IMG/VR virus record: IMGVR_UViG_3300042340_000144
DNA length: 64,000 nucleotides
Reading direction: 5' to 3' (one strand)
Source: a virus
Lineage: Duplodnaviria; Heunggongvirae; Uroviricota; Caudoviricetes
Part shown: piece by piece, positions 1 to 64,000 of the stretch
How the letters are laid out: every line of letters starts with the position of its first letter
Numbering within the stretch: position 1 is the stretch's first letter
The notes under the pieces: generated by a model
The model's input: only the letters and a program-made list of their open reading frames with translations
Told to the model about the DNA's origin: nothing
The model's database searches: none
Position numbers and translations under genes: made by a program

Positions 1-9625: not shown

Positions 9626-10048
9626 TTAATTCCACAATCTTTGAGCATATTTACCAAGTAACATAAAAGCTTCTTTAACCTTAGCTTGTTTATAATCAAA
9701 TTCATTATCTTTAAAGATATAACCATTATATTCTAGTAATAAAAGTAAAAAACCTTCTAGTATAGTTTCTATAATTTGTTTTAAAGAACCTTCTTCAAAT
9801 GACTCTTCCAATGTAAAATCAGTCATATAAAATACATACAATCTAGGTAATAAGAAAACAACAATAGATCTATCTAAATCCCACAGTTGACTTAAATCCC
9901 AATCATAGTTATCCATTAAATATATATTATTATCATCTACTTTTAAACACTCTGCTGGTTCTCTTGATAGTTTTAAATCAAAAGTATTATACAAAGCTTT
10001 TAAACCATCCTTATAATCTTTATAACTAAGTAATTGTTGTATGTTCAT
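9626..10048 (-). CDS. hypothetical protein
   Basis: 140-aa ORF. Confidence 0.35.
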   Translation of the reverse strand: MNIQQLLSYKDYKDGLKALYNTFDLKLSREPAECLKVDDNNIYLMDNYDWDLSQLWDLDRSIVVFLLPRLYVFYMTDFTLEESFEEGSLKQIIETILEGFLLLLLEYNGYIFKDNEFDYKQAKVKEAFMLLGKYAQRLWN

Positions 10049-10292
10049 TGTTGTTATTATTAATTCTTTTAAACTGTTTTAAACTTGGGAAAATAAAGTA
10101 TATATTATAAGTAATAATTATAGCAAAACCCCAATCTCTACCCATAACAAAGTTATATTCATTACCTGCCATAACACCACCTAATTTAAATGTAAAGTCT
10201 TTAAACCAAACATATAAACCAGGATATAAAGCATCAATACTAAAGGCTAAATCTCTTTTATTATTAATAGTTTGTAATTTGTGTTTCTTCAT
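10026..10292 (-). CDS. hypothetical protein
   Basis: 88-aa ORF, overlapping neighbours in operon. Confidence 0.3.
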   Translation of the reverse strand: MKKHKLQTINNKRDLAFSIDALYPGLYVWFKDFTFKLGGVMAGNEYNFVMGRDWGFAIIITYNIYFIFPSLKQFKRINNNNNEHTTIT

Positions 10293-10506
10293 AATAAACT
10301 GTTTTATTTACAACATACATATTATATATACTGTCATAATACTCATCTAACTCTTGCTTATAGATACTTAATAAGAAATCTTTAAAAGATATAACTGATT
10401 CTAAAAGACCTTTATTAATACAACAAATAGTGTAATTAATGTATATTTCCTTATTAAGTTCTGTATTATAGTTTTTGTCTGCCATAATATCTATTAATTC
10501 ATTCAT
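10264..10506 (-). CDS. hypothetical protein
   Basis: 80-aa ORF. Confidence 0.3.
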   Translation of the reverse strand: MNELIDIMADKNYNTELNKEIYINYTICCINKGLLESVISFKDFLLSIYKQELDEYYDSIYNMYVVNKTVYYEETQITNY

Positions 10507-10868
10507 GCTATTACTGGTTCTTCTTCTAAATTATTTAATAAATATAAATGTTTAGCACATTCAATATTAGCTATATAAATTGTTTTATAAGGGCCTCCTT
10601 TATACTGAATAGAATCATAATCAATGACATAATAAAAAGGATGATCTGATTCAGGAGCTAGTCTATGAACATGTTGATAATAATGATTATCACTGTTTAA
10701 CTTTGTGTTTAAATTAGACCCATCTTTAAGTAAATCTTTACCACCAAACATAGTAGAAATAGATATATATTTTTCTTCTACTGTTGGTATAACTTCTTCT
10801 TGTTGTGCTTTTTTACTCATTAACTTTCTTTGTATTATATTTGTTACAATATTACTATTTAAAGACAT
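10503..10868 (-). CDS. hypothetical protein
   Basis: 121-aa ORF with 4-nt overlap to upstream gene. Confidence 0.35.
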   Translation of the reverse strand: MSLNSNIVTNIIQRKLMSKKAQQEEVIPTVEEKYISISTMFGGKDLLKDGSNLNTKLNSDNHYYQHVHRLAPESDHPFYYVIDYDSIQYKGGPYKTIYIANIECAKHLYLLNNLEEEPVIA

Positions 10869-11071
10869 CCTACTGAATTAGGCCTCTTTTTAAAGGGTCT
10901 ACCAACTACTGCTCTTTGAGCAGTACACCTGTTAACTTCATGCCATCTATTATCTGTTAACAACACTTTATAAACTATATGTTCTTTATATACTGTTGTT
11001 TGTACTTGACACACATATAACAAACCATAAATATTTGCACAAATAAAAGCTGTAATCATATTGTATACCAC
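10859..11071 (-). CDS. hypothetical protein
   Basis: 70-aa ORF. Confidence 0.3.
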   Translation of the reverse strand: MVYNMITAFICANIYGLLYVCQVQTTVYKEHIVYKVLLTDNRWHEVNRCTAQRAVVGRPFKKRPNSVGCL

Positions 11072-11466
11072 TCTAATTCATCATAACCATCAAGTTTACA
11101 TTGTTTAATCCAGTCATCTAAATCTTTAATATGTTCAATTCTTGTATCCCTATAACCTATAATTGGATTATCAATTTTCTCATTACCTAAACATCTTTCA
11201 AGATCTAAATCATATTTTCTAGCTACTTCTTCTGGTGAATCATGTTCATCATAATCAAGATAATATATGGGTTCTTTAGAATATTCATCTGGAAAGGCCA
11301 GTACCCAATCACAATACTCTTTATATTTATTATTACTATCAAGTATCTTATATGTAATAGTAGTTGGTGTTTGATAACAAGGAAACTTCTTTTTCATATA
11401 ATGAGTTTCACCAGTCTTAACACCTGTTACTTTCATTAAAGCTTCCAAGTATATATTCATTGACAT
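11056..11466 (-). CDS. hypothetical protein
   Basis: 136-aa ORF. Confidence 0.35.
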   Translation of the reverse strand: MSMNIYLEALMKVTGVKTGETHYMKKKFPCYQTPTTITYKILDSNNKYKEYCDWVLAFPDEYSKEPIYYLDYDEHDSPEEVARKYDLDLERCLGNEKIDNPIIGYRDTRIEHIKDLDDWIKQCKLDGYDELEWYTI

Positions 11467-11526
11467 ATATTTAAGTTTTATAATTTTTATACTAAAAAGA
11501 AGTAACTTTATAATTACTTCTTTTAT

Positions 11527-11745
11527 TTAATGTATCTTAATTTTAGTCTTCTTTTCAAATAACAATTTTCTTAGACAGCCCTTTCTACTTAGTTCTCTAA
11601 ACACTTTTAGAGTCATATCATCAGTGCCATTATTAGTTAGTTTGTTATATATAAAGAATTGGTCATTAGTCATTATAAATGTATGAGTAACACCAGTATA
11701 TAAAGGGCTTTTTATATAAACTATATTTTTATACATCATCCACAA
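11527..11745 (-). CDS. hypothetical protein
   Basis: 72-aa ORF. Confidence 0.3.
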   Translation of the reverse strand: MWMMYKNIVYIKSPLYTGVTHTFIMTNDQFFIYNKLTNNGTDDMTLKVFRELSRKGCLRKLLFEKKTKIKIH

Positions 11746-12053
11746 CCCTCACAATAATAATCTGACTCTATTAAATATGTACCTTTAGGAATTACACCCT
11801 CATTAAACATATCTGTAAGTCTATCAGACCATTCATCATAAACATCAGGTTTTGATGAAAAACTATTATTGTTAGGTATATTAAACATTGTTATACCACT
11901 ATATTCCCAATCATATCCAATATGAATATTATCAACCTTATAATGCAATTCAAAAAGGGCTCTTAAATCAGCCCTTTTAAAGTAATAACATTCAATTTTA
12001 TTAGCTTTAACAATAGTATTTAAATGTTTTAATGTTTTCATATGCCTATCCAA
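11736..12053 (-). CDS. hypothetical protein
   Basis: 105-aa ORF; C-terminal CEGCG. Confidence 0.35.
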   Translation of the reverse strand: MDRHMKTLKHLNTIVKANKIECYYFKRADLRALFELHYKVDNIHIGYDWEYSGITMFNIPNNNSFSSKPDVYDEWSDRLTDMFNEGVIPKGTYLIESDYYCEGCG

Positions 12054-12234
12054 ACTTAGTTTCAGTTAATTGTATAACTATATTCTTATTAGTATCACAA
12101 CATAAAGCTCTTACAATCCATTGTTCTTTACCATTATATAAACCATAATCAAGTTGTATATTAGTAATATTTCTAGTTGTTATTTTACCTTTACCATTTT
12201 TATAAGTCACTTCTATTAATCTATTATCCTTCAT
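12046..12234 (-). CDS. hypothetical small protein (weak paralog of 12224..12442)
   Basis: 62 aa; shares YKNGKGKITTRNI / YKNWKGNTDIRKV-type block with neighbour. Confidence 0.3.
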   Translation of the reverse strand: MKDNRLIEVTYKNGKGKITTRNITNIQLDYGLYNGKEQWIVRALCCDTNKNIVIQLTETKFG

Positions 12235-12442
12235 TGTTTAACACTTGAATGATATCTTTAATTGCATATGTTCTAGGAGCATCTTTATCTAAATCCCAAA
12301 CATCAAATAACCATTGTGGTTCTGGATGATATTCTGTTTGACCCCAATATAAATTACCAATTGGTTGTACTTTTCTGATATCTGTATTACCTTTCCAATT
12401 TTTATACAGTAGTGTTAATACTTTATTATTATCTATTTTCAT
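12224..12442 (-). CDS. hypothetical small protein
   Basis: 72-aa ORF. Confidence 0.3.
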   Translation of the reverse strand: MKIDNNKVLTLLYKNWKGNTDIRKVQPIGNLYWGQTEYHPEPQWLFDVWDLDKDAPRTYAIKDIIQVLNNEG

Positions 12443-13076
12443 TATGTTTTGATTCCCATGTGTTAATTAACAAGCCTTTCATCTTACAGTAGTATCTGCA
12501 TTCTGAGTAACTCCACTTACTAATTAAGTTTATTAGTTCCTCTTGTAGTTCATACTGAGCCCTTTTACTATCTACAATAGAAGCTTCATTCATCCACTTA
12601 ACCCATTGTGTTTCTAACAGTCTAACTTGAGTTGTTAAAAGGCCCCAATAAGAACTGATTTCATCTGCACCATATTTAATAAACTCTGTTGGTTGTAGCT
12701 CCCTATCTATATATTCTAATCTAACTAATATACTATTAATTACATCTTTAGTATTAACCTCATATGTTGCATACTTAGGAGTAAATATCATAGCTCCAAT
12801 GTTCATCATACAGTCTTGTAAGCTATCTAACAACTTATATTCATTTTGTTGTATATTATAAAATCTTTTAACTGCTCCCAGCCAAGCATTAGTTGAATCT
12901 ACATGGGCTTGTACTACACATGTTATATGATCCTTTCTTAATGTAATAGGTTCATTGTCCTCACCATTATGAGCATGAGTAAACCCTTTACTACCCACTC
13001 CAACTACTTTACTTGTAACTCTTCTAGCCATTATATTAAGCCTCTTATTTACATATATTAAGCTCTTAAAATTCAA
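12429..13076 (-). CDS. hypothetical protein; weak resemblance to PduO-type ATP:cob(I)alamin adenosyltransferase
   Basis: 215 aa; block DHITCVVQAHVDSTNAWLGAV resembles the PduO-type D.RV.AYG.VDELNS.LG segment; remainder not convincingly aligned by eye. Confidence 0.3.
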   Translation of the reverse strand: MNFKSLIYVNKRLNIMARRVTSKVVGVGSKGFTHAHNGEDNEPITLRKDHITCVVQAHVDSTNAWLGAVKRFYNIQQNEYKLLDSLQDCMMNIGAMIFTPKYATYEVNTKDVINSILVRLEYIDRELQPTEFIKYGADEISSYWGLLTTQVRLLETQWVKWMNEASIVDSKRAQYELQEELINLISKWSYSECRYYCKMKGLLINTWESKHNENR

Positions 13077-13122
13077 CTTAAATTAAACAAATAATCAACT
13101 TAATATAAAGGGCTAAACATAG

Positions 13123-13791
13123 TTACACATAACTAATATTATTTCTTCTAATACCATTTAAAGCCCAATGTTTATCATCCTTTATAACAAATCTACTACT
13201 TACAAACTTAGCTATATTATAGTTAGAATCATTGTATAAATATTCATCACTATTTCTAACAATATAACCTTCAACTATATCATCTCTATACCTATCTAAA
13301 GTGTTAAATGACTTAACTTTAGTCTCATCATAAATTCCTTTATACAATACTGGAACAGGAGTTATATTAAGTAAAGTACATATTGTTAAAGTATCATCCC
13401 AAGATAAACAAGTGGTGCCATTCCAAGCACTATGTAGTAGAAATACATCCTCTAAGTTGTTATATTGTATTGTATGAGTTGTATACATATTCTCACCAAC
13501 AAGTCTTAAATTGGGCCATTTATTATGTAGTATTACATAGTTATCTGTATATAATTTATTAGCCCACCAACTATGTAAATAGTCATTAGAATCATGTTGT
13601 CTACTACTTTGTATAGATCTACTGTGAAAGGTGCCATCATTATAAAGTGAAATTGAAGATCCGTCATACTTAACAGTAACAACAACATCTTTACCATTAA
13701 ACATATTGTTATGTTTAATGGTCTTATCATCTTTACTCATTACTTCAGACCAAGGAAGATGATATATTCTTGGTGCTTTTAATTTAATCAT
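13123..13791 (-). CDS. ATP-dependent nucleic-acid ligase-family nucleotidyltransferase (RNA-ligase-like, small)
   Basis: 222 aa; motif I KYDGSS (KxDG), motif IV-like EGYIVR, motif V-like IAKFVSSR; size fits minimal RNA ligase / ligase NTase domain. Confidence 0.5.
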   Translation of the reverse strand: MIKLKAPRIYHLPWSEVMSKDDKTIKHNNMFNGKDVVVTVKYDGSSISLYNDGTFHSRSIQSSRQHDSNDYLHSWWANKLYTDNYVILHNKWPNLRLVGENMYTTHTIQYNNLEDVFLLHSAWNGTTCLSWDDTLTICTLLNITPVPVLYKGIYDETKVKSFNTLDRYRDDIVEGYIVRNSDEYLYNDSNYNIAKFVSSRFVIKDDKHWALNGIRRNNISYV

Positions 13792-14047
13792 TATTATTAT
13801 TATTATTATTATTTTTAATATTTAATAAATTATATAAGTTATAAATATCTATAAAACCATAAAACAAAGTAAGAATAAACATACTATAATCTTCTCTTAT
13901 AACTGTATATATAATAAATAATAAAGCCGCTACAAGTCTAATATAAAAGCCTTTTAATTTAGTAGAGGCTTTTATATTACATACTATTAAATAACCTATA
14001 ACAGATAATACTGTTGCAATAAGACTAAATATAAACATATTAATCAA
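13784..14047 (-). CDS. small membrane protein with C-terminal poly-N
   Basis: 87 aa; hydrophobic segments FIFSLIATVLSVIGYLIV and LVAALLFIIYTVI; ends KNNNNNNND from (AAT)n codon repeat. Confidence 0.4.
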   Translation of the reverse strand: MINMFIFSLIATVLSVIGYLIVCNIKASTKLKGFYIRLVAALLFIIYTVIREDYSMFILTLFYGFIDIYNLYNLLNIKNNNNNNNND

Positions 14048-14234
14048 AGATAACTACATATTCAGATTTAACAAGAGGATTAGTAACAACACTAGGATTA
14101 GTATTTAATACTTCAACTTTAGGATAATCTTCATGCCCATAGAATATTTCAGCGACTTTAATATTGCCATATTTAACTTTAATTTCTAATAGTTTACTAA
14201 CAATATCATCAATAGTTTGTAATTCTTCTGGCAT
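14040..14234 (-). CDS. hypothetical protein
   Basis: 64-aa ORF. Confidence 0.3.
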   Translation of the reverse strand: MPEELQTIDDIVSKLLEIKVKYGNIKVAEIFYGHEDYPKVEVLNTNPSVVTNPLVKSEYVVIFD

Positions 14235-14544
14235 TTATTTATTATTATAAAACATTATATTATCAGTTACATCTTTATAAAAGAAGTGTGTTTTATCACA
14301 TCTGACACACTTCTTAGCAACTACCCATCCATATCTATATCCAAATATCCAACTATGAATATTTAAGTTACAAAGAATATTCATTTAATTTTATCTATTA
14401 CTACTTCATACCAAAAGCTAGAAAAGTAGATTTTATTATTAATAATAAACTTCAAACTTTCTAAGTTATCTGGTAAATCAATAACAATATTATCTAATCT
14501 TCTAGCCTTGATAACTCTCATTTATTTATAATAAGTATTTATGC

Positions 14545-16935
14545 TTACCTCGTTGGACAGGCACCTTGACAATTAGCGCCTAAATCTACATCATCAATGT
14601 CAATACCACTACCTAAAGCAGCTTGTTCTAACTCAGCCAATAACTCTTCATTAACATAGAACTTACCATCTTTGACCCATTCAGAATCTTTAAATGAAGA
14701 CATCATTTCATTATAAACATCTTCTGTTATTTCTTCATTAGGAAGCAAAGGATGATTACCTGAATAGTAAGATAAGAAAGCAGCGTTAGTAAATCTTGAC
14801 CAGTTCTTTTCAGCATGTAACTCTTCAGCTAAGTTATCCCATTCATCTTCTTTGGCAGTGATAGTAGAAGATACCATATGATCTACATACTTATCACTAA
14901 ATCTAAGTACATTTTGTAATTGTCTACTAGCACTAACACTTCCCTGTGATTCAACCATTCCTGAGTTAACAGGAAACTCAAACAAGACAGCATTACTACT
15001 ATTAAAGATTAGTTCTTTACCTTCTTTAGCTGTTTGTCTAAACAATTCAATTGCTTGCCAAACATCAACTGTTGGATATATTTTACTTAGATCATAGGGT
15101 GTAGAAATCCAACTAAAGCCTTGTTCTTTTAATGTCTTAGCAAGAGCATCATTAGCACCCATTTGAATTCTATTGATATAGTAAGGTGCCCAATCCCAAT
15201 GAACACCACTAGAAGAGCCTAATACTTTAGATCCAGTGCCTTCAGGTTTAATACAACAAACCATTAACGGTCTATCAACACCTAACTTATCTGAGTAAAC
15301 ATCTGCTTCATTGTTAGCCCAAGCATTAATTTCTTTCATCAACTCTTCTTGTTCTGTATAAGAAAGATCTAATTTATTAAACAATTGAATCCAACCAGTA
15401 ACAGATACTCCTAACAATCTTTCTGCTTTTTGAGTGTCATCTAACTCTGCTCTTGGCATAGTTACAAATGTTTGTCTAGTTGCAATTCTAACTGTTAATC
15501 TAATAGCTTGTTCAAGTCCTTCTTTGTCTAACTTATAGCCTGTAACAGCACAAAGATCATTGTTATTACATCTTTTAATAACAAACTTGTTAATAGGTAA
15601 AGTAGTTAGATTGCAAAAACCAACACCTAAACCATTTTTATATCCAACAGATAATATGATTTCAAAGCATGGATTAGAACAAATATCACAAAACCATTCC
15701 CAAATATTCTTAACAGCAACATTAGGTCTATACTTTCTAACAGCAATCCACTTTTTTCCAATCATCTTTAGATAGTTACAGAAACCTGGATCACCAGCAT
15801 TAGAAACTACTTTAAATCTTTCTTTAATCCACTTAACTGATGGTTTATATACATCAATAAATTTCCATATCTCTTCTTTTGTGGCATCAGGATTAGCTTC
15901 TAAATAAGATCTTAGATTAGATAAATAAGGAGTTCCTAGAGCTTCTGTGTTATTACTTTGTATTCTATAATATTTACCTTTTAAGCTAGGATTATCAAAC
16001 AAATCAACTTTAGCATTTGCCATTAAATCATCTCCCTCTTCAAAGAGACAAAGTAAAGCTGATCTTCTAGTATTACCTGCTACAACACCTTTAGCAATAG
16101 CACAACAAATGTCTAAACAGTCGATACTTCTAAGCTTATCTGTAGGACATTCATTGAATATATTAAATACATCAAGTAATAATGTCTTAAGTGCTTCATG
16201 ACCTGAGGCAGTACCACCAAAACCTTTAATTCTTTCGCCTAAAGATCTAACAGAATTAAAGTTAAATACAATCTTTTTAATATCAAAATTAAGTGTTAAT
16301 GTATCATGTAACTTAAGACTTGAATATGTATTAAAAACAACTCTTAAAAGAGTATCTAAAGAGTCAATCCAACCCTTTCTACTATCTCCCACTTCAACAT
16401 AAATAGTATCACTATTTAGTACTTTTACAGTAGTGTCTTCTAATCTATCTTGCTTATCTTTTGGATTATAATCTTCAAATTCAATATCAAACTTTTTAAT
16501 ACTTGGCAGCTTATTAATATCTGAATTAAATACTCTAAAGCCAACACCAGTACCAAGCATTAACAATTCAAATACAGTTGTAAAGGCTTCTATTCTATTA
16601 ATAGCTAAAGCTGAACAGTTGAATGAAGATGCAGGATGTTTTTTATTAGCCTCAGTACCAGCAATCCACATAGATCTACCAGATGGTAATGCTAATAACT
16701 TATTCATATGATCTAACATAATAGATCTTTCTAAGTTATATTCTTCTTCAGTTAATAAGTCTTTAACTAAATCTAAATTAGCATCAACTACTCTTGTATT
16801 TCTCTCTACAAATGTCTCTCTTCTCTTCTTATTAGGTAACCATCTTCTATAAGTTCTAATGTCAACCACAGAACCAACAGGCCCAAAATCAGGTTTAATA
16901 TCTTCTTCCTTTTTAACCAATTCAAATTCAAACAT
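14545..16935 (-). CDS. nrdJ: ribonucleotide reductase, class II (adenosylcobalamin-dependent, NrdJ-like)
   Basis: 796 aa; SGRSMWIAGTE...SSFNCSA...LLMLGTGVGF block; thiyl-radical loop CSNPCFEI (NPCGE-like); KPEGTGS (KPSGT-like); C-terminal Cys pair CQGAC. Confidence 0.75.
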   Translation of the reverse strand: MFEFELVKKEEDIKPDFGPVGSVVDIRTYRRWLPNKKRRETFVERNTRVVDANLDLVKDLLTEEEYNLERSIMLDHMNKLLALPSGRSMWIAGTEANKKHPASSFNCSALAINRIEAFTTVFELLMLGTGVGFRVFNSDINKLPSIKKFDIEFEDYNPKDKQDRLEDTTVKVLNSDTIYVEVGDSRKGWIDSLDTLLRVVFNTYSSLKLHDTLTLNFDIKKIVFNFNSVRSLGERIKGFGGTASGHEALKTLLLDVFNIFNECPTDKLRSIDCLDICCAIAKGVVAGNTRRSALLCLFEEGDDLMANAKVDLFDNPSLKGKYYRIQSNNTEALGTPYLSNLRSYLEANPDATKEEIWKFIDVYKPSVKWIKERFKVVSNAGDPGFCNYLKMIGKKWIAVRKYRPNVAVKNIWEWFCDICSNPCFEIILSVGYKNGLGVGFCNLTTLPINKFVIKRCNNNDLCAVTGYKLDKEGLEQAIRLTVRIATRQTFVTMPRAELDDTQKAERLLGVSVTGWIQLFNKLDLSYTEQEELMKEINAWANNEADVYSDKLGVDRPLMVCCIKPEGTGSKVLGSSSGVHWDWAPYYINRIQMGANDALAKTLKEQGFSWISTPYDLSKIYPTVDVWQAIELFRQTAKEGKELIFNSSNAVLFEFPVNSGMVESQGSVSASRQLQNVLRFSDKYVDHMVSSTITAKEDEWDNLAEELHAEKNWSRFTNAAFLSYYSGNHPLLPNEEITEDVYNEMMSSFKDSEWVKDGKFYVNEELLAELEQAALGSGIDIDDVDLGANCQGACPTR

Positions 16936-17000
16936 AAGTAGTAATAATAGTAATTTGTATTATCTTTTAATCTTAAATTATCAACTTAAGTTTAAATAAA

Positions 17001-17039
17001 ATAACACATTACTTATAACTAAACTAAGTAATGTGTTAT
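17001..17039 (-). terminator. rho-independent terminator hairpin (15-bp perfect stem, 9-nt loop)
   Basis: ataacacattactta-taactaaac-taagtaatgtgttat; followed on the minus strand by U-rich tract; lies between stop of 17062..17451 and start of nrdJ. Confidence 0.65.
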
Positions 17040-17061
17040 TTATTATTAGACTACAAATTAA

Positions 17062-17451
17062 CTATTTAGCTTTATTCTTTTTAGCTACTACTTCCTTTTT
17101 AACAGGAATAATAGGATTACCAAAATCATCAAACTTCTTTTTGCATTCATAGTTTGGAATTGGCTCTTCTTCATAAGGAACAAGAGTTACAACCCTATTC
17201 CATTCTCTATTAGAGATAGCTTTAACAACTTGAGGATTACCTTTACTAGCTTTTAAAGCACCAGCACCAACACCTTTAATTCTAATCTTAGTAGCACTAA
17301 TCTTAGTAACTTTAAAGCCCTCTGGTACATCAAATGATGCATCTACAATAGCTTTATTAAACTTTAAAGAGTTTAAATGAGCATTAGCAATTCTTTGCTT
17401 ATCTGTAGGTGCAGTTTTACCGCCACTTTTACCTTTTACTGGTTTAGACAT
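17062..17451 (-). CDS. lysine-rich basic protein (possible DNA-binding)
   Basis: 129 aa, very K-rich N- and C-termini (MSKPVKGKSGGK...KKEVVAKKNKAK). Confidence 0.4.
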   Translation of the reverse strand: MSKPVKGKSGGKTAPTDKQRIANAHLNSLKFNKAIVDASFDVPEGFKVTKISATKIRIKGVGAGALKASKGNPQVVKAISNREWNRVVTLVPYEEEPIPNYECKKKFDDFGNPIIPVKKEVVAKKNKAK

Positions 17452-17465
17452 TATTATTATTTCCT

Positions 17466-17660
17466 TTATTTATTAATGTAATTTACAAATGTTTTTTCAT
17501 CAAACTTACTGTTAAATTGGGGTAAAACCCCAACTAGAAAATTAGTGACTATTGTTTTATCATAGTCATTATTCAAACTTCTTACAGCGTTAGCAATAGC
17601 TATAAAGTGTTTTTTTGTCATCTTATTATTTATGTAACATATTGGGCCTCTTAACAACAC
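17466..17660 (-). CDS. hypothetical protein
   Basis: 64-aa ORF. Confidence 0.3.
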   Translation of the reverse strand: MLLRGPICYINNKMTKKHFIAIANAVRSLNNDYDKTIVTNFLVGVLPQFNSKFDEKTFVNYINK

Positions 17661-17675
17661 AGATTAAAATTAGAA

Positions 17676-18173
17676 CTAAACTTTATGAATCTTAGCATAA
17701 TAGCAAGCTATAGTGTATGCGTCACTAATACCATCATTCTTAGGATTAATATCTTTAGCAAACACCATAGATTTTCTTTTAGTAGGTTTTAATTTAATAG
17801 GTTCACCAGGGTCAATAATGTCAGTTAACATGCTTGCTTGCCAAATCTTAGGCATTACTTGTTCTACTACAAACTCTAAAGAATCTAAGATACCTAAAAG
17901 ATATCCAAAATTAGACAATGTAGTTTGTGCTGACTTAGTGCCATCTTTACCTCTCATTATAACTTGAGTTTCAATTATAACTTTATTAGTTAATAATGAC
18001 CATTCTTCTAATTTATTATATATGTTTTTACCATGAAGCCAAGTCTTTTTATCCTTCTTATAAGTTGGAGTATTAAGCACTTCTACTACTTTACTTGTAG
18101 TGATATTATATAAACACATAGCGCCTTGCAAACCTGGATCTAAGCTAATCACATATTTATCTTTACTTTGCAT
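17676..18173 (-). CDS. RuvC-like Holliday-junction resolvase
   Basis: 165 aa; N-terminal VISLDPGLQGA (cf. RuvC ILGIDPGSR), acidic IIETQV (cf. AIEQV) and C-terminal DAYTIACYY (cf. DAADALAIA). Confidence 0.65.
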   Translation of the reverse strand: MQSKDKYVISLDPGLQGAMCLYNITTSKVVEVLNTPTYKKDKKTWLHGKNIYNKLEEWSLLTNKVIIETQVIMRGKDGTKSAQTTLSNFGYLLGILDSLEFVVEQVMPKIWQASMLTDIIDPGEPIKLKPTKRKSMVFAKDINPKNDGISDAYTIACYYAKIHKV

Positions 18174-18175
18174 AT

Positions 18176-18212
18176 ATGTATACTCTTTATATTGATATTA
18201 AAGAGTATACAT
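18176..18212. promoter_or_regulatory. 14-bp perfect inverted repeat (hairpin/operator) upstream of resolvase gene
   Basis: atgtatactcttta-9nt-taaagagtatacat; no clear U-tract, so terminator vs operator unresolved. Confidence 0.4.
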
Positions 18213-18242
18213 CAATACTGTAAATAATAATAAATTTATATT

Positions 18243-18611
18243 TTATTTAAATTCTTTTAAAAATGTTTTTCTAGCTAAGATATAAAGATTAAAATCTTTT
18301 ATATTATTTACTCTTACATTATTAAATGCTGCTTCTTTTAAAAAACTAATATTAAATTCCTCATTTATAAAAAAATAACAATCATTAAATATACAATTAT
18401 ATACTTTTAATTTATTAATATTTTTATCTAAGTCTTGTTCTATTAAATCTAATAAATGTAAATCAAAATTTATTAGTTCATTTATAATAGAAAGCCAATC
18501 ATTATTATCTTCTTTATTATAATTACATAAATAACCAACAACAGTATTAATTTCAGGAGTTCTAATTTGTAAAGTTAAATATGTAATTAATTTTTTAATA
18601 TATATATTCAT
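18243..18611 (-). CDS. hypothetical protein
   Basis: 122-aa ORF. Confidence 0.35.
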   Translation of the reverse strand: MNIYIKKLITYLTLQIRTPEINTVVGYLCNYNKEDNNDWLSIINELINFDLHLLDLIEQDLDKNINKLKVYNCIFNDCYFFINEEFNISFLKEAAFNNVRVNNIKDFNLYILARKTFLKEFK

Positions 18612-18612
18612 A

Positions 18613-19335
18613 TTAATGTTTTTTTAAATTATAATTATTAGCCATCCAAAGAGGACATTGTTTAAGTTTATTTTTTAAATAAGCATTAATTAAAACTACT
18701 TTAGTTCTTTCTTTTAACAAACACCTAGGCATAAGACCTAACTTTGAAACTTCTTGAATTGTAAAATTAGGAACACCATATAAAAATGAATCTAATAATT
18801 GTTTTTCTAATCTAAGAAGTAGTGCCCAAAAATAAACAAAAATCATATAAGGATGTGTATTTTTATCTAATATATCAACTTGACTATATAAATCTTTAAC
18901 AATATGTTCATTTCTAGAACTAAAGTAATAATAATTGGTGCCTTCTTTTGATAAAGTTCTTTTTATTCTATTAAACCTTTTAAATGTTACTTCCCACATA
19001 TTTCCATAAAAAGAAACTTCATCATCAAATACTAAATCAACACAGCTAGTAACTAATAATTCTTTATCAATTATCATATTCATAATGACTAAATAATGTG
19101 GATATAATCTATGTAAAAATTCATATCGACAGTATTTTAAAAGAGTCATTAAATCTGGATATAATAACTCAGTAATTAGTTCTTTAACTGCTTCATCATC
19201 TTTAATAGATGTTGCAATAATTATAAAAGGAATGTATAAAGAGTCTCCATTACCTGATTGAACTGCTACACAGTTAATAATATTGTTAACAGTATTATTA
19301 CTATTACTTAATAACTCTTTCTTATTATCTATCAC
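18613..19335 (-). CDS. hypothetical protein
   Basis: 240-aa ORF, 1-nt spacing to downstream gene. Confidence 0.4.
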   Translation of the reverse strand: MIDNKKELLSNSNNTVNNIINCVAVQSGNGDSLYIPFIIIATSIKDDEAVKELITELLYPDLMTLLKYCRYEFLHRLYPHYLVIMNMIIDKELLVTSCVDLVFDDEVSFYGNMWEVTFKRFNRIKRTLSKEGTNYYYFSSRNEHIVKDLYSQVDILDKNTHPYMIFVYFWALLLRLEKQLLDSFLYGVPNFTIQEVSKLGLMPRCLLKERTKVVLINAYLKNKLKQCPLWMANNYNLKKH

Positions 19336-20491
19336 TATAAAAGTCCAATATACTTACAACATAATTATAACTATCTTTACCAATTAAATTATAAAATACT
19401 TCTCTATTTTTATTATCATTTGTTACTTCAATTAGTTTTATTAAACTTATATGTTTACTTCTATCTTCTTTATATAAATTTATTAAAAAGTCAATAAAAG
19501 GAATCATATTATTCTCTAATAGTTCCTTACTAATTAAATTTTTACATAATAAATCATTAATATCTTTGGCTTCAAGGGGTAAATATATATAATATTTAGT
19601 AGTAGGATTAAGTAGTATTAAATCAATAATTTGATGTATTAGTTGTTTATAAGATTTATAATTATTAAATTCATCTTTATCACTATCAAAACAAAAACAT
19701 ATTTGTTTAAAAGGAGCTAATTTATTACTATAGTTTAATAATCCTTGTACTCCTAATATACCTACAGCTTGTAATCCTAATTGATATAAAGATATAGTAT
19801 CAACAAATCCTTCTGATATACATAATAATTTATTAGTATTATATAAATCTATAAATTGTTCTAATACTAAAGTATTTATACTAACTTCTAAATTTTTATA
19901 TCTTGGTATTAATTCATTAGGAGATCCTATATATCTACCTACAAAAGAGGTTATATAACCACTATTTGATATAACTGGAAATACAATTCTATCAATAAAG
20001 AACTCTTTATTATTTTTAAATAAACCATATTTATTTAAAAGACTTCTACTAAAATTACTTCTTAGATTTGTACCAGAGGCATAACCAATATTTATCATTT
20101 TAATAGTATTTAATGCTAGTCCTCTATTTAATAAATATTGTAAAGAATTTCCTTCTAAATCATTAATATAAGTATTATTAACTTCTTTATAAAAATTATA
20201 TTTAACTGTGTCAATATTAGTTTTAATTTTAATATTAAATCTTTCAGCTAAATCTTTAATAGATTCTTTATATTTATCTTTAGTGCCAAATAATAAATAA
20301 CTATTAAGACCTATAACATCTGCTTTAAAACCACAAGAAGCACTAAAACAATATACAAATTCATTATTAATAATAGATGCTTTTTTAACTCTATTACAAC
20401 AAGGACAGTCTATTGTTTTAGTATATTTAGTAGATAATAAATCACTAATCTTTACATTACTTTTAATTTCACTAAGAAGATCCCATGCCAT
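19325..20491 (-). CDS. DnaG-like DNA primase (zinc-binding + TOPRIM)
   Basis: 388 aa; N-terminal zinc-ribbon CPCCNRVKKASIINNEFVYCFSASCG; TOPRIM-like acidic block LCISEGFVDT ... FCFDSDKDE. Confidence 0.65.
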   Translation of the reverse strand: MAWDLLSEIKSNVKISDLLSTKYTKTIDCPCCNRVKKASIINNEFVYCFSASCGFKADVIGLNSYLLFGTKDKYKESIKDLAERFNIKIKTNIDTVKYNFYKEVNNTYINDLEGNSLQYLLNRGLALNTIKMINIGYASGTNLRSNFSRSLLNKYGLFKNNKEFFIDRIVFPVISNSGYITSFVGRYIGSPNELIPRYKNLEVSINTLVLEQFIDLYNTNKLLCISEGFVDTISLYQLGLQAVGILGVQGLLNYSNKLAPFKQICFCFDSDKDEFNNYKSYKQLIHQIIDLILLNPTTKYYIYLPLEAKDINDLLCKNLISKELLENNMIPFIDFLINLYKEDRSKHISLIKLIEVTNDNKNREVFYNLIGKDSYNYVVSILDFYSDR

Positions 20492-21671
20492 TATTAATAA
20501 ACCTTAGATACTCTGGATCAATATAACAACAACTATCAAAGTCTTTAACATTTCCTATAACTCTAATGTTTTCTATGTTTGTATTTCTAGACAAAGCAAC
20601 ATAAGCCATGCCTGAACACTTACCCATAAACTTATCATTAGCGCCCATACTTACTTGTAACTTCTCAGTTGTAATACCTTGTATACTATGAATAGTACAT
20701 GCAAATGATAACTTAAGAGGTACATAATTTATGCATCCTTCTTCAACATTAGTTTCAGGATTTACTATCTTCTTTTTAATCTTTTTAATGGCTACTGTTT
20801 TATCACTTCTTAATAGATTAATAATAATAGTATCTTTATATAGTTCTTCTACTACAGCCATATCACCATTAGCAACATAATTACCATCTACAGTTGTATG
20901 ATTAGTAATACATCTAACTAGAGTGCCTACCTTAAGTATAACTGGATCTAAGAATGAATTCCAAGAACTATCAACCTTACCAGTTTTAGTACTTCTATAT
21001 TCAAACTCATCATAACCACTAATACTTCTAAGTCTAGCTAAGTTATATGCTTCAACTTTAGCTTTTGTACTAAACAATGTTAGTCCTAAAAAGTTAGATT
21101 GAACCTCATTAACAAAACAATTATTGTCTACTAGTAATTGTTTAATCTTAGCTGTTCTACCTACTCTTAAATCATTTAAAGCTTCTTTAAACTGTAAGTT
21201 AGTTTGTCTATATATAGTAGTTAAAAACTCAGTTTCAAATCTATTAATGTATATACTTTTGAAGTATGGTTCACTGTTGATTGGTGCTAACTGTGCAATA
21301 TCACCAGTTAAATATAACTCTAACTCTTTACCAATCATCCCACCAAACACATCTAATGATTTAATCAATGCATCAATATAATCCCTAGCTAACATTGGTG
21401 CTTCATCTATTGCTATACCATTATAGTCTTGAAAGATATTGCTATAAGTCTTAAACAACTTACCACTTACAATGCCTTTAACAATATCAGCACCTGTCAA
21501 AGCTCTTAATAGAGAATGTATAGTAGTTGCTGATTCACTTAAGTTAACACTTGCAATGCCAGTACTAGCAGTTAACAATAAACCATTAGTAGATACTTCA
21601 TTTCTAAGTTTAGTACTTTTCCCAGCCCCTGATACACCAGTTACCATCTTTATCTTAGTCAACATTACCAA
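20472..21671 (-). CDS. SF1 DNA helicase (Dda/RecD-like)
   Basis: 399 aa; Walker A VTGVSGAGKST; LTASTGIAS; C-terminal motif FACTIHSIQGIT (cf. RecD/Dda ..T.HKSQGSE). Confidence 0.7.
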   Translation of the reverse strand: MVMLTKIKMVTGVSGAGKSTKLRNEVSTNGLLLTASTGIASVNLSESATTIHSLLRALTGADIVKGIVSGKLFKTYSNIFQDYNGIAIDEAPMLARDYIDALIKSLDVFGGMIGKELELYLTGDIAQLAPINSEPYFKSIYINRFETEFLTTIYRQTNLQFKEALNDLRVGRTAKIKQLLVDNNCFVNEVQSNFLGLTLFSTKAKVEAYNLARLRSISGYDEFEYRSTKTGKVDSSWNSFLDPVILKVGTLVRCITNHTTVDGNYVANGDMAVVEELYKDTIIINLLRSDKTVAIKKIKKKIVNPETNVEEGCINYVPLKLSFACTIHSIQGITTEKLQVSMGANDKFMGKCSGMAYVALSRNTNIENIRVIGNVKDFDSCCYIDPEYLRFINNGMGSS

Positions 21672-21703
21672 TTTCTTTTCATATTATTGTTTCCTCTTAA
21701 TTA

Positions 21704-22054
21704 TTATCTAAACTTACAATCATAAATATCCACCTCATACTGCACAACAGGCTTATGAAATATAATAGAAAGCTTATTACATATACTAATATCAAACCTA
21801 GCTTCTAACTTATATTCCCAATTAAACAACACATTTAATAATAATTTAATAGCATCTAATAACTTATAAGATGTATCTTTTATAATTGATTCTAGAAGTA
21901 TATAATCTTCTTTATCTTTGTCTCTGCTATACATAAGAGGGCTATATTCAGTATATAAAGTATTATTATATTCTGCTATGTTTAACTCTTTTAATACAGC
22001 TTCTAAGTTATTTAAAGCTGGCCCAATCTCATCATCTGTATAATGTTTCTTCAT
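21704..22054 (-). CDS. hypothetical protein
   Basis: 116-aa ORF. Confidence 0.35.
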   Translation of the reverse strand: MKKHYTDDEIGPALNNLEAVLKELNIAEYNNTLYTEYSPLMYSRDKDKEDYILLESIIKDTSYKLLDAIKLLLNVLFNWEYKLEARFDISICNKLSIIFHKPVVQYEVDIYDCKFR

Positions 22055-22422
22055 TACAATTCAAACTCTTTAGTGACACTTTCAATATAATTTATATCAA
22101 CTTTAATATTACTTTTATTAGTTATTTCTACAAAGAATGTAGCTTCTTGTTTTATTAGATGTTTATACTTTTCTAACATTAAATCTTGAAGAGGATTGTT
22201 TAATTCAAGATATTTATTAACACTTAAATAGCTATAAAATTTGTATTCATCTCCTTCTTTAGCTATTACAAAATCATAATGATATGGATATTTTAAATTA
22301 GGATATAGAGTTAATTTATCTTTTATTATTTTAATTAATAAACACATTCTCTTCACCATATATACTGTTATATGTATTAAGTCTAGTTTTAGATTGACCT
22401 GCTGGCCATCCAATAGGATCAA
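22054..22422 (-). CDS. hypothetical protein (true start probably internal Met)
   Basis: 122-aa ORF whose 5' 92 nt overlap the helicase gene 3' end; an internal ATG (MVKRM...) is a more plausible start. Confidence 0.3.
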   Translation of the reverse strand: MILLDGQQVNLKLDLIHITVYMVKRMCLLIKIIKDKLTLYPNLKYPYHYDFVIAKEGDEYKFYSYLSVNKYLELNNPLQDLMLEKYKHLIKQEATFFVEITNKSNIKVDINYIESVTKEFEL

Positions 22423-23527
22423 TAAAGTCTATAACTTCACCATAACTCTTAGTAAAACTCTTTCTAAGTACCCTACCAACTCTCTGTAATAACAATGTTG
22501 CAGATGAATTAGCAGCAGCTAATACAACTACTTCTAAACCAGGTAAATCAGTGCCTTCTGTTAATATATTTGGTCCTGCTATTAATACACAGTTGGGTTT
22601 ATTAATATTAGTCAAACCTTTAACATCACCACCCTTAATAATGTGTACTTCCTTGTTACCTCCATAAGTTAATTCTATTAATTCTTTAAGAATAACAGCA
22701 TGATTATTCTTTGTAGTATTAACCTTATTAACAATAATTACAGTAGGTTTATTAGGTTGTATTAATTTAACTATTAAATCATTTCTACCTTTATTGTTAA
22801 TAATTAAACTATCAATTTGTTTGTTATATGCAAAATGTGAAAAGGTACAATTAATAAATCTTGGATTACAATAAGCAACAGGACTTTTATATAAGTTAAT
22901 TCTTGGTAATGATATACATCCTAATTGTATTGCTTCCTTTTCTGTTAATTCATATAATAGAGGGCCATATAACTTATTAATTAAGTTATTAGTATCTATA
23001 TCATCAGTATAAGGGGTGGCTGATAATGCAGTAATACATTTAACATTAACAAGTTTATTATATAACTCAATACCACTTTGATTGATATACTTATGACTTT
23101 CATCATATATAGCATAATCTATCAAATCTAAGTTATCAATCTTATTTAAACTACCAACTAAACCTACAGTTATATTAGCCCATATGGGTGTTTTATTACC
23201 ATCACCAATACTATCAATAGTTATACTTGTATCTTTTAAATATTCTTTTAAAACATTAGTAATTTGATGTAATAAATCAATCTTAGCAGCTACAACAAGT
23301 ATATGTTTTACACTAATCTTTCTACATAACTCAGCTATAATCCAAGTCTTACCAGTACCTGTAGCAAGCTTTAAAACACCACTACCATTAGTTAATACTT
23401 GTGCTATAGCCTCCATTTGATGTTGATATAAGCCACTTGTCCAACCTTTAATAAAAGGTAAAGGGACTATTTTATTAGTCCCTTTAAAACAAGTATTAGA
23501 AGTGTCTAGTACTTTATCCTTTAACAT
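22331..23527 (-). CDS. SF2 DEAD/DEAH-box-type DNA helicase
   Basis: 398 aa; motif I LKLATGTGKT, motif II IYDESHKY, motif III ALSATP, motif VI LLQRVGRVLR. Confidence 0.7.
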   Translation of the reverse strand: MLKDKVLDTSNTCFKGTNKIVPLPFIKGWTSGLYQHQMEAIAQVLTNGSGVLKLATGTGKTWIIAELCRKISVKHILVVAAKIDLLHQITNVLKEYLKDTSITIDSIGDGNKTPIWANITVGLVGSLNKIDNLDLIDYAIYDESHKYINQSGIELYNKLVNVKCITALSATPYTDDIDTNNLINKLYGPLLYELTEKEAIQLGCISLPRINLYKSPVAYCNPRFINCTFSHFAYNKQIDSLIINNKGRNDLIVKLIQPNKPTVIIVNKVNTTKNNHAVILKELIELTYGGNKEVHIIKGGDVKGLTNINKPNCVLIAGPNILTEGTDLPGLEVVVLAAANSSATLLLQRVGRVLRKSFTKSYGEVIDFIDPIGWPAGQSKTRLNTYNSIYGEENVFIN

Positions 23528-24670
23528 TTAAAAGCCTGATAGGTTAGTAGCTTTAGTAATCTCTTCTTGTTGTTGTTGAATAACTTCTGGAGAAGGTGGG
23601 GTATAGTTACCTCTAAGTTCAGTTGTAAACTTATTAAAAGGCACTCTAGTTTCTACAAACTCAGGTTTATTTTCTTTCCAATGTTGTACAATAGGTGCCA
23701 ATTCAGAACTATCATAACCACCATCTGATAGAAATGATAGATTAGCAACTGGATCATTAGGAATGATATCAATTACTAATTTCCATTGAATGATGTTAAA
23801 GAAATTAGAACTAGCTTTTCTTACCTTTTCAAAGAATGAACCAAAACCATCAATAGGTTCAATACCCTTATCTTTATCACCAAATGAACCAGCAATATAA
23901 CTACCACTTAGATTCATATAAGCTGGTAGAAACTCATGTTTGATTGGTGTGGTTTTACCATTAGCAAGATCCCAACTAGAAGCAAAATGAATATCACTAA
24001 CAGGTGTATATACAGTAGTTTTAGTCTTCTTATTAACCACACCTAGATGAGTAATATAAAGTACTAATACACCCTTTTCCTTACATCTATCTTTAGTATC
24101 TGATGCATTTACATTACATCCTTGTTTAATACAATCAGCACAAGTCATACCTTTACTACCAACAGCATTAGTTTTAATTAAATCCTTACTTGGCACCTTA
24201 TAACCATTAGTAGAACCCTTACTATATTGCCATTTAACAGGAATAATTACTGGTTCATTAGTTACATAATCACCATCCTTTTGACCAATAACTTTACAAT
24301 GAGATGTAAACTTCTCATCTTTAAACTCAGACCATTCATGAGCATCATTATACTCAACAGCATAAGCTTTAATAGATGTTGGAATGATTTCTCTATCTAA
24401 CTCTGCATCAGAGAAGGGAGTAAGAATATTCTTACCAGCCTTTTCTTCTTCTGGAGTGCTAGCTTTACTATAAGGCATATAAAAAGTATAAATAGCCTTC
24501 TTAGCATAATCACCAATCTTATAAAAGTCTTTTGGTACTACATTATAAGGAGTAATACCAGCATAATCTTTATTATTACTACTTGAATATTCAGTCTTAT
24601 TAGAAGTGTCAAGGATGCCTAATTCAGCCATCAACTTCATTGATTCTTCTACTTGTGTCAAATCAGCCAT
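23528..24670 (-). CDS. hypothetical replication-module protein with Cys cluster
   Basis: 380 aa; cluster GMTCADCIKQGC...RC; position between helicases and clamp loader; SSB-like role possible but unsupported. Confidence 0.4.
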   Translation of the reverse strand: MADLTQVEESMKLMAELGILDTSNKTEYSSSNNKDYAGITPYNVVPKDFYKIGDYAKKAIYTFYMPYSKASTPEEEKAGKNILTPFSDAELDREIIPTSIKAYAVEYNDAHEWSEFKDEKFTSHCKVIGQKDGDYVTNEPVIIPVKWQYSKGSTNGYKVPSKDLIKTNAVGSKGMTCADCIKQGCNVNASDTKDRCKEKGVLVLYITHLGVVNKKTKTTVYTPVSDIHFASSWDLANGKTTPIKHEFLPAYMNLSGSYIAGSFGDKDKGIEPIDGFGSFFEKVRKASSNFFNIIQWKLVIDIIPNDPVANLSFLSDGGYDSSELAPIVQHWKENKPEFVETRVPFNKFTTELRGNYTPPSPEVIQQQQEEITKATNLSGF

Positions 24671-25362
24671 TATATTTGTTCTCTTGTTTGTGCATATAAT
24701 TCTAACTTAATTAATGCAAACTTAAGAGTAATACTACCCTCTAATACTGTCATCTTTAATAATTCAAAGTATGATAAAACTTGTGCATCTATGTTTTTAC
24801 AAGAGTTTAAAACTCCTTTTATTATAAATAAATACCAAAGTGTATTAGAATCCAAACTTAATATTGTAGTGTAATTAATTCCACCTTTACCTACATTGTT
24901 GATGTAGTCCCAAACATCAACTCTACTATTAACATATAATATATTTAATAATTTAATTGTTATTACTTGTTCTAATCCTTCTAAGTATTCTAATTCATTT
25001 AACCATTTATAAGGATTGGCCCATTTCTTACACAAATCTACAAAGTAGTTATAAGATACAAGATCAAATAAATCTAACTTATCACTTATAAGATAACTAA
25101 AATCACTAAATCCTAATTGACTCTTAGCTAACTTATCATCAACTACAAGTATTAGATTATTACTTTTATGTTGAGGTATTTTACCTTTATACTTTCTAAT
25201 TAGATAGCAACTATTAATAAGTTCTCCATCATCATTATAACTTGGACTAGCCTTATTTAAGTTGTTTATATAATTACTTTCAACAGATGTTGTTATTATT
25301 AAAGGTTTATACTTATAACAAAAATACAAATCCTCACTACTTTTAATATATACAATACTCAA
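24670..25362 (-). CDS. hypothetical protein (possible clamp-loader accessory subunit)
   Basis: 230 aa; overlaps 3' end of clamp-loader gene, suggesting coupling; no motif. Confidence 0.3.
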   Translation of the reverse strand: MSIVYIKSSEDLYFCYKYKPLIITTSVESNYINNLNKASPSYNDDGELINSCYLIRKYKGKIPQHKSNNLILVVDDKLAKSQLGFSDFSYLISDKLDLFDLVSYNYFVDLCKKWANPYKWLNELEYLEGLEQVITIKLLNILYVNSRVDVWDYINNVGKGGINYTTILSLDSNTLWYLFIIKGVLNSCKNIDAQVLSYFELLKMTVLEGSITLKFALIKLELYAQTREQI

Positions 25363-26398
25363 GATAATAATCCTCTAAAGATTTAATACTTGTAAATGAT
25401 TTAATATCTTTTGTAATAGTAATAACTTGTCTTTCTTCTTCTTGTTTAAAACCTTTTAGTAAACTTATATAATTAGATAAAGATACTTTTATATTACCAC
25501 TTGAATACTTAATAAGTAAATCTAAATCATGTATAAGATTATCTGTGGGCACTTTACTTATTTGTTCTATTAAATCATCTATTAACAGCTTAATAAGAAC
25601 ATTACTATTACATTGTCTTAGCCACTCATTACATATATTTATAGCTACTTTATAGTTTTTATTATATAAAGAATGCCATAAATCTAATCTATTATTAGCG
25701 TTACCTAATAGTATCTGTCCAATGTTTTTAGTTTCATCAATAGTATTACAATATTCAACTAAACTACTAATCTTTCTCAAATTACCATCTGATAAAGAAG
25801 CCAATAACTTAGCATCTTTATATGTTAAGGACCAATTATCCATAACATAATCAATACAATCTTTAATAGTATGACTATTAAGTTCAATCTCTTTACATCT
25901 ACTTGATAAAGCATCTAATATAGTATTAGATAGTTTACTTAAGTCCATAGATATAAGTATCCAAGTTGTAGTCTTAGGTGTTATATCTATATATCCTAAA
26001 AGGCTTTGTATATGACTACTAGTAAGTAACTGAATCTCATCTAATACTACAAACTTTCTAGTAAAACCAACACCATTTAAGTATAAAGGTGCTTCTTTGG
26101 CCCATAAGTTAATGTCATATAACATGTCTGACATGCCATCTAAACTAGCTACTTGATGCCATTTTACATTGTCCATCTCTCTAATATTAGATAAACAATA
26201 ATCACATTCTCCACAAGGTTTATTTGACTCACCAGCACACAATACAGACCTAATACTTAACTCTGTAAGTAAACTTTTACCTACACCTGGAGGGCCAGTT
26301 ATAAGTATTGCAGAGGGAAATCTATTATTACTAATACAATTTTGCATATATTTAACTGCATTAGTTTGACCTTTATAATCATCCCAACTAATAGTCAT
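25343..26398 (-). CDS. clamp-loader ATPase (DnaX gamma/tau-like)
   Basis: 351 aa; Walker A ITGPPGVGKS; DnaX-type zinc module CGECDYC; Walker B VVLDEIQLL; sensor region SRC. Confidence 0.7.
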   Translation of the reverse strand: MTISWDDYKGQTNAVKYMQNCISNNRFPSAILITGPPGVGKSLLTELSIRSVLCAGESNKPCGECDYCLSNIREMDNVKWHQVASLDGMSDMLYDINLWAKEAPLYLNGVGFTRKFVVLDEIQLLTSSHIQSLLGYIDITPKTTTWILISMDLSKLSNTILDALSSRCKEIELNSHTIKDCIDYVMDNWSLTYKDAKLLASLSDGNLRKISSLVEYCNTIDETKNIGQILLGNANNRLDLWHSLYNKNYKVAINICNEWLRQCNSNVLIKLLIDDLIEQISKVPTDNLIHDLDLLIKYSSGNIKVSLSNYISLLKGFKQEEERQVITITKDIKSFTSIKSLEDYYLEYCIY

Positions 26399-26412
26399 AT
26401 AAATTAATTACA

Positions 26413-27051
26413 TTATTGTTCATTAATAACTCCAGCTAACTGCATAAATCTAATTAAATCTTGTTTAAATAACCAAGTATGACTATAAGGTAACACTGGT
26501 AATACTAAACTACCATCATCATTCTTTGGTAAATACCTAAGAGGTGTGATAGGATTCCAAGTAACAACACAAGGCCTTCCAGCATAAGTTAAACTTGTAT
26601 CATTTCTATACTTGCCAATAGTTGCTTTACTACCAAATAACTGTATTAAAGCTTCAGATGATGCTACTAATATAGGAGTTTTATCCTTACATTTACTAAG
26701 TTCAAATTGAGTCCAATTACCACATTGAGTAATACAACTTGTTAGTTCCTTTTTAACATTCTTAGTACTACAACTAATAGCATTAGTAAAGAAGAAATGA
26801 TTATCTATTGTTTGATTATTAGATATAGATCTCATAACCTTTCTAAGAAAACCACCAGCATTTAAATAATTACCAGCTTCTACTAATACTTGCTTTTGTA
26901 ACTCCTCTTCTTTGCCACTATAAGCACTAATAATAATGCCACTTACATTACTAAGTGGCACTTCTGATTGGCCCCATATAGGAGCAGATCTAGCACTTGA
27001 TAAGTGACAATTAGAACATGTATTAGGCAAACCAATTGCTCTATATGTCAT
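26413..27051 (-). CDS. uracil-DNA-glycosylase-superfamily (family-4-like fold) protein with divergent catalytic motifs
   Basis: 212 aa; order of blocks IIISAYSGKEEE...VEAGNYL / FFTNAISCSTKN / ILVASSEALIQLFG / VVTWNPITPLR parallels family-4 UDG (GEGPGEEE.../ITNIVKCRPP/.../HPA..LR), but GEGPG and His are replaced. Confidence 0.4.
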   Translation of the reverse strand: MTYRAIGLPNTCSNCHLSSARSAPIWGQSEVPLSNVSGIIISAYSGKEEELQKQVLVEAGNYLNAGGFLRKVMRSISNNQTIDNHFFFTNAISCSTKNVKKELTSCITQCGNWTQFELSKCKDKTPILVASSEALIQLFGSKATIGKYRNDTSLTYAGRPCVVTWNPITPLRYLPKNDDGSLVLPVLPYSHTWLFKQDLIRFMQLAGVINEQ

Positions 27052-27296
27052 AGATGTAAATAATCAGCTAATGCATTAATAACCTTTTCTTTATTAGCAT
27101 CTTGGGCCAAATATAAAATTTTATTAGTATGCTCTCTATCCATATGAGTCTTATTATCCTCATCCCATTGTCTAACTAAAAAGCTAACTATTTTATCTAG
27201 TTGTTCTTTAGTAGACATATCTAACAAATCTCTAAACAAATTAACAGTTAATACTAACTGTTTATCTGTCATCTTTAAATGTTTAACTTCCATCAT
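27048..27296 (-). CDS. hypothetical protein
   Basis: 82-aa ORF. Confidence 0.3.
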   Translation of the reverse strand: MMEVKHLKMTDKQLVLTVNLFRDLLDMSTKEQLDKIVSFLVRQWDEDNKTHMDREHTNKILYLAQDANKEKVINALADYLHL

Positions 27297-27301
27297 AATT
27301 A

Positions 27302-27553
27302 TTATTCCAACATATCAATAAAAGTTTGTGCTCTATTAATTTCTCTATCATCCCAATCCCAAAACTCTTTTTGTTTATCTAATAATTGTTGAGCAGTAAC
27401 AATGTCCTTTTTATCAATGGCATACCATATCTCATTTGGTACAACCCATTGACTAGATACAAAGTTCCAATGACAAACTAACTCTCTAAATATAAGTTTA
27501 GGATGCTTTTTAGTAATAATTACTTTAAATATATAACTAACTTCATCTAACAT
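27302..27553 (-). CDS. hypothetical protein
   Basis: 83-aa ORF. Confidence 0.3.
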   Translation of the reverse strand: MLDEVSYIFKVIITKKHPKLIFRELVCHWNFVSSQWVVPNEIWYAIDKKDIVTAQQLLDKQKEFWDWDDREINRAQTFIDMLE

Positions 27554-27712
27554 AATTAAGTACCAAATACTCTATTATATTCTTTAATTAATATAGGATC
27601 TTCTAGGTTTACTACTTGTCTTGTAGCAGCTTGTTCATTCTTATATTCTTGCTTATTAACATAATAATTAATAAGCTCTGTTCTATATTGTTGTCTTTGT
27701 TGTTCTGTCATA

Positions 27713-27964
27713 TTAGTAGATCCAATCATTATTGTTAATCTTATTAATTACATCTTGCAGTTGTTCTTTAAAGTTATTACCAACGCCTTCTATATATCCT
27801 GTTTCCCATTCATGTTCATCAGTAGCCCAGTTATTAACAGTGTATGTTTTAGTTAATTTAATAACTATATTTTGCCAATAAGTATTAATAACCTCAAGTG
27901 AACAGTGGTTACTCTCATCACTAATAGTTTTATATAGTTCTAACCATAACTCCTGTTCATCCAT
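27713..27964 (-). CDS. hypothetical protein
   Basis: 83-aa ORF, directly upstream of clamp-like gene. Confidence 0.3.
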   Translation of the reverse strand: MDEQELWLELYKTISDESNHCSLEVINTYWQNIVIKLTKTYTVNNWATDEHEWETGYIEGVGNNFKEQLQDVINKINNNDWIY

Positions 27965-29118
27965 TTACTTCACACTTGTATACACAATAGTAGTAGTTTC
28001 AATTGCACCATTATCAGGACTATTAATAACAAGTATAACAATGTCAGTATCTTCAAAGCCTTTAACAACTGTTACTCTTTGGTTAATAGTAATACCAACA
28101 CAACTATTATTAGTTAATTGTAAAGCTTGTTTGAGGTGATTAACTTCCAATGAAACATCAACAAAATCACCATCATATAGTTCTGGTTTTAATTTAGCTG
28201 GTTCTTTACTACTACCACTAAATACTTCTAACATAGTGTTTGTTTTGTCACTTGTTAGATTAATATAATCACCTTCAGTGTGAAAAGAAATAGCTAAGTC
28301 TAACTCAGATCTTTTAACTGTAATACAACCACCAGCATCTAAAGCATATATGTTATTAATAGTTTTCTCTATATTAGTAATACTATTTAAACTCTTATAA
28401 CATACAACACCCTTATCAGATGCAAACATTAACCATTTATTATTACTATTATAACCTATGGTAATAGAAGGCCCTAAGAAGGACAAAGTACTATTTAATA
28501 AAGAAGGTTTAATAGCAAATGTTATGTTACCAATACTATCTAATTTAGACATAAATAGATTATTACCAGTGGTGCCAAATTTACCACTAATACATAACTC
28601 TTTACTATCTCCTTTAATACCAATAACACTACTATCACAAGTCTTAGCAATGTCACTAACAGCAGTTAAATGTGGCACTAAAGTTGTATTATCTTCATCT
28701 AGTACATTATATTTAGTTTCACTTAAGAAGTCAGAATTAATAAATGAAACATTATCAACCCATATTGATTCTCCAATTGAACCTAAGTTTAATAGACTAA
28801 ATGTAAGTACATTATTAGTTAAACTTACTTTTAAATATTGTGTTTTAGAAGGTATCTTAGATAATAATAAAGACAGCTTTGTATGATGTATTAAACAAGT
28901 ACCTTCAACATTATTAGTGCCTTCTAAAGGTATATAAAACTTAACTCCATAACTATTATTAATAGCTGTAAATGTAAGTTTATCACCTTCAACAGGATCA
29001 ACAGTAATAGTAATTTCAACACACTGTTCTAAGGAAGAATTCATCTTAGAATTAGCTAGATTAATAGCTTGTTTAGCAGTAGTTTTAAATCTTGTTATAT
29101 CAGTAATTGCAAATAACA

Positions 29119-29119
<1 letters not shown>
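27965..29119 (-). CDS. DNA polymerase sliding-clamp (beta-clamp-like), putative
   Basis: 384 aa (beta-clamp size), located between clamp-loader and polymerase genes; no catalytic motifs; assignment by size, context and repetitive beta-rich composition. Confidence 0.4.
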
Positions 29120-29727
<608 letters not shown>

Positions 29728-29795
29728 GTATTTGTATACTGTAAATTAATATTAAATATCAAACTTAAAGTGGTGTAGTGTTATTAATATTTATA

Positions 29796-29957
29796 TTATT
29801 TCTTCCAACAAGGGGCAATTGTAAGTGAACTAAAACCACCAGTCTCACAACCAAAGTACTTATATAACATATCCCCTTGCACTTTTTCCATCAATTCCTT
29901 AAGTTTATTACCAACTTCTTCTGCCATTGGTTTATATAACTCATATACTATTTCATC
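29796..29957 (-). CDS. family A DNA polymerase, exon 2 (C-terminal 53 aa)
   Basis: Manual translation of minus strand: DEIVYELYKPMAEEVGNKLKELMEKVQGDMLYKYFGCETGGFSSLTIAPCWKK*. Joined to the exon 1 end ...IVALVH it restores motif C VHDEIV and a Pol I-like C-terminus. Confidence 0.8.
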   Translation of the reverse strand, partial: DEIVYELYKPMAEEVGNKLKELMEKVQGDMLYKYFGCETGGFSSLTIAPCWKK

Positions 29958-30213
29958 CACTTATGTTACATGTTAGTCGTTGCCACTAACACTCTTATAC
30001 TTTCATATAAGATCAGACTATATCACCAACTATAATTATTATAGTTGCCTACCGTTTGGGGCCTACTCAGGCTCTACATCCTATTGGATTAGTCGTTGGG
30101 CATTTATATTAATATATTACTACTAATAATTTAGCAAAGGGTTACCATATACATAATAGTACTTAGGCTTTCTCTTTTTAGGTATAGGTTTAAAGTGCAC
30201 AATTGGATAGTTT
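29958..30213 (-). other. group I self-splicing intron (256 nt, ORF-less) in DNA polymerase gene
   Basis: Upstream exon ends in U (CAU His). P1 pairs exon GUGCAU with IGS GUGCAC, including the terminal U.G wobble. The intron ends in G. Conserved R-like CAACGACUAA and S-like GAUAUAGUCUG elements give P7 GACUA/UAGUC. P8-like GCCUGAGUAGGC and P9-like GUUAGU-GGCAACG-ACUAAC hairpins are also present. Confidence 0.8.
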
Positions 30214-32181
30214 ATGCACTAGAGCTACAATGTTATTTCTAACTTTATATCTACTATTAATGTCTTCTAAGTAGTTTCTAACTATAGGTAATGCCATCTT
30301 TAATTGATCAGCACATATAGATTGCACAAATGCATTTGGTGCTTTACGTTGTGCTGCTGAAGAGTCTCCCTTGGAATTAGCCTCATCTATAAAAACCCAT
30401 CTGTTAGTTGGCAGTCTAATTCTTTTAGTTTTAACACCATCTCTAGCACTTTTATCAAGCCATTCTTTAAGCTTGTAATAGGTTTTAAAATATGATGATA
30501 ATACTTTAGCTGCTTCTTCTACTGAACACTTCAAGTCGTCAGATAAACCTTGTTCAGTCTTACCATATATAACACTAAAGTTTAATATCTTACCTTGAAA
30601 TCTATAATCAATACCATCATGTCCCTTTTCAGCCATCTCTCTAATAAGTTCTGGAGCATAAGACTTTAATGTAGGACATAGTGACATAGCAGTTGTAGTA
30701 TGTGGATCAGTGTAAGGATCTTCTACTGGTTTACCTTTCTTATTAAGTATTTGATTACCTGCTGCATCAAGCAGATATAACTGCTTCTTCTTCTGATAAA
30801 ACGGTGCTAAACCTGCTTCATCTTTAGCATAGGCCATAGCAGTAAGAATCTCTTCAGCAGTGTAATCAATACCAGCTATAACGTAGTTATCTCTAGCAAT
30901 GTAACCACTTCTAATATCATAGTTACCTCTAGCTACAACTTGTTGCAAGTTCATCTTATATTTCTTGTCCCCCACAATAATTGAAGAACTAGAAGACATT
31001 CTACCAGTACCAGCACCAACAGGATTAGTAGTAGCATGTAAGGCACCACTTATAGGATTAATAATATTATTATACTTACTAATCTCAGTGATTAGTTTTT
31101 CTTGTTTCTTATAAGTAATTAAAGTATTAATAACCTCTTTAGCTTCAGTTTTATTAGTAATATTATCAACATCTAAGTCTTCCTTAGAGTCTTCATCATC
31201 ATCTTCATCTTCTTCAGTTAGAAACTCTTTCATAATGACAGCATTTAAAGCTGTTAAGTTAACTTTAAACTTATTATTAATAATAGTTGCAAGCTTCTTA
31301 GGATTGTTAAATATCTTAGTAACTAGTGGTGATACAGACATACACTGATGTAATACTCCTTCATCATCCTCTTTTAGTTCAACTGATAGTGGCTGGTCAA
31401 GTTGTTTAGCAAGACTTATCTTAGTTTCATTTGATAGTAGTTCTAACTCTTTAATGAAGCCAATCATCTTATCTTTATCAATGACAAAACCCACATATTC
31501 AACTATAGCTAGAATTCTCATAGCTTCTTGATCTAAGTTAAATGCATATTCTTCATCATAGTCATTAATAAGACTTTGTTTAACATTTAATATTAAGTTT
31601 AACCATTCACTACTAACATCTCTAGCTGAGTATTCTAATTGTTCTTTTGATAGTAATGGTGAAGACCAATCAGATGTTTGTAATTCTTTACTCATTACAA
31701 CACCTGCAAAGTGTCTCATAATAGCAGCTAAACCCGCTCCTATTAACTTACCTTGTCTCCAACCAATAGATACATACAAAGTATTAAACATTACCATAGA
31801 ACAATATATATTAGTAAGTTCTAAGTTGTAATGATGTTTAATTTGTCTTATTTCAAAAGCAGCATTATGAGCCCATACTATAAACTTAGAACTATTACTA
31901 ATTAATAATAATAAAGGTGTTATATCAACTGTATTTAACTCAATAACAATAGGTGGACTATCATTACCAATCCAATTAATACTAAGTAATCTAAGCCTAT
32001 TACAATAGGGATCAATGCCACTACTAACAAGCCTAAATTCTTCTTTAACATATGTTTCAAAATCAATACCTACATTAACTATGTTATTAATAGAAAGAGT
32101 TGCAAGAGTGTTAATAACATACTCTTGCAACTCTAAATCTGTAGTAATGTAGGAATAATCATTATTCCTATGTGATAACAT
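30214..32181 (-). CDS. family A DNA polymerase, exon 1
   Basis: N-terminal 3'-5' exo-like VGIDFETY; motif B RFQGKILNFSVIYG (cf. RxxAKxxNFGxxYG). The track ORF reads through 7 intron codons (KLSNCAL*) after His, truncating before motif C. Confidence 0.85.
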
Positions 32182-32686
32182 TATCTTCCTCTACTGTAGT
32201 ATTTACTAAATCATCAATTGAACTAAATCTATCATTTAATATTCTAGCTTCAGCTTCTAATTGTTCATCTGATATAGGTAGTTCTTCTGAAGTATTATTT
32301 AACATAGCATCTATTTTAAATTGTATTTCAGGATCAAATAAAGTTACATTAGCTTCAGGGCCAATAATATCTTGTTTAGGATCAAATGATGCAACTCTAA
32401 CAGACATATTAGAAGATTGATTATTATAGTTATTACTATAGTTATTATTACTATTATTAGAAGGATTTACATAAGATGTATTAGGTTTATAGTTAGTATT
32501 AACTACTTGTTTTACACCTAATGTTTTACCTAATTGACCAAGTAAATCTTGAGCTTCAGTTATAAATAGGGCCAGACTTTCTAAGTCATCAATAGTTAAC
32601 TTCTTAGAAACTTTAGGTCCCATTAATAACCTAGCTTCCTTTAACTTAGCAACAAGACTGCTATTATTTAAAGGTTGTTTTGTCAT
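32168..32686 (-). CDS. hypothetical N-rich protein
   Basis: 172-aa ORF overlapping pol start by 14 nt. Confidence 0.35.
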   Translation of the reverse strand: MTKQPLNNSSLVAKLKEARLLMGPKVSKKLTIDDLESLALFITEAQDLLGQLGKTLGVKQVVNTNYKPNTSYVNPSNNSNNNYSNNYNNQSSNMSVRVASFDPKQDIIGPEANVTLFDPEIQFKIDAMLNNTSEELPISDEQLEAEARILNDRFSSIDDLVNTTVEEDNVIT

Positions 32687-32958
32687 TAGTTAGAGCCATT
32701 TAACAGTTCTTGATACTTACTAGTAATTCTAGCAACTTGATTATTTAGCCCTCTAATAACACTAGGTCTAGTATCTTCAATTTCTTCATCAGTTAGGTTT
32801 GTTAAAGCATTAACAAGAGTTGCAATATTAGTTCTCTTACCCTTCTTTGTAGTAATATCAGCAACTGTAGTTGCTACAGTTACAGGCACCTCACTAGCAC
32901 TAATTAAATCAACATTAGACATAGGCTGAACAGTTGTTGTAGTTTCTTCTTCAAACAT
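32686..32958 (-). CDS. hypothetical protein
   Basis: 90-aa ORF; (TTTTG)4 repeat on plus strand just 5' of its start. Confidence 0.3.
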   Translation of the reverse strand: MFEEETTTTVQPMSNVDLISASEVPVTVATTVADITTKKGKRTNIATLVNALTNLTDEEIEDTRPSVIRGLNNQVARITSKYQELLNGSN

Positions 32959-33004
32959 AATATATCTCTTTTTGTTTTGTTTTGTTTTGTTTAAAAATAA
33001 CTCT

Positions 33005-34027
33005 TTAAATTAAAGAATTAACATGATCTCTTAGAGCTATAAATAAAGATTCTTCAGCTTTTAACTTAGTAGCTAAATTACCTTCACCTTGTATCTTTAT
33101 AGGCTCCTCTGAACTTAAATTGGGCAAACTTAAAGTAATCCAAGAACCAGCTTGTTTAATAACATTTACATCTGGATGCTTGGCCATTCTAATTAAATCT
33201 ATGTAGGGATTATACATAGTATTAGTAATAGTTTTATCATCACTATCCTGTTCTAGATCAACTTGCATATCAATAGATCTCAATGCTCTACCATACTTTG
33301 ATTTAATACATTTAATCTGTACATCAAAGTCATTAATACCCTGTTCATCAGGTGCTTTTAATGCTCTCTTACTAGTCATTAATCTAATGCTAGCCCAGTA
33401 TGGTAAACCCTTACCACCCATACTACCTTCAGGGTTACCATAACCACTTAAATTAGTATTTCTAACTTGATTAATAAGTATTAGAACTACATTATGTTTC
33501 TTACATTTAACACTAAATTGTGGCAAGTTTTCACTTAACAATCTAGCTCTAACACCCATAACATGAACATCACCTACTTCTTTACTTTCATCTGTTAATT
33601 TCTCTGGAACAAGACCAGCAACACTATCAATAATAACAGCGCAGAAGTCATCACTAAGATAAGATCTAGTACATTGTAAACCTTCCTCAGCACTAGTAGC
33701 ATCAACTAATAATACCTTATCAGGATCTAATCCAACATTAGCAGCATGTGTACTAGTATAACCAAACTCACTAGCTTGTATATAACCTACAAACTTATCT
33801 GTTTGTTGTTGTAATTGAGCAGCTATATACATTGCTAACAATGATTTACTTGTTTGTTCAGGACCATATATTTCAATAATAGTACCATATGGAACACCAC
33901 CACCTAACAAGTAATTAATAGAAGGTGATTCTAACTTAAACCTTTGTACTTCAACTTGATTACCAATACAAACTTGTTTCTTACCAACTACCTTTTCAGT
34001 TAGTTTTAAATACTCATTTAAATCCAT
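33005..34027 (-). CDS. RecA/UvsX-family recombinase
   Basis: 340 aa; Walker A IEIYGPEQTSKS (cf. EIYGPESSGKT), Walker B VIIDSVAGL (cf. IVVDSVAAL), GGKGLPYWASIRL (cf. GG.AL.F.ASVRL). Confidence 0.8.
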   Translation of the reverse strand: MDLNEYLKLTEKVVGKKQVCIGNQVEVQRFKLESPSINYLLGGGVPYGTIIEIYGPEQTSKSLLAMYIAAQLQQQTDKFVGYIQASEFGYTSTHAANVGLDPDKVLLVDATSAEEGLQCTRSYLSDDFCAVIIDSVAGLVPEKLTDESKEVGDVHVMGVRARLLSENLPQFSVKCKKHNVVLILINQVRNTNLSGYGNPEGSMGGKGLPYWASIRLMTSKRALKAPDEQGINDFDVQIKCIKSKYGRALRSIDMQVDLEQDSDDKTITNTMYNPYIDLIRMAKHPDVNVIKQAGSWITLSLPNLSSEEPIKIQGEGNLATKLKAEESLFIALRDHVNSLI

Positions 34028-34085
34028 TACATATACCTTATAAGATTAAACTTAAAAGGCAAACTTAAAAAGTATTACAGATTAA

Positions 34086-34685
34086 TTATTCTATATTTTT
34101 ACTAAACTCATCTAACCATTCTTGTGCTTCCTTTTCATTAGTAACACTAGTATATAATTCAGCTCTACAACTAGGGCCATACTTTCTCCAAGCTTGTTGA
34201 TAATCTTTGACTCCTTGAAATGCATTCATAGCTCTTTTAATAGGATCAGTTTCCTCAGTATCAAATGCTTTTTTAAAAGAGTCAGTATAATACTTAACTT
34301 CCTCTTGAGTAAAGTTTGTTGTAGCACATTCAGCTTGTAATTCATCAAACATCTTGTACTCTAGGTCTCTATTAGCAAAGTACTTATCACAATAATCTAA
34401 CTCATCTTCTAATGTCCAAGTTTGGCCCAAATATTCAAGCCAATTAGGATCTACATCATATAAATATTCATCAGATGTTTTATCAATAAGTTGTCCATAC
34501 ATATCTCTAGAAGGATCACCATATGCTAAATAGTCATAATAAGCATCTTCTAAGTCATTAAAAACATTAGCTATGTAATTAACAACATTAAGTCTTTCTC
34601 TAGTCTTATTAATCCTTTTAAGCTTCTTTTTATAACCACTAGGATAATTCTTTATCTTGTATAGTTTCTTGTCTAACATAACCAT
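34086..34685 (-). CDS. hypothetical protein
   Basis: 199-aa ORF. Confidence 0.35.
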   Translation of the reverse strand: MVMLDKKLYKIKNYPSGYKKKLKRINKTRERLNVVNYIANVFNDLEDAYYDYLAYGDPSRDMYGQLIDKTSDEYLYDVDPNWLEYLGQTWTLEDELDYCDKYFANRDLEYKMFDELQAECATTNFTQEEVKYYTDSFKKAFDTEETDPIKRAMNAFQGVKDYQQAWRKYGPSCRAELYTSVTNEKEAQEWLDEFSKNIE

Positions 34686-35127
34686 TCTCTAACTGTTCAA
34701 AGACTAATTTAGACATTATAAACACAGGGCCATATTCTTTACTATGTATAATATGTATCTCATCTATTCTATATTCATCCTTAGTAACAGCTAACTTATT
34801 ATTAGTTGTTCTACTTTTAATTGAGGTTGGAATTATATCACCATTAGGTAAATGTAAATTACCATCACCATCTCTAAACTTAGCACCACTAGCTTCAGTA
34901 GCTTCTAATCCTAACTCTTTAACAAGATTATTTTCAACTGTTCTACCCCTTTTATTACACTCTTTACCCCTTGCTGATAATGTTAAATCTTTACAAGGAT
35001 GAGGTTCTTTTAATAACTTTGATAAAGGTTTATAGTATAACTTACCTTCACCTGTGATTGCTAAACAAGATGAACATTTATCATCTCTATTTTTACAGTT
35101 AGTTTCAAATTGAATTGGACATGGCAT
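34639..35127 (-). CDS. Cys-rich hypothetical protein (possible nuclease/zinc-ribbon)
   Basis: 162 aa; N-terminal C3,C11,C18,C21 cluster; first gene of leftward operon next to divergent intergenic region. Confidence 0.3.
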   Translation of the reverse strand: MPCPIQFETNCKNRDDKCSSCLAITGEGKLYYKPLSKLLKEPHPCKDLTLSARGKECNKRGRTVENNLVKELGLEATEASGAKFRDGDGNLHLPNGDIIPTSIKSRTTNNKLAVTKDEYRIDEIHIIHSKEYGPVFIMSKLVFEQLENGYVRQETIQDKELS

Positions 35128-35198
35128 ACAATACTCTCTAATATATAGTTTAAATTAAATATAAATAACAATAATAATACTAATTAATAAACATAAAC

Positions 35199-35618
35199 AT
35201 GCTTCTTAAATACTCTTTATCAACTCAAATAACTAATAATACAGAAACAGATGTTAAATGGATATTACCAGCTACAATAACACTTGCAACTAGTAATACT
35301 TATGCATTTACATCTGTAGATATTACAAAAGGCACTCCCTTTATAATAAACATAGATAGCACATATATAGTTAGATATTTAGCTATAAGTAGTAATCAAT
35401 CATTTACATTAAGTATAAACAATCAACAAGAACTTATAACTAAAACATATGCAGTTGATTATGGTGTTAATAGTACTGGTTATACTAATATAAGTAAGAT
35501 TAGTAGTATAAAAATAACTAATCCAACTGGTACAAGAGGACCAATTGGAAATCAGTTTAGTAATCCTAATATTATAGATGTTAAATACTTATTAGTATTA
35601 GAAAAAATAACTACTTAA
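35199..35618 (+). CDS. hypothetical protein (tail-module side)
   Basis: 139-aa ORF on plus strand after strand switch. Confidence 0.35.
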   Translation: MLLKYSLSTQITNNTETDVKWILPATITLATSNTYAFTSVDITKGTPFIINIDSTYIVRYLAISSNQSFTLSINNQQELITKTYAVDYGVNSTGYTNISKISSIKITNPTGTRGPIGNQFSNPNIIDVKYLLVLEKITT

Positions 35619-36012
35619 TAACATCTTCTAAAGACTTTTTATTACTACTTTTATTACTACTTTTAATAGCTTTACTTGGTTGTTTAATTCTAATCTGTTT
35701 AGAAGTAGTAAAGAAATAATCACAGTTAGGATCTATTTCATTAGTTATTTTTTCTGTAGTTAAGTTATAAGTATAATAAGTAAATATGGATCTAGGAGTT
35801 GTTGTAGCTGTTGGGTCCATTTTTATGGTTTGTTTTTCATCAATACTAAACTTAACTCTTTCTCCTTCTTCTACTTGTACAATAACACTATAAAGTCTTG
35901 GACTTTCAATAGGGATTACTTGAGTTCCTCTTTTACTATTTACAATTATAATTTGTAGTGAATCTTTTTTTACTAAAGGATTGATAGGAATAATAACATC
36001 AGTCTCTTTCAT
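35611..36012 (-). CDS. hypothetical protein
   Basis: 133-aa ORF; (AAAT)4 on coding strand directly abuts/overlaps its ATG. Confidence 0.35.
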   Translation of the reverse strand: MKETDVIIPINPLVKKDSLQIIIVNSKRGTQVIPIESPRLYSVIVQVEEGERVKFSIDEKQTIKMDPTATTTPRSIFTYYTYNLTTEKITNEIDPNCDYFFTTSKQIRIKQPSKAIKSSNKSSNKKSLEDVIK

Positions 36013-36024
36013 TTATTTATTTAT

Positions 36025-36405
36025 TTATTCTCTTATAATATGTTTTAAATTACTTAAGACTGTCTCTTTTAGAGAACAATTTAACAAATTAAGTTCTTTT
36101 ATATCTTTAATATAAGTTACTCTTAAATCTTCTATAGTTGTAGGCTTATTAAATATTAAAGATATATATATTAATTTACTTTTATCTCCATTACATAAGC
36201 CTCTTCTTATAAGGGGCCAATAATAATTATCTCTATTATAATATGGTATTGTTATACTATATGTAATAGATGATGCTAGTAAATCTAAATCTTGTAAACA
36301 TTTATGTAATGGAATTACTTGTATTATATGTGGATATGTTTCTCTTTGATAAGTGCCATATAATATACTTTGAAATATATATTTATTTTTATTTAAATTG
36401 CTCAT
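36025..36405 (-). CDS. hypothetical protein
   Basis: 126-aa ORF. Confidence 0.35.
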   Translation of the reverse strand: MSNLNKNKYIFQSILYGTYQRETYPHIIQVIPLHKCLQDLDLLASSITYSITIPYYNRDNYYWPLIRRGLCNGDKSKLIYISLIFNKPTTIEDLRVTYIKDIKELNLLNCSLKETVLSNLKHIIRE

Positions 36406-36572
36406 TAAAATACAACATATATAAACTAGTTTGATCTTATAAAATAAATATTAGTCAGTCTTATTAAATACATATTATATAATAATAAAATATAACTTTT
36501 TTAATTAAATACATTAATATTGAATACAATATAAATTTTAATAATGTTAGGGTTTATTATATAAATAATATA

Positions 36573-36600
36573 AAATAAATAAATAAATAAATAAATAAAT
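36573..36600. repeat. (AAAT)7 tetranucleotide repeat ending 2 nt before ATG of 36603..37472
   Basis: seven perfect AAAT units read directly; leaves no room for a conventional SD. Confidence 0.85.
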
Positions 36601-36602
36601 GA

Positions 36603-37472
36603 ATGGCATCTAAAAGAATTAGTCAATTGCCTCCTGCATCATCTGTATCAGGCAATTCATTATTAGCTATTGTTAATAATAATGTAACTGAAAAAGTTAC
36701 TATATCTCAACTACCTTTAGGTATTACTTCAGTTAATAATTTAGGAGATGGAGCTTCTTTAGGATTTGTATCACAAAATGAATTAAGATTAAAAACTTTA
36801 GTAGCAGGAACTGGTTTATCTTTTACAACAAGTTTTAATAGTGTTACATTAAATACTGTATTTAATGTTAATAATGTAGGTAGTGGAACATCACTTATAA
36901 ATACCTTTACTAATCCTAACTTAGCTTTAAAGTCTATAACTGGATCAGGCAATATTACTATAACTGATAATACTACTAGTATTAACATAGCTAGTACACC
37001 ATTAACAACTTCTAATACTGGTAGTGGAAAATCATTTATAAACTCTTTTACTAATAATAACTTAGCTTTAAAGTCTATAACTGGATCAGGTAGTGTAACA
37101 GTTACAGATAATACTACTAGTATTAATATAGCTAGTGTTCCTGTAACAAGTTCTACTACTGGATCTGGAACATCATTTATAAATTCATTTACCAACTCTA
37201 ACTTAGCTCTTAAATCAATTACTGGATCAGGTAGTGTAACTGTAACTGATAATACCACCAGCATTAATATTGCTAGTACACCAGTAACTGCTTCTAGTAG
37301 TGGTTCTGGTACATCCCTTATAAATTCATTTACTAATTCTAATCTAGCTTTAAAGTCTATAACTGGATCAAATGGTATAATAATTACAAATAATACTACT
37401 AGTATTGATATTGCTAATACTAATAATATAAACTTTGCTCAAACTTTAGCAATAGGAATGCTTAAATGTTAA
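36603..37472 (+). CDS. tail-fibre-like protein with 4 x 47-aa tandem repeats
   Basis: 289 aa; Ser/Thr/Asn-rich beta-type repeats GSGxSxINSFTNxNLALKSITGSGxVTVTDNTTSINIAS...; overlaps start of next fibre gene. Confidence 0.5.
   Translation: MASKRISQLPPASSVSGNSLLAIVNNNVTEKVTISQLPLGITSVNNLGDGASLGFVSQNELRLKTLVAGTGLSFTTSFNSVTLNTVFNVNNVGSGTSLINTFTNPNLALKSITGSGNITITDNTTSINIASTPLTTSNTGSGKSFINSFTNNNLALKSITGSGSVTVTDNTTSINIASVPVTSSTTGSGTSFINSFTNSNLALKSITGSGSVTVTDNTTSINIASTPVTASSSGSGTSLINSFTNSNLALKSITGSNGIIITNNTTSIDIANTNNINFAQTLAIGMLKC
36879..37442 (+). repeat. four tandem 141-bp coding repeats
   Basis: repeat unit starts at 36879, 37020, 37161, 37302 (ggtagtgg/ggatctgg/ggttctgg), period exactly 141 bp. 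Confidence 0.8.
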
Positions 37473-38797
37473 TACTAGGAACAACAACAGATAAAATTCA
37501 AGTTACTTTAAGTAGTGCAATTACTACAAATCAATTAGATTGTATTGCAACTTATAAAGATATAACAACTTCAGCATATTCTGGAAGCGCACCAATACTT
37601 GTTACAACTAATAACACTACTAATGTAGATTTGGTGCCAGCACCAACTTCTAATACTCAAAGAATTGTAGATTTTATTAGCATTTATAACAATGACACTG
37701 CAAATGCAACAGTAACGGTAACAATAAATAGAAATGGTTCAGTGGGTATATTATTTAAATGTACTTTAAAAACTAGTGAATCTTTAGTATATAGTGAAGG
37801 TGCAGGTTGGAATATACATTCAAATAATGGGTCCCCTAAACAATTTTTAACATATGATACTAGTTTAAATTCTAATAAAAACTACTTTAAAAATCCTGCT
37901 TTCTCAGTAATTCAAAGCAGTGCATCAGGAACACTTGCCAACTCCCTAGCACTGCCAACAGCATCGCTTGGATACCTAGGCGAAACAGAGTGGGGTATTG
38001 CTGCTAGTGGTGGCACACCTGCTTATGCTTTTAATTCAGCAAATGAATCTGTCACTTTTACAGGCGCAGCTTCTACTACAGCAATCTATTTACTACAAAG
38101 ACTTGAAAGTAGAGATACTAACAGGCTTAAAGCCAAAACAGTAACATTCTCTTGTGAAATCTCTAACTCACTTCTCACATCAGTAATCTGGGAAGTATTT
38201 AGACCCACTACTAGCAATGATACTCATGGTACTATTGCAACACCTACACAAACTCTAATTGCTAATGGTACTTTTACTGTAAACAGTACATTAAGTAAAT
38301 ATAGTGTTACTTTTGCTTTACCTAGTGAAGTTTCTAGAGGGTTAGAAGTAAGACTGAGAGTAGGAGCGCAAACATCAGGAACATGGGTTGTGTCGCGATT
38401 GCAATTAGAAGAGGGAAGTACTGCTACTGATTTTAATTGTGAAGATTATCCTAAAGAGCTTAGGAAGTGCCAGAGGTATTTTCAGACTAATCCGTTAGGA
38501 TGGGTTTTAACTACAAACTCAATCTCATCTAATATGAATGTATCGGGGACACTGCTAGTCGAAATGCGGACAACACCAATTATCGCCCAACTTACTACAG
38601 ACGTTTATGGCATTGCTACGGGACCCAACACAGACTCGAACTATAGCTCAACCAATAGCGATATTGCCTTGGTGGTCGCTTCTTCAAACGGTGTTGCTCG
38701 TATCAGACTAACTGGACTTGGTGCTGTCTCTCCTACCAACGCTTTTTTCACATTGGGCCCTGAGAACAAGTTCTCTCTTTCTGCACACATTCCCTAA
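37466..38797 (+). CDS. tail fibre / receptor-binding protein A (mosaic)
   Basis: 443 aa; N-terminal ~110 aa near-identical to the start of 39276..40565; C-terminal third encoded by markedly GC-richer DNA (about 38400-38797); ends SAHIP. Confidence 0.6.
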   Translation: MLILGTTTDKIQVTLSSAITTNQLDCIATYKDITTSAYSGSAPILVTTNNTTNVDLVPAPTSNTQRIVDFISIYNNDTANATVTVTINRNGSVGILFKCTLKTSESLVYSEGAGWNIHSNNGSPKQFLTYDTSLNSNKNYFKNPAFSVIQSSASGTLANSLALPTASLGYLGETEWGIAASGGTPAYAFNSANESVTFTGAASTTAIYLLQRLESRDTNRLKAKTVTFSCEISNSLLTSVIWEVFRPTTSNDTHGTIATPTQTLIANGTFTVNSTLSKYSVTFALPSEVSRGLEVRLRVGAQTSGTWVVSRLQLEEGSTATDFNCEDYPKELRKCQRYFQTNPLGWVLTTNSISSNMNVSGTLLVEMRTTPIIAQLTTDVYGIATGPNTDSNYSSTNSDIALVVASSNGVARIRLTGLGAVSPTNAFFTLGPENKFSLSAHIP

Positions 38798-38806
38798 AAA
38801 AACATG

Positions 38807-39119
38807 ATCTACCAACTAACTCAAGACCCTAACCAAATCAAGCGCCTATCCGATGGCGCGCTAGTCCCTAATGCCCAAAATGGCGATTGGCAGCTATACG
38901 AAGCTTGGCTTGCAGAAGCAAAGGCTTGAAAGCAGAGACACCAATAGAATTAAGAGCAAAACAGTAACATTCTCCTGTGAAATCTCTAACTCACTTCTCA
39001 CTTCAATGATTTGGGAAGTATTTAGACCTACTACAATCAATGATACTCATGGTACTATTGCTTCAGGAACTTCTACATATATGCATTGTAGATGGCAAGC
39101 TTTAGCTCATATACCTTAA
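38807..39119 (+). pseudogene. scrambled relic: truncated chaperone-gene 5' end fused to a fibre mid-segment and fibre 3' end
   Basis: 38807-38932 encodes [41 protein letters not shown], a truncated homologue of the 40573..40938 N-terminus. 38921-39065 duplicates fibre-A region 38095-38240 at about 85-90% identity. It ends LAHIP* like both fibres. The track ORF 38871..39119 is a frame-chimera. Confidence 0.6.
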
Positions 39120-39275
39120 TCATTATAAATTTTATTTATAAACTAAAAACTTGATTAAAAAAAACACATTCTATGAAAATTAAAGTACATAAACTTTTAA
39201 CTTTTACAGTTATAATTAATAATATTATAAGTAATAATATAAACATTACTCAAAATTTAAGAGTAGGACTATAAA

Positions 39276-40565
39276 ATGTTAATATTAGCAACAACAACTG
39301 ATAAAATTCAAGTATTACTTACAAGTGCAGTTACAACAAATCAATTAGATTGTATTGCAACTTATAAGGACATTTCAACTACAGCTTATTCTGGCAGTTC
39401 TCCAACACTTGTTACAACTAACAATACAACTGCTGTAGATTTGGTTCCAGCACCAGCTTCTAATGTTCAGAGAATTGTAGACTTTATAAGTGTTTACAAT
39501 GCTGATACTGCAAATGCAATAGTAACTATAAGAATAAATAGAAATGGCTCTACTGGAGTCCTTTTTAAATGTATCTTATCAACTAATGAATTACTTGTAT
39601 ATGTTGAAGGAAAAGGTTGGAATATACACTCAAATAGTGGTTTATCTAAACAATCTTTAACATATGATAATAGTAATATAACTACAAATCCAAACTATAT
39701 AATTAATAGTGGTTTTCAAGTTGCACAAGCAGCAACTTCTGCAACAATAACTGCTGGAACAGCAACACCAACTGCATCTTTAGGTTATCCAGTTGTTGAT
39801 AGTTGGTTTTGTTATTCAGTTGGTGGTAATCCAACTTTAGCTCAAATTGCTGGTTCTGGTAATACTGCTAATAGACTTCAATTAACTGGTGCTGCATCTA
39901 TAACATCTGTTGGTATTGGTCAAAGAATAGAAGCTATTAATGTTGTATCTTTAGCAAATAAAACTGCAACATTATCATTTGAATGTAGTAATTCTTTACT
40001 TACATCTTTAACAGTAATAGCTAATAGACCAACAACAACTGCTAATACATTTGGCACAATTGGAACACCAACAAAGACTTTAATAAATTCTACTAATGTT
40101 GTAATTAATTCAACTTTAACTAGATATTCAGTCACTTTTACTTGCCCACAAGATGTTAATAAAGGGTTAGAAATACTATTTGTTTTAGGTGCTCAAACTA
40201 GTGGTACTTTTGTATTATCTAATGTAAAATTAGAAGAAGGTAGTGTTGCTACTACTTATGTAAGTTCTGATTATCCTAGGGAATTGAGAATATGTCAGAG
40301 ATATTTTTGGGCGCTGTTGAGTCCACTTGCTCTCCAAGGTGTTTCGGGCGGAGTAACCACTCAGCAAGTTTTCCCCATTTCTTTACCTAGCCCAATGTTT
40401 GCTAGTCCTGTTGTTAGTTCCAGTTCATCTGGCTTGATACAGTGTACATTAGCTACAACAGCTAGTACACAGTTTTTGATTATTATTTTAACGTCAACTA
40501 TTTCTGCGCCGAATGGAACAGCAGGTACGTTATCTACAGCTCTCTTATCTGCTTATATACCCTAA
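39276..40565 (+). CDS. tail fibre / receptor-binding protein B (paralog of fibre A, different distal domain)
   Basis: 429 aa; conserved N-terminus MLILATTTDKIQV...NRNGS; distal part diverged; last ~260 nt GC-richer; ends SAYIP. Confidence 0.6.
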   Translation: MLILATTTDKIQVLLTSAVTTNQLDCIATYKDISTTAYSGSSPTLVTTNNTTAVDLVPAPASNVQRIVDFISVYNADTANAIVTIRINRNGSTGVLFKCILSTNELLVYVEGKGWNIHSNSGLSKQSLTYDNSNITTNPNYIINSGFQVAQAATSATITAGTATPTASLGYPVVDSWFCYSVGGNPTLAQIAGSGNTANRLQLTGAASITSVGIGQRIEAINVVSLANKTATLSFECSNSLLTSLTVIANRPTTTANTFGTIGTPTKTLINSTNVVINSTLTRYSVTFTCPQDVNKGLEILFVLGAQTSGTFVLSNVKLEEGSVATTYVSSDYPRELRICQRYFWALLSPLALQGVSGGVTTQQVFPISLPSPMFASPVVSSSSSGLIQCTLATTASTQFLIIILTSTISAPNGTAGTLSTALLSAYIP

Positions 40566-40572
40566 ATAAACT

Positions 40573-40938
40573 ATGTATAAATTAACAAACAACCTCAACC
40601 AAATTATCCGCTTATCTGATGGTGCAATTATCCCTAATGCTTTTAATGGTGACTGGCAATTATATGAAGCTTGGTTAGCAGAGGGTAATACACCTCAACC
40701 AGCAGATGAACCACCTAAACCAATTAGAGAGTTAGATGCTACAACTTTAAGATTAGCTTTGCTTCAACTTAATTTATTAGATGATGTAGAAGATGCATTA
40801 AACACACTACCAAGAGCAGCACAAATTGCTTGGGAATACTCTATAGTTATTAAAGAAGACTCAGTTTTGGTGCAAGAAATGATTTCTAAATTAAAATTAG
40901 ATATTGATTTAATATTTAAAACAGCATTAGAATTATAA
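40573..40938 (+). CDS. tail-fibre assembly/chaperone-like small protein (putative)
   Basis: 121 aa immediately 3' of fibre B; a truncated copy sits 3' of fibre A, indicating a fibre+chaperone cassette. Confidence 0.4.
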
Positions 40939-40961
40939 TAATAAGCTGTTTAATAAAAAAA

Positions 40962-41004
40962 CCTCCTAGAAACTTAATTAAAAGGCTCTAGGAGGGTTTT
41001 ATAT
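40962..41004 (+). terminator. rho-independent terminator
   Basis: 9-bp stem cctcctaga / tctaggagg (16-nt loop) followed by gttttatattgtt. Confidence 0.5.
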
Positions 41005-41104
41005 TGTTAAAGGTTATTTTAATAACCTAATCATTTTTAATAATAAATTCCTTAAATATCTTCTTAGGTTTATAAGCCTATAAATATTTATTAATCCTAT
41101 TATA

Positions 41105-42562
41105 TTGTTAATTTATATATTAAATAATATTATTATGCAAGAAAAACCTAAAAACTTATTTTGTACAAGCCATTTTTTATCAGTAATAGGAGTTTTGTAT
41201 ATAACAACTATAAGTCCAGCAATAGATAAAGCAATATTAGAAGGATTAACAAAAAAAGAGATAGGACATCTAATTAATTCTACTTTAGTTGGAGTAGTAG
41301 CTGGATCATTAAAAATGTTAGATAAAGATGCATATACACCTAAATTCCTTCCAGGAAGAGATAAAAATAAAGCATTAAATAATCTTAGTTCCACCACTAA
41401 TCAAGAAACAATAGAAAACAATGTTAATGATGTTAAAACACAAGTTGATAAAAATATTAACACTGTTACAACAGAGACTATTAACTCTATAATACCTAAT
41501 AACAATACATTTCAAAATACTGCAATTAGAGCAATATTACCAAATGTAGTTAACTCTTATAATGATTCAATTACATCTAATTTAAATAATGATATTAATA
41601 ATACAGATAATAATATTAGTGATGAAACTGCTAAATTATTTAAAACAAAAGATGTATTAAAAAACAACAATGAAGAAGTTAAAAATAACATTCAACATAA
41701 TGTTAAATATGGCTCTGATTATCATTCAAACTTATTAATTAATAAACAGTTAACTAATATTGTAATTAAAGCTAAACAAGATACATTTTATAAATTTGAG
41801 CCAGTGGATAGTTCTAAATTATCTAATGATAAAAAGATTAAAATTGAATCAGAAGTAACAATATATATTGATTCATATAACACAAATAACATAACTAATA
41901 ATCACATTCAATTTAGTATTAATGGTGTTAATTTATATGCTTTTATACCTCATATAACTATTATTAATAACAACATTGCAATTGATAAAGAAGTAGATTT
42001 AATTAATACTAATAATTTTAGACCTACAATAGAACAATGTAATGAGTTATATAACACTATACTAACAGAAGAAGAATATAATGATTTGATTAAATGTTTA
42101 AACACTTTTAACATTAATACTAAAATTGACGTAGCACACTTTCTTAGTCAAGTGGGGCATGAATCAGCAGGATTAAGGTATATGAAAGAACTGGGAGATT
42201 ATAATTATTTTTCTAAAAACTATGATTATAGAAATGATTTAGGAAATACTGAGCCTGGAGATGGAGCTAAATTCTCTGGAGTAGGCCCAATTCAAATGAC
42301 AGGTCGTTACAACTATCAAGCTTTTGCAGACTTTATTAAAGATCAAAAAGTAATGCAAGGTGTTGACTATGTAGCTTCTAAATATTTTTTCCTTCCTAGT
42401 GGTTTTTGGTGGTTTAATAATGAAATATCAGATTATATAAATAATAAAAATGCTACAGTAGAACAAGTGTCTGCAAGAGTCAATGGTAAGCATCCAGCTA
42501 ATGGATTGCAAGATAGATTATTTTATTTCTCACGTTGTAAAAAGATTTTTAGTATAACATAA
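41105..42562 (+). CDS. glycoside hydrolase family 19-type lysin (chitinase-like peptidoglycan hydrolase) with long N-rich N-terminal region
   Basis: 485 aa; C-terminal block AHFLSQVGHESAGLRY...YRNDLGNTEPGDGAKFSGVGPIQMTGRYNY matches the GH19 core (AHFLAQ.SHE....Y.GRGPIQLT.NYNY). Confidence 0.65.
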   Translation: MLIYILNNIIMQEKPKNLFCTSHFLSVIGVLYITTISPAIDKAILEGLTKKEIGHLINSTLVGVVAGSLKMLDKDAYTPKFLPGRDKNKALNNLSSTTNQETIENNVNDVKTQVDKNINTVTTETINSIIPNNNTFQNTAIRAILPNVVNSYNDSITSNLNNDINNTDNNISDETAKLFKTKDVLKNNNEEVKNNIQHNVKYGSDYHSNLLINKQLTNIVIKAKQDTFYKFEPVDSSKLSNDKKIKIESEVTIYIDSYNTNNITNNHIQFSINGVNLYAFIPHITIINNNIAIDKEVDLINTNNFRPTIEQCNELYNTILTEEEYNDLIKCLNTFNINTKIDVAHFLSQVGHESAGLRYMKELGDYNYFSKNYDYRNDLGNTEPGDGAKFSGVGPIQMTGRYNYQAFADFIKDQKVMQGVDYVASKYFFLPSGFWWFNNEISDYINNKNATVEQVSARVNGKHPANGLQDRLFYFSRCKKIFSIT

Positions 42563-42713
42563 GAAATAAGTCAAAGCAGATCAAACTCTTTTTTTAACTT
42601 AATCTGTTTTTCCTTTAGCTTCTTTCTCTGTTTTAAAATTACCAAACCATTTTCTTTTTCTATTAATGTAAATTTCAACATTCTAATCTTTATAATGCTA
42701 GCATTAAATATAA

Positions 42714-42755
42714 ATAAAAAAACCTTAATTAAAAGTAAATTAAGGTTTTTTATTT
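42714..42755. terminator. bidirectional rho-independent terminator between convergent genes
   Basis: A7 - aaccttaatt - aaaagta - aattaaggtt - T5 (10-bp perfect stem flanked by A-run and T-run). Confidence 0.7.
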
Positions 42756-42829
42756 ATATTACTTAATGTATTTTTTAGTTAATGGTATATATTGTTTTCT
42801 ATATCTTAACTTATATTAAGTCTTATTTT

Positions 42830-43351
42830 TTAAACTCCCCAAATATAACCATTACCATCTTTATTTACATATAATTTAGTATTAGGTATAGGAGTTGGTA
42901 ATATGTAATCACTTAATCTATTAGTAGTATATTGTTTATTAACAGCACTATTGTTATTAGTAGTTAATACAGTAGTTAATATAGGTCTTGTTAAGGGGGA
43001 ATTAAATAGGGCTTTACTATTTAATATTGTAGTAAAGTTTGTTTTAATAGTATTTAAACTAGTTATATAAGTATTACTATCAGTTGTAATACTATTTACA
43101 TTATTTATTAAAGTATATTTATTTAATAAAGTATTATGTTTAATTTGTAAATTATTAATTAATCTTGTTGTATAAGTAACTTGAGGGGGAATAATAATTG
43201 TATTTAAATCTAATACAAGATCAGTTAATATATTATTAAAAGGATTAAATAAAGAATTTAAATAATCATTAAAGTTATTAATTGTATTTATACTTTGATT
43301 ACCAACTAAATTCTCTCTATTAAATATATCTAAAGATGTTAGGTACTCCAT
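42830..43351 (-). CDS. N-rich fibrous/coiled-coil-like protein, paralog family member (C-terminal D.NG...W)
   Basis: 173 aa; ends KDGNGYIWGV; one of three tandem paralogs. Confidence 0.4.
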   Translation of the reverse strand: MEYLTSLDIFNRENLVGNQSINTINNFNDYLNSLFNPFNNILTDLVLDLNTIIIPPQVTYTTRLINNLQIKHNTLLNKYTLINNVNSITTDSNTYITSLNTIKTNFTTILNSKALFNSPLTRPILTTVLTTNNNSAVNKQYTTNRLSDYILPTPIPNTKLYVNKDGNGYIWGV

Positions 43352-43890
43352 TTTAAATCTCCATTATCATCAGTTATTAAATACTTTAAAGGTTGTAATG
43401 GTTTAGGAGTTTGTTCTAATTTTTGTAGTTCTTTGTTTAAGTGATCTATATTTACAATACTTTTTAAATTGGTGGGATTAGGACATTGTAATTGTTTAAA
43501 CTCACCTTCTATTAAATCTACTTTATTAACATTATATAACTCTTCTTTATAATTTAAGTTATTTAATGTAACCATATCTTTATAAGATAAGATACTAACA
43601 AGATTGATTAATATGTCATTTAACTCATTTATTAAAGGCTCAGCAATTTGTTGATTTTGAGTTATAGTTAAATATTTAGCATCATTTAATAAGTTGTTTA
43701 TAGATGTCTTATTACTATTATTAATAGAGTTATAAAGATTAATTCTATCTTCTATTTGCTGTCTTTTTAATTCTAAATCTTTAATTTTATTTTCTATTAT
43801 TTGTAAATAACTAGTACTAATATATTCTTCAATACTATCAATTGAATTTATATTTTCTTTATTTACTCTATCTTCTCTAATTATTGCCAT
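43339..43890 (-). CDS. N-rich coiled-coil-like protein, paralog family member
   Basis: 183 aa; heptad-like K/E/Q-rich N-terminus; ends TDDNGDLKWST. Confidence 0.4.
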   Translation of the reverse strand: MAIIREDRVNKENINSIDSIEEYISTSYLQIIENKIKDLELKRQQIEDRINLYNSINNSNKTSINNLLNDAKYLTITQNQQIAEPLINELNDILINLVSILSYKDMVTLNNLNYKEELYNVNKVDLIEGEFKQLQCPNPTNLKSIVNIDHLNKELQKLEQTPKPLQPLKYLITDDNGDLKWST

Positions 43891-44471
43891 ACTATTTCAC
43901 CATTATTATCACATATTAAAACTGAATTAACTTTCTTTGATTTAGGTATTAAAGGTGAATTAGTAATGTAATTAGTTAGCCATTCTTTACTTAATAAAGC
44001 ATAAATAGAAGATGATATATCATTTAATATTATTTGATTTGTATATATATTTACATTATTAACGGTACTATTAACAATAGTTTTAATAATGTTATTACAT
44101 TCTTCTATTAAGTTATTAATAGTATTTATAAAACTTATAAAAGGCGCTTTATTAGGCACTACATAAGTATATGTATTTATTAAATTAAGTAGATCTTTTT
44201 CATCTTGTAATAATAAATTAACTTGTCTACAGTCACTTATAAGGATTTCTAACTCATCTAATGTATTATTATAAGTAGCTTCTAATATATCTAACTTCTT
44301 TAATATATTAATATAAGTTATATTATTTTTAATAGATTCATCTAAATCTGCAAATGTTGTTAAAGGATGTTTTCCATAATTAGTTTTTCTATTATTTGCT
44401 TTATTATTAATGAGTATATTTTGAGCTATAGTTTGTGTCATTATTATTCTATTAATATATTCTATATACAA
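43881..44471 (-). CDS. N-rich protein, paralog family member
   Basis: 196 aa; ends CDNNGEIVWQ. Confidence 0.4.
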   Translation of the reverse strand: MYIEYINRIIMTQTIAQNILINNKANNRKTNYGKHPLTTFADLDESIKNNITYINILKKLDILEATYNNTLDELEILISDCRQVNLLLQDEKDLLNLINTYTYVVPNKAPFISFINTINNLIEECNNIIKTIVNSTVNNVNIYTNQIILNDISSSIYALLSKEWLTNYITNSPLIPKSKKVNSVLICDNNGEIVWQ

Positions 44472-44478
44472 TATTTAT

Positions 44479-44934
44479 ATGTTTGATTTACCCACAAAGA
44501 GTGAGCTATTAGCTCTACCAACTTTATATGCCATTAATAATATTACACCTATAATCTATAACTTTTTAGGAGAATATTTAAATCATTTAAATCTAAAAGA
44601 TTCCAGTTTAATAATACCTAGTATAACTTTAGATATTGTTAAATCTAGTAAAACTTTAAATGTTAGTTTACCTTATTCAAATTCTTATAAAGAATATGTT
44701 AATTGGGAGTATGGAATATTAAAATATAATACTGTTCCTAATTTATTTTTAGTAAATAATAAAACTGATATTGGACCTCTTATTTATTTATTAGGAGACG
44801 TAAATATAACTAAAACTATCTTATATGTTATATCTCAACAAATGGAGTTAGTAACAGATTCTTTTGCTTATAATACTTTTGATGGTGTTTTAAATTATAA
44901 AAATAATCCTGAAGATATTATTTTATTAGATTAA
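44479..44934 (+). CDS. hypothetical protein
   Basis: 151-aa ORF; stop codon lies in the loop of hairpin 44906..44950. Confidence 0.35.
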   Translation: MFDLPTKSELLALPTLYAINNITPIIYNFLGEYLNHLNLKDSSLIIPSITLDIVKSSKTLNVSLPYSNSYKEYVNWEYGILKYNTVPNLFLVNNKTDIGPLIYLLGDVNITKTILYVISQQMELVTDSFAYNTFDGVLNYKNNPEDIILLD

Positions 44935-44950
44935 ATAATATCTTCAGGAT
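44906..44950 (+). terminator. 15-bp-stem hairpin spanning stop codon of 44479..44934, T-rich tail
   Basis: atcctgaagatatta - 15 nt loop containing TAA - taatatcttcaggat, then tatttttata. Confidence 0.55.
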
Positions 44951-44959
44951 TATTTTTAT

Positions 44960-44993
44960 AATTTAATTTTATTTAATTAAATAAAATTAAATT
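44960..44993 (-). terminator. perfect 15-bp palindrome (4-nt loop) overlapping stop of collar-domain gene
   Basis: aatttaattttattt-aatt-aaataaaattaaatt; second of two tandem hairpins between convergent genes. Confidence 0.5.
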
Positions 44994-45964
44994 TTCATAA
45001 TATATGCTAGTGCATAATATGGAGGTAAATTACTTGCATTAGCAATAGTTGTTGAGACTGAGTGATTATGTCCTGCACCTCCACCAGCAGATGCAATACT
45101 TATATAAGTAGGTGATCCTATAATACTAATACCAGTAGTATTTACTGTACTATTTGCATAAGGAGAATTAACCCAGTTATCACCAGGTCTACCAGGTGCT
45201 CTAGATTCAAAAGTTGATCCACTAGCAAAAAAAGCATGGCCTCCAACTATATGACTATGCCCAGGATCACTTACACCATGAGCATGAGTAGGATCATTTA
45301 CACCATGACTATGAGCTGGCATTTGACTAGTTGATAATGCTGTAAAACCAGTAGATCCTTCAGCAGTATGAATATGATTTAAACTACCTCCAGTAGAATT
45401 AACAGCATAAGCTGAACCAGCACTTACAACAAATCTATTTCTTAAATCAGGAGTGCCATTTGTACCATCACAAAGCTGCCAAGAAATAGGAATAGAAGTT
45501 ACTAAACCACTCCAAATAACAATAATGCCCATTGCAATTCCTATTTCTAATGTCATTACTCTACCTTCTATAGATAATAATCTACTATTAAATGAATTAA
45601 CAGTATTATCTAAATTATTAAAAGAGTTAATTAAACTAGCAATTTGTTGAGCTTGTTCAGCTATAGTTGCATTTTGACTATTAACTAGTTGGGTAATTAC
45701 ATTAATATTATTTTGTAAAAAAGATTGAACATCTGTTAAATCTTGTGCAATTTCACCAATAGCATTAGCATTATTAGTTGTATTAGCATTTATAGTGTTT
45801 ATAACATTTGTTTCTGATAAACAAGTGTTTAAACTTGCACTATTAATTTTAGAACAATTAAGTTCTCCTGTTGCATTTGCTAAATCTAAAGAAAATAAGA
45901 TATTATTCTGATATTCTTCACAAGTTAAAGCAGAACCTTTCTCAGATGGCAAAACTAAACTCAT
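44987..45964 (-). CDS. tail fibre protein with phage tail-collar (MdpB-like) domain
   Basis: 325 aa; coiled-coil N-terminus; collar-domain block IVIWSGLVTSIPISWQLCDGTNGTPDLRNRFVVSAG; H-rich strip HSHGVNDPTHAHGVSDPGHSH; C-terminal PPYYALAYIMKI. Confidence 0.7.
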   Translation of the reverse strand: MSLVLPSEKGSALTCEEYQNNILFSLDLANATGELNCSKINSASLNTCLSETNVINTINANTTNNANAIGEIAQDLTDVQSFLQNNINVITQLVNSQNATIAEQAQQIASLINSFNNLDNTVNSFNSRLLSIEGRVMTLEIGIAMGIIVIWSGLVTSIPISWQLCDGTNGTPDLRNRFVVSAGSAYAVNSTGGSLNHIHTAEGSTGFTALSTSQMPAHSHGVNDPTHAHGVSDPGHSHIVGGHAFFASGSTFESRAPGRPGDNWVNSPYANSTVNTTGISIIGSPTYISIASAGGGAGHNHSVSTTIANASNLPPYYALAYIMKI

Positions 45965-46282
45965 ATTTATTATTATTTATTACTATATTTTTGTAATATT
46001 ATATAACAATAAACAATAGATAAAACTAGTTAATATTAATTAATCCTCATCATCTTTAATTTCAGCATTAATATTTATAATATCTTTATTAAACATCTCT
46101 TTAAACTTATCAATTAACTCTTGATTAATATATTGTAAGTTGTCTTATATCAACGATCCTAACTAAATCTTTCTTTGTGTGTCTATTTCTTCTAATCCAT
46201 CTTTTATTTGTTGTTTTTTTTCCATAATTGTTATTACATAATAATGTTATAATTAAAGAAATTCTAATACATTTATTATTTA

Positions 46283-47065
46283 ATGTTAATAGACCCCACT
46301 AACTTTTATTTCAGCAACCTAGTAGACAGATATAAATTATCTGCTATTTTGTGGTGTGCACTTAGAAATAAAATTGGACACATTACAGTTAATATAAATG
46401 AATTAGCCTCTTTATTTAATGTTAAAGCTAAAACAATTAGAAAACATTTAAATGATAAAAGGTTTTTTAGAAGCTGTTATAGGACTAGTAAGAATACATT
46501 TACTATTTACTTAGTAAGTATTAAAGTTATTAGGACTGTAACAAAACTTGGTGTTAAGTGGGAATGCTCACATACTAATGTTAAAGACATAGTACAAGAG
46601 GCAAGACTAGCTGCAACATTGGGCCTTCAAAAGAGACTTAGAAAAGCTAAAATTAAAAAGAATAGAGCTACTAATGTTAAAACAAAAGTAGTAAGACATG
46701 ATGTGCTTTTTAATAATAATGGTCAGGTGTTATCAAATGCTAAACATCTACTGCATTATTCAAAGAAGAGCAACATCATGTTTATGAGTAGTAACTTTGA
46801 TGTAAGTGGTGCCACTCAATCTGTTATAGGAAAAGAACTAAAAAGATGTAATTCTACTATTAGAAAGGCTTTAAAAAGCACTTCTAAAGTAAGATTATAT
46901 AAATTTAGTCCTGAGTACTATATACAAGAGAAAGAGGCACAGTTTATAGATTCTGAAGAAGGAACTAAAACAAGTGGTAGTTATTACAAGTTTAGAGGTT
47001 ACACTTTTAAAGCTTGTCCAACTGTTTATTATCCCTGTATTGATTTGCTTGGATATTATAAGTAG
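46283..47065 (+). CDS. basic (K/R-rich) hypothetical protein
   Basis: 260-aa ORF; divergent from collar gene across an AT-rich intergenic region. Confidence 0.4.
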   Translation: MLIDPTNFYFSNLVDRYKLSAILWCALRNKIGHITVNINELASLFNVKAKTIRKHLNDKRFFRSCYRTSKNTFTIYLVSIKVIRTVTKLGVKWECSHTNVKDIVQEARLAATLGLQKRLRKAKIKKNRATNVKTKVVRHDVLFNNNGQVLSNAKHLLHYSKKSNIMFMSSNFDVSGATQSVIGKELKRCNSTIRKALKSTSKVRLYKFSPEYYIQEKEAQFIDSEEGTKTSGSYYKFRGYTFKACPTVYYPCIDLLGYYK

Positions 47066-47130
47066 TTGTTATCCTGCACCTGTTTAAGAGTAGTAGGCAT
47101 TTTACATACTAACTTCCATAGACAAAAATA

Positions 47131-47170
47131 AACTAGAGTTAAAATTAACAATTAACTCTAGTTTTATAGT
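47131..47170 (+). terminator. rho-independent terminator
   Basis: aactagagttaa-9nt-ttaactctagtt (12-bp stem) followed by ttatagtgtttatattt. Confidence 0.6.
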
Positions 47171-47214
47171 GTTTATATTTGTTATAATTATTATATAAAT
47201 ACTTTTATATAATA

Positions 47215-47448
47215 ATGAAAAACAAACAATCGGATAAATATCTATCAATTAGAAGGTTTCTATATGGAAAAGATGCCATTAAAGAAGGTATTAATAGAGA
47301 ATTATTAGTTCAAGCCGCATATAAAGGAAGAATTAAATGGGATTGGAGTAAACAAACATTAGATGATGCTGTTGCTTATCTTAAATATCAATATAAATTA
47401 GATCCTTTTTATACAACTGATAGAGAAACCTTTTTCATTAACATCTAA
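47215..47448 (+). CDS. hypothetical protein
   Basis: 77-aa ORF. Confidence 0.3.
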   Translation: MKNKQSDKYLSIRRFLYGKDAIKEGINRELLVQAAYKGRIKWDWSKQTLDDAVAYLKYQYKLDPFYTTDRETFFINI

Positions 47449-47466
47449 TACAACTTATATATTATA

Positions 47467-47586
47467 TTATTCAACCTTACAAGGGTTTTCTTTTGTACAT
47501 TGATTAGTATTATGTTCCTTATTACATCCTGTTAAACACAAACATAAAACTAAACATATAGCTGTTACAATTTTTAAATTAAACAT
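47467..47586 (-). CDS. mini-lipoprotein (39 aa) with lipobox, not in ORF track
   Basis: manual translation MFNLKIVTAICLVLCLCLTGCNKEHNTNQCTKENPCKVE*: signal peptide + lipobox L-T-G-C; 10 nt downstream of VWA gene stop, same strand. Confidence 0.4.
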   Translation of the reverse strand: MFNLKIVTAICLVLCLCLTGCNKEHNTNQCTKENPCKVE

Positions 47587-47596
47587 GTTATTTTTC

Positions 47597-49066
47597 CTAA
47601 TTATCTATTACTAATAATTCACCAAATAAAGGAATATTACTCTCATAGTATTCCTTTTCTAGTACTGTCCATATAACTTGTATAGAACCTTTATTATTAA
47701 ATGGTTCTAATTCTTGAGGAACTCTTTCTAAATACAAATCTGTTAATACAACAATTAAACATACATTATTAATATCAACTTGTTCAAAACCTTTATTAAT
47801 AAACTGTTTAAATAGAGGTATAACATCAGTACCACCACCTCCTACTAAGTACTTATCTTTATGTTCTAATAACACATCAATAAGAGGTCTATCTAACTCA
47901 CTCATATTAAATAAATGAGTACCAGTAATACCATCATCAAATGTTACTAAAAGTAAATTACCAACAACTTTACTAATACTATTAATCTGATCTAAAAAGT
48001 GATTAAGACATTCTATAGAGCCATAAATACTACCAGATAAATCAACAAATACAGCTATTGTATCTGGCTGAGGTAGTCTTATATAAGGATGGTTAATAGC
48101 ACATCTATTAAAAGGGGATAAACCCATTTCATAACCATAAAACTCCTCCTCTCTAACAACATTATAATTAGTTATAATTTTATCTGATAAAGAATTAGAA
48201 GTTATTTGTTTAAGTCTATCCTCCCATCTTAAATCACTACTTTGAATAGAATCTACATCAGAAGGTATTAACTTATTAGATAACTTTCCATGCTGCTTTT
48301 TCTTATCATTTTTAATAGCATTAGCAGCCCTTTTAGCTAGATCTTTTAATGTTTCTTGTTGTTCTTCATTATTAGTAGAATCACCATCTAACACATCAAG
48401 ATCTACCTCTTCTAGCTTTATAATAAGACCAGATGGTAATGTAATAGAATCATAATCATAATCATCATTAATATTACTATTACTATTACTATTACTACTA
48501 TTACTATTACTATTACTATTATCTTGTTGTTGATTATTATTACTATTACTACTAGAATTAAACTTACTATTAGCTAATACATAAGCTAATAGTTGTTCTT
48601 CTGTCCAATTATTATCATTAATTCTAGGATGATTTGGTTCTAATAATGTACTTAAAAAGACACCTCCTAAGTCACCAAAAGTATAACCAGCTTCTTTTAA
48701 TGATTGATTAATAACAGCATCTTCAACTAAGTTAATAATCTCTTTTAAGAAGTAAGCTTTATCACTATATTGTTTATAAAGCCCTTTATTATGAAGACCA
48801 AATCTATAACTATGATTAAGATATATATGATATATCTCATGTAAAGTTAAAGTTATAAACTCACTTAACTTACTACTATCAGCCTCAATTTTATCAATGT
48901 AAGACTTGTTATACATAATAGTATTATTAGTACAAGCTGCATAAGCAAAGCTATAATCACCTATCTTAATACTAATAGCAGATAACAAATAAGCAAAGAA
49001 TGGTTCAACTTTATTAACTAATAAATATATAGTTTTATCATTAAGTTTAAAAGATAGTTTACTCAT
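47597..49066 (-). CDS. VWA-domain protein with N-terminal HExxH metallopeptidase-like domain (MoxR partner)
   Basis: 489 aa; HExxH LTLHEIYHIYLNH; MIDAS-type IAVFVDLSGSIYG; internal (SN)n tract from hexanucleotide repeats. Confidence 0.65.
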   Translation of the reverse strand: MSKLSFKLNDKTIYLLVNKVEPFFAYLLSAISIKIGDYSFAYAACTNNTIMYNKSYIDKIEADSSKLSEFITLTLHEIYHIYLNHSYRFGLHNKGLYKQYSDKAYFLKEIINLVEDAVINQSLKEAGYTFGDLGGVFLSTLLEPNHPRINDNNWTEEQLLAYVLANSKFNSSSNSNNNQQQDNSNSNSNSSNSNSNSNINDDYDYDSITLPSGLIIKLEEVDLDVLDGDSTNNEEQQETLKDLAKRAANAIKNDKKKQHGKLSNKLIPSDVDSIQSSDLRWEDRLKQITSNSLSDKIITNYNVVREEEFYGYEMGLSPFNRCAINHPYIRLPQPDTIAVFVDLSGSIYGSIECLNHFLDQINSISKVVGNLLLVTFDDGITGTHLFNMSELDRPLIDVLLEHKDKYLVGGGGTDVIPLFKQFINKGFEQVDINNVCLIVVLTDLYLERVPQELEPFNNKGSIQVIWTVLEKEYYESNIPLFGELLVIDN

Positions 49067-50346
49067 TATAATGTGCTCATTCTAAGGCCTTGATCAACTA
49101 AAGATTTAGTGCATACATGCTCTTTTGTAATAGCCTCTGAACCAGTAATAAGTTGATAGTTAATACTTACATCCTGCTTAGCCATTAACATGTCAAATAC
49201 ATTACTAATAGTTGCTTTTGCATTTATACCTTCCTTAAATTCAGTATATGCAATTTTATCTAACACTAACATTAAATTACTAATGGGAGGATAATCAATA
49301 GTATGTCTGCCTTTTTTATTATAACTAGTATTTACTTTACCTTCATCTTTTAACTTTACAAAAGTTGTCATTCTATTATTAATCTCTTGATAAACAGTGA
49401 AAATAACACTACTTACAGCTTCTAAGTTAGCAGTAATATGTTTACTATAATCAACTGATTTATCTTTACAAGTAGACTCTAAAAACTCAATAGAAGGTAT
49501 ATTTAAAGTACTATTTAAACTTTTAACAAAGATATTAGATAAACTACTACCAATAAGACCACTAACATTCTCTGTAAATGGCTGTTTATATTTATTGTCT
49601 AATACATTAACAGTTAATTTATATAACATGTCACTAACAGCAGACCAAGTTCTAGGACAAGGATTAACATAGTTATTACTATTAGCACCATAACCTACAA
49701 ATTCAGTTGGAACACCACCATTAGCTGATAAGAACTTACTATCATTAGTAATTGCCCATTTCCTATCCTTTAAGAATGCATGAACACTTGGATGATTATT
49801 ATTAGCACTATATTCTAAGTATTCTTCAACATCAAGTTGTACTTCTAAAAGCACTAATCTACTAATAATAGGACTACTAATACTAAATACATTAGCATTA
49901 TCACCAGCCCTATTAGTGGCACCAACAATAATAAACTTATCAGTTGGTAAGTCATAGTTACCAAGCTTTCTATCTCCTAACAACTGTTGTAAAATCATCA
50001 TCTCTTGAGGATTAGCATTAGCAAAATCATCTAGAAACAATACAGTCTTTTTATCACTATTAATAGCTTTGTTATACCATTCAGCAACGTAATGATTACA
50101 AGCTTTTGTATCAGGGTTGATAAAATCAACGCCATAGATATTAGATTTAGTGATTAAACCTCCTGTAAATACAACAATGTTATAATCATTATCTTTAGCA
50201 TATTGATAGATTTTAGCTGATTTACCTAAACCTGGAGCCCCCATAAACAAACAACTTCTATTAGTATAACTAGCAAGTTCAAGTTGCATAGGAATGCTAT
50301 TTAAAGTAATCTCCCCACCATTAAAATTTGACAACTTATTTGACAT
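49066..50346 (-). CDS. MoxR-type AAA+ ATPase
   Basis: 426 aa; Walker A FMGAPGLGKS, Walker B VLFLDDFANANPQ, Arg-finger region ISRL; stop overlaps VWA start (ATGA). Confidence 0.7.
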   Translation of the reverse strand: MSNKLSNFNGGEITLNSIPMQLELASYTNRSCLFMGAPGLGKSAKIYQYAKDNDYNIVVFTGGLITKSNIYGVDFINPDTKACNHYVAEWYNKAINSDKKTVLFLDDFANANPQEMMILQQLLGDRKLGNYDLPTDKFIIVGATNRAGDNANVFSISSPIISRLVLLEVQLDVEEYLEYSANNNHPSVHAFLKDRKWAITNDSKFLSANGGVPTEFVGYGANSNNYVNPCPRTWSAVSDMLYKLTVNVLDNKYKQPFTENVSGLIGSSLSNIFVKSLNSTLNIPSIEFLESTCKDKSVDYSKHITANLEAVSSVIFTVYQEINNRMTTFVKLKDEGKVNTSYNKKGRHTIDYPPISNLMLVLDKIAYTEFKEGINAKATISNVFDMLMAKQDVSINYQLITGSEAITKEHVCTKSLVDQGLRMSTL

Positions 50347-50386
50347 AATTAACCTATATTTTTACTTAATTTTTTAACTTTATTTA

Positions 50387-50938
50387 TTAAACATTTTTCA
50401 AACAATTAGTAATTTGATTCTTTGAATCTAATACTATTAAATCTAAATAATTAATATATTTAAACAACATAACAAATGATGAATATCCTCTTAATTTCCA
50501 ACTTCCTAACTCATAATATATCATGTCATCTTTTACAATTTCATCTAATGATAAATTAAAAGTTATAAGTAATTCTTTTAAAATCACATCTTTTATAAAA
50601 ATCTTATCAGGCAAATTATAATTAATAAGAGTATAGTAAAATTTAGGATAAGCTACAACTCTATTAATAATTTCTAAGAATATTAAAGATAATTCTTCTT
50701 TTGTTTTAGTTTTATTTATTATATTTTTATAAGTAGTGCATAGAGAATTAAATAAATAAAATTCTTTTATACTAACTTGTAAATTTAATCTAGTATTATT
50801 TAATCCCAACAAAGTAATAGTATCAGTAGCATTTATACCATAAAATGTTTTTATAGTTTGTTTATGAGAAAAGGTGAGATTATCTGGATAAACACCTCCT
50901 AATAACCTTAAAGAATTTTGTTGAAATACTCTAGACAT
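50387..50938 (-). CDS. hypothetical protein (MoxR operon)
   Basis: 183-aa ORF. Confidence 0.35.
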   Translation of the reverse strand: MSRVFQQNSLRLLGGVYPDNLTFSHKQTIKTFYGINATDTITLLGLNNTRLNLQVSIKEFYLFNSLCTTYKNIINKTKTKEELSLIFLEIINRVVAYPKFYYTLINYNLPDKIFIKDVILKELLITFNLSLDEIVKDDMIYYELGSWKLRGYSSFVMLFKYINYLDLIVLDSKNQITNCLKNV

Positions 50939-51477
50939 TAAATAATAATTGCATTAGTTCTACTACTAATATGTGTTGGAATCCTTACAATATTCTCAGT
51001 CATAATATCTAGTCCTTCCATAATATCAACTATCTTTCTAGTATTAAGATTATCTTCAGTCCACAAATGAGTACCACTATCACTTATATTTGTAATACTT
51101 TCTGGAACCATTGGAAAGTAATAACATTCAACAATGTTATTACCTTTTACTCTTGTACTTAATTGATAAGATTTAGTGGTATAACTAAGTTCTAAAGTAT
51201 ATTCTGCATTTTTAAAAATTAGATTATTAAATCTATTATCTACAAATGTAATATTTTCTATATTATTTAAATCAACTTTATTTAGATCTTCATTTGTTTG
51301 AAGATCAATATATAGAGAAACTCTTTTCTTATTAGCTTTATTAGTATTGTTAGAGGGTAAATCATAATGAATTAAATCCTTCCCTACAAACCTATTAATT
51401 GCAAAATGCAAAATTAAATTATTACTACTAAGTTGTTTCCAACTAGTAAAAACCCCGCACACATAATTGATTGACAT
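50938..51477 (-). CDS. hypothetical protein (first gene of MoxR operon)
   Basis: 179-aa ORF; ATGA-type overlap with next gene. Confidence 0.35.
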   Translation of the reverse strand: MSINYVCGVFTSWKQLSSNNLILHFAINRFVGKDLIHYDLPSNNTNKANKKRVSLYIDLQTNEDLNKVDLNNIENITFVDNRFNNLIFKNAEYTLELSYTTKSYQLSTRVKGNNIVECYYFPMVPESITNISDSGTHLWTEDNLNTRKIVDIMEGLDIMTENIVRIPTHISSRTNAIII

Positions 51478-51557
51478 CTTAGCCTTTTTTTATACATAAT
51501 ATTTATTAAAATTAAATGTTTACAAACTTAATATTACATAATATAAAGAATATTTTT

Positions 51558-51612
51558 TAATAAATATTTAGTATGTAATTAAAAAATATTCTTACATACT
51601 AAATATTTATTA
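51558..51612. promoter_or_regulatory. 21-bp perfect inverted repeat (13-nt loop) overlapping stop of 51610..51873
   Basis: ttaaatatttagtatgtaa-13nt-ttacatactaaatatttaa read directly; terminator and/or operator upstream of MoxR operon. Confidence 0.5.
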
Positions 51613-51873
51613 TAAATCTTCATTTATTATATTAATTCTTTTAGGAAACCAAGTATCAAAATGATGAAATTCATTATGAATAAAGGACCAATCATCTGTA
51701 GAACTAATATCAATATTAATATTAATATTAGTACTCAAAACTTCTAATAATTTATTTGATAAATTAAATATATAATTATCTTGGTTAATATAATTTATTA
51801 AATAAAATGTTATTGTATTAGCATTTATATTTTTAACATATAAATTATTTTTATTCTTAGTTTTTTTAGACAT
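51610..51873 (-). CDS. hypothetical protein
   Basis: 87-aa ORF. Confidence 0.3.
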   Translation of the reverse strand: MSKKTKNKNNLYVKNINANTITFYLINYINQDNYIFNLSNKLLEVLSTNININIDISSTDDWSFIHNEFHHFDTWFPKRINIINEDL

Positions 51874-52141
51874 TAATAAACCCCTTATTATATACTTCTT
51901 TTTCTAGAGAACTAAACAAATTAATAACTTCCCCAGAAATTATTACAAATTGATCATTAGTAAAATTATCATCTAAATACCCATCATCATATTTTATAGA
52001 TAATGATGATGGGTTAATATTTAGCACAATTGCAAATTTAATAATAGGATTATATCTTAATGAATTATCTAAAGCTAATTCAGCTATAGCTAATCTATTA
52101 TTTAAATTAACCCTTTTCCCTAAACGATCTACTATAATCAT
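51866..52141 (-). CDS. hypothetical protein
   Basis: 91-aa ORF. Confidence 0.3.
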   Translation of the reverse strand: MIIVDRLGKRVNLNNRLAIAELALDNSLRYNPIIKFAIVLNINPSSLSIKYDDGYLDDNFTNDQFVIISGEVINLFSSLEKEVYNKGFINV

Positions 52142-52445
52142 TTAACAATTCTTCCTTAATATTAAAATACTTAATAATCTTATCTTTAACATTATTAATA
52201 GTATTAACACCATTAATCATGCCAGATAAATGTCTGGGTTTAATTCCTAAATCATTTGCTACATCCTGTTGTTTTTTACCAGTCATCTTGGTTAAAACAC
52301 CCAATGTATAAGCACCACTTACTACTCTCCAATGAGTAATAAAAGACTCTGCAATAGCTTTATCTTCAACACTTAATCTATCATTATTATAATCAAATCT
52401 CAAAGCCTTATATTGGTCCAAATTCTTAGGATATGTAATAGTCAT
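52107..52445 (-). CDS. HTH (XRE-like) DNA-binding regulator
   Basis: 112 aa; HTH block LGVLTKMTGKKQQDVANDLGIKPRHLSGMINGVN. Confidence 0.5.
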   Translation of the reverse strand: MTITYPKNLDQYKALRFDYNNDRLSVEDKAIAESFITHWRVVSGAYTLGVLTKMTGKKQQDVANDLGIKPRHLSGMINGVNTINNVKDKIIKYFNIKEELLNDYSRSFREKG

Positions 52446-52522
52446 TATTTTTAACTCTTTTAACTTTATTTGTAAAACATGTATATGTATTAATATGCAA
52501 ACTTAAAGTAATAAATATAAAC

Positions 52523-52906
52523 TTAATTCCAATCATCCCATTTAGCTAAAACAAGTTGTAATACATTGATTAAATTATTAGTATGTTCTCTATGATAAAT
52601 TAGTGGTGTTTTATTTACATCATCAATCAATCTAAGTAAATTGTTAAAGTCTATCAAAGTAAGTGATTTTATACATTGATTAACAGAAATAATACTTCCT
52701 AGTTTTAACCATTTTGATGGATATAAATCAAAATAATCTTCTAAACTCTTATCAATATAAATGTCAAAACAGTTTTTATAAGACCTCATAATACAACGTA
52801 ATTCATCATCTAAGGTGCAATTTTTATTACCTGATAAGATAAATTGAACTGTAAACTTCTTAAACTTTTTAATATAAATTGGTTGTATATTATTAGTTCC
52901 AATCAT
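52523..52906 (-). CDS. KPIYIY...LQLVIAKWDDWN family protein, copy 1 of 9
   Basis: 127 aa; N-terminal IQPIYIKK, central LIDFNNLLRLIDD, C-terminal VLQLVLAKWDDWN; its ATG lies inside the WDDWN codons of copy 2. Confidence 0.55.
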   Translation of the reverse strand: MIGTNNIQPIYIKKFKKFTVQFILSGNKNCTLDDELRCIMRSYKNCFDIYIDKSLEDYFDLYPSKWLKLGSIISVNQCIKSLTLIDFNNLLRLIDDVNKTPLIYHREHTNNLINVLQLVLAKWDDWN

Positions 52907-53315
52907 CCCATTTAGAAATTACAAGTTGTAATACACTAATTAAATCCTTAAAGTATTTTGCATTTTTATAGTGCTCTGAATACTCTGGTGCTTTATTTAT
53001 TTCATCAGATATATTAATTAAAGAATTAAAATCTATTAAACTAAAACCATTTGAATTTAAGTATTCATTAACAGAAATTATCTTTCCTAAGTCTAACCAC
53101 TTTTCAGGATACTCAGGATATAAATTAAAATAATCTTTTATAGTAATACTAATATAAATAATAAAATTACTTTTAAAAGAATACATAATTCCATATACTT
53201 TATCTTGAGAACTATAATTCTTATCATTTGATAATATAAAATAATTAGTTAACCCCTTCTTAAAAATCTTTCTTTTAAGTGTATTAATATAAATTGGTTT
53301 CATAGTTAATTCCAA
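52893..53315 (-). CDS. family copy 2 of 9
   Basis: ends VLQLVISKWDDWN. The track start is a UUG; the likely true ATG is 53301-53303 (MKPIYIN), 2 nt after copy 3 stop (UAA-CU-AUG). Confidence 0.55.
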   Translation of the reverse strand: MELTMKPIYINTLKRKIFKKGLTNYFILSNDKNYSSQDKVYGIMYSFKSNFIIYISITIKDYFNLYPEYPEKWLDLGKIISVNEYLNSNGFSLIDFNSLINISDEINKAPEYSEHYKNAKYFKDLISVLQLVISKWDDWN

Positions 53316-53659
53316 TCATCCCATTTAGCAATTATTAATTGAATAATATCTAATACACCTATATTATCTTTTAATAATGGATTATTATAAAGATTAATTA
53401 CCTCATCAAAAGTTAAAAGCTTATAATTTTTAATATCAATAGGAGCATTAATATGATTAATACATAAATTACTATATTTATCTATAATTTGTTTATTAAG
53501 TATTATGGATAAATAACTATATTTGGGAGTACTTATAAAATTATTATAGGAATATTTAGTTGCGTTTTTATATCTATCTGGAGGTTTAAATCTAAAATAA
53601 TAAATATATCTATTAGTATAAATTTGTATTGGTCTTTGTTTAATCATACTTAATTCCAA
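53306..53659 (-). CDS. family copy 3 of 9
   Basis: 117 aa; RPIQIYT; LTFDEVINLY; IIQLIIAKWDDWN. Confidence 0.55.
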   Translation of the reverse strand: MELSMIKQRPIQIYTNRYIYYFRFKPPDRYKNATKYSYNNFISTPKYSYLSIILNKQIIDKYSNLCINHINAPIDIKNYKLLTFDEVINLYNNPLLKDNIGVLDIIQLIIAKWDDWN

Positions 53660-54087
53660 TCATCCCATTTAGTAATAATTAATTGTAACAAATCTAAAAA
53701 TGTAGTAAGAGCTTTATTTCCATCTTTAAATGTAAATACAGGTTTAGTAAATAAAAAACTATAATTATATTTAGTAAAGTGGTTATATTCATTATATAAA
53801 TCTAATACATCATTAAAAGATAATAATTTATATTTACCTTCTGGTAATGCCCTCCAATATTGATGATGTATTTGTTCTATTTCTAATTCTTTAATAAATA
53901 TATCTATATTTATAATTGTCTTATTATAATAGTTAGGGTTTCTAGGATCAGTATATTGCTGTGCATACTGTATAAAAACAATAGGAGCAAATAGCTTGTT
54001 ATATTTCTTATTACATTGTTTAATGTAAATAATTTTAGAGTTAGCTTCAGTATCAATAGTTGAATAAATTTTATATATAAGATTCAT
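53650..54087 (-). CDS. family copy 4 of 9
   Basis: 145 aa; LSFNDVLDLY; LLQLIITKWDDWN. Confidence 0.55.
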   Translation of the reverse strand: MNLIYKIYSTIDTEANSKIIYIKQCNKKYNKLFAPIVFIQYAQQYTDPRNPNYYNKTIINIDIFIKELEIEQIHHQYWRALPEGKYKLLSFNDVLDLYNEYNHFTKYNYSFLFTKPVFTFKDGNKALTTFLDLLQLIITKWDDWN

Positions 54088-54099
54088 ATTAAATTAGTT

Positions 54100-54453
54100 T
54101 CAATCACCCCATTTAGCTATTATTAGTTGCATAACACTGAGTAATTTAGGTCTTGCATCGCTTTCATTTCTCAACTTAACTTCAGCTAAATAGGTATATA
54201 AATCCAGTGCTTCTTTAAAAGTTATCTTTTCTTTATCTTTAATATTTATAGGACTAATATCTGCTGTTGCACATGGTAAATCATAATAATCTATAAACTC
54301 ATTATTTGCTATAAAACACCATTTTAAACACATAATATAATAATACTTATCATTAAACATAGACACTTCAACTTCTGGTTTAAATCTAAAATAAAAGTTT
54401 GTAGATGATTTATATATTTCTATTTGTCTGATCATTATATTAATTCCAATCAT
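54100..54453 (-). CDS. family copy 5 of 9 (C-terminus truncated by TGG>TGA)
   Basis: 117 aa; ITFKEALDLY; VMQLIIAKWGD*; the WN codons are replaced by a stop (gattgaaac vs gattggaat). Confidence 0.5.
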   Translation of the reverse strand: MIGINIMIRQIEIYKSSTNFYFRFKPEVEVSMFNDKYYYIMCLKWCFIANNEFIDYYDLPCATADISPINIKDKEKITFKEALDLYTYLAEVKLRNESDARPKLLSVMQLIIAKWGD

Positions 54454-54835
54454 TCCATTTAGCTATGATTAGTTGCATAATACTTATCAACTCTTCTTTG
54501 GTTATAGCAAAGCTAACTCTACTAAAATCTTCAATTTTTAACTTATAAAAATTATCCAGCATATTTATAACTTCATTAAAAGTTAAACTTTTATACAAAT
54601 TTATATTAGTTTTACTTCTTTGAAAGTTTGATACACGTTCCCATTTTACTAACACATCAGCTTGAAGAAAATAACTATTAGTTTCAATATTATGTACATT
54701 TACAGGAAATAGTTTTAAGTTATCTATTACTTCTTCTTTGTTGGTAATAGCTAAATAATAGATGGGTTTAACACTGGTTAAAGAGTCTCTTTTACATAAC
54801 TTATACTTAATTTCAAACATATTAATTAGTACCAT
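54440..54835 (-). CDS. family copy 6 of 9
   Basis: 131 aa; VKPIYYLAI; LTFNEVINML; IMQLIIAKWNDWN. Confidence 0.55.
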   Translation of the reverse strand: MVLINMFEIKYKLCKRDSLTSVKPIYYLAITNKEEVIDNLKLFPVNVHNIETNSYFLQADVLVKWERVSNFQRSKTNINLYKSLTFNEVINMLDNFYKLKIEDFSRVSFAITKEELISIMQLIIAKWNDWN

Positions 54836-55200
54836 TCATCCCATTTAGCAATGACAAGTTGTAGCAAACTAATTACATATATTTTACCTGTATACTTTTC
54901 ATTACTAACATCAACTATAAGATCTAATAACTCTTCAAATGTTATAAGTTTAAAGCAGTCTTTTATAATTTGACTATTATTTTCTCTACAGTTAAATAAC
55001 TCATAATCTACTAAATAATCTTTAGCAATACTAGAAGAAAAGTTAATTAAAAAGCCCCCTGAGTTAGAATTAAATATGGCACATTTATTAAGATCTTCTA
55101 AGTTATGTATTATGTAATACTCATCAGGAGTAAACATGTTAGTCTTTTTACTTATATAAATGTAAATAGGTTTTATATTAGACTTTATCATTAATACCAA
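54826..55200 (-). CDS. family copy 7 of 9
   Basis: 124 aa; IKPIYIYI; ITFEELLDLI; LLQLVIAKWDEWY. Confidence 0.55.
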   Translation of the reverse strand: MVLMIKSNIKPIYIYISKKTNMFTPDEYYIIHNLEDLNKCAIFNSNSGGFLINFSSSIAKDYLVDYELFNCRENNSQIIKDCFKLITFEELLDLIVDVSNEKYTGKIYVISLLQLVIAKWDEWY

Positions 55201-55568
55201 TCATCCCAATTTGCAATTACAAGTTGTAACAACTTAATTAAACTATCTTTATTATAATGAAAACTATCTTTTATATCTTTAATAAGTAATAACAATTCAT
55301 CAAATATTATTAGTCTTTTATCATCTAAATACATATCTGGCAGGGTAAAAGGCTTTGTCCAAAATAATATATTGTAATTATTAAACACACTTTCACTAAT
55401 AAAAATACCAAATTTATCATTACTTAAAACTTGAAACTTATAATCATTTGCTTTGGGATTATTAAAAGTATTTGTACTTAGAATTATAAAATAATTTTGA
55501 TTAGAATTAGTATTATATAAAATTTTACTAGGCTCTTTAATGTAAATATATATAGGTTTTATAGTCAT
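55191..55568 (-). CDS. family copy 8 of 9
   Basis: 125 aa; TIKPIYIYI; IIFDELLLLI; LLQLVIANWDDWY. Confidence 0.55.
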   Translation of the reverse strand: MTIKPIYIYIKEPSKILYNTNSNQNYFIILSTNTFNNPKANDYKFQVLSNDKFGIFISESVFNNYNILFWTKPFTLPDMYLDDKRLIIFDELLLLIKDIKDSFHYNKDSLIKLLQLVIANWDDWY

Positions 55569-55981
55569 TGATACCAGTCTTCCCAGTTTGCTATTATTAA
55601 TTGTAACAAACTAACTACCTCTGATAAATCCCAAGACTTATCAGGACTTTTTCCAACATAATCTAATAACTCTAATAATTCACTAAAATCTATTAAATAA
55701 AAATAATTTGAATTTAGATAACATTTATTATCTCTCTTAACCATTCCTTTTAATTCCCACCAAGAACTAGTTAATTTAAAATCAAAATCATCATGTATTT
55801 TTTTATTTATAAATAATATAGCATTTAAAGAATCAATTCTATAAAAACAATGTACTTTGTCTTCAGGATTAACTATCTTACTATCTAGTATAAAATATTT
55901 ATATCTTAAAGTATCATGAGAGGTAGATTTGTTTACATAATAATCAAACTTATAAATGTATATAGGTTGTATAGTACTCAT
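55565..55981 (-). CDS. family copy 9 of 9
   Basis: 138 aa; IQPIYIY; IDFSELLELL; LLQLIIANWEDWYQ; ATGA overlap with upstream GIY-YIG gene. Confidence 0.55.
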   Translation of the reverse strand: MSTIQPIYIYKFDYYVNKSTSHDTLRYKYFILDSKIVNPEDKVHCFYRIDSLNAILFINKKIHDDFDFKLTSSWWELKGMVKRDNKCYLNSNYFYLIDFSELLELLDYVGKSPDKSWDLSEVVSLLQLIIANWEDWYQ

Positions 55982-56379
55982 TTAATCTTCAAATTAACTC
56001 CTTTTTTAGCTATGGCTCTTTTAGTATTGTAACTATTACCTTTATGTACTGCATCTATTTCTAACTGTTCTAGTATCAATAACTGCTCTTTGGTAATGTT
56101 TTTATCTGCCACTACAAGTACATTAAATGTAAAATTAACAATGCCAAATTTATTAAAATCTTCTTGTAATCCTTTATTACGGTGTTTATTAAACATTAAA
56201 CTAGTAATATGATTATTCCATCTAATAGTTAAATTAATAGAACTGCCAATATACTTTTTATTATTACAAATACAAGTAATACAGTAAATACCAACTAACT
56301 TTAGTTTTCTATAAGAATAAGGTTTACTTTTAGCTGTAGTATTATTAGAGCTTTTTTTAGTTTTAGTAGTTGTTGTCAT
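55978..56379 (-). CDS. GIY-YIG endonuclease (small, homing-endonuclease-like)
   Basis: 133 aa; GIY-YIG module VGIYCITCICNNKKYIGSSINLTIRWNNH; basic N-terminus. Confidence 0.65.
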   Translation of the reverse strand: MTTTTKTKKSSNNTTAKSKPYSYRKLKLVGIYCITCICNNKKYIGSSINLTIRWNNHITSLMFNKHRNKGLQEDFNKFGIVNFTFNVLVVADKNITKEQLLILEQLEIDAVHKGNSYNTKRAIAKKGVNLKIK

Positions 56380-56432
56380 AATCTATTCAGTTTTTATATT
56401 AATGAATAGATTATAACATAATAAATGTTTTA

Positions 56433-56711
56433 TTAATCTGGTTTATATACAACACAATACCAAGCTCTAGCTTCATCAGGCACAGGAATCAAATAGTATT
56501 TTGAATATCCTTTTTTAGTAGCTCTATCATAACAAATACTTTTTGCATTAGTTTCTCTATTAGTACGGATAATATCACCTAGAATAGATACACCTTGAGC
56601 AATTTTAATATTGTCTGATTTGTAATTAGTTGGTAAAGTTAATGATGTTGCTGCAATAACAGAACCTTGAAATGAAGAAATTAATGCAATAGTACTAATA
56701 AATAATTTCAT
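56433..56711 (-). CDS. secreted small protein (signal peptide)
   Basis: 92 aa; N-terminal MKLFISTIALISSFQGSVIAA signal-like; two Cys. Confidence 0.4.
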   Translation of the reverse strand: MKLFISTIALISSFQGSVIAATSLTLPTNYKSDNIKIAQGVSILGDIIRTNRETNAKSICYDRATKKGYSKYYLIPVPDEARAWYCVVYKPD

Positions 56712-56809
56712 AATTGTATTTTTGTATTTGTTAAAAGATTTTGTATTATTTATATTTAAGTTTATTTTATATATTTTAATAGAAAATACAACTTAAATAT
56801 AAAATGTAA

Positions 56810-57343
56810 TTAAACTACACTTTTACTTACAACTGCAAGTAACTTATTATCATATTGATTAATATAAGTAAGTTTAAAGTAAGACATAATATCTTTAATA
56901 TTAGTAAGTTTATTAGTACTAATAATGTTTAACATTTGTTCTTTTGTTAATTGTTGAGGTAACAATCCTTCTAGGTACTCTAGCTCTTTTACAAGTGATT
57001 CTAAATTAGTGTTAGTAGGATTTAAACTAAGTATTTGTTCTAATGTTAATTGATCATATGTAATACTTAACCCTGGAACTAAAGTAGTACCAATATCTTT
57101 TTTATCACTCTTACTAATAACTGTAATTGCTGCTTTTTTAGTTACATTAAATCTCTTTTTAACAACATCTAAATAATCATTATTAGATAGCTGTAATACA
57201 TCTAATTGTTTCTCTTTAGAAAGAGCTTTTAAACTCTGTAAAAGACCTTGTTTAAACTCTAATTGATTATCAGAATCTTTATTAAGTCTAGCTTGTTTAA
57301 TCTGCTCTAGCAGTTGTTGAATGTTTATATTATTTGTTGTCAT
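56810..57343 (-). CDS. hypothetical protein
   Basis: 177-aa ORF. Confidence 0.35.
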   Translation of the reverse strand: MTTNNINIQQLLEQIKQARLNKDSDNQLEFKQGLLQSLKALSKEKQLDVLQLSNNDYLDVVKKRFNVTKKAAITVISKSDKKDIGTTLVPGLSITYDQLTLEQILSLNPTNTNLESLVKELEYLEGLLPQQLTKEQMLNIISTNKLTNIKDIMSYFKLTYINQYDNKLLAVVSKSVV

Positions 57344-57448
57344 ATTATTTAATCAACTTCTTTATCTAATTTAATATTTAGTAGTTGTTGTTTTGATTAG
57401 AACTAAAACAACAAATTAAAAGCATTTATATTTGTTATATCTTTACTT

Positions 57449-57709
57449 TTAAGTTGTTGCATTATTCTTTTTATCCCAATTATTTTTGCTTTGTATATTA
57501 CCAATGTTTTCTAGAAACTCTTCAGGTGAAAAAGTCTCAGATGATTCTTTTCTTTCATATTTTATAGTTTGCAAAGCAGCAAATTCTACAGCCCACATTT
57601 CATCATTAGAGCAGTAAGTATTTATATCTTCTGAGGGTATAAAAACACCACAAATGATTAAATACTTACCTGATCTTCTAATAAGGGCTTTACCCTTAAA
57701 CAATTCCAT
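57449..57709 (-). CDS. hypothetical protein
   Basis: 86-aa ORF, 2-nt spacing to SPFH gene. Confidence 0.3.
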   Translation of the reverse strand: MELFKGKALIRRSGKYLIICGVFIPSEDINTYCSNDEMWAVEFAALQTIKYERKESSETFSPEEFLENIGNIQSKNNWDKKNNATT

Positions 57710-57711
57710 TA

Positions 57712-58494
57712 TTACTTGCTAGTATTAACAATAACAGGTGTTGATCCAGTAGAACTACCAACTGTAAACACAGAACTACTACCATTCCATTTCTTAATAG
57801 CAGCATCTTGGAGCAATACAGGTGTTAATGATTGACTAATAATAGTATTATTCTTAGCAATTGTATTAGCAGTTTCTAAATCAATCTTAGCTTGTTCTTG
57901 TCTTTGAATAGCAATAGCCTTCAATTCAATTGCTTGTTGTACTTCAGGATCTAATACAAGACCAGTTACTACAAAGTTTTGTAGAATTACAACAGATTGA
58001 GCTTTTAAACTATTATTAATACCTTGTTCAATTTCATCTGCAATTGCAGCTTGATTAGCAATAATATGACTAATAGGATACTTAGCAATAACTTGTTTAA
58101 CTACTGCTAATAAAGTAGGTTGTAATGCTACATTCTTAATAGTTTCACTGTCTTTATCTTTATCACCAGTAAGAATAACAAGTCTTGCAGTTTGAGCAGC
58201 ATGTACTCCATTAATGTTGTAGTTAGCAGTAGCTGTAATTGTAACTTGTTGACCATCAGATGTTAGAGATGTAAACTGTTCTGGCACTGATTTAGTACTA
58301 ACATCCAACTGTTTAGTGGATGTAATAAATGGTGTGACTAAATTTAACCCAGGAGTAAGAATTTGTTGTTGTGCTTCACCAAATCTATATACAGCATGTA
58401 CTGTTCCTTCTTGTACTGGCACAATAGAACCAAAAGTTATTGATGTAATAACAGCAATTGCAGTAATACCACTAATAAGTTGAATAAGATTCAT
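57712..58494 (-). CDS. SPFH / band-7 (prohibitin/HflKC-like) membrane protein
   Basis: 260 aa; N-terminal TM ISGITAIAVITSITF followed by the SPFH start VPVQEGTVHAVYRFGE...TPGLNLVTPFI. Confidence 0.6.
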   Translation of the reverse strand: MNLIQLISGITAIAVITSITFGSIVPVQEGTVHAVYRFGEAQQQILTPGLNLVTPFITSTKQLDVSTKSVPEQFTSLTSDGQQVTITATANYNINGVHAAQTARLVILTGDKDKDSETIKNVALQPTLLAVVKQVIAKYPISHIIANQAAIADEIEQGINNSLKAQSVVILQNFVVTGLVLDPEVQQAIELKAIAIQRQEQAKIDLETANTIAKNNTIISQSLTPVLLQDAAIKKWNGSSSVFTVGSSTGSTPVIVNTSK

Positions 58495-58538
58495 AATTTT
58501 AATTTCCTTTTTTTTGTTTTAATTTGTTGTTTACTTAT

Positions 58539-59066
58539 TTAATCTTCAAATATATTGTTGTTTTCAACCAACATAACTAAATAACTATAGCTGTTATTAT
58601 ATTGTCTTTGTTTATAAGAATACTTATCTAACAAAGCTTGTTTATTAGTAATGCTATTCTTTGTAATAACTTCCTTTAAACATGTAATAGTATCTTCAAA
58701 GATCCTTTTACTATGTTGAGAAGCGCCTTCTAACTTGGCCCTTGGAAAGGCTACTCTACATATATCTAGCATATAACTAATCTTTGCTTCACAGTCTAAC
58801 TTAGATAGTTTGTCATTGTTATATGCAAAAGGAATAATAGTGTTACTAAAATCAATTACATCTTGCTTTTGTTGTAACAAGTTAGTAGTTGTTCTTGCCA
58901 TTGCCACATGTAACTTATTAGCTAATTGTTCATCTATAGTTATAAATGAAGCAGTTACAAGTTCTAATACATAATCAACTTGTGTGGCTCTATCTAATAA
59001 AAGACTAATAATTTCATTTGCAAGTTGTTTGTCTTTTATCATTGATATAGCATTAACTTTAGTCAT
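58539..59066 (-). CDS. hypothetical protein
   Basis: 175-aa ORF. Confidence 0.35.
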   Translation of the reverse strand: MTKVNAISMIKDKQLANEIISLLLDRATQVDYVLELVTASFITIDEQLANKLHVAMARTTTNLLQQKQDVIDFSNTIIPFAYNNDKLSKLDCEAKISYMLDICRVAFPRAKLEGASQHSKRIFEDTITCLKEVITKNSITNKQALLDKYSYKQRQYNNSYSYLVMLVENNNIFED

Positions 59067-59073
59067 GTTTAAT

Positions 59074-59382
59074 TTAAATCTTTATTTGACTTGGAACAGT
59101 AATAAAGTTACCTGAACAGTAGTTAATAATAACTTCTTGTCCTTGTTTATTCTTAGTTATAACAGGCACTCTATACAAATGACCATTACCACAACCAAAG
59201 AATTCTTTATTTTTAGTACTTACAAAGTCTAAATTATAAGCTGTAATTTTGGTCTTAATCTCTTGTAGTTGATCATTTGTTAAGGGACTTGTTAACATTG
59301 TAAATATAGAATTAAATACAACATAAAACATAACAAACATTAAAAAGTAATAAGGCCAATCATTCTTAAAAGTCTTAAACAT
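59074..59382 (-). CDS. small membrane protein with beta-rich C-terminal domain (NfeD-like?)
   Basis: 102 aa; TM YYFLMFVMFYVVFNSIFTML then soluble beta-rich tail; the NfeD analogy rests on size and topology only. Confidence 0.3.
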   Translation of the reverse strand: MFKTFKNDWPYYFLMFVMFYVVFNSIFTMLTSPLTNDQLQEIKTKITAYNLDFVSTKNKEFFGCGNGHLYRVPVITKNKQGQEVIINYCSGNFITVPSQIKI

Positions 59383-59409
59383 ATTAATTATTACTCTTTT
59401 TTATTATTA

Positions 59410-59868
59410 TTAATTATTACTATTTTTATAACTGTTAATTAATCTTAATACTTTGTCAGCTTTAGATAAATTAACTTGTTTATCATCTTCTGTTAGATCA
59501 GTATAATAAGCATTTGCTCTATACTGTTCATCCATTGTTAGTTCAACTTGAATAATATCATTAGCCCAAATATCATGCATTAAAGAAGCTAAACCCTGCC
59601 TAACATCTTCTGCTTCATAATTACTTAAAGAATCATTAATAGTTCTTAGTAACTCATTCTCTTTATTAAGTTTATGAATCTCATATAACCAGCCAATAAT
59701 CCAAGTAAGACAAATAAAACTATTTATATAAATAGTTGCAACGCCAAATAAATCAAACCAAGTTAAAATAAATAAACCAATACTAATATACCTATAATAC
59801 CTATTAAAAGCAAATACTTCTAACAAGTTAATAACATACTTTTTAATCTTTCTAAATACATATGACAT
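59410..59868 (-). CDS. membrane protein (two TM)
   Basis: 152 aa; ISIGLFILTWFDLFGVATIYINSFICLTWIIGWL. Confidence 0.4.
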   Translation of the reverse strand: MSYVFRKIKKYVINLLEVFAFNRYYRYISIGLFILTWFDLFGVATIYINSFICLTWIIGWLYEIHKLNKENELLRTINDSLSNYEAEDVRQGLASLMHDIWANDIIQVELTMDEQYRANAYYTDLTEDDKQVNLSKADKVLRLINSYKNSNN

Positions 59869-59893
59869 AATATTTTATTCCTTTATTTATTAA

Positions 59894-60424
59894 TTAATTT
59901 AAATTAAACTTATCTCTATAAAACTTAACTGCTTGTTGTCTACTATTAAACAAGTATATATCATCACTATAGGGTGGATAGTCATAGAATGAAAAGGTTT
60001 TGTTAGTGGCCTTATTTAAAAAACTAACAATGTTATAACTATATATAAAGTAAAAATTAAACTCTCTTCTTATAGTTTTAACAACAACATTTATAGGTGG
60101 CAAATCTTTATAAATGGCCCAATATTCATCATCAATTTTTAAGTCCTTATAAATACTCTTATTAGGAAATATATCTTTTACAACATCTTTATTATCTTCA
60201 AAGATGTTTGCAACTACTTGTTTAATTGTATATTCATTTACATCATCACAAGTACTAAATTCATCTTTATCCTCATCATTCAATACATTAAAATCAGTAA
60301 ATAATAAATCATCATAGTAATATGTAGGTACTACATATTTAACTTTAATATTATTTAATACAACTTTAACAATCTCATCTGATAAATGTAATTTATCTTT
60401 TAAATACTTAAGTAGTTTGTCCAT
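59894..60424 (-). CDS. hypothetical protein
   Basis: 176-aa ORF. Confidence 0.35.
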   Translation of the reverse strand: MDKLLKYLKDKLHLSDEIVKVVLNNIKVKYVVPTYYYDDLLFTDFNVLNDEDKDEFSTCDDVNEYTIKQVVANIFEDNKDVVKDIFPNKSIYKDLKIDDEYWAIYKDLPPINVVVKTIRREFNFYFIYSYNIVSFLNKATNKTFSFYDYPPYSDDIYLFNSRQQAVKFYRDKFNLN

Positions 60425-60932
60425 TTTGTTCCTTTATATAAGCTAAACCTTGATCTTCAGTTTCAAAGAATTTATCTAAATACTGACCACCAAACTTTAA
60501 AAAGTTTTTATCATTTGTAAACATTTGATTTATAGATCTTGCATTAACTTGATAATGTACATGTTCAGTTAATATATAATCATATTCTTTATCACAAACT
60601 GATTCTAAATCTTTATATATTTTAGTAACATTTATATTAAATAGTTTATTATATTTAACTTGATAGTATGTTTTATCTTCTTCAAAAAACTTATAAATTC
60701 TATTATCAATGTGTTTAACTTTATCTAAATTAGCCACTATAATGTCATCTATAAGTTGATTTATATGATCACTTGAATAGTTTAATTCATCCTCAGTATA
60801 AGTATAATTACTATACTTAGATTGCAACTTATAAATAGTAACAGGCACTACTTGTAGATTACTTTTAACTAGATCTAATACACTAGGATTTATATCTTGT
60901 TGTTCTAATAACTCATTAATGTTTATAGTCAT
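60408..60932 (-). CDS. hypothetical protein
   Basis: 174-aa ORF. Confidence 0.35.
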   Translation of the reverse strand: MTININELLEQQDINPSVLDLVKSNLQVVPVTIYKLQSKYSNYTYTEDELNYSSDHINQLIDDIIVANLDKVKHIDNRIYKFFEEDKTYYQVKYNKLFNINVTKIYKDLESVCDKEYDYILTEHVHYQVNARSINQMFTNDKNFLKFGGQYLDKFFETEDQGLAYIKEQNGQTT

Positions 60933-61504
60933 AAGTTAAAGGTATCTCCTTGTGTAATAACACCTCTTAAAATGTTAGTAACAATATCACTAGTAAAGTT
61001 TATAACATTACTTAGTTGATCCTGTTCAAACTTTGTAAAATTTGATAAAACCCAGTCTAATATAGTACTATTAATAGGCTGTCCAATGCCAACTTTAAGT
61101 CTATTAAAGTCTTCTGTTTGTAGCTGCTCTATAATACTTTTAATTCCCTTATGACCCCCAGCACTACCACTTTCTCTAAGTCTAATAGTGCCAAATGGTA
61201 AACTTATATCATCATATATAACAAGTATTTGAGATGGTAATAAACACATTTCATCTATAGTATTTTTAACAGATAAGCCACTATTATTCATACCTGTAGT
61301 TGGCTTTAAAAGAGCTACTAATTGCTTTTTACCAACACAAAGATAGCCCCTATAAATACTATTATTATATTTATATTCTGTTAAAGTTTGATACTCTTTA
61401 AGTAACTTATCAATAATCCTATATCCAATATTATGTCTAGTATTAATATACTTTAGTTCTGGATTACCCAGACCAACTATTAACTTTATATTACTAATTG
61501 TCAT
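60929..61504 (-). CDS. pth: peptidyl-tRNA hydrolase
   Basis: 191 aa; IKLIVGLGNPELKYINTRHNIGY (Pth N-terminal signature with catalytic His) and IYDDISLPFGTIRLRESGSAGGHKGIKSI (Pth GGHNGlkSi block). Confidence 0.8.
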   Translation of the reverse strand: MTISNIKLIVGLGNPELKYINTRHNIGYRIIDKLLKEYQTLTEYKYNNSIYRGYLCVGKKQLVALLKPTTGMNNSGLSVKNTIDEMCLLPSQILVIYDDISLPFGTIRLRESGSAGGHKGIKSIIEQLQTEDFNRLKVGIGQPINSTILDWVLSNFTKFEQDQLSNVINFTSDIVTNILRGVITQGDTFNL

Positions 61505-61516
61505 TATTGTTTAACT

Positions 61517-62008
61517 TTAATCCACTGGAGACATTAACAAATCAATTAAATCCTCTTTACTCTTTGCAAATAAAGGTCTAAACATACGCTGTTGATATAT
61601 TAAAATAGAGTTATCTTCTAAGATAAGATTGCAGTTTGGCATAAAATCTTCATTGTCATAATATAGATTAGTAATAAGTCCTGTTTTAATTTGTGGTCTA
61701 TATGTATTAGTTTTATCTAACCACCAGACATTATCACCGACTTTAAACTTTAATGATTTAGCTTTAAGTCTTGTAGCATCTTTATTTAAACTTTGTATAA
61801 GATCAATAAAATTGCCATAACATTTAGAATTTAATTCAATTAAAGTATTATCATTAGCATTAAATAATACTTCTAGATTTTTATATTTATATGTAATAAT
61901 ATGTTGCCAACTATCAACTAGATTCACGGCTCTATTAATTTCTTCCTTATCATCAGTTAATTTACTTAATTGATCTATAAGTATTTTTTGTTTATTAAAT
62001 TCTGTCAT
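61517..62008 (-). CDS. hypothetical protein, KFKVGD..WWLD paralog 1
   Basis: 163 aa; shares LKFKVGDNVWWLDKTNTYRPQIKTG with upstream neighbour. Confidence 0.4.
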   Translation of the reverse strand: MTEFNKQKILIDQLSKLTDDKEEINRAVNLVDSWQHIITYKYKNLEVLFNANDNTLIELNSKCYGNFIDLIQSLNKDATRLKAKSLKFKVGDNVWWLDKTNTYRPQIKTGLITNLYYDNEDFMPNCNLILEDNSILIYQQRMFRPLFAKSKEDLIDLLMSPVD

Positions 62009-62537
62009 TATTGTTTAACCAAATATTAATGGCCTCTTTAGCAGATTCAATTGATTTATAAATACTTTTAATGCTTACTTTATAATAAGAGGAAACATTT
62101 GTTAAATGTATATCTTTAGCAAGATGGTATTCTGAACTTAGAATACCTTGTTCTTTAACATATGCTATATCAATAGATAATCTATTATGATAATCATTAC
62201 TATTACACTTAACAACATAGACTAGTTGATTATAATCAAAAGGCCCAATCTTAGGAGGATAAAGTATATTAATAAGCTCTTCTTTAGTCTTTGCAACTAC
62301 TGTATTAGGACTCCAAACATAAGTAGTATTATCATCAATAACATACTTATATCTACTATAATACTTCTCCCATTCAATCTCTAAAATAGTATTATGTTTA
62401 ATTCTAGGCTTGTCTACACATCTAGTGTCTAACCACCAAATGTCATCACCAACTTTAAACTTTGTTGTCATATTATTGTTTATATTAGTATGTTTATAAA
62501 TAAAAACAAAAGGTGCTTTATATAAATTTAAAAGCAC
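61995..62537 (-). CDS. hypothetical protein, KFKVGD..WWLD paralog 2
   Basis: 180 aa; TKFKVGDDIWWLDTRCVDKPRIKHN. Confidence 0.4.
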   Translation of the reverse strand: MLLNLYKAPFVFIYKHTNINNNMTTKFKVGDDIWWLDTRCVDKPRIKHNTILEIEWEKYYSRYKYVIDDNTTYVWSPNTVVAKTKEELINILYPPKIGPFDYNQLVYVVKCNSNDYHNRLSIDIAYVKEQGILSSEYHLAKDIHLTNVSSYYKVSIKSIYKSIESAKEAINIWLNNNDRI

Positions 62538-62571
62538 CTTTTGTTATTTAATATTTAATTGTTATAAGAAC

Positions 62572-63516
62572 TTAATCTTCATCTTCTAAGTAGTAATCAT
62601 CATCACTATCATCATATGAATAATCTTCATCTTCTAAGTCATTATCTCCATCATAATCACCTAATGATTCAGTATTATAACCTCTATAAAGCACCTTAGC
62701 AATCTCACCTTGATCATATGTATATTCTGATAAAGGAGTATAAGCACAAGTTCTAATTTTACTATTGTTATAATCTCTAGGAATAGCAACAATGTCTGCT
62801 GGATCTACTTCACATAGTAGAATAGCATCATGTCCTGACACTGCTGAACCATAATAGGGTAAGTACTGCCATGAGCAGCAGTGGAGGCCCTGAGAGCACG
62901 TTACATCAATATTATCATCAACTTGATTCTTATTTACTCTTACTTCAATATTAAATCTTTGTTCAATTTTCTTTGTATATAAATCTAAGAACACTTCTTT
63001 GTCATCTGTTCTCTTTACAATCTTATACATGATTAAGTTACCATTCTCATTGATAACAATGTTATTAGCTTCAATGAAGTCAAACAAGCATCTATTAACT
63101 CTATAAGAAGGATTAAGTCTAACCTTTTCCCAGAACTTAATTAAAGGTGTAATAGAAGACTCATCTTGTTCATACATTGCAATAAGAGTTTTGTTTAAAG
63201 ATGGTGGTAGTGATTCTACTTGACCTTCTTTATTAACATAAGTTACTAAACCTTCTTTGGTAATAGTAACACCTAACTTAGTACTAACTTGAGTTACAAC
63301 ATCAAATAATTTAATAATAGCTTCTTCATCATTATCTTTAATAAGTTCTAATACTTTATTGTATTTATCCTCTTGTGTGGCTTTACTAACTGTTACTGGT
63401 TTGCCCTTAACAATTACATTTAAGGTGCCATTTGTGCTATTTAGAATATAATTAATCATTTGTTTCTTGTTCTTTTTCTGTATTATTATTATTTTGATGT
63501 TTGTTATAAAAATCAA
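62572..63516 (-). CDS. hypothetical protein with acidic D/E/Y-rich C-terminal tail
   Basis: 314 aa; probable true start MINYILN; ends DYDGDNDLEDEDYSYDDSDDDYYLEDED. Confidence 0.4.
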   Translation of the reverse strand: MIFITNIKIIIIQKKNKKQMINYILNSTNGTLNVIVKGKPVTVSKATQEDKYNKVLELIKDNDEEAIIKLFDVVTQVSTKLGVTITKEGLVTYVNKEGQVESLPPSLNKTLIAMYEQDESSITPLIKFWEKVRLNPSYRVNRCLFDFIEANNIVINENGNLIMYKIVKRTDDKEVFLDLYTKKIEQRFNIEVRVNKNQVDDNIDVTCSQGLHCCSWQYLPYYGSAVSGHDAILLCEVDPADIVAIPRDYNNSKIRTCAYTPLSEYTYDQGEIAKVLYRGYNTESLGDYDGDNDLEDEDYSYDDSDDDYYLEDED

Positions 63517-64000
63517 CTAGCTCAATGTAGTGTGTAATATGACTTTTATTTTGTATATTATTATAACCATAAGAACTAATACTACCTTTAATAATAGGAT
63601 ATGTATTATCTATATCTTCTATTAGATCTTTCATATTAAAAGAGCCCTGTTTAAGTTCTAACAGACCTTCACTAATAAAATGATTTATTAACTGTTTATG
63701 TTGTAACTTATTATCAAATACTTTAGCATCTTCTAAAAACATTGTTATAGGATGATTAGGATGTTCTTTAATAAAATCTGTTTTATATTCAATTTCATTA
63801 ATATAATTAAATCTATAATTGTTTAAATATAAAATAAAGTTACTATTTAAAACACTAAAATCATCTAGTATTAGTTGAATTAAATCAGTCCAACTATCTT
63901 TAACAAGACTTACATCATTAACAACATATATGTCTTTATTTATATAATTAAATAGTAAGGGTTTTAAATAATTATTAACATATTTATTATAAAATTCCAT
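63452..64000 (-). CDS. hypothetical protein (5' end outside window)
   Basis: ORF runs off the window edge; 182 aa visible. Confidence 0.3.
   Translation of the reverse strand: MEFYNKYVNNYLKPLLFNYINKDIYVVNDVSLVKDSWTDLIQLILDDFSVLNSNFILYLNNYRFNYINEIEYKTDFIKEHPNHPITMFLEDAKVFDNKLQHKQLINHFISEGLLELKQGSFNMKDLIEDIDNTYPIIKGSISSYGYNNIQNKSHITHYIELVDFYNKHQNNNNTEKEQETND

Follow-up and report, generated by a model that had tools for sequence, protein, structure and literature searches.

What interrupts the family A DNA polymerase gene of this phage within catalytic motif C, and can a complete enzyme still be made from it? The annotated ORF lies at 30190..32181 on the minus strand of the window, i.e., the whole 64,000-nt stretch of viral DNA analyzed here (27% G+C). 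It encodes 663 amino acids (aa) and reads ...NIVALVH up to the His residue of motif C, followed by the seven codons KLSNCAL and a stop. Further downstream on the same strand, a frame of 54 aa (29796..29960) reads (GTG)DEIVYEL...APCWKK and then stops. The original prediction was that these frames are two exons of a polymerase gene split by a group I intron lacking an ORF. The gene parts are the following:

30214..32181, minus strand: polymerase exon 1, 656 codons, last base U (ORF list; Pfam; alignment to 22 relatives)
29958..30213, minus strand: predicted group I (IA2-type) intron, 256 nt, without ORF (RF00028; own model; covariation; empty-site alleles)
29796..29957, minus strand: polymerase exon 2, 53 codons and a stop (uninterrupted continuation of exon 1 in relatives; alignment to Taq Pol I following VH)

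The exon junction

Exon 1 comprises the 3'-5' exonuclease domain and the polymerase domain as far as ...NIVALVH. Its last codon is CAT (30216..30214), and the first codon of exon 2 is GAT (from 29957). The conceptually spliced protein, with the predicted junction-spanning peptide ...NIVALVHDEIVYELYK..., was matched by PF00476 across the junction (E 6e-39, residues 305-682) and by PF01612 (E 5e-11). It also aligned to the Taq and Klenow polymerases across the junction (...VHDE(I/L)V..., E 1e-16), as had been suggested as a check on motif C. Judged by its sequence, the host gene is a family A DNA polymerase, in which the HDE of motif C would be restored by joining the exons.

Among 22 aligned relatives, five (P0002, P0003, P0004, P0011, and P0019; 65-87% identity by best local alignment) contain an uninterrupted ...ALVHDEIVYEL.... 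The intron site is empty at three related loci (L016, L006, and L005). At L016 and L006, the empty-site DNA, in which GCTCTAGTGCAT directly adjoins GATGAAATAGTATAT, is identical to the exon flanks of the window, and the exon junction is thus fixed to the base. The exon 2 protein is 100% identical in L010 and L017 and 79-89% identical in others. These data bear out the view of the downstream frame as the polymerase C-terminus, since it is contiguous in the five relatives and aligns to Taq after VH. They also agree exactly with the predicted LVHDEIV, and the proposed intron bounds, with a U at the end of the 5' exon and a terminal G, are all present in the sequence.

More than 25 independent metagenome contigs show the same split architecture. 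Nothing specific speaks for an error of assembly or sequencing, or for a chimeric insertion confined to this window, and such an origin is hardly credible: many contigs, assembled independently and drawn from different samples and sources, carry the architecture too, with allelic variation. Relatives of the phage are found on contigs of up to 243 kb. No cultured phage has a polymerase more than 30% identical to that of the window, and a blastn search of the gene against annotated phages revealed no close cultured relative; its sole match was a 43-nt intron core in Bacillus phage SP-15. Profile-based locus searches yielded only three viral and four metagenome loci; exact look-ups, made with the truncated proteins and with the 54-aa ORF of exon 2, yielded far more. 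Exact-pattern scans for the intron core gave two matches in viral contigs, both chance matches within unrelated sequence, and no match in genome contigs.

The fold of the intervening RNA

The intron begins with AAACUAUCC and ends with ...AUAAGUG, its terminal G being at 29958. The ORF list contains no ORF of at least 30 aa inside the intron on its strand. When a stretch of approximately 0.8 kb was scanned, Rfam model RF00028, the test proposed for 29958..30213, gave the intron 74.4 bits (E 6.3e-19) across model positions 1-253, its full length, above the gathering cut-off of 50 bits. The same model missed the intron in 64-kb whole-window scans (gathering and permissive) and in a 16-kb scan, because the speed filters act on sequence with 27% G+C. 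We therefore rejected the whole-window misses as evidence against the intron, considering them a filter artefact in view of the short-stretch match. Our own covariance model R1 scored the intron at 315 bits. Neither an nhmmer profile nor this covariance model (filters off) revealed further introns in the whole window, a result that applies to the polymerase-intron family targeted by these models and does not extend to other group I subtypes. The next-best match of the covariance model scored 14.9 bits and was located inside an intact ORF.

The minimum free energy fold recovered P1, P5, P6a, P7, P7.1, P7.2, P8, P9, and P9.1, with a folding energy only modestly better than that of shuffled sequences (z = -1.47). 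Covariation was analyzed in eight distinct ORF-less alleles using the following elements:

30195..30219, minus strand: P1, in which the internal guide UUGUGCAC (30202..30195) pairs with exon GUGCAU and the adjoining intron AA (30219..30212) (Rfam alignment)
30100..30188, minus strand: P3 5' strand (CCUA..CC), P4 (AAAGAG/CCCUUU), P5/P5a, P6/P6a (covariation)
30090..30094, minus strand: P7 5' strand GACUA, part of the R-like element CAACGACUAA (pairs with 30020..30016)
30061..30089, minus strand: P7.1 (AUCC AAUA GGAU), GUAGA, P7.2 (GCCU GAGU AGGC) (covariation)
30016..30053, minus strand: P3 3' strand (GGUAGG), P8, P7 3' strand UAGUC (covariation; Rfam alignment)
29972..30011, minus strand: P9 (CUUAUAU GAAA GUAUAAG), P9.1 (GUUAGU ... 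ACUAAC) (covariation)

In the group I fold with P1, P3 to P9.1, P7.1/P7.2, and P10, 95.7% of the cells pair, compared to 29-45% in controls with slid partners. Both sides were changed in 30 of the 74 pairs. The observed covariation score was matched by none of 500 shuffles, a control that overstates significance since the alleles are mutually related; more weight belongs to the slid-partner control and to the numerous double changes.

In P1, GUGCAU is bound by the guide GUGCAC (intron nt 14-19), and the pair at the 5' splice site is a U.G wobble. P1 is unvaried in all eight alleles, and the terminal intron base is G in each of them. In P10, UAUC of the P1 loop (30209..30206) pairs with the exon 2 start GAUG (29957..29954; 84% of cells paired). 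P3, P7, and P8 are paired in 100% of the cells, P6a in 93%, and P4 in 81%. P7 reads GAUCA/UGAUC in three alleles, corresponding to two compensatory pairs, and its 3' strand lies within the S-like element GAUAUAGUCUG. P8, composed of AACUAUAA UAA UUAUAGUU (30046..30028), shows changes on both sides in six of seven pairs; the corresponding numbers are five of six for P4, four of four for P7.1, two of four for P7.2, and four of six for P9.1. P6a varies between G-C and G-U pairs across alleles and is a plain 8-bp hairpin in the window. The P4 of the window contains one A.C mismatch. Its sequence recurs in two other alleles (L015 and L017), suggesting that the mismatch is tolerated. Overall, the comparison supports a fold in which every core helix, including the P7 pseudoknot, is backed by covariation.

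According to the IA2 criterion, P7.1 and P7.2 are located between P7 and P3' and are joined by G-U-A (PMC3428280). The window intron lacks P2. Its P7.1 and P7.2, peripheral helices of a kind characteristic of subgroup IA, are linked by GUA, and this supports its assignment as probably IA2-type (phage-type); the subgroup comparison comprised a profile match to the intron of Yersinia phage vB_Yep_15 and the core match to SP-15. Most structural features anticipated in the original prediction were recovered: the P1 with its guide 14 nt into the intron and its wobble, the P7 pairing GACUA/UAGUC in R-like and S-like elements, the P9 hairpin, and the IA2 type. One hairpin had to be renamed. The GAGU-loop hairpin regarded as P8 (30072..30061) corresponds to P7.2, and the true P8 is located further downstream. 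Together, four independent lines of evidence, the Rfam score, the exact junction in relatives, the covariation, and the Taq/Klenow alignment, support the presence of a group I intron that has no ORF and splits the polymerase between His and Asp of motif C.

These features bear on a reading without RNA splicing, in which a naturally split but active polymerase is assembled from the separate translation products of the 663-aa and 54-aa ORFs. It would fit the annotation of the 54-aa ORF as a separate gene, with the GTG at 29960 as start. However, this GTG is the last GUG of the intron, at the conserved 3' end of the ribozyme, and is not preceded by a Shine-Dalgarno-like sequence (...ACAUGUAACAUAAGUG). 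Moreover, the break sits between His and Asp of a catalytic motif, the gene is continuous in relatives, and what separates the two frames is not an intergenic region but a structured RNA that is conserved and covaries. We regard a naturally split enzyme as very improbable.

Proposed splicing and spread of the intron

The most plausible reading, to which we assign a probability of roughly 0.93, is that the polymerase pre-mRNA contains a 256-nt IA2-type group I ribozyme and is spliced to encode a 709-aa enzyme; splicing, GTP dependence, and spread are inferred. A single pre-mRNA would be transcribed from the gene, and the intron would fold as an IA2-type ribozyme. Free guanosine would dock in P7 and attack the bond 3' of the U in ...GUGCAU, held in P1 by GUGCAC via the U.G wobble. 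The terminal G would then take the place of the guanosine in P7, and P10 would align the start of exon 2. Joining of the exons in phase 0 would yield ...ALV-H/D-E-IV..., restoring motif C in the 709-aa polymerase. Unspliced RNA would encode the 663-aa protein, which keeps the exonuclease domain and misses the motif C carboxylates.

Alternatively, the intron could be decayed and no longer splice, the gene being a pseudogene or the source of only the truncated 663-aa exonuclease protein, with replication performed by another polymerase. A missing endonuclease ORF is expected late in the homing cycle, and the A.C mismatch in P4 also agrees with decay. In contrast, compensatory changes keep all core helices across alleles, and the R and S elements, the U.G wobble, and the terminal G are all intact. 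Conservation of the exon 2 protein is not expected if it is untranslated, and no other polymerase match was found in the scanned subset of window ORFs. Loss of splicing is thus improbable, and we favor the ribozyme reading.

The presence of the intron among relatives is patchy. Some relatives harbor an HNH-bearing intron at the same site, and further introns are present at two nearby sites. The same few dozen codons contain at least three insertion sites in this lineage, with ORF-less, HNH-bearing, and LAGLIDADG-bearing introns in varied combinations. The 3' block with P9-P9.1 recurs almost unchanged (E 1.9e-19 to 1.9e-17) in the sister intron with the HNH gene, whose product in L001/L011 has 233 aa. 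A table of exon versus intron identities was discarded as evidence for horizontal transfer; second-site introns within the 600 nt of exon sequence considered, and one truncated contig, had confounded it.

Because it has no endonuclease gene of its own, the window intron cannot home unaided. Most likely, recombination with relatives infecting the same cell allows it to persist and spread. This may be aided by an endonuclease that acts in trans, e.g., the HNH encoded by the same-site sister intron, and the occupied site may escape such endonucleases. As predicted, the ORF-less intron is accompanied by free-standing endonuclease genes elsewhere in the window, an HNH ORF (2940..3551; PF13392, E 1e-6) and a GIY-YIG ORF (55978..56379; PF01541, E 3e-9). 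The resemblance of the free-standing HNH to the HNH encoded in introns of relatives does not go beyond the motif level (E 0.04); the two are not closely related, and this link was dropped. In collaborative homing, an ORF-less phage group I intron is paired with a free-standing endonuclease, e.g., the psbA intron of S-PM2 with F-CphI (PMC3984707). Like that system, the window combines an ORF-less intron in a conserved phage gene with free-standing HNH and GIY-YIG genes in the genome. Unlike in the S-PM2-type pairing, these genes do not adjoin the polymerase gene, lying 26 kb off on either side.

It is conceivable, though we would not count on it, that the intron is not a decaying remnant and is kept by the immunity it confers to the HNH of the sister intron in co-infecting relatives, is mobilized in trans by this HNH or by a free-standing endonuclease, or both. 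If so, immunity and trans-mobilization would be forms of intron-mediated phage competition. The 3' P7'-P9-P9.1 segment and the guide, common to otherwise different introns, would be a recombination handle, and the guide in common with T7-like phages would be a sign that introns have passed, at a universally conserved polymerase codon pair, from one phage lineage to a very distant one.

For annotation, the consequence is that the polymerase of this lineage is represented in many public assemblies by truncated 663-aa and orphan 54-aa proteins, whereas the correct product would be the 709-aa protein. In addition, Rfam scans with default filters can overlook a clear 74-bit group I intron in very AT-rich phage DNA. 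The varied introns of the lineage are a useful natural data set for studying intron gain, loss, and exchange.

Comparison with known phage introns

The T4 introns in td, nrdB, and nrdD (sunY) belong to the phage subgroup IA and interrupt genes of nucleotide metabolism or replication. Their host genes and sites differ from those of the window, and no sequence relationship beyond the group I core is known.

Closer parallels are the IA2 group I introns in family A polymerase genes of SPO1, SP82, Bastille, and cyanophage Pf-WMP3 (I-HmuI, I-HmuII, I-BasI, and I-PfoP3I), which are different introns at one identical polymerase site in distant phages (PMC3428280). The Pf-WMP3 intron, like that of the window, lacks P2 and has P7.1/P7.2 joined by GUA (PMC3428280). 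However, their insertion site is not motif C but E. coli position 674, which belongs to the fingers subdomain, and each of them encodes a nicking HNH endonuclease, whereas the window intron encodes none.

The site itself is shared with the ΦI and W31 introns of T7-like phages. In the passages of PMC3428280 that deal with them, these introns are placed at E. coli Pol I position 881, with splicing reported in vivo and in vitro, and a homologous same-site intron in T7-like phages is mentioned with reference to Bonocora & Shub 2004. In the genome of Yersinia phage vB_Yep_15, which we examined directly, the polymerase is split identically (...AWVH/DEIQVG). As in the window, the interruption of the family A polymerase separates His from Asp in motif C (E. 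coli Pol I 881/882), and the ΦI/W31-type introns have IA2 features in common with the window intron. The 5' end and guide of the vB_Yep_15 and window introns are near-identical (AAACTATCtcATTGTGCACaTTAAA against AAACTATCcaATTGTGCACtTTAAA), and the profile of the window family matches both core halves of the vB_Yep_15 intron (E 3.6e-11 and 4.7e-5). In contrast, the T7-like introns are approximately 600 nt long with an HNH endonuclease ORF in P6a, and the host phage of the window is unrelated to T7-like phages. Because it has no ORF and its P6a is an 8-bp hairpin, the window intron is an ORF-less relative of the ΦI/W31 type rather than a full member of its mobile form. The insertion site is thus not new, and our understanding of how such introns work is unchanged. 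The window is a fresh instance of the intron type known at this site in T7-like phages, and with it the hosts of the motif C (881/882) polymerase intron now include an uncultivated lineage of large phages.

A polymerase gene interrupted in motif C

The family A DNA polymerase gene of the window is divided between two minus-strand reading frames.

Reading frames of the split polymerase gene
32181..30190, minus strand: polymerase ORF of 663 codons, with the 3'-5' exonuclease domain and most of the family A polymerase domain
29957..29796, minus strand: exon 2 frame, DEIVYELYKPMAEEV...SLTIAPCWKK*, beginning 256 nt past the His codon

The 663-codon ORF ends in ...VRNNIVALVH, followed by seven codons (KLSNCAL) and a stop. 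CAT (30216..30214) and GAT (29957..29955) join in phase, giving a 709-aa protein. In this spliced product, the Pfam DNA_pol_A match (E 6e-39) spans residues 305-682 and crosses the junction; DNA_pol_A_exo1 was also found (E 5e-11). The last 190 residues aligned to Taq (E 1e-16) and Klenow Pol I (E 1e-13), pairing IVALVHDEIVYE with LLQVHDELVLEA, the motif C that holds the catalytic Asp and Glu. This motif is His881-Asp882-Glu883 in E. coli Pol I; D882 is a catalytic carboxylate of Klenow. The coordinates of the original prediction were exact when ORF and frame positions were checked, and the domain match across the junction, together with the alignment of motif C to Taq and Klenow, bears out its claim that the downstream frame is the polymerase C-terminus. 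A split gene may also be read as a dead intron or pseudogene, as a polymerase made in two pieces, or as an artefact; a break that falls within a catalytic motif contradicts all three.

Group I structure of the intervening sequence

The 256 nt had been called a group I intron. When 29700..30500 only was scanned, the Rfam model RF00028 matched 30223..29994 (minus strand) over its full length with 74.4 bits (E 6e-19; cut-off 50 bits). The gathering scan of the whole window returned tRNA only and missed the intron, as did a permissive whole-window scan and a 16-kb scan (Rfam/cmscan). Since it was found in about 0.8 kb and missed in 16 and 64 kb, the misses were caused by speed filters on this sequence. 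G+C is 26.7% in the window and 32.8% in the intron. Other structured RNAs in AT-rich phage DNA may go unseen in routine scans.

The Rfam alignment contains P1, P3, P4, P5, P6/P6a, P8 and P9 and lacks P2; an IA2 polymerase intron without P2 has also been described (PMC3428280). As predicted, there is a P1 (GUGCAU|AA paired with UUGUGCAC) whose U.G falls at the splice site, along with R-like (CAACGACUA) and S-like (GAUAUAGUC) elements.

Eight ORF-less alleles were aligned with 10-nt exon flanks (alignment A2), and a structure was drawn on the window sequence, comprising P1, P3, P4, P5/P5a, P6/P6a, P7, P7.1, P7.2, P8, P9, P9.1 and P10, with P7 and P10 as pseudoknots. Standard pairs filled 95.7% of 583 cells; after 3' partners were slid by 1-3 columns, 28.6-45.1% paired. 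Among these alleles, which are related and one of which supplied the structure, both sides had changed in 30 of 74 pairs, and the covariation score was 0.337 against 0.153 in shuffles (0 of 500 reached the observed value). Changed pairs include 4/4 in P7.1, 6/7 in P8, 4/6 in P9.1 and 5/6 in P4. The predicted P7, GACUA/UAGUC, is replaced by the compensatory GAUCA/UGAUC in three alleles. The number of double substitutions in pseudoknot and peripheral helices is beyond what kinship or derivation from a single allele accounts for, and this covariation also contradicts the three rival readings above. P1 did not vary, as expected for a helix with a coding 5' strand. Thermodynamic folding alone recovered most helices (-57.9 kcal/mol) and was weakly better than shuffles (z = -1.47); energy is thus not the argument for the intron.

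The predicted GAGU hairpin (GCCU-GAGU-AGGC) exists, but it is P7.2 and not P8. P7.1 and P7.2 joined by G-U-A are the hallmark assigning phage introns to subgroup IA2 (PMC3428280). The window intron has both helices and the joining G-U-A, in agreement with the IA2 type proposed. With this one helix relabelled, the group I interpretation was confirmed. Ordinary self-splicing, which would restore motif C, is the best explanation of the sequence data, with a probability of about 0.93.

Our own covariance model, run with filters off and reaching this intron family rather than other group I subtypes, detected no second copy in the whole window. Two weak matches inside intact ORFs, each about half the model length, were judged noise: 4250..4376 (minus strand; 14.9 bits, rough E 0.006) and 32778..32919 (minus strand; 13.1 bits, rough E 0.016).

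Introns in related polymerase genes

Used as a protein query, the spliced product retrieved 25 close relatives, all metagenomic. Five (P0002, P0003, P0004, P0011 and P0019; 65-87% identity) are uninterrupted, reading ...IVAL(V/I)HDEIVYEL...CWKK. Eight end a few codons past ALVH, and eight others about 38 codons before that point. DNA of relatives was retrieved and exons were mapped at 35 loci. The site is empty at 3 of the 35; the empty-site DNA of loci L016 and L006, GCTCTAGTGCAT|GATGAAATAGTATAT, equals the window's exon flanks base for base. The other mapped loci carry, at the same point, either an ORF-less intron (246-284 nt, eight distinct sequences including the window's) or a longer one (1033-1035 nt) whose 233-aa HNH_3 ORF lies soon after P1 (six distinct sequences; L001-L003, L007, L011, L012 and L033-L038, e.g., L001 6101..7133). 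Empty and occupied loci together set the intron boundaries at 30213..29958 and show a presence/absence polymorphism within a natural phage population. Conservation of exon 2 and recurrence across many independent assemblies likewise contradict all three rivals (dead intron or pseudogene, polymerase in two pieces, artefact).

The guide region and last ~85 nt (P7'-P9-P9.1) of the HNH-bearing sister are nearly identical to those of the ORF-less intron, whereas the core between them differs. The sister is a mosaic.

Relatives also have an additional intron, located 38 codons upstream between ...PN(G/A)FV and QG(F/V)CADQLK (~E. coli Pol I 848/849; L017-L019, L023-L029, L031, L032, L037 and L038, e.g., L017 5861..7394; also L020 4606..4945). 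It has a 389-aa LAGLIDADG_3 ORF or is ORF-less (~340 nt), and it leaves a 38-codon middle exon that appears as a 49-aa ORF in gene calls. In the window, this site is empty. In L006 (5626..7145), a 19-codon micro-exon (DEANSKGSDNSAQRKGPNG, around 6820-6880) lies between two introns. The first, after ...ILWV(N/D), has a 314-aa ORF with LAGLIDADG-like motifs, and its initial P3-P6 region resembles the window intron (nhmmer E 9e-6). With these, the polymerase has at least three intron sites within ~60 codons. P0003, P0011 and P0016 share an in-frame 47-aa insertion past ...AEKGHK (columns 530-576 of protein alignment A1), just before motif B (DFRFQGKILNF), which the window lacks at ~codon 522. It is conserved as protein and too short for an intein.

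Genome setting and known polymerase introns

The window corresponds to a replication and lysis region of a phage and encodes photolyase, class II ribonucleotide reductase, primase, helicase, RecA, polymerase, tail fibre, endolysin, an AAA ATPase and one tRNA. Relatives lie on contigs as long as 243 kb, and the nearest cultured phages (Microcystis Ma-LMM01-like phages and a Microcoleus phage) are 26-30% identical in the polymerase.

Other features of the window
2940..3551, minus strand: free-standing HNH gene (PF13392, E 1e-6)
7712..7784, minus strand: single tRNA-Thr, anticodon TGT (Rfam 59.5 bits)
27965..29119: 384-aa ORF after the 202-aa ORF, no PHROG match
29119..29727, minus strand: 202-aa ORF immediately after the polymerase gene, no family match
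55978..56379, minus strand: free-standing GIY-YIG gene (PF01541, E 3e-9; PHROG 'homing endonuclease', E 2e-16)

The C-terminal tail encoded by the 202-aa ORF is acidic and includes 11 consecutive Asp (...IEDNDDDDDDDDDDDSSIL...), and both downstream ORFs keep their position in relatives. A 489-aa ORF (47597..49066) has a PHROG match labelled 'HNH endonuclease', a doubtful label since Pfam calls DUF2201 (metallopeptidase/VWA-like).

Both endonuclease genes originally reported are real; each lies ~26 kb from the polymerase gene, and the HNH gene resembles the intron-borne HNH at motif level only. Lacking an ORF, the intron would need recombination during co-infection in order to spread, and an endonuclease acting in trans might help. 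The mosaic of HNH-bearing and ORF-less introns is of the kind that such recombination would produce.

Phage family A polymerase genes: insertion sites already known (E. coli Pol I numbering; PMC3428280)
674: SPO1, SP82, Bastille, Pf-WMP3
676: phiL7
881: ΦI and W31 (T7-like)

The ~848/849 site is not among these three. An intron in a split polymerase is not surprising to a specialist; the call is a useful annotation fix, and the population variation around it a nice data set.

With the T7 polymerase C-terminus as query, tblastn gave a two-piece match in Yersinia phage vB_Yep_15 (Teseptimavirus), broken at ...AWVH | DEIQVG... by a 601-nt insert. Its GenBank record shows a polymerase truncated at the intron, annotates no intron, and calls the intron HNH ORF (PV596791.1 16533..16928; 1697..2092 of our locus L039) 'DNA polymerase'. 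The insert begins AAACTATCTCATTGTGCACATTAAA (window intron, AAACTATCCAATTGTGCACTTTAAA), ends ...GATGATATAGTCCGAC...AAAG, and, at the P6a position, encloses a 131-aa ORF containing an HNH motif. A profile of the window's intron family matched both flanks of this ORF (E 3.6e-11 and 4.7e-5). Insertion site, guide sequence and a large part of the core thus agree with those of the ΦI/W31-type intron family, described in 2004; the window intron is an ORF-less relative in a very different phage.

Follow-up and report, generated by a model that had tools for sequence, protein, structure and literature searches.

The DNA analysed here, a 64-kb stretch that we call the window, belongs to a lineage of uncultured freshwater phages with contigs of up to 222 kb and a GC content of ~0.27. 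This phage is large, AT-rich and uncultured, and its host-recognition module, which lies within the window, has two paralogous, putatively receptor-binding fibres, A and B. ORF calls reproduce the positions that a preliminary description had given for the two fibre genes (37466-38797 for fibre A, 443 aa; 39276-40565 for fibre B, 429 aa), and both reading frames are intact. From 5' to 3', the locus contains:

36603..37472, + strand: upstream protein of 289 aa with 3.8 tandem 141-nt (47-aa) repeats (ORF call and repeat search)
37466..37876, + strand: fibre A N-terminal domain, aa 1-137 (repeat D2; ~80% DNA identity to its fibre B counterpart)
37877..38467, + strand: fibre A linker and mid domain, with a predicted CBM4/CBM22-like beta-sandwich at aa ~172-316
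38468..38482, + strand: CQRYF motif, left limit of variable tip A, present in most family members
38483..38797, + strand: tip A, 104 aa and stop, ending SAHIP-stop (GC 0.45, GC3 0.40)
38804..38918, + strand: accessory-gene 5' fragment, 39 homologous codons, in an ORF that runs to a stop at 38929 (repeat D5, phrog_20370)
38919..39061, + strand: fibre mid-domain fragment, equivalent to aa 211-258 (87% identical to 38096-38238, 88% to L001/L002)
39062..39119, + strand: old fibre A 3' end, ...SGTSTYMHCRWQALAHIP followed by the stop, with the microhomology TATTGC at its join to the mid fragment
39120..39275, + strand: AT-rich conserved spacer upstream of fibre B (repeat D8)
39276..40307, + strand: fibre B N-terminal and mid domains to CQRYF (40293-40307), 93-94% identical to L009/L010 up to 40306-40307
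40308..40565, + strand: tip B, 85 aa and stop, ending SAYIP-stop (GC 0.42, GC3 0.29)
40573..40938, + strand: accessory protein, 121 aa (ORF call)
40952..41005, + strand: hairpin 3' of the accessory gene (inverted repeat I19)

The stop of the 289-aa gene overlaps the start of fibre A. This upstream gene is syntenic in all relatives (in L011 and L014 its product is 242 aa, one repeat unit shorter) and probably encodes a proximal or shaft partner of the fibres. The hairpin might conceivably be the terminator of the fibre operon; a consensus terminator scan made no call there. The accessory gene is present after fibre B only, and site A is without an intact copy. Three pairs of direct repeats span the locus: 37464-37763/39274-39573 (D2, 81% identity), 38096-38238/38919-39061 (87%) and 38798-38916/40564-40682 (D5, 71%). 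The mismatches in the 38096-38238/38919-39061 pair are not adenine-specific, as those of a diversity-generating retroelement would be. Invertible host-range segments of the kind found in Mu (Gin), P1 (Cin) and shufflons were also considered; every fibre and accessory repeat is direct, and the inverted repeats are short AT-rich matches. The proteins scanned around the locus include no reverse transcriptase or invertase. A RecA-family gene is located at 33005-34027, 3.4 kb upstream of the fibre locus.

The two fibres resemble each other over most of their length. The preliminary description held that they share an almost identical 5' region of about 330 bp and then diverge completely, and neither statement survives comparison: the shared 5' region has a DNA identity of 79-81% and, over aa 1-130, a protein identity of 78.5%, and the proteins remain 60% identical over aa 1-345 (BLASTP, E 6e-136), up to a conserved CQRYF motif at aa ~340. 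Only the last 85-104 aa, beyond this motif, are unrelated, and both proteins finish in SA(H/Y)IP-stop, as had been observed earlier. Each fibre thus has three parts, namely an N-terminal anchor of ~137 aa, a CBM-like beta-sandwich mid domain and a hypervariable tip of 80-115 aa with CQRYF as its left and SA(H/Y)IP-stop as its right limit. The N-terminal domain is a lineage-specific anchor module; it is missing from the short (~300 aa) fibres of GC-richer phages. The mid domain is a mobile, widely shared module. Both fibres match the PHROG 4492 profile (phrog_4492; E 7e-19 for A, 1.6e-31 for B), and a tblastn search gives 43% identity over the mid domain to the annotated tail fibre of Cyanophage S-2L. 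With the predicted CBM-like beta-sandwich, the fibres have a fold of the kind expected of receptor-binding proteins; the structural model of the tip is poor (pLDDT below 55). Tip B is not alignable with the tips of L009/L010, has a protein sequence identical to that of the L011 tip, and has a homologue in the short fibre of L001 (GC 0.39).

The 121-aa protein was earlier called chaperone-like. Its gene does directly follow the fibre and is co-transferred with the distal part of the fibre, but the label comes from position only. Searches of Pfam, NCBIfam and PDB gave no match to the protein. Its structural model is of high confidence (pLDDT 91.8) and matches only uncharacterised phage proteins, and comparison with lambda Tfa/Caudo_TAP, DUF4376 and T4 gp38/gp57A placed it with none of these by sequence or fold. 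We regard it as a putative fibre assembly factor, given its gene position. The window, all of its syntenic relatives and the GC-richer phages have the gene directly 3' of a fibre, and the 5' end of the gene moves along with the fibre tip: the first ~15 codons travel with tip B, and similarity to L009/L010 is back from 40618. Only the N-terminal ~45 aa are universal; the C-terminal part in L002 is unrelated.

Base composition sets the tips apart. The GC maximum of the whole 64 kb falls in the 38001-39000 bin (0.413, versus 0.267 overall), the 300-nt window richest in GC (0.477) begins at 38611, and all 300-nt windows with GC of at least 0.40 lie in the fibre region except for one patch near 45.2 kb. 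The GC rise noted in the preliminary description is thus real in the computed profile, but in fibre A it begins at ~37880 and not at 38400. Tip A has a GC3 of 0.40, the chaperone fragment 0.45 and tip B 0.29, against a background of 0.139 +/- 0.066 (1371 in-frame windows); tip A and the fragment stand 3-4 sd over the genome, and 7 of the 10 highest-GC3 windows lie within 38426-38785. Because synonymous sites show it (GC3 0.40-0.45 versus 0.14), the rise is not merely an amino-acid effect. The 45.2-kb patch, which serves as an internal control, has a GC3 of only 0.02-0.08. The mid-domain share of the rise in fibre A falls mostly at codon positions 1-2 (GC3 there 0.21), and fibre B is fully genome-adapted in its N-terminal and mid part (mid GC3 0.04).

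Between the fibres, at 38.8-39.1 kb, a relic of three parts had been described (a chaperone 5' fragment, a fibre mid fragment and a fibre-like 3' end, ...LAHIP-stop), and all three are confirmed. The accessory fragment (GC 0.50, GC3 0.45) is 79% identical to the L011 fragment, 77% to L001 and 67.5% to the window's own gene; it arrived together with tip A. Its junction with the mid fragment, J1 (38918|38919), has microhomology of at most 3 nt. The mid fragment diverged under selection, since third codon positions account for 13 of the 18 sites at which it differs from the fibre A mid domain. It is probably the leftover of a displaced fibre allele, perhaps the old resident one, but it is about equally near to L001/L002 (88%) and to the resident fibre A (87%), with L009 at only 82%, and could instead have come in with the import. 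The 3' end of the relic matches the genuine fibre A 3' end of L009 at 61 of 63 positions. In the spacer that follows, positions 39215-39268 are a remnant of the 3' end of the upstream 289-aa gene, and at least one ancient tandem duplication must therefore have taken place. This spacer is near-identical in L009, L010 and L013, is shared by L011/L014 only from position 39160 on, and differs in L015.

Seven syntenic relatives (L009-L015) have the same layout, with different tips after CQRYF. DNA similarity of fibre A to them stops at 38441-38489, and identity to six syntenic relatives is 90-100% in the N-terminal domain, 65-99% in the mid domain and ~35% in the tip. Tips differ in almost every relative, and one tip family occupies site A in L010 and site B in L014. 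The preliminary description proposed the conserved 5' segments as homology arms. This is not borne out, as the N-terminal 130 codons are 90-100% identical in all relatives and the breakpoints recur elsewhere. In fibre A they fall at the boundary between N-terminal and mid domains (~37877) and at CQRYF (38468-38482); the corresponding points in fibre B are ~39693 and 40293-40307. A further set lies within the opening ~15-45 codons of the gene that follows, or at the extreme fibre 3' end. Most relatives carry their own, independent chaperone-fragment scar behind fibre A, with junctions at TGGCAA in L010 and ACCT in L013. The fragment is decayed, AT-rich and interrupted by stops in L014, and decayed with stop codons in L010 and in the second layer of L011; in L011/L012, which come from two samples, a fresh fragment is stacked on the decayed one also found in L014. 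Fresh fragments have a GC of 0.44-0.50, versus 0.29-0.31 for decayed ones, and thereby resemble the accessory genes of L001 and L006 (0.47-0.50). Intact fragment ORFs of 41-47 codons with a start codon occur in the window, L011/L012 and L013; L009 and L015 lack any scar and have a clean 156-nt spacer.

The mid domain recurs in phages of GC 0.39-0.46, with a DNA identity of 70-86%, and their short fibres always precede a complete accessory gene. One contig, L021 (GC 0.42), is colinear with window positions 37877-38916 at 77%, evenly so across the mid domain (77.8%), tip (76.7%) and fragment (78.2%); its fibre is short and its accessory gene complete (125 aa). The colinearity stops at 38916, and similarity falls to 35% directly past J1. 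L022, which comes from an independent sample, agrees with the window at 99.5% identity from tip A on into the fragment, and the tip A family also includes P0012-P0018 and P0023. Nine of 15 tip families mix long fibres, which have the N-terminal domain and are presumed to mark the AT-rich lineage, with short fibres that lack it. Over the sampled parts of the GC-richer loci (5-13 kb each), only the fibre and accessory genes are common to them and the 64-kb window. Thus, the same variable segment occurs in unrelated backbones with sharp breakpoints at motifs and a contrast in GC, as in mosaic cassette exchange. A search for the donor found none closer than ~77%, so the actual source and its GC are extrapolated from a relative. 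The varied tips and scars of the relatives, together with the L021 match that ends at the junction, lend good support to the earlier proposals that the distal domains came from a higher-GC pool and that the relic is a fossil of fibre and chaperone cassette exchange.

The reading that we favour, with a probability of roughly 0.85, is that tip A was recently replaced by an import from GC-richer phages, which left the scar behind. Tips, at times with their mid domains, would be exchanged between sites A and B and with unrelated GC-richer phages. The block that entered site A would have comprised ...CQRYF, the tip, its stop and the first 39 codons of the donor accessory gene. The left crossover was presumably homologous, within the mid domain or CQRYF. 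As site A offers no accessory gene as a right arm, the right junction would have been illegitimate or microhomology-driven, joining the donor accessory 5' end to mid-gene sequence of the resident fibre (38918|38919). That insertion would have duplicated the distal part of the resident fibre, and a deletion at TATTGC could then have cut the duplicate to 143 + 58 nt. The relic would be non-functional debris, destined to drift towards AT and decay like the older scars in relatives. The anatomy of the locus, its breakpoints, its composition and its colinearity with the GC-richer, donor-like contig are the observations on which this reading is built; the order of events and the enzyme involved, perhaps the product of the nearby RecA-family gene, we infer.

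Local decay of an ancestral tandem array (fibre A, accessory gene, a third fibre and so on to fibre B), with deletion of the middle units and no import, would account for repeats that are all direct and tandem, for the relic of the upstream gene's 3' end in the spacer before B, and for the third-position bias (13/18), which implies that the mid fragment once belonged to a working gene. It is nonetheless improbable: tip A and the fragment exceed the genome in GC3 by 3-4 sd, L021 colinearity stops exactly at J1, an intact middle unit is absent from every relative, and the 156-nt spacer of L009/L015 is clean. Further, in the scars of L010/L013 the fragment abuts the final codons of the old fibre A, which requires insertion upstream of the old fibre A end and not deletion of a downstream unit.

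That the relic is a working element (a diversity-generating template/variable repeat pair, a shufflon-like substrate or a 41-aa mini-chaperone) is very improbable. A 143-nt repeat pair at 87% does lie beside a receptor-binding gene, and ORFs of 41-47 codons with start codons are intact in the window, L011/L012 and L013; but the 18 mismatches are mostly transitions, of all four kinds, with 13 at third positions and A involved in a minority, and the repeats are direct, without significant flanking inverted repeats. The fragment is also dispensable: L009/L015 lack it, and it has decayed in L010 and L014 as well as in the second layer of L011. An assembly chimera, in which reads of co-existing fibre variants in the metagenome were mis-joined, is the least probable explanation of all. 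Natural populations do have repeated, polymorphic fibre modules, and the exact relic junction has no match among the other public assemblies of two public collections. Against this, the repeats of the window are only 71-87% identical and too divergent for collapse, L022 independently shows tip A running on into the fragment, at least five further assemblies (JGI, ENA) have analogous scars, L011 and L012 share the same two-layer scar in two samples, and both fibre frames are open.

An extension of the import reading, which we consider unlikely, is that site A is a recurrent landing pad for tip cassettes of unrelated GC-richer phages, each entering by one homologous and one microhomology junction and leaving a stratified record of capture, with fresh GC-rich accessory fragments over older AT-ameliorated, stop-ridden ones. 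If true, this record could be used to put the host-range switches of an uncultured phage population in sequence and to give them approximate dates. More boldly, the intact 41-47-codon N-terminal fragments may be kept temporarily as minimal tip-specific assembly or cap peptides.

The locus is a clean but ordinary example of phages swapping host-recognition parts, and it reveals no new mechanism. Its value is as a well-resolved natural case of receptor-binding tip replacement in an uncultured freshwater lineage. The exact breakpoints (the boundary between N-terminal and mid domains, CQRYF, and the accessory 5' end or SAHIP-stop) provide design rules for tip swaps in this fibre family, composition serves as a marker of recent versus old imports, and sister genomes hold independent scars. 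Shared modules place AT-rich large phages, phages of GC 0.39-0.46 and a Phormidium-associated element in one exchange pool, which bears on host assignment.

In the distal tail-fibre locus of T-even phages (gp37/gp38), adhesin segments are swapped by recombination between conserved motifs, and P2, Mu, P1 and lambda have fibre mosaics in the H-G, S-U and stf-tfa genes. These systems were reportedly described by Tetart and colleagues in 1998, Haggard-Ljungquist and colleagues in 1992 and Sandmeier in 1994. As in those phages, variable receptor-binding segments lie here between short conserved crossover motifs, the 3' part of the fibre is co-inherited with the adjoining assembly gene, and mosaicism extends across unrelated phages. 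Unlike them, the fibres described here have no sequence or family relationship to those systems, their motifs are CQRYF and SA(H/Y)IP-stop, and the right junctions at site A are of the microhomology or illegitimate type and not motif-mediated. The match to the PHROG 4492 family, to which the tail fibre of Cyanophage S-2L belongs, is confined to the mid domain; N-terminal anchor and tips are group-specific.

Phage receptor-binding proteins show mosaicism at the level of fragments (PMC10684548), and phage recombinases carry out relaxed homologous recombination (PMC3945230). Domain-level shuffling and recombination between sequences 70-90% identical agree with what we find, with a RecA-family gene nearby; those reports are general surveys or deal with mechanisms, in temperate enterobacterial phages, whereas a role for the RecA-family gene here is presumptive. 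A close parallel in organisation is the host-recognition module, a tail fibre plus its cognate chaperone, that the unrelated Alteromonas phages A5, V22 and P24 share (PMC10579305). There, as here, the fibre and a small downstream protein move as a unit between otherwise unrelated phages. The Alteromonas chaperones are DUF4376 proteins with chaperone behaviour shown or tested, whereas the 121-aa protein is without a Pfam match and its function is putative; further, only the N-terminal 15-45 accessory codons move with the tip in the present lineage. Duplicated fibres, a contrast in GC and scars are features of the locus described here and not of the Alteromonas module.

The fibre locus lies between a minus-strand replication and recombination block, which encodes DNA polymerase A as well as a RecA-family protein, and a GH19-like endolysin. 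The surroundings are very low-GC phage DNA (GC of 0.267 over the whole window; mean GC3 of 0.14). The features that concern us, on the plus strand unless marked, are:

33005-34027 (minus): RecA-family protein
36603-37472: repeat protein, directly upstream of fibre A
37466-38797: fibre A, 443 aa; tip A at 38483-38797
38804-38918: chaperone fragment, the 5' part of an accessory gene
38919-39061: mid fragment
39062-39119: old fibre 3' end
39276-40565: fibre B, 429 aa; tip B at 40308-40565
40573-40938: accessory gene, 121 aa
41105-42562: endolysin

The fibre ORFs and three direct repeats reported in the preliminary description are present. The 5' parts of the two fibres, which it called nearly identical, agree at only about 80% of their DNA positions; nor do the proteins diverge completely thereafter, as it held, because they are 60% identical over aa 1-345 (BLASTP A vs B) and unrelated only after the motif CQRYF. 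Through their mid domains, both have matches to PHROG 4492 (tail fibre) and to the Cyanophage S-2L tail fibre. The AlphaFold fibre model is of moderate confidence (pLDDT 61.5 overall) with two acceptable beta-rich domains. It comprises an N-terminal domain (residues 1-110), a short helix with ELRKCQRYF and, as the last part of the fibre, a poorly modelled tip that ends in SA(H/Y)IP.

The syntenic comparison took in seven relatives (L009, L010, L011/L012, L013, L014 and L015), which come from lake metagenomes, where their contigs reach 221.7 kb. In all seven the repeat protein is followed by fibre A, fibre B and the accessory gene, in that order; the lysin comes next, except in L015, and in L012 and L013 its position is past the contig end. 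Identity to the window falls stepwise, from 90-100% in the N-terminal anchor domain to 65-99% in the mid domain and about 35% in the tip, a value that means the tips are unalignable. Similarity ends at 38441-38489 in fibre A and at 40306-40307 in fibre B, that is, at CQRYF, and on the fibre B side it restarts inside the accessory gene, at codon 16 (40618). Nearly every relative has different tips, and one tip family occupies site A in L010 and site B in L014. L011 is 97% identical to the window over 39160-43000, yet has a different A tip and a different scar; the change at the A site is thus recent. L013 shows a replaced fibre B mid domain as well, with the break at the boundary between the N and mid domains.

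Neighbouring genes vary as well. The repeat protein carries a 141-nt (47-aa) unit repeated 3.8 times in tandem at 36879-37420 and is 289 aa long in the window, L009, L010, L013 and L015, and 242 aa, one unit less, in L011, L012 and L014; this is copy-number polymorphism in a probable fibre shaft. The endolysin, whose length differs across relatives (383, 475 or 485 aa), has at its N terminus, ahead of the GH19-like domain, a long extension of very high AT content. At its position L015 has no gene on the fibre strand, and a weak lysin match (70-75% DNA) lies on the opposite strand. The conserved spacer before fibre B holds a 33-codon ORF within 39173-39274. Its end (NNINITQNLRVGL before the stop codon) matches the 3'-terminal part of the 289-aa repeat-protein gene (NNINFAQTLAIGMLKC and stop). 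From this relic (39215-39268) it follows that the ancient duplication creating fibre B took in that gene end. Farther away are a lone tRNA-Thr (TGT) gene (7712-7784, minus) and a DUF2201 metallopeptidase/VWA-like protein adjoining an AAA ATPase (47597-50346, minus), a pair unrelated to the fibre locus. A promoter and terminator scan did no better than shuffles.

The GC rise in the fibre region is borne out by computation: the window maximum is the 38001-39000 bin (0.413), and all 300-nt windows with GC of at least 0.40 lie inside the fibre region, except for one patch near 45.2 kb. Could amino-acid composition alone account for the rise? For tip A and the chaperone fragment we reject this explanation, because their GC3 values are 0.40 and 0.45, respectively (tip B, 0.29; background, 0.139 +/- 0.066). 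The rise therefore extends to synonymous sites, and seven of the ten highest-GC3 in-frame windows of the whole stretch sit in 38426-38785. We accept the explanation partly for the mid domain and wholly for the 45.2-kb patch, our control, which lies inside another tail-fibre-like gene and has a GC3 of 0.02-0.08, so that its GC stems from Gly, Ala, His and Pro codons. This third fibre-like gene (44987-45964, minus; 325 aa; phrog_8469, tail fibre/tail collar) encodes 478-490 aa in L009 (15650-17122) and L010 (15332-16768) because of a roughly 157-aa intein-like insert (C...HN|C) at WQLC|DGTNG. The window allele is intein-free; the two halves that flank the insertion site have identities of 99% and 71-80%.

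The mid domain of fibre A (37877-38480) has 70-86% DNA identity to fibres of IMG/VR contigs with a locus GC of 0.39-0.46. These GC-richer contigs (38-134 kb) encode short fibres of about 300 aa without the N domain, and an accessory gene comes after each of them; beyond these two genes, the window and the sampled parts of the loci (5-13 kb each) have essentially nothing in common. Pattern scans of IMG/VR with tip A and tip B alone returned no matches. A search of 5.8 billion proteins with tip A alone likewise returned none, a false negative of the word prefilter: tip A relatives were recovered by clustering the matches of a full-length fibre search, which rules out tip A as an orphan. The clustering yielded 15 tip families, nine of which mix long and short fibres, and tip A groups with the short-fibre proteins P0012-P0018 and P0023. 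One locus of this family, L021 (GC 0.42), has a short fibre and, adjoining it, a DnaB helicase and an accessory gene that is complete (125 aa). This locus is colinear with window positions 37877-38916 at 77%, spread evenly (77.8% in the mid domain, 76.7% in the tip, 78.2% in the fragment with its spacer), and similarity falls to 35% directly past 38916. That tip A runs into the chaperone fragment is confirmed by L022, a contig from an independent sample that is 99.5% identical to 37709-38837.

Some further matches deserve mention. In L004, a GC-richer phage, an N-domain homologue (4167-4595; 61.5% aa identity to fibre B, 70% DNA identity to fibre A) is a separate gene about 1.3 kb upstream of the short fibre; to judge by this arrangement, anchor and binding part may there be split into two proteins. 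A cyanobacterial assembly (L020, Phormidium tenue FACHB-1050 contig8, 77973-86590) carries a fibre mid domain (76% aa) and an accessory gene, and an IMG/VR UViG from an isolate genome (L007) has equal match statistics; the two may be one element. Taken with the resemblances to S-2L and to the Ma-LMM01 type, they hint that the exchange pool includes cyanophages. A 2-kb contig of the Bacteroidetes MAG LacPavin_0818_WC55 holds an accessory gene together with a gene resembling fibre B, with 89% DNA identity to 39248-40307; as a pointer to the host its binning is weak at best, and it may be an artefact. The fibre locus had zero matches in a DNA search of 50,697 phage records, and the DNA polymerase reaches only 29% identity to the group of Microcystis phage Ma-LMM01; judged by sequence, the window phage is without a cultured relative.

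The relic between the fibres is made of three parts, as had been stated. Identity of the chaperone fragment is 79% to the corresponding fragment of L011 and 77% to the GC-richer locus L001, but lower, 67.5%, to the accessory gene of the window itself. Where the chaperone fragment meets the mid fragment (38918|38919), homology amounts to no more than 3 nt, and the junction of the mid fragment with the old 3' end falls inside the common hexamer TATTGC. The exact junction pattern had no match in metagenome_contigs or viral_contigs. The final 63 nt of the relic differ at two positions from the genuine fibre A 3' end of L009, a relative that lacks the relic. The mid fragment and resident fibre A show 18 differences, mostly third-position transitions; the fragment thus diverged inside a functional gene instead of arising by recent local duplication. 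This mismatch spectrum also rules out a diversity-generating retroelement (DGR) reading of the 143-nt repeat, and an inversion or shufflon is ruled out because the repeats are direct. Fresh fragments have a GC of 0.44-0.50, like the accessory genes of the GC-richer loci L001 and L006, and decayed ones 0.29-0.31.

Scars in the syntenic relatives
L010: 27 accessory-gene codons joined in frame to ...ALAHIP and stop at TGGCAA
L013: 41 codons joined to the old fibre end at ACCT
L014: decayed AT-rich fragment with stop codons
L011 and L012 (two samples): fresh GC-rich fragment stacked on the same decayed fragment as in L014
L009 and L015: no scar

We propose that tips would be replaced by double crossover with a cassette of mid domain, CQRYF, tip, stop codon and accessory gene. 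At site B both arms would be homologous, the left in the mid domain or CQRYF and the right in the conserved N-terminal motif of the accessory gene. At site A, which lacks an accessory gene, the right junction would arise by microhomology or illegitimate joining of the incoming accessory-gene 5' end to the resident fibre 3' part, and a fragment would be left behind. In the window, this junction would have fallen at about codon 211 of the resident gene, duplicating its distal part, and a later deletion at TATTGC would have cut the duplicate down. We infer the order of these steps, the role of a recombinase and all protein functions.

The accessory protein is confidently modelled (pLDDT 91.8) and has no Pfam, NCBIfam or PDB relative; its structural neighbours are uncharacterised phage proteins only. 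Most of its length is more than 80% conserved across relatives carrying different tips, and with its counterpart in the GC-richer locus L002 it shares only the N-terminal 45 or so residues, the C-terminal part of that protein being unrelated. It is therefore at most a putative tip-specific chaperone.

Motif-mediated swaps occur at the T-even gp37/gp38 locus, and P2, Mu and lambda have fibre mosaics. The window locus resembles these systems in its host-range cassette exchange, but does not belong to them by sequence. The same likeness and the same difference apply to the fibre-plus-chaperone modules that unrelated Alteromonas phages have in common (PMC10579305). The behaviour of the locus matches known host-range cassette exchange and will not surprise a specialist, but it is well documented, and its compositional and stratigraphic record is clear.

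What the first reader, a model, noticed from the sequence alone, without database searches (positions are those of the whole stretch)
52523..56379. Nine tandem, translationally chained paralogous genes with conserved termini and hypervariable cores, capped by a GIY-YIG endonuclease
Nine consecutive minus-strand genes of 117-145 aa each share three blocks:
- an N-terminal (K/Q)PIYIY strand;
- a central (L/I)(T/D)F(D/N)E(L/V)(I/L)xL block;
- an almost invariant C-terminus LLQL(V/I)IAKWDDW(N/Y).

The sequence between these anchors is essentially unrelated from copy to copy.

Gene junctions are extreme:
- stop and next ATG are separated by 2 nt (UAA-CU-AUG), or the next ATG lies inside the WDDWN codons (gATGATTGGaac);
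- the conserved C-terminal coding sequence therefore doubles as the only possible ribosome-loading sequence for the next copy, and as a repeated homology tract;
- the nine-fold WDDWN tail thus gives about 40 nt of repeated homology at every junction, an obvious substrate for cassette shuffling.

Copy 5 carries a TGG>TGA change that trims the last two residues, indicating ongoing turnover.

The array is flanked 5' by a GIY-YIG endonuclease (ATGA overlap with copy 9) and 3' by an XRE-type HTH gene. I do not recognise the family.

Conserved scaffold ends plus a diversified middle, tandem amplification and an adjacent nuclease are the signature of an arms-race family. Candidate roles are anti-defence decoys/inhibitors, superinfection exclusion or host-takeover specificity factors.
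Basis: seen in the sequence. Interest (0 to 1): 0.85.

Follow-up and report, generated by a model that had tools for sequence, protein, structure and literature searches.

The report
Phage tandem array of novel paralogs
An uncultured, very AT-rich giant phage carries nine back-to-back diverged copies of a small protein found nowhere else, always placed behind a stripped-down DNA-cutting enzyme; related phages carry 1 to 9 copies, the pattern expected of genes caught in a virus-host arms race, but what the proteins do is untested.

Summary
Nine minus-strand ORFs (55981-52523) each match one family profile (E 1e-25 to 1e-33) and occur nowhere else in the window. Gene junctions run from -14 to +12 nt. 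The family has no Pfam, PHROG, NCBIfam, PDB or BFVD match. It is confined to one clade of uncultured jumbo phages (196-257 kb contigs). An AlphaFold model (pLDDT 82) gives a small beta-sheet plus helical fold, and the three conserved blocks are its first strand and last helices.

In 12 distinct related loci the order is always small GIY-YIG nuclease, then 1-9 family genes, then a weak HTH-like gene. The nuclease is an I-TevI-type catalytic domain without a DNA-binding domain and is under purifying selection.

About 29 cassette types exist. One (copy 4's type) is in all eight loci with clear HMM-positive arrays, and the remotest relatives carry one or two marginal look-alikes of it. Phages with 92-95% identical flanks hold 2-9 cassettes. 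Identity breakpoints fall in the 55-65 nt junction repeat. Orthologous cassettes are conserved (dN/dS mostly 0.2-0.5), so "hypervariable" is wrong.

Best reading: an old, diversified gene "accordion" of host-interaction proteins, probably counter-defence. The nuclease may promote recombination, as SegB does in T6. Function is inferred, not shown.

The parts
56410..56418 (-). TGTTATAAT, an extended -10-like promoter element in the 53-nt gap upstream of the GIY-YIG gene
   Evidence: Read from the sequence. The block TTATGTTATAATCTATTCATTAATA is invariant in W, L001, L003 and L006. A consensus match only; not shown to be functional.
55978..56379 (-). GIY-YIG nuclease, 133 aa: an I-TevI-type catalytic domain only, with a basic N-terminal extension and no DNA-binding domain
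   Evidence: PF01541 at 37.4 bits, PHROG 314 at E 2e-16, and TIGR01453 at 66.9 bits matching model positions 3-89 of 215. Aligns to I-TevI 1mk0 across the GIY, YIG, Arg and Glu positions. pI 10. Orthologues of 63-92% identity head every related array, with dN/dS 0.13-0.23.
55565..55981 (-). Copy 1 (138 aa), cassette type cluster 1; ATGA overlap with the nuclease stop
55191..55568 (-). Copy 2 (125 aa), type cluster 6; ATGA overlap with copy 1. This is the copy modelled with AlphaFold2.
   Evidence: The orthologue L006_1 is 66% identical. P0092 is 100% identical and lies on 8 contigs.
54826..55191 (-). Copy 3 (121 aa from the ATG; 124 aa from the TTG at 55200), type cluster 7; TAATG overlap with copy 2
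   Evidence: The orthologues are L003_2 (83%) and L002_3 (59%).
54440..54820 (-). Copy 4 (126 aa from MFEIKY; 131 aa from the ATG at 54835), type A. This type is present in every locus with a clear HMM-positive array.
   Evidence: Orthologues of 65-85% identity in L001, L002, L003, L004 and L006, and the same type in L053 and L056. The single or double slot genes of L011 to L014 look A-like but are at best marginal HMM hits.
54100..54435 (-). Copy 5 (111 aa from MIRQIE; 117 aa from the ATG at 54453), type cluster 9. It ends KWGD-TGA, followed by AAC TAA.
   Evidence: The same truncated allele is in L007 to L010, and a 117-aa member of its 90% cluster (P0136) is on 20 contigs.
53650..54087 (-). 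Copy 6 (145 aa), type cluster 4
53306..53647 (-). Copy 7 (113 aa from the ATG; 117 aa from the TTG at 53659), type cluster 10; TAA-GT-ATG junction
52893..53303 (-). Copy 8 (136 aa from the ATG; 140 aa from the TTG at 53315), type cluster 11; TAA-CT-ATG junction
   Evidence: 97% nt and 94% aa identical to L003_4.
52523..52906 (-). Copy 9 (127 aa), type cluster 5. Its start ATG lies inside the WDDWN codons of copy 8 (14-nt overlap), and the canonical ATG seen in L001 is ATA here.
   Evidence: 93-94% aa identical to L001_4 and L004_7; dS 0.07 against L004.
52511..55610 (-). Nine copies of a 55-65 nt junction repeat, made of the codons for the conserved C-terminal helix. Copies lie at 52511-52565, 52881-52935, 53294-53348, 53638-53692, 54082-54136, 54428-54482, 54814-54868, 55179-55233 and 55556-55610.
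   Evidence: the repeat finder family D2, 64-78% identity to the reference copy, spacing 344-444 nt. Identity breakpoints between phages fall here.
52498..52507 (-). TTTAAGTTTG, the core of a conserved intergenic motif (ACTTTAAGTTTGCAyATTAATA) 53 nt upstream of the HTH-like gene; a candidate promoter or operator
   Evidence: Conserved in W, L001, L002, L003, L004 and L006. The motif has 5 exact minus-strand copies in the window, 4 of them intergenic upstream of genes, but the total count is not above chance.
52107..52445 (-). 112-aa HTH-like gene that closes every array
   Evidence: HTH_3 at E 0.01, 16.3 bits, below the cut-off of 23. Orthologues of 77-88% identity in L001, L002, L003, L004 and L006, with recognisable counterparts in L011, L013 and L014.

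Best explanation
WHAT IT IS
The locus looks like one polycistronic unit. It starts with a domesticated GIY-YIG nuclease of the I-TevI type that has lost its DNA-binding domain. Nine diverged paralogues of a small (about 110-145 aa), soluble, probably non-enzymatic alpha/beta protein follow. This protein is specific to one clade of uncultured AT-rich jumbo phages.

HOW IT AROSE
- The array grew from a single ancestral gene related to type A. The remotest relatives still carry only one or two A-like genes in this slot.
- Tandem duplication and divergence then produced about 29 sequence types.
- Today's arrays differ by largely in-register gain, loss and lateral replacement of whole cassettes.
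- This happens by homologous recombination in the 55-65 nt junction repeat. The repeat exists because the fold's last helix is conserved at the protein level.

HOW IT WORKS
- Very short or overlapping junctions would allow translational coupling of the genes.
- The conserved blocks (first strand, F-E-L-L helix, terminal helices) build the scaffold. The variable beta-sheet half is proposed to carry the specificity.
- The most likely role is that each type binds or blocks a different host factor, probably a defence factor. That would make the array a diversified, long-lived 'genomic accordion' of counter-defence or host-takeover genes.
- The adjacent nuclease may supply the DNA breaks that keep the array recombining, as SegB does in phage T6.

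SHOWN VERSUS INFERRED
- Shown: family membership, anatomy, copy-number variation, cassette exchange and purifying selection.
- Inferred: co-transcription, translational coupling, the scaffold/specificity split, the counter-defence role and the nuclease's part in recombination.
For: FAMILY AND FOLD
- Nine HMM-positive copies, found only in the array.
- AlphaFold2 model with pLDDT 81.7 and pTM 0.79. The conserved blocks map to E7-11, H89-100, H107-119 and H121-124.
- The same order of secondary-structure elements came from an alignment restricted to type A, though that model has low confidence.
- No conserved catalytic-type residues: the invariant or near-invariant positions are I, F, L, Q, I, A and W.

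RESTRICTED DISTRIBUTION
- 37 representatives among 1.84 billion proteins and 61 clusters among 5.8 billion.
- None found in GenBank phages (tblastn with copy 4 only), in 185,579 species genomes, or by pattern in IMG/VR.

CONSERVED MODULE
- The order nuclease, then 1-9 copies, then HTH-like gene holds in L001, L002, L003, L004, L006, L011/12, L013, L014, L053-55 and L056/57.
- In L011 to L014 the slot genes are only marginal HMM hits (E 0.002) or none; they were recognised by eye.

CASSETTE TURNOVER
- Phages with 92-95% nt identical flanks carry 2, 3 or 9 cassettes.
- About 29 types at 50% identity; each window copy is a different type.
- Identity jumps from about 50% to about 96% inside the preceding copy's tail.
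- W_9 against L004_7 has dS 0.07, while the flanks have dS 0.48-0.85.
- L003 carries a fusion of a full copy with half of another.

SELECTION AND EXPRESSION
- Orthologous cassettes have dN/dS 0.1-0.8, mostly 0.2-0.5.
- No terminator-like site on the coding strand within the array.
- The setting is early-region-like, near rIIA/rIIB, peptidyl-tRNA hydrolase and many small ORFs.

PRECEDENT
- The GIY-YIG endonuclease SegB drives tandem amplification of neighbouring anti-defence loci in T6, through breaks followed by recombination at short homology (PMC13096335).
Against: - No functional evidence of any kind. There is no similarity to a known anti-defence protein, and PADLOC, Pfam and PHROGs are silent.
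- No sign of positive selection in the cores.
- Cassette order is largely colinear between phages, which fits differential loss better than active shuffling.
- The copies are old (22-49% identity), unlike the near-identical amplicons of experimental accordions.
- The nuclease lacks the DNA-binding domain that targets SegB and I-TevI. In T6 a C-terminally truncated SegB was non-toxic, so this enzyme may be weak or act otherwise.
- The host is unknown and there is no expression data.
Confidence: 0.45

Rival explanations
1. The paralogues are partner subunits of the upstream nuclease. They would act as exchangeable targeting adaptors, or as inhibitors or regulators, for a GIY-YIG catalytic domain that has no DNA-binding domain of its own. 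The conserved helices would be the common docking surface and the variable half would set the specificity.
For: - The nuclease-array adjacency is strict across every related locus, out to dS above 1.2.
- ATGA overlap or a 1-7 nt spacing between the nuclease gene and the first family gene.
- The nuclease matches only positions 3-89 of the 215-position I-TevI-type model.
- The nuclease is better conserved than its neighbours at long range: dN 0.21-0.27 against 0.45-0.51.
Against: - No DNA-binding motif or fold was detected in the family.
- pI values are mixed, 4.9-9.4.
- One conserved nuclease would not obviously need 1-9 partners.
- The adjacency may simply be inherited synteny.
- No complex prediction was possible with these tools.
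Confidence: 0.2
2. The array is a neutral or selfish by-product. Repeated unequal crossing-over next to a nuclease gene made dispensable duplicates that are slowly decaying and have no host-directed function.
For: - Copy number ranges from 1 to 9, with loss being frequent.
- Premature TGA codons in three cassettes.
- One fused cassette.
- No detectable function.
Against: - All nine ORFs are intact and each type is under purifying selection (dN/dS mostly 0.2-0.5) over dS up to about 1.
- The TGA changes remove only 2-5 residues that the remotest marginal relatives lack anyway.
- Cassettes have been transferred laterally and retained.
Confidence: 0.12
3. They are virion-packaged internal or ejected proteins, like the T4 internal proteins IPI-III. 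The conserved termini would act as packaging or processing signals and the variable bodies would act in the newly infected cell.
For: - Conserved ends with variable bodies, and polymorphism between related phages, recall the T4 ip loci (from my own knowledge of T4; not checked in a paper here).
Against: - The conserved blocks are predicted core secondary-structure elements at pLDDT 88-95, not detachable peptides.
- No obvious protease-site motif, by inspection only.
- The locus sits among rII-type, non-structural genes, on the opposite strand from the tail-fibre genes.
Confidence: 0.07

Closest known systems
SegB-driven segmental amplification in phage T6, the phage 'genomic accordion' (PMC13096335; also the T4 counter-defence paper PMC9391042, seen only in a search listing)
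   Same: - A free-standing GIY-YIG endonuclease gene directly beside tandemly repeated small accessory genes.
- Copy number differs between near-identical genomes.
- Recombination occurs at short repeated homology.
   Different: - Here the copies are ancient and diverged (22-49% identity, about 29 types), not identical amplicons.
- The nuclease is outside the repeat unit, lacks a DNA-binding domain and is fixed across the clade.
- No defence system or anti-defence activity is known for this locus.
Anti-CRISPR (acr-aca) and similar anti-defence operons
   Same: A promoter, then several small, fast-turning-over genes of unknown fold, then an HTH-type gene at the end of the block.
   Different: - The HTH call is sub-threshold, and that gene has its own conserved upstream motif.
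- All the cassettes are paralogues of one family rather than unrelated genes.
- No sequence link to any Acr or Aca.
- This comparison rests on my knowledge of acr loci.
T4 internal proteins IPI-III (polymorphic ip loci)
   Same: Small proteins with a conserved terminus and a divergent body, polymorphic between related phages; IPI* is an anti-restriction factor (from my own knowledge).
   Different: - In T4 the conserved part is a short cleavable N-terminal capsid-targeting peptide and the bodies are unrelated.
- Here both ends are part of one predicted fold, and nothing suggests packaging.
Multigene families of large eukaryotic DNA viruses, such as ASFV MGF110/360/505 and poxvirus host-range families
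   Same: Tandem arrays of diverged paralogues whose number varies between strains and which are linked to host interaction.
   Different: - A different virus realm and no homology.
- Here the genes are chained within one operon, with overlapping stop and start codons.
I-TevI and the TIGR01453 group I intron GIY-YIG endonucleases (for the nuclease gene only)
   Same: The catalytic domain matches above the curated cut-offs, with aligned GIY, YIG, Arg and Glu positions.
   Different: - No linker or DNA-binding domain: the match stops at model position 89 of 215.
- Not inside an intron.
- Not sporadic: present in every relative examined.

Membership tests
GIY-YIG nuclease superfamily (PF01541) | Catalytic-domain profile match above the curated cut-off, with the GIY, YIG, Arg and Glu positions present | tested here: met
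   PF01541 at 37.4 bits against 22.6. TIGR01453 at 66.9 against 56.05. The alignment to I-TevI 1mk0 covers GIY, YIG, RW and E.
Homing endonuclease (I-TevI / Seg type) | A C-terminal DNA-binding domain that targets the catalytic domain | tested here: not met
   The protein is 133 aa (104-133 aa in orthologues). It matches model positions 3-89 of 215 only, and no other Pfam family reaches its cut-off on it.
Homing endonuclease (I-TevI / Seg type) | Sporadic presence or absence among closely related genomes, as expected of a mobile selfish gene | tested here: not met
   An orthologue sits at the same position in all 12 distinct related loci. dN/dS is 0.13-0.23 out to dS 1.6.
Homing endonuclease (I-TevI / Seg type) | Cleaves the endonuclease-free allele and is copied into it | not testable with these tools
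   Needs biochemistry or co-infection crosses.
Genomic accordion (segmental tandem amplification) | Head-to-tail tandem copies of one gene | tested here: met
   Nine HMM-positive copies spaced 344-444 nt apart.
Genomic accordion (segmental tandem amplification) | Copy-number differences between closely related genomes | tested here: met
   2 (L053), 3 (L056) and 9 (window) copies in phages whose flanks are 92-95% nt identical. The clade as a whole ranges from 1 to 9.
Genomic accordion (segmental tandem amplification) | Near-identical copies, reflecting recent amplification under selection | tested here: not met
   Copies within the window are 22-49% identical, and each belongs to a different 50% cluster.
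acr-aca type anti-defence operon | A downstream HTH (Aca-like) regulator | tested here: inconclusive
   HTH_3 at E 0.01, 16.3 bits against a cut-off of 23. The best PDB sequence matches are HTH proteins at E of about 1.
acr-aca type anti-defence operon | Cassette proteins inhibit a host defence system | not testable with these tools
   No homology to any named family. The host is unknown.
T4-type internal proteins | A short cleavable N-terminal capsid-targeting sequence ahead of unrelated bodies | tested here: not met
   The N-terminal block is predicted strand E7-11 of the fold. The bodies of c1, c2, c8 and c9 are homologous. Cleavage itself was not tested.
DUF1249 (PF06853, YqiB) | Profile match above the gathering score | tested here: not met
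   Seventeen members of the 68-sequence alignment reach at most 18.6 bits against a cut-off of 25, over 50 residues in those examined. W_4 itself does not match.

The most novel reading that the evidence does not exclude
The nuclease and the array form a dedicated cassette system. There are two versions of this reading.

(a) The DNA-binding-domain-less GIY-YIG enzyme cuts at or near the conserved junction. That would actively drive in-register cassette gain, loss and exchange during co-infection, giving a nuclease-based, integron-like diversity generator in a phage.

(b) The paralogues are interchangeable specificity subunits that dock through their conserved helices onto the bare catalytic domain, making a split, re-targetable nuclease.

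A post-hoc lead for (a): the D-W-N codons of the tail read GATTGGAAC or GATTGGAAT. The first form fits the RAWTSGAAC cleavage motif reported for T6 SegB. That is a different enzyme, however, and the match follows from the conserved amino acids.
Probability: 0.12. Interest if true: 0.85.

Novelty: new variant of a known kind. Interest (0 to 1): 0.55.

Why it matters
Laboratory work has only recently shown that a GIY-YIG endonuclease can amplify neighbouring counter-defence genes in T-even phages (PMC13096335). What such events look like after long evolution in nature is not known. This locus may be a natural example. A single gene behind a conserved nuclease has expanded to as many as nine copies and diversified into about 29 types, which are traded as cassettes between wild phages.

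The family has no match in PDB or BFVD, so its fold may be new (the AlphaFold database could not be searched), and it has no annotation. If its members are inhibitors of host defences, it is a ready-made panel of related proteins with different targets. If instead they partner the nuclease, it would be a new way of targeting a GIY-YIG enzyme.

The limits are that the phage is uncultured, the host is unknown, and every functional statement is inference.

Full report

Yes. The ORF listing finds nine consecutive minus-strand ORFs of 138, 125, 124, 131, 117, 145, 117, 140 and 127 aa between 55981 and 52523. A 133-aa ORF (56379-55978) precedes them and a 112-aa ORF (52445-52107) follows.

- The nine align over their whole length at 22-34% identity. 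Invariant residues are M1, I7, F99, Q127, L128 and W133.
- A family HMM scores every copy at E 1e-25 to 1e-33. It hits nothing else in the six-frame translation of the 64-kb window.
- At the DNA level there are nine copies of a 55-65 nt repeat, 64-82% identical and spaced 344-444 nt apart. These are the codons of the conserved C-terminus.
- Junctions, read from the sequence, in nt between the stop and the next start:

| Junction | Spacing | Note |
|---|---|---|
| nuclease > c1 | -4 | ATGA |
| c1 > c2 | -4 | ATGA |
| c2 > c3 | -1 | TAATG |
| c3 > c4 | +5 | |
| c4 > c5 | +4 | |
| c5 > c6 | +12 | |
| c6 > c7 | +2 | TAA-GT-ATG |
| c7 > c8 | +2 | TAA-CT-ATG |
| c8 > c9 | -14 | start inside the WDDWN codons |
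| c9 > HTH-like gene | +77 | |

- For c9 the ATG inside gATGATTGGaacTAA is the only start available. The downstream ATG used in L001 (MQPIYI) is ATA here and in L004.
- Copy 5 ends KWGD-TGA-AAC-TAA.

**2. What genome is this?**

The window is about 25% GC and almost entirely minus-strand coding. It encodes ribonucleotide reductase, a family A DNA polymerase, primase, helicase, endolysin and tail-fibre-like proteins.

Its relatives are metagenomic contigs of 196-257 kb that carry rIIA/rIIB-type genes. It is therefore an uncultured jumbo phage. The DNA polymerase is at most 29% identical to any GenBank phage, and the array region has no DNA match there. Contigs L007, L008 and L010 are the same phage at 99.5-99.8% nt identity, recovered from other samples.

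**3. The protein family**

- None of the nine copies matches Pfam, PHROGs, NCBIfam or PADLOC above noise, and the same holds for Pfam and PHROGs scans of all 68 aligned family members. The only recurrent hit is DUF1249, for 17 family members, at no more than 18.6 bits against a cut-off of 25.
- An exhaustive HMM search of 1.84 billion representatives found 37 proteins. The word-indexed search of 5.8 billion found 61, all 'hypothetical'. Iterating with 68 sequences added no remote relatives.
- Nothing was found in GenBank phages by tblastn with copy 4, in 185,579 species genomes, or by pattern in IMG/VR.
- AlphaFold2 on copy 2 with the 68-sequence alignment gives pLDDT 81.7 and pTM 0.79. The elements in order are strands 7-11, 25-30, 44-49 and 53-58, then helices 59-65, 89-100, 107-119 and 121-124.
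- A second model was built from type-A orthologues only. It has low confidence (pLDDT 57) but the same order of elements.
- The conserved columns are hydrophobic or aromatic apart from one Gln, so an enzyme is unlikely. This last point is my inference.

**4. Comparative anatomy**

Twelve distinct related loci were recovered. The gene order is always small GIY-YIG gene, then family genes, then a 111-114 aa HTH-like gene, then further conserved small genes and an AAA ATPase with a DUF2201 protein where the contig reaches that far.

Copy number by locus:

| Copies | Loci |
|---|---|
| 1 | L013, L014 |
| 2 | L011/12, L053-55 |
| 3 | L056/57 |
| 4 | L003 (the first is a 195-aa fusion of a full copy with the C-terminal half of another) |
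| 5 | L001, L006 |
| 6 | L002 |
| 7 | L004 |
| 9 | the window |

- The slot genes of the remotest relatives (L011 to L014) are at best marginal HMM hits (E 0.002). They have a recognisable type-A-like N-terminus (YKLYSRKSLIN..PLFYLK) and a shorter tail ending SWD, SWE, TWE or CW.
- Clustering 126 family sequences at 50% identity gives about 29 types. Each window copy is a different type.
- Type A (copy 4) is present in all eight loci with a clear HMM-positive array.
- Cassette order is largely colinear: cluster 1 < 6 < 2 < 7 < A < 3/9/4/10/8/11 < 5, with one exception in L001. This is my reading. It fits in-register gain and loss better than free shuffling.

**5. Evidence for cassette turnover by recombination at the junctions**

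- L053 and L056 share 92-95% nt identity with the window in both flanks, yet carry 2 and 3 cassettes against 9.
- Relative to L003, the window has c5 to c7 inserted between c4 and c8, and c9 appended.
- The window holds in tandem both versions of the last cassette. c8 equals L003_4 at 97% nt, and c9 equals L001_4 at 96% nt. The two are 49% identical to each other.
- In 30-nt steps, identity between the window and L004, L001 or L003 jumps from about 50% to 96-100% inside the preceding copy's conserved tail. Against L003 it drops back to about 50% right after the cassette's own tail; against L004 it declines to flank level.
- c9 against L004_7 has dS 0.07, whereas the flanking genes of those two phages have dS 0.48-0.85. 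The cassette therefore moved recently between diverged backbones.
- Type-A orthologues show higher synonymous divergence in the last 45 codons than in the N-terminal part in 12 of 15 pairs. For L001_2 against L003_3 the values are 0.61 and 0.045. This points to breakpoints inside genes near the conserved C-terminal blocks.

**6. Selection**

- Orthologous cassettes have dN/dS 0.1-0.8, mostly 0.2-0.5, and the core is not faster than the C-terminal third. Flanking genes give 0.1-0.4.
- 'Hypervariable cores' is therefore the wrong description. The variety lies between old paralogue types, each maintained by purifying selection.
- Core-only profile comparison, with both conserved ends removed, still links the types of c1, c2, c8 and c9 and two further types at 89-99% probability. 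The cores of c3, c4, c5, c6 and c7 are undetectable against the others.
- Codon choice in the tail follows genome usage. Its nucleotide conservation follows from the conserved amino acids plus AT-biased codons. It does not need a separate RBS or recombination-signal constraint.
- Shine-Dalgarno motifs are rare genome-wide: AGGA in 8 of 70 genes and GGAG in 4 of 70. The tail does place a GGA about 9 nt before several starts. The stop-start distances would allow termination-reinitiation coupling, which is my inference.

**7. The nuclease**

- It matches PF01541 and TIGR01453 above their cut-offs, but only over model positions 3-89 of 215.
- It aligns to the I-TevI catalytic domain across the GIY, YIG, Arg and Glu positions.
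- It has a basic N-terminal extension (pI 10) and no DNA-binding domain.
- Orthologues of 63-92% identity (104-133 aa) occur only at the head of these arrays. The next relatives are 43-54% identical proteins of about 160 aa, several of which also carry the SegE-type GIY-YIG Pfam domain. One looked up at 43% identity lies in an unrelated context.
- dN/dS is 0.13-0.23 out to dS 1.6. At long range the nuclease is better conserved than the HTH-like and AAA genes.
- It fails two defining features of a mobile homing endonuclease: it has no targeting domain, and its distribution is not sporadic. It behaves as a domesticated gene.

**8. Transcription context**

- No terminator-like site lies on the coding strand within the array.
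- A TGTTATAAT extended -10-like element sits 31 nt upstream of the nuclease ATG and is invariant in four relatives.
- The 77-nt gap before the HTH-like gene holds a conserved motif, ACTTTAAGTTTGCAyATTAATA.
- These are consensus matches only. The generic promoter scan is uninformative at this base composition.

**9. Mechanism and comparison with known systems**

The best-supported model is an old, diversified tandem amplification (a 'genomic accordion') of one ancestral gene behind a conserved nuclease. It is kept fluid by homologous recombination in the junction repeats, and it encodes a scaffold protein whose variable half gives each type a different target.

The closest experimental precedent is T6 SegB, a free-standing GIY-YIG endonuclease. 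Its breaks, repaired through short homology by UvsX and UvsY, amplify adjacent and distant anti-defence loci (PMC13096335).

Differences from that precedent:
- The copies here are ancient.
- The nuclease is outside the repeat unit and lacks a DNA-binding domain.
- No defence target is known.

The layout of small variable genes followed by an HTH gene also recalls acr-aca operons, but the HTH call is sub-threshold.

The main rival is that the paralogues are partners of the bare catalytic domain, either adaptors or inhibitors. That would explain the strict linkage but has no direct support. Neutral decay is argued against by the purifying selection. A role as virion internal proteins is unlikely given the gene context and the structural role of the conserved ends.

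**10. Verdict**

- The finding is real and better supported than a first reading could establish.
- The 'hypervariable core' and 'mobile nuclease cap' parts are wrong.
- The function is unproven.
- It is a new protein family, with no PDB or BFVD fold match, in a new variant of a known kind of viral locus.
- Interest is moderate to high for phage biologists. It is limited by the uncultured source and the unknown host.

Noticed in passing
window 54100-54102 (copy 5); L007 4343-4375, L008 4421-4453, L009 84-116 and L010 2-34 (copy 4 orthologue); L004 9603-9635 and L005 579-611: TGG>TGA at the conserved tail Trp codons recurs at least three times independently: at the second Trp of copy 5; at the second Trp of copy 4 in strains 94-99.8% identical to the window, which itself has TGG there; and at the first Trp of L004_4. 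Each time the downstream frame and the native TAA are intact (for example KWGD-TGA-AAC-TAA). The remotest marginal relatives end naturally at W-D/E, so the last residues may be dispensable. Low-level read-through of UGA as Trp is not excluded.
   Followed up: partly
window 52896-52904 (tail of copy 8); tails at 52526, 53309, 53653 and 54443: The D-W-N codons read GATTGGAAC, an exact fit to the RAWTSGAAC cleavage motif reported for T6 SegB (PMC13096335). Four other tails read GATTGGAAT (8 of 9). This is a post-hoc comparison with a different enzyme. The relaxed motif RAWTSGAAY occurs 10 times in the window against 6.5 expected, and five of those hits are these tails.
   Followed up: partly
window 52498-52507; also 8280-8289, 29760-29769 and 34060-34069 (minus strand): TTTAAGTTTG occurs five times exactly on the coding strand and never on the other. 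Four copies lie in intergenic gaps; three of them sit 30-55 nt upstream of a protein-coding start and the fourth lies upstream of the tRNA gene. A related TTAAGTTTG motif lies upstream of the nuclease gene in L002, L004, L011, L013 and L014. This may be a phage promoter element. The overall count with one mismatch allowed is not above chance.
   Followed up: partly
window 56433-56711 (minus strand): A 92-aa ORF just upstream of the nuclease has a signal-peptide-like N-terminus (MKLFISTIALISSFQGSVIAATS...). It is only 54-55% identical in relatives whose neighbouring genes are 85-100% identical, and tblastn finds no match in L002 or L004. It is a second fast-evolving small gene beside the array.
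   Followed up: no
L003 10001-10588: A 195-aa ORF is a fusion of one complete cassette (residues 1-119) with the C-terminal half of another (residues 121-195). It is a fossil of an unequal or illegitimate recombination event within the array.
   Followed up: partly
L006 1-1760, L011 1276-2750, L012 520-3949, L056 1133-2934; L001, L003 and L006 near 18000-20400: The neighbourhood in the relatives is crowded with selfish elements. The rIIB gene is split by a LAGLIDADG ORF in several phages. Large GIY-YIG endonucleases of 409-426 aa, some with a faint AP2 match, and intein-containing genes lie within 8 kb of the array. The small array-head GIY-YIG is distinct from these.
   Followed up: no
window 47597-49066 and 49066-50346 (minus strand): The 489-aa ORF is labelled 'HNH endonuclease' by PHROG 1314, while its orthologues in the relatives carry DUF2201 domains. 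It is paired with a 426-aa AAA ATPase. The pair is conserved downstream of every array where the contig reaches that far, and its function is unknown.
   Followed up: no
window 52904-52906 and 52886-52888; L001 after 10773: The canonical start of the last cassette (ATG in L001: MQPIYI) is ATA in the window and in L004. That leaves the in-frame ATG embedded in the previous gene's D-D-W codons as the only start. Nearly every tail carries this latent ATG (gATGATTGG).
   Followed up: partly
window 37466-38797 and 39276-40565 (plus strand): Two paralogous tail-fibre-like genes (PHROG 4492, E 7e-19 and 2e-31) lie on the opposite strand in a locally GC-richer segment. This is a second, unrelated pair of paralogues in the window.
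   Followed up: no
window 7712-7784 (minus strand): A single tRNA-Thr (anticodon UGU) gene. No tRNAs were found in the five 20-kb related loci.
   Followed up: no
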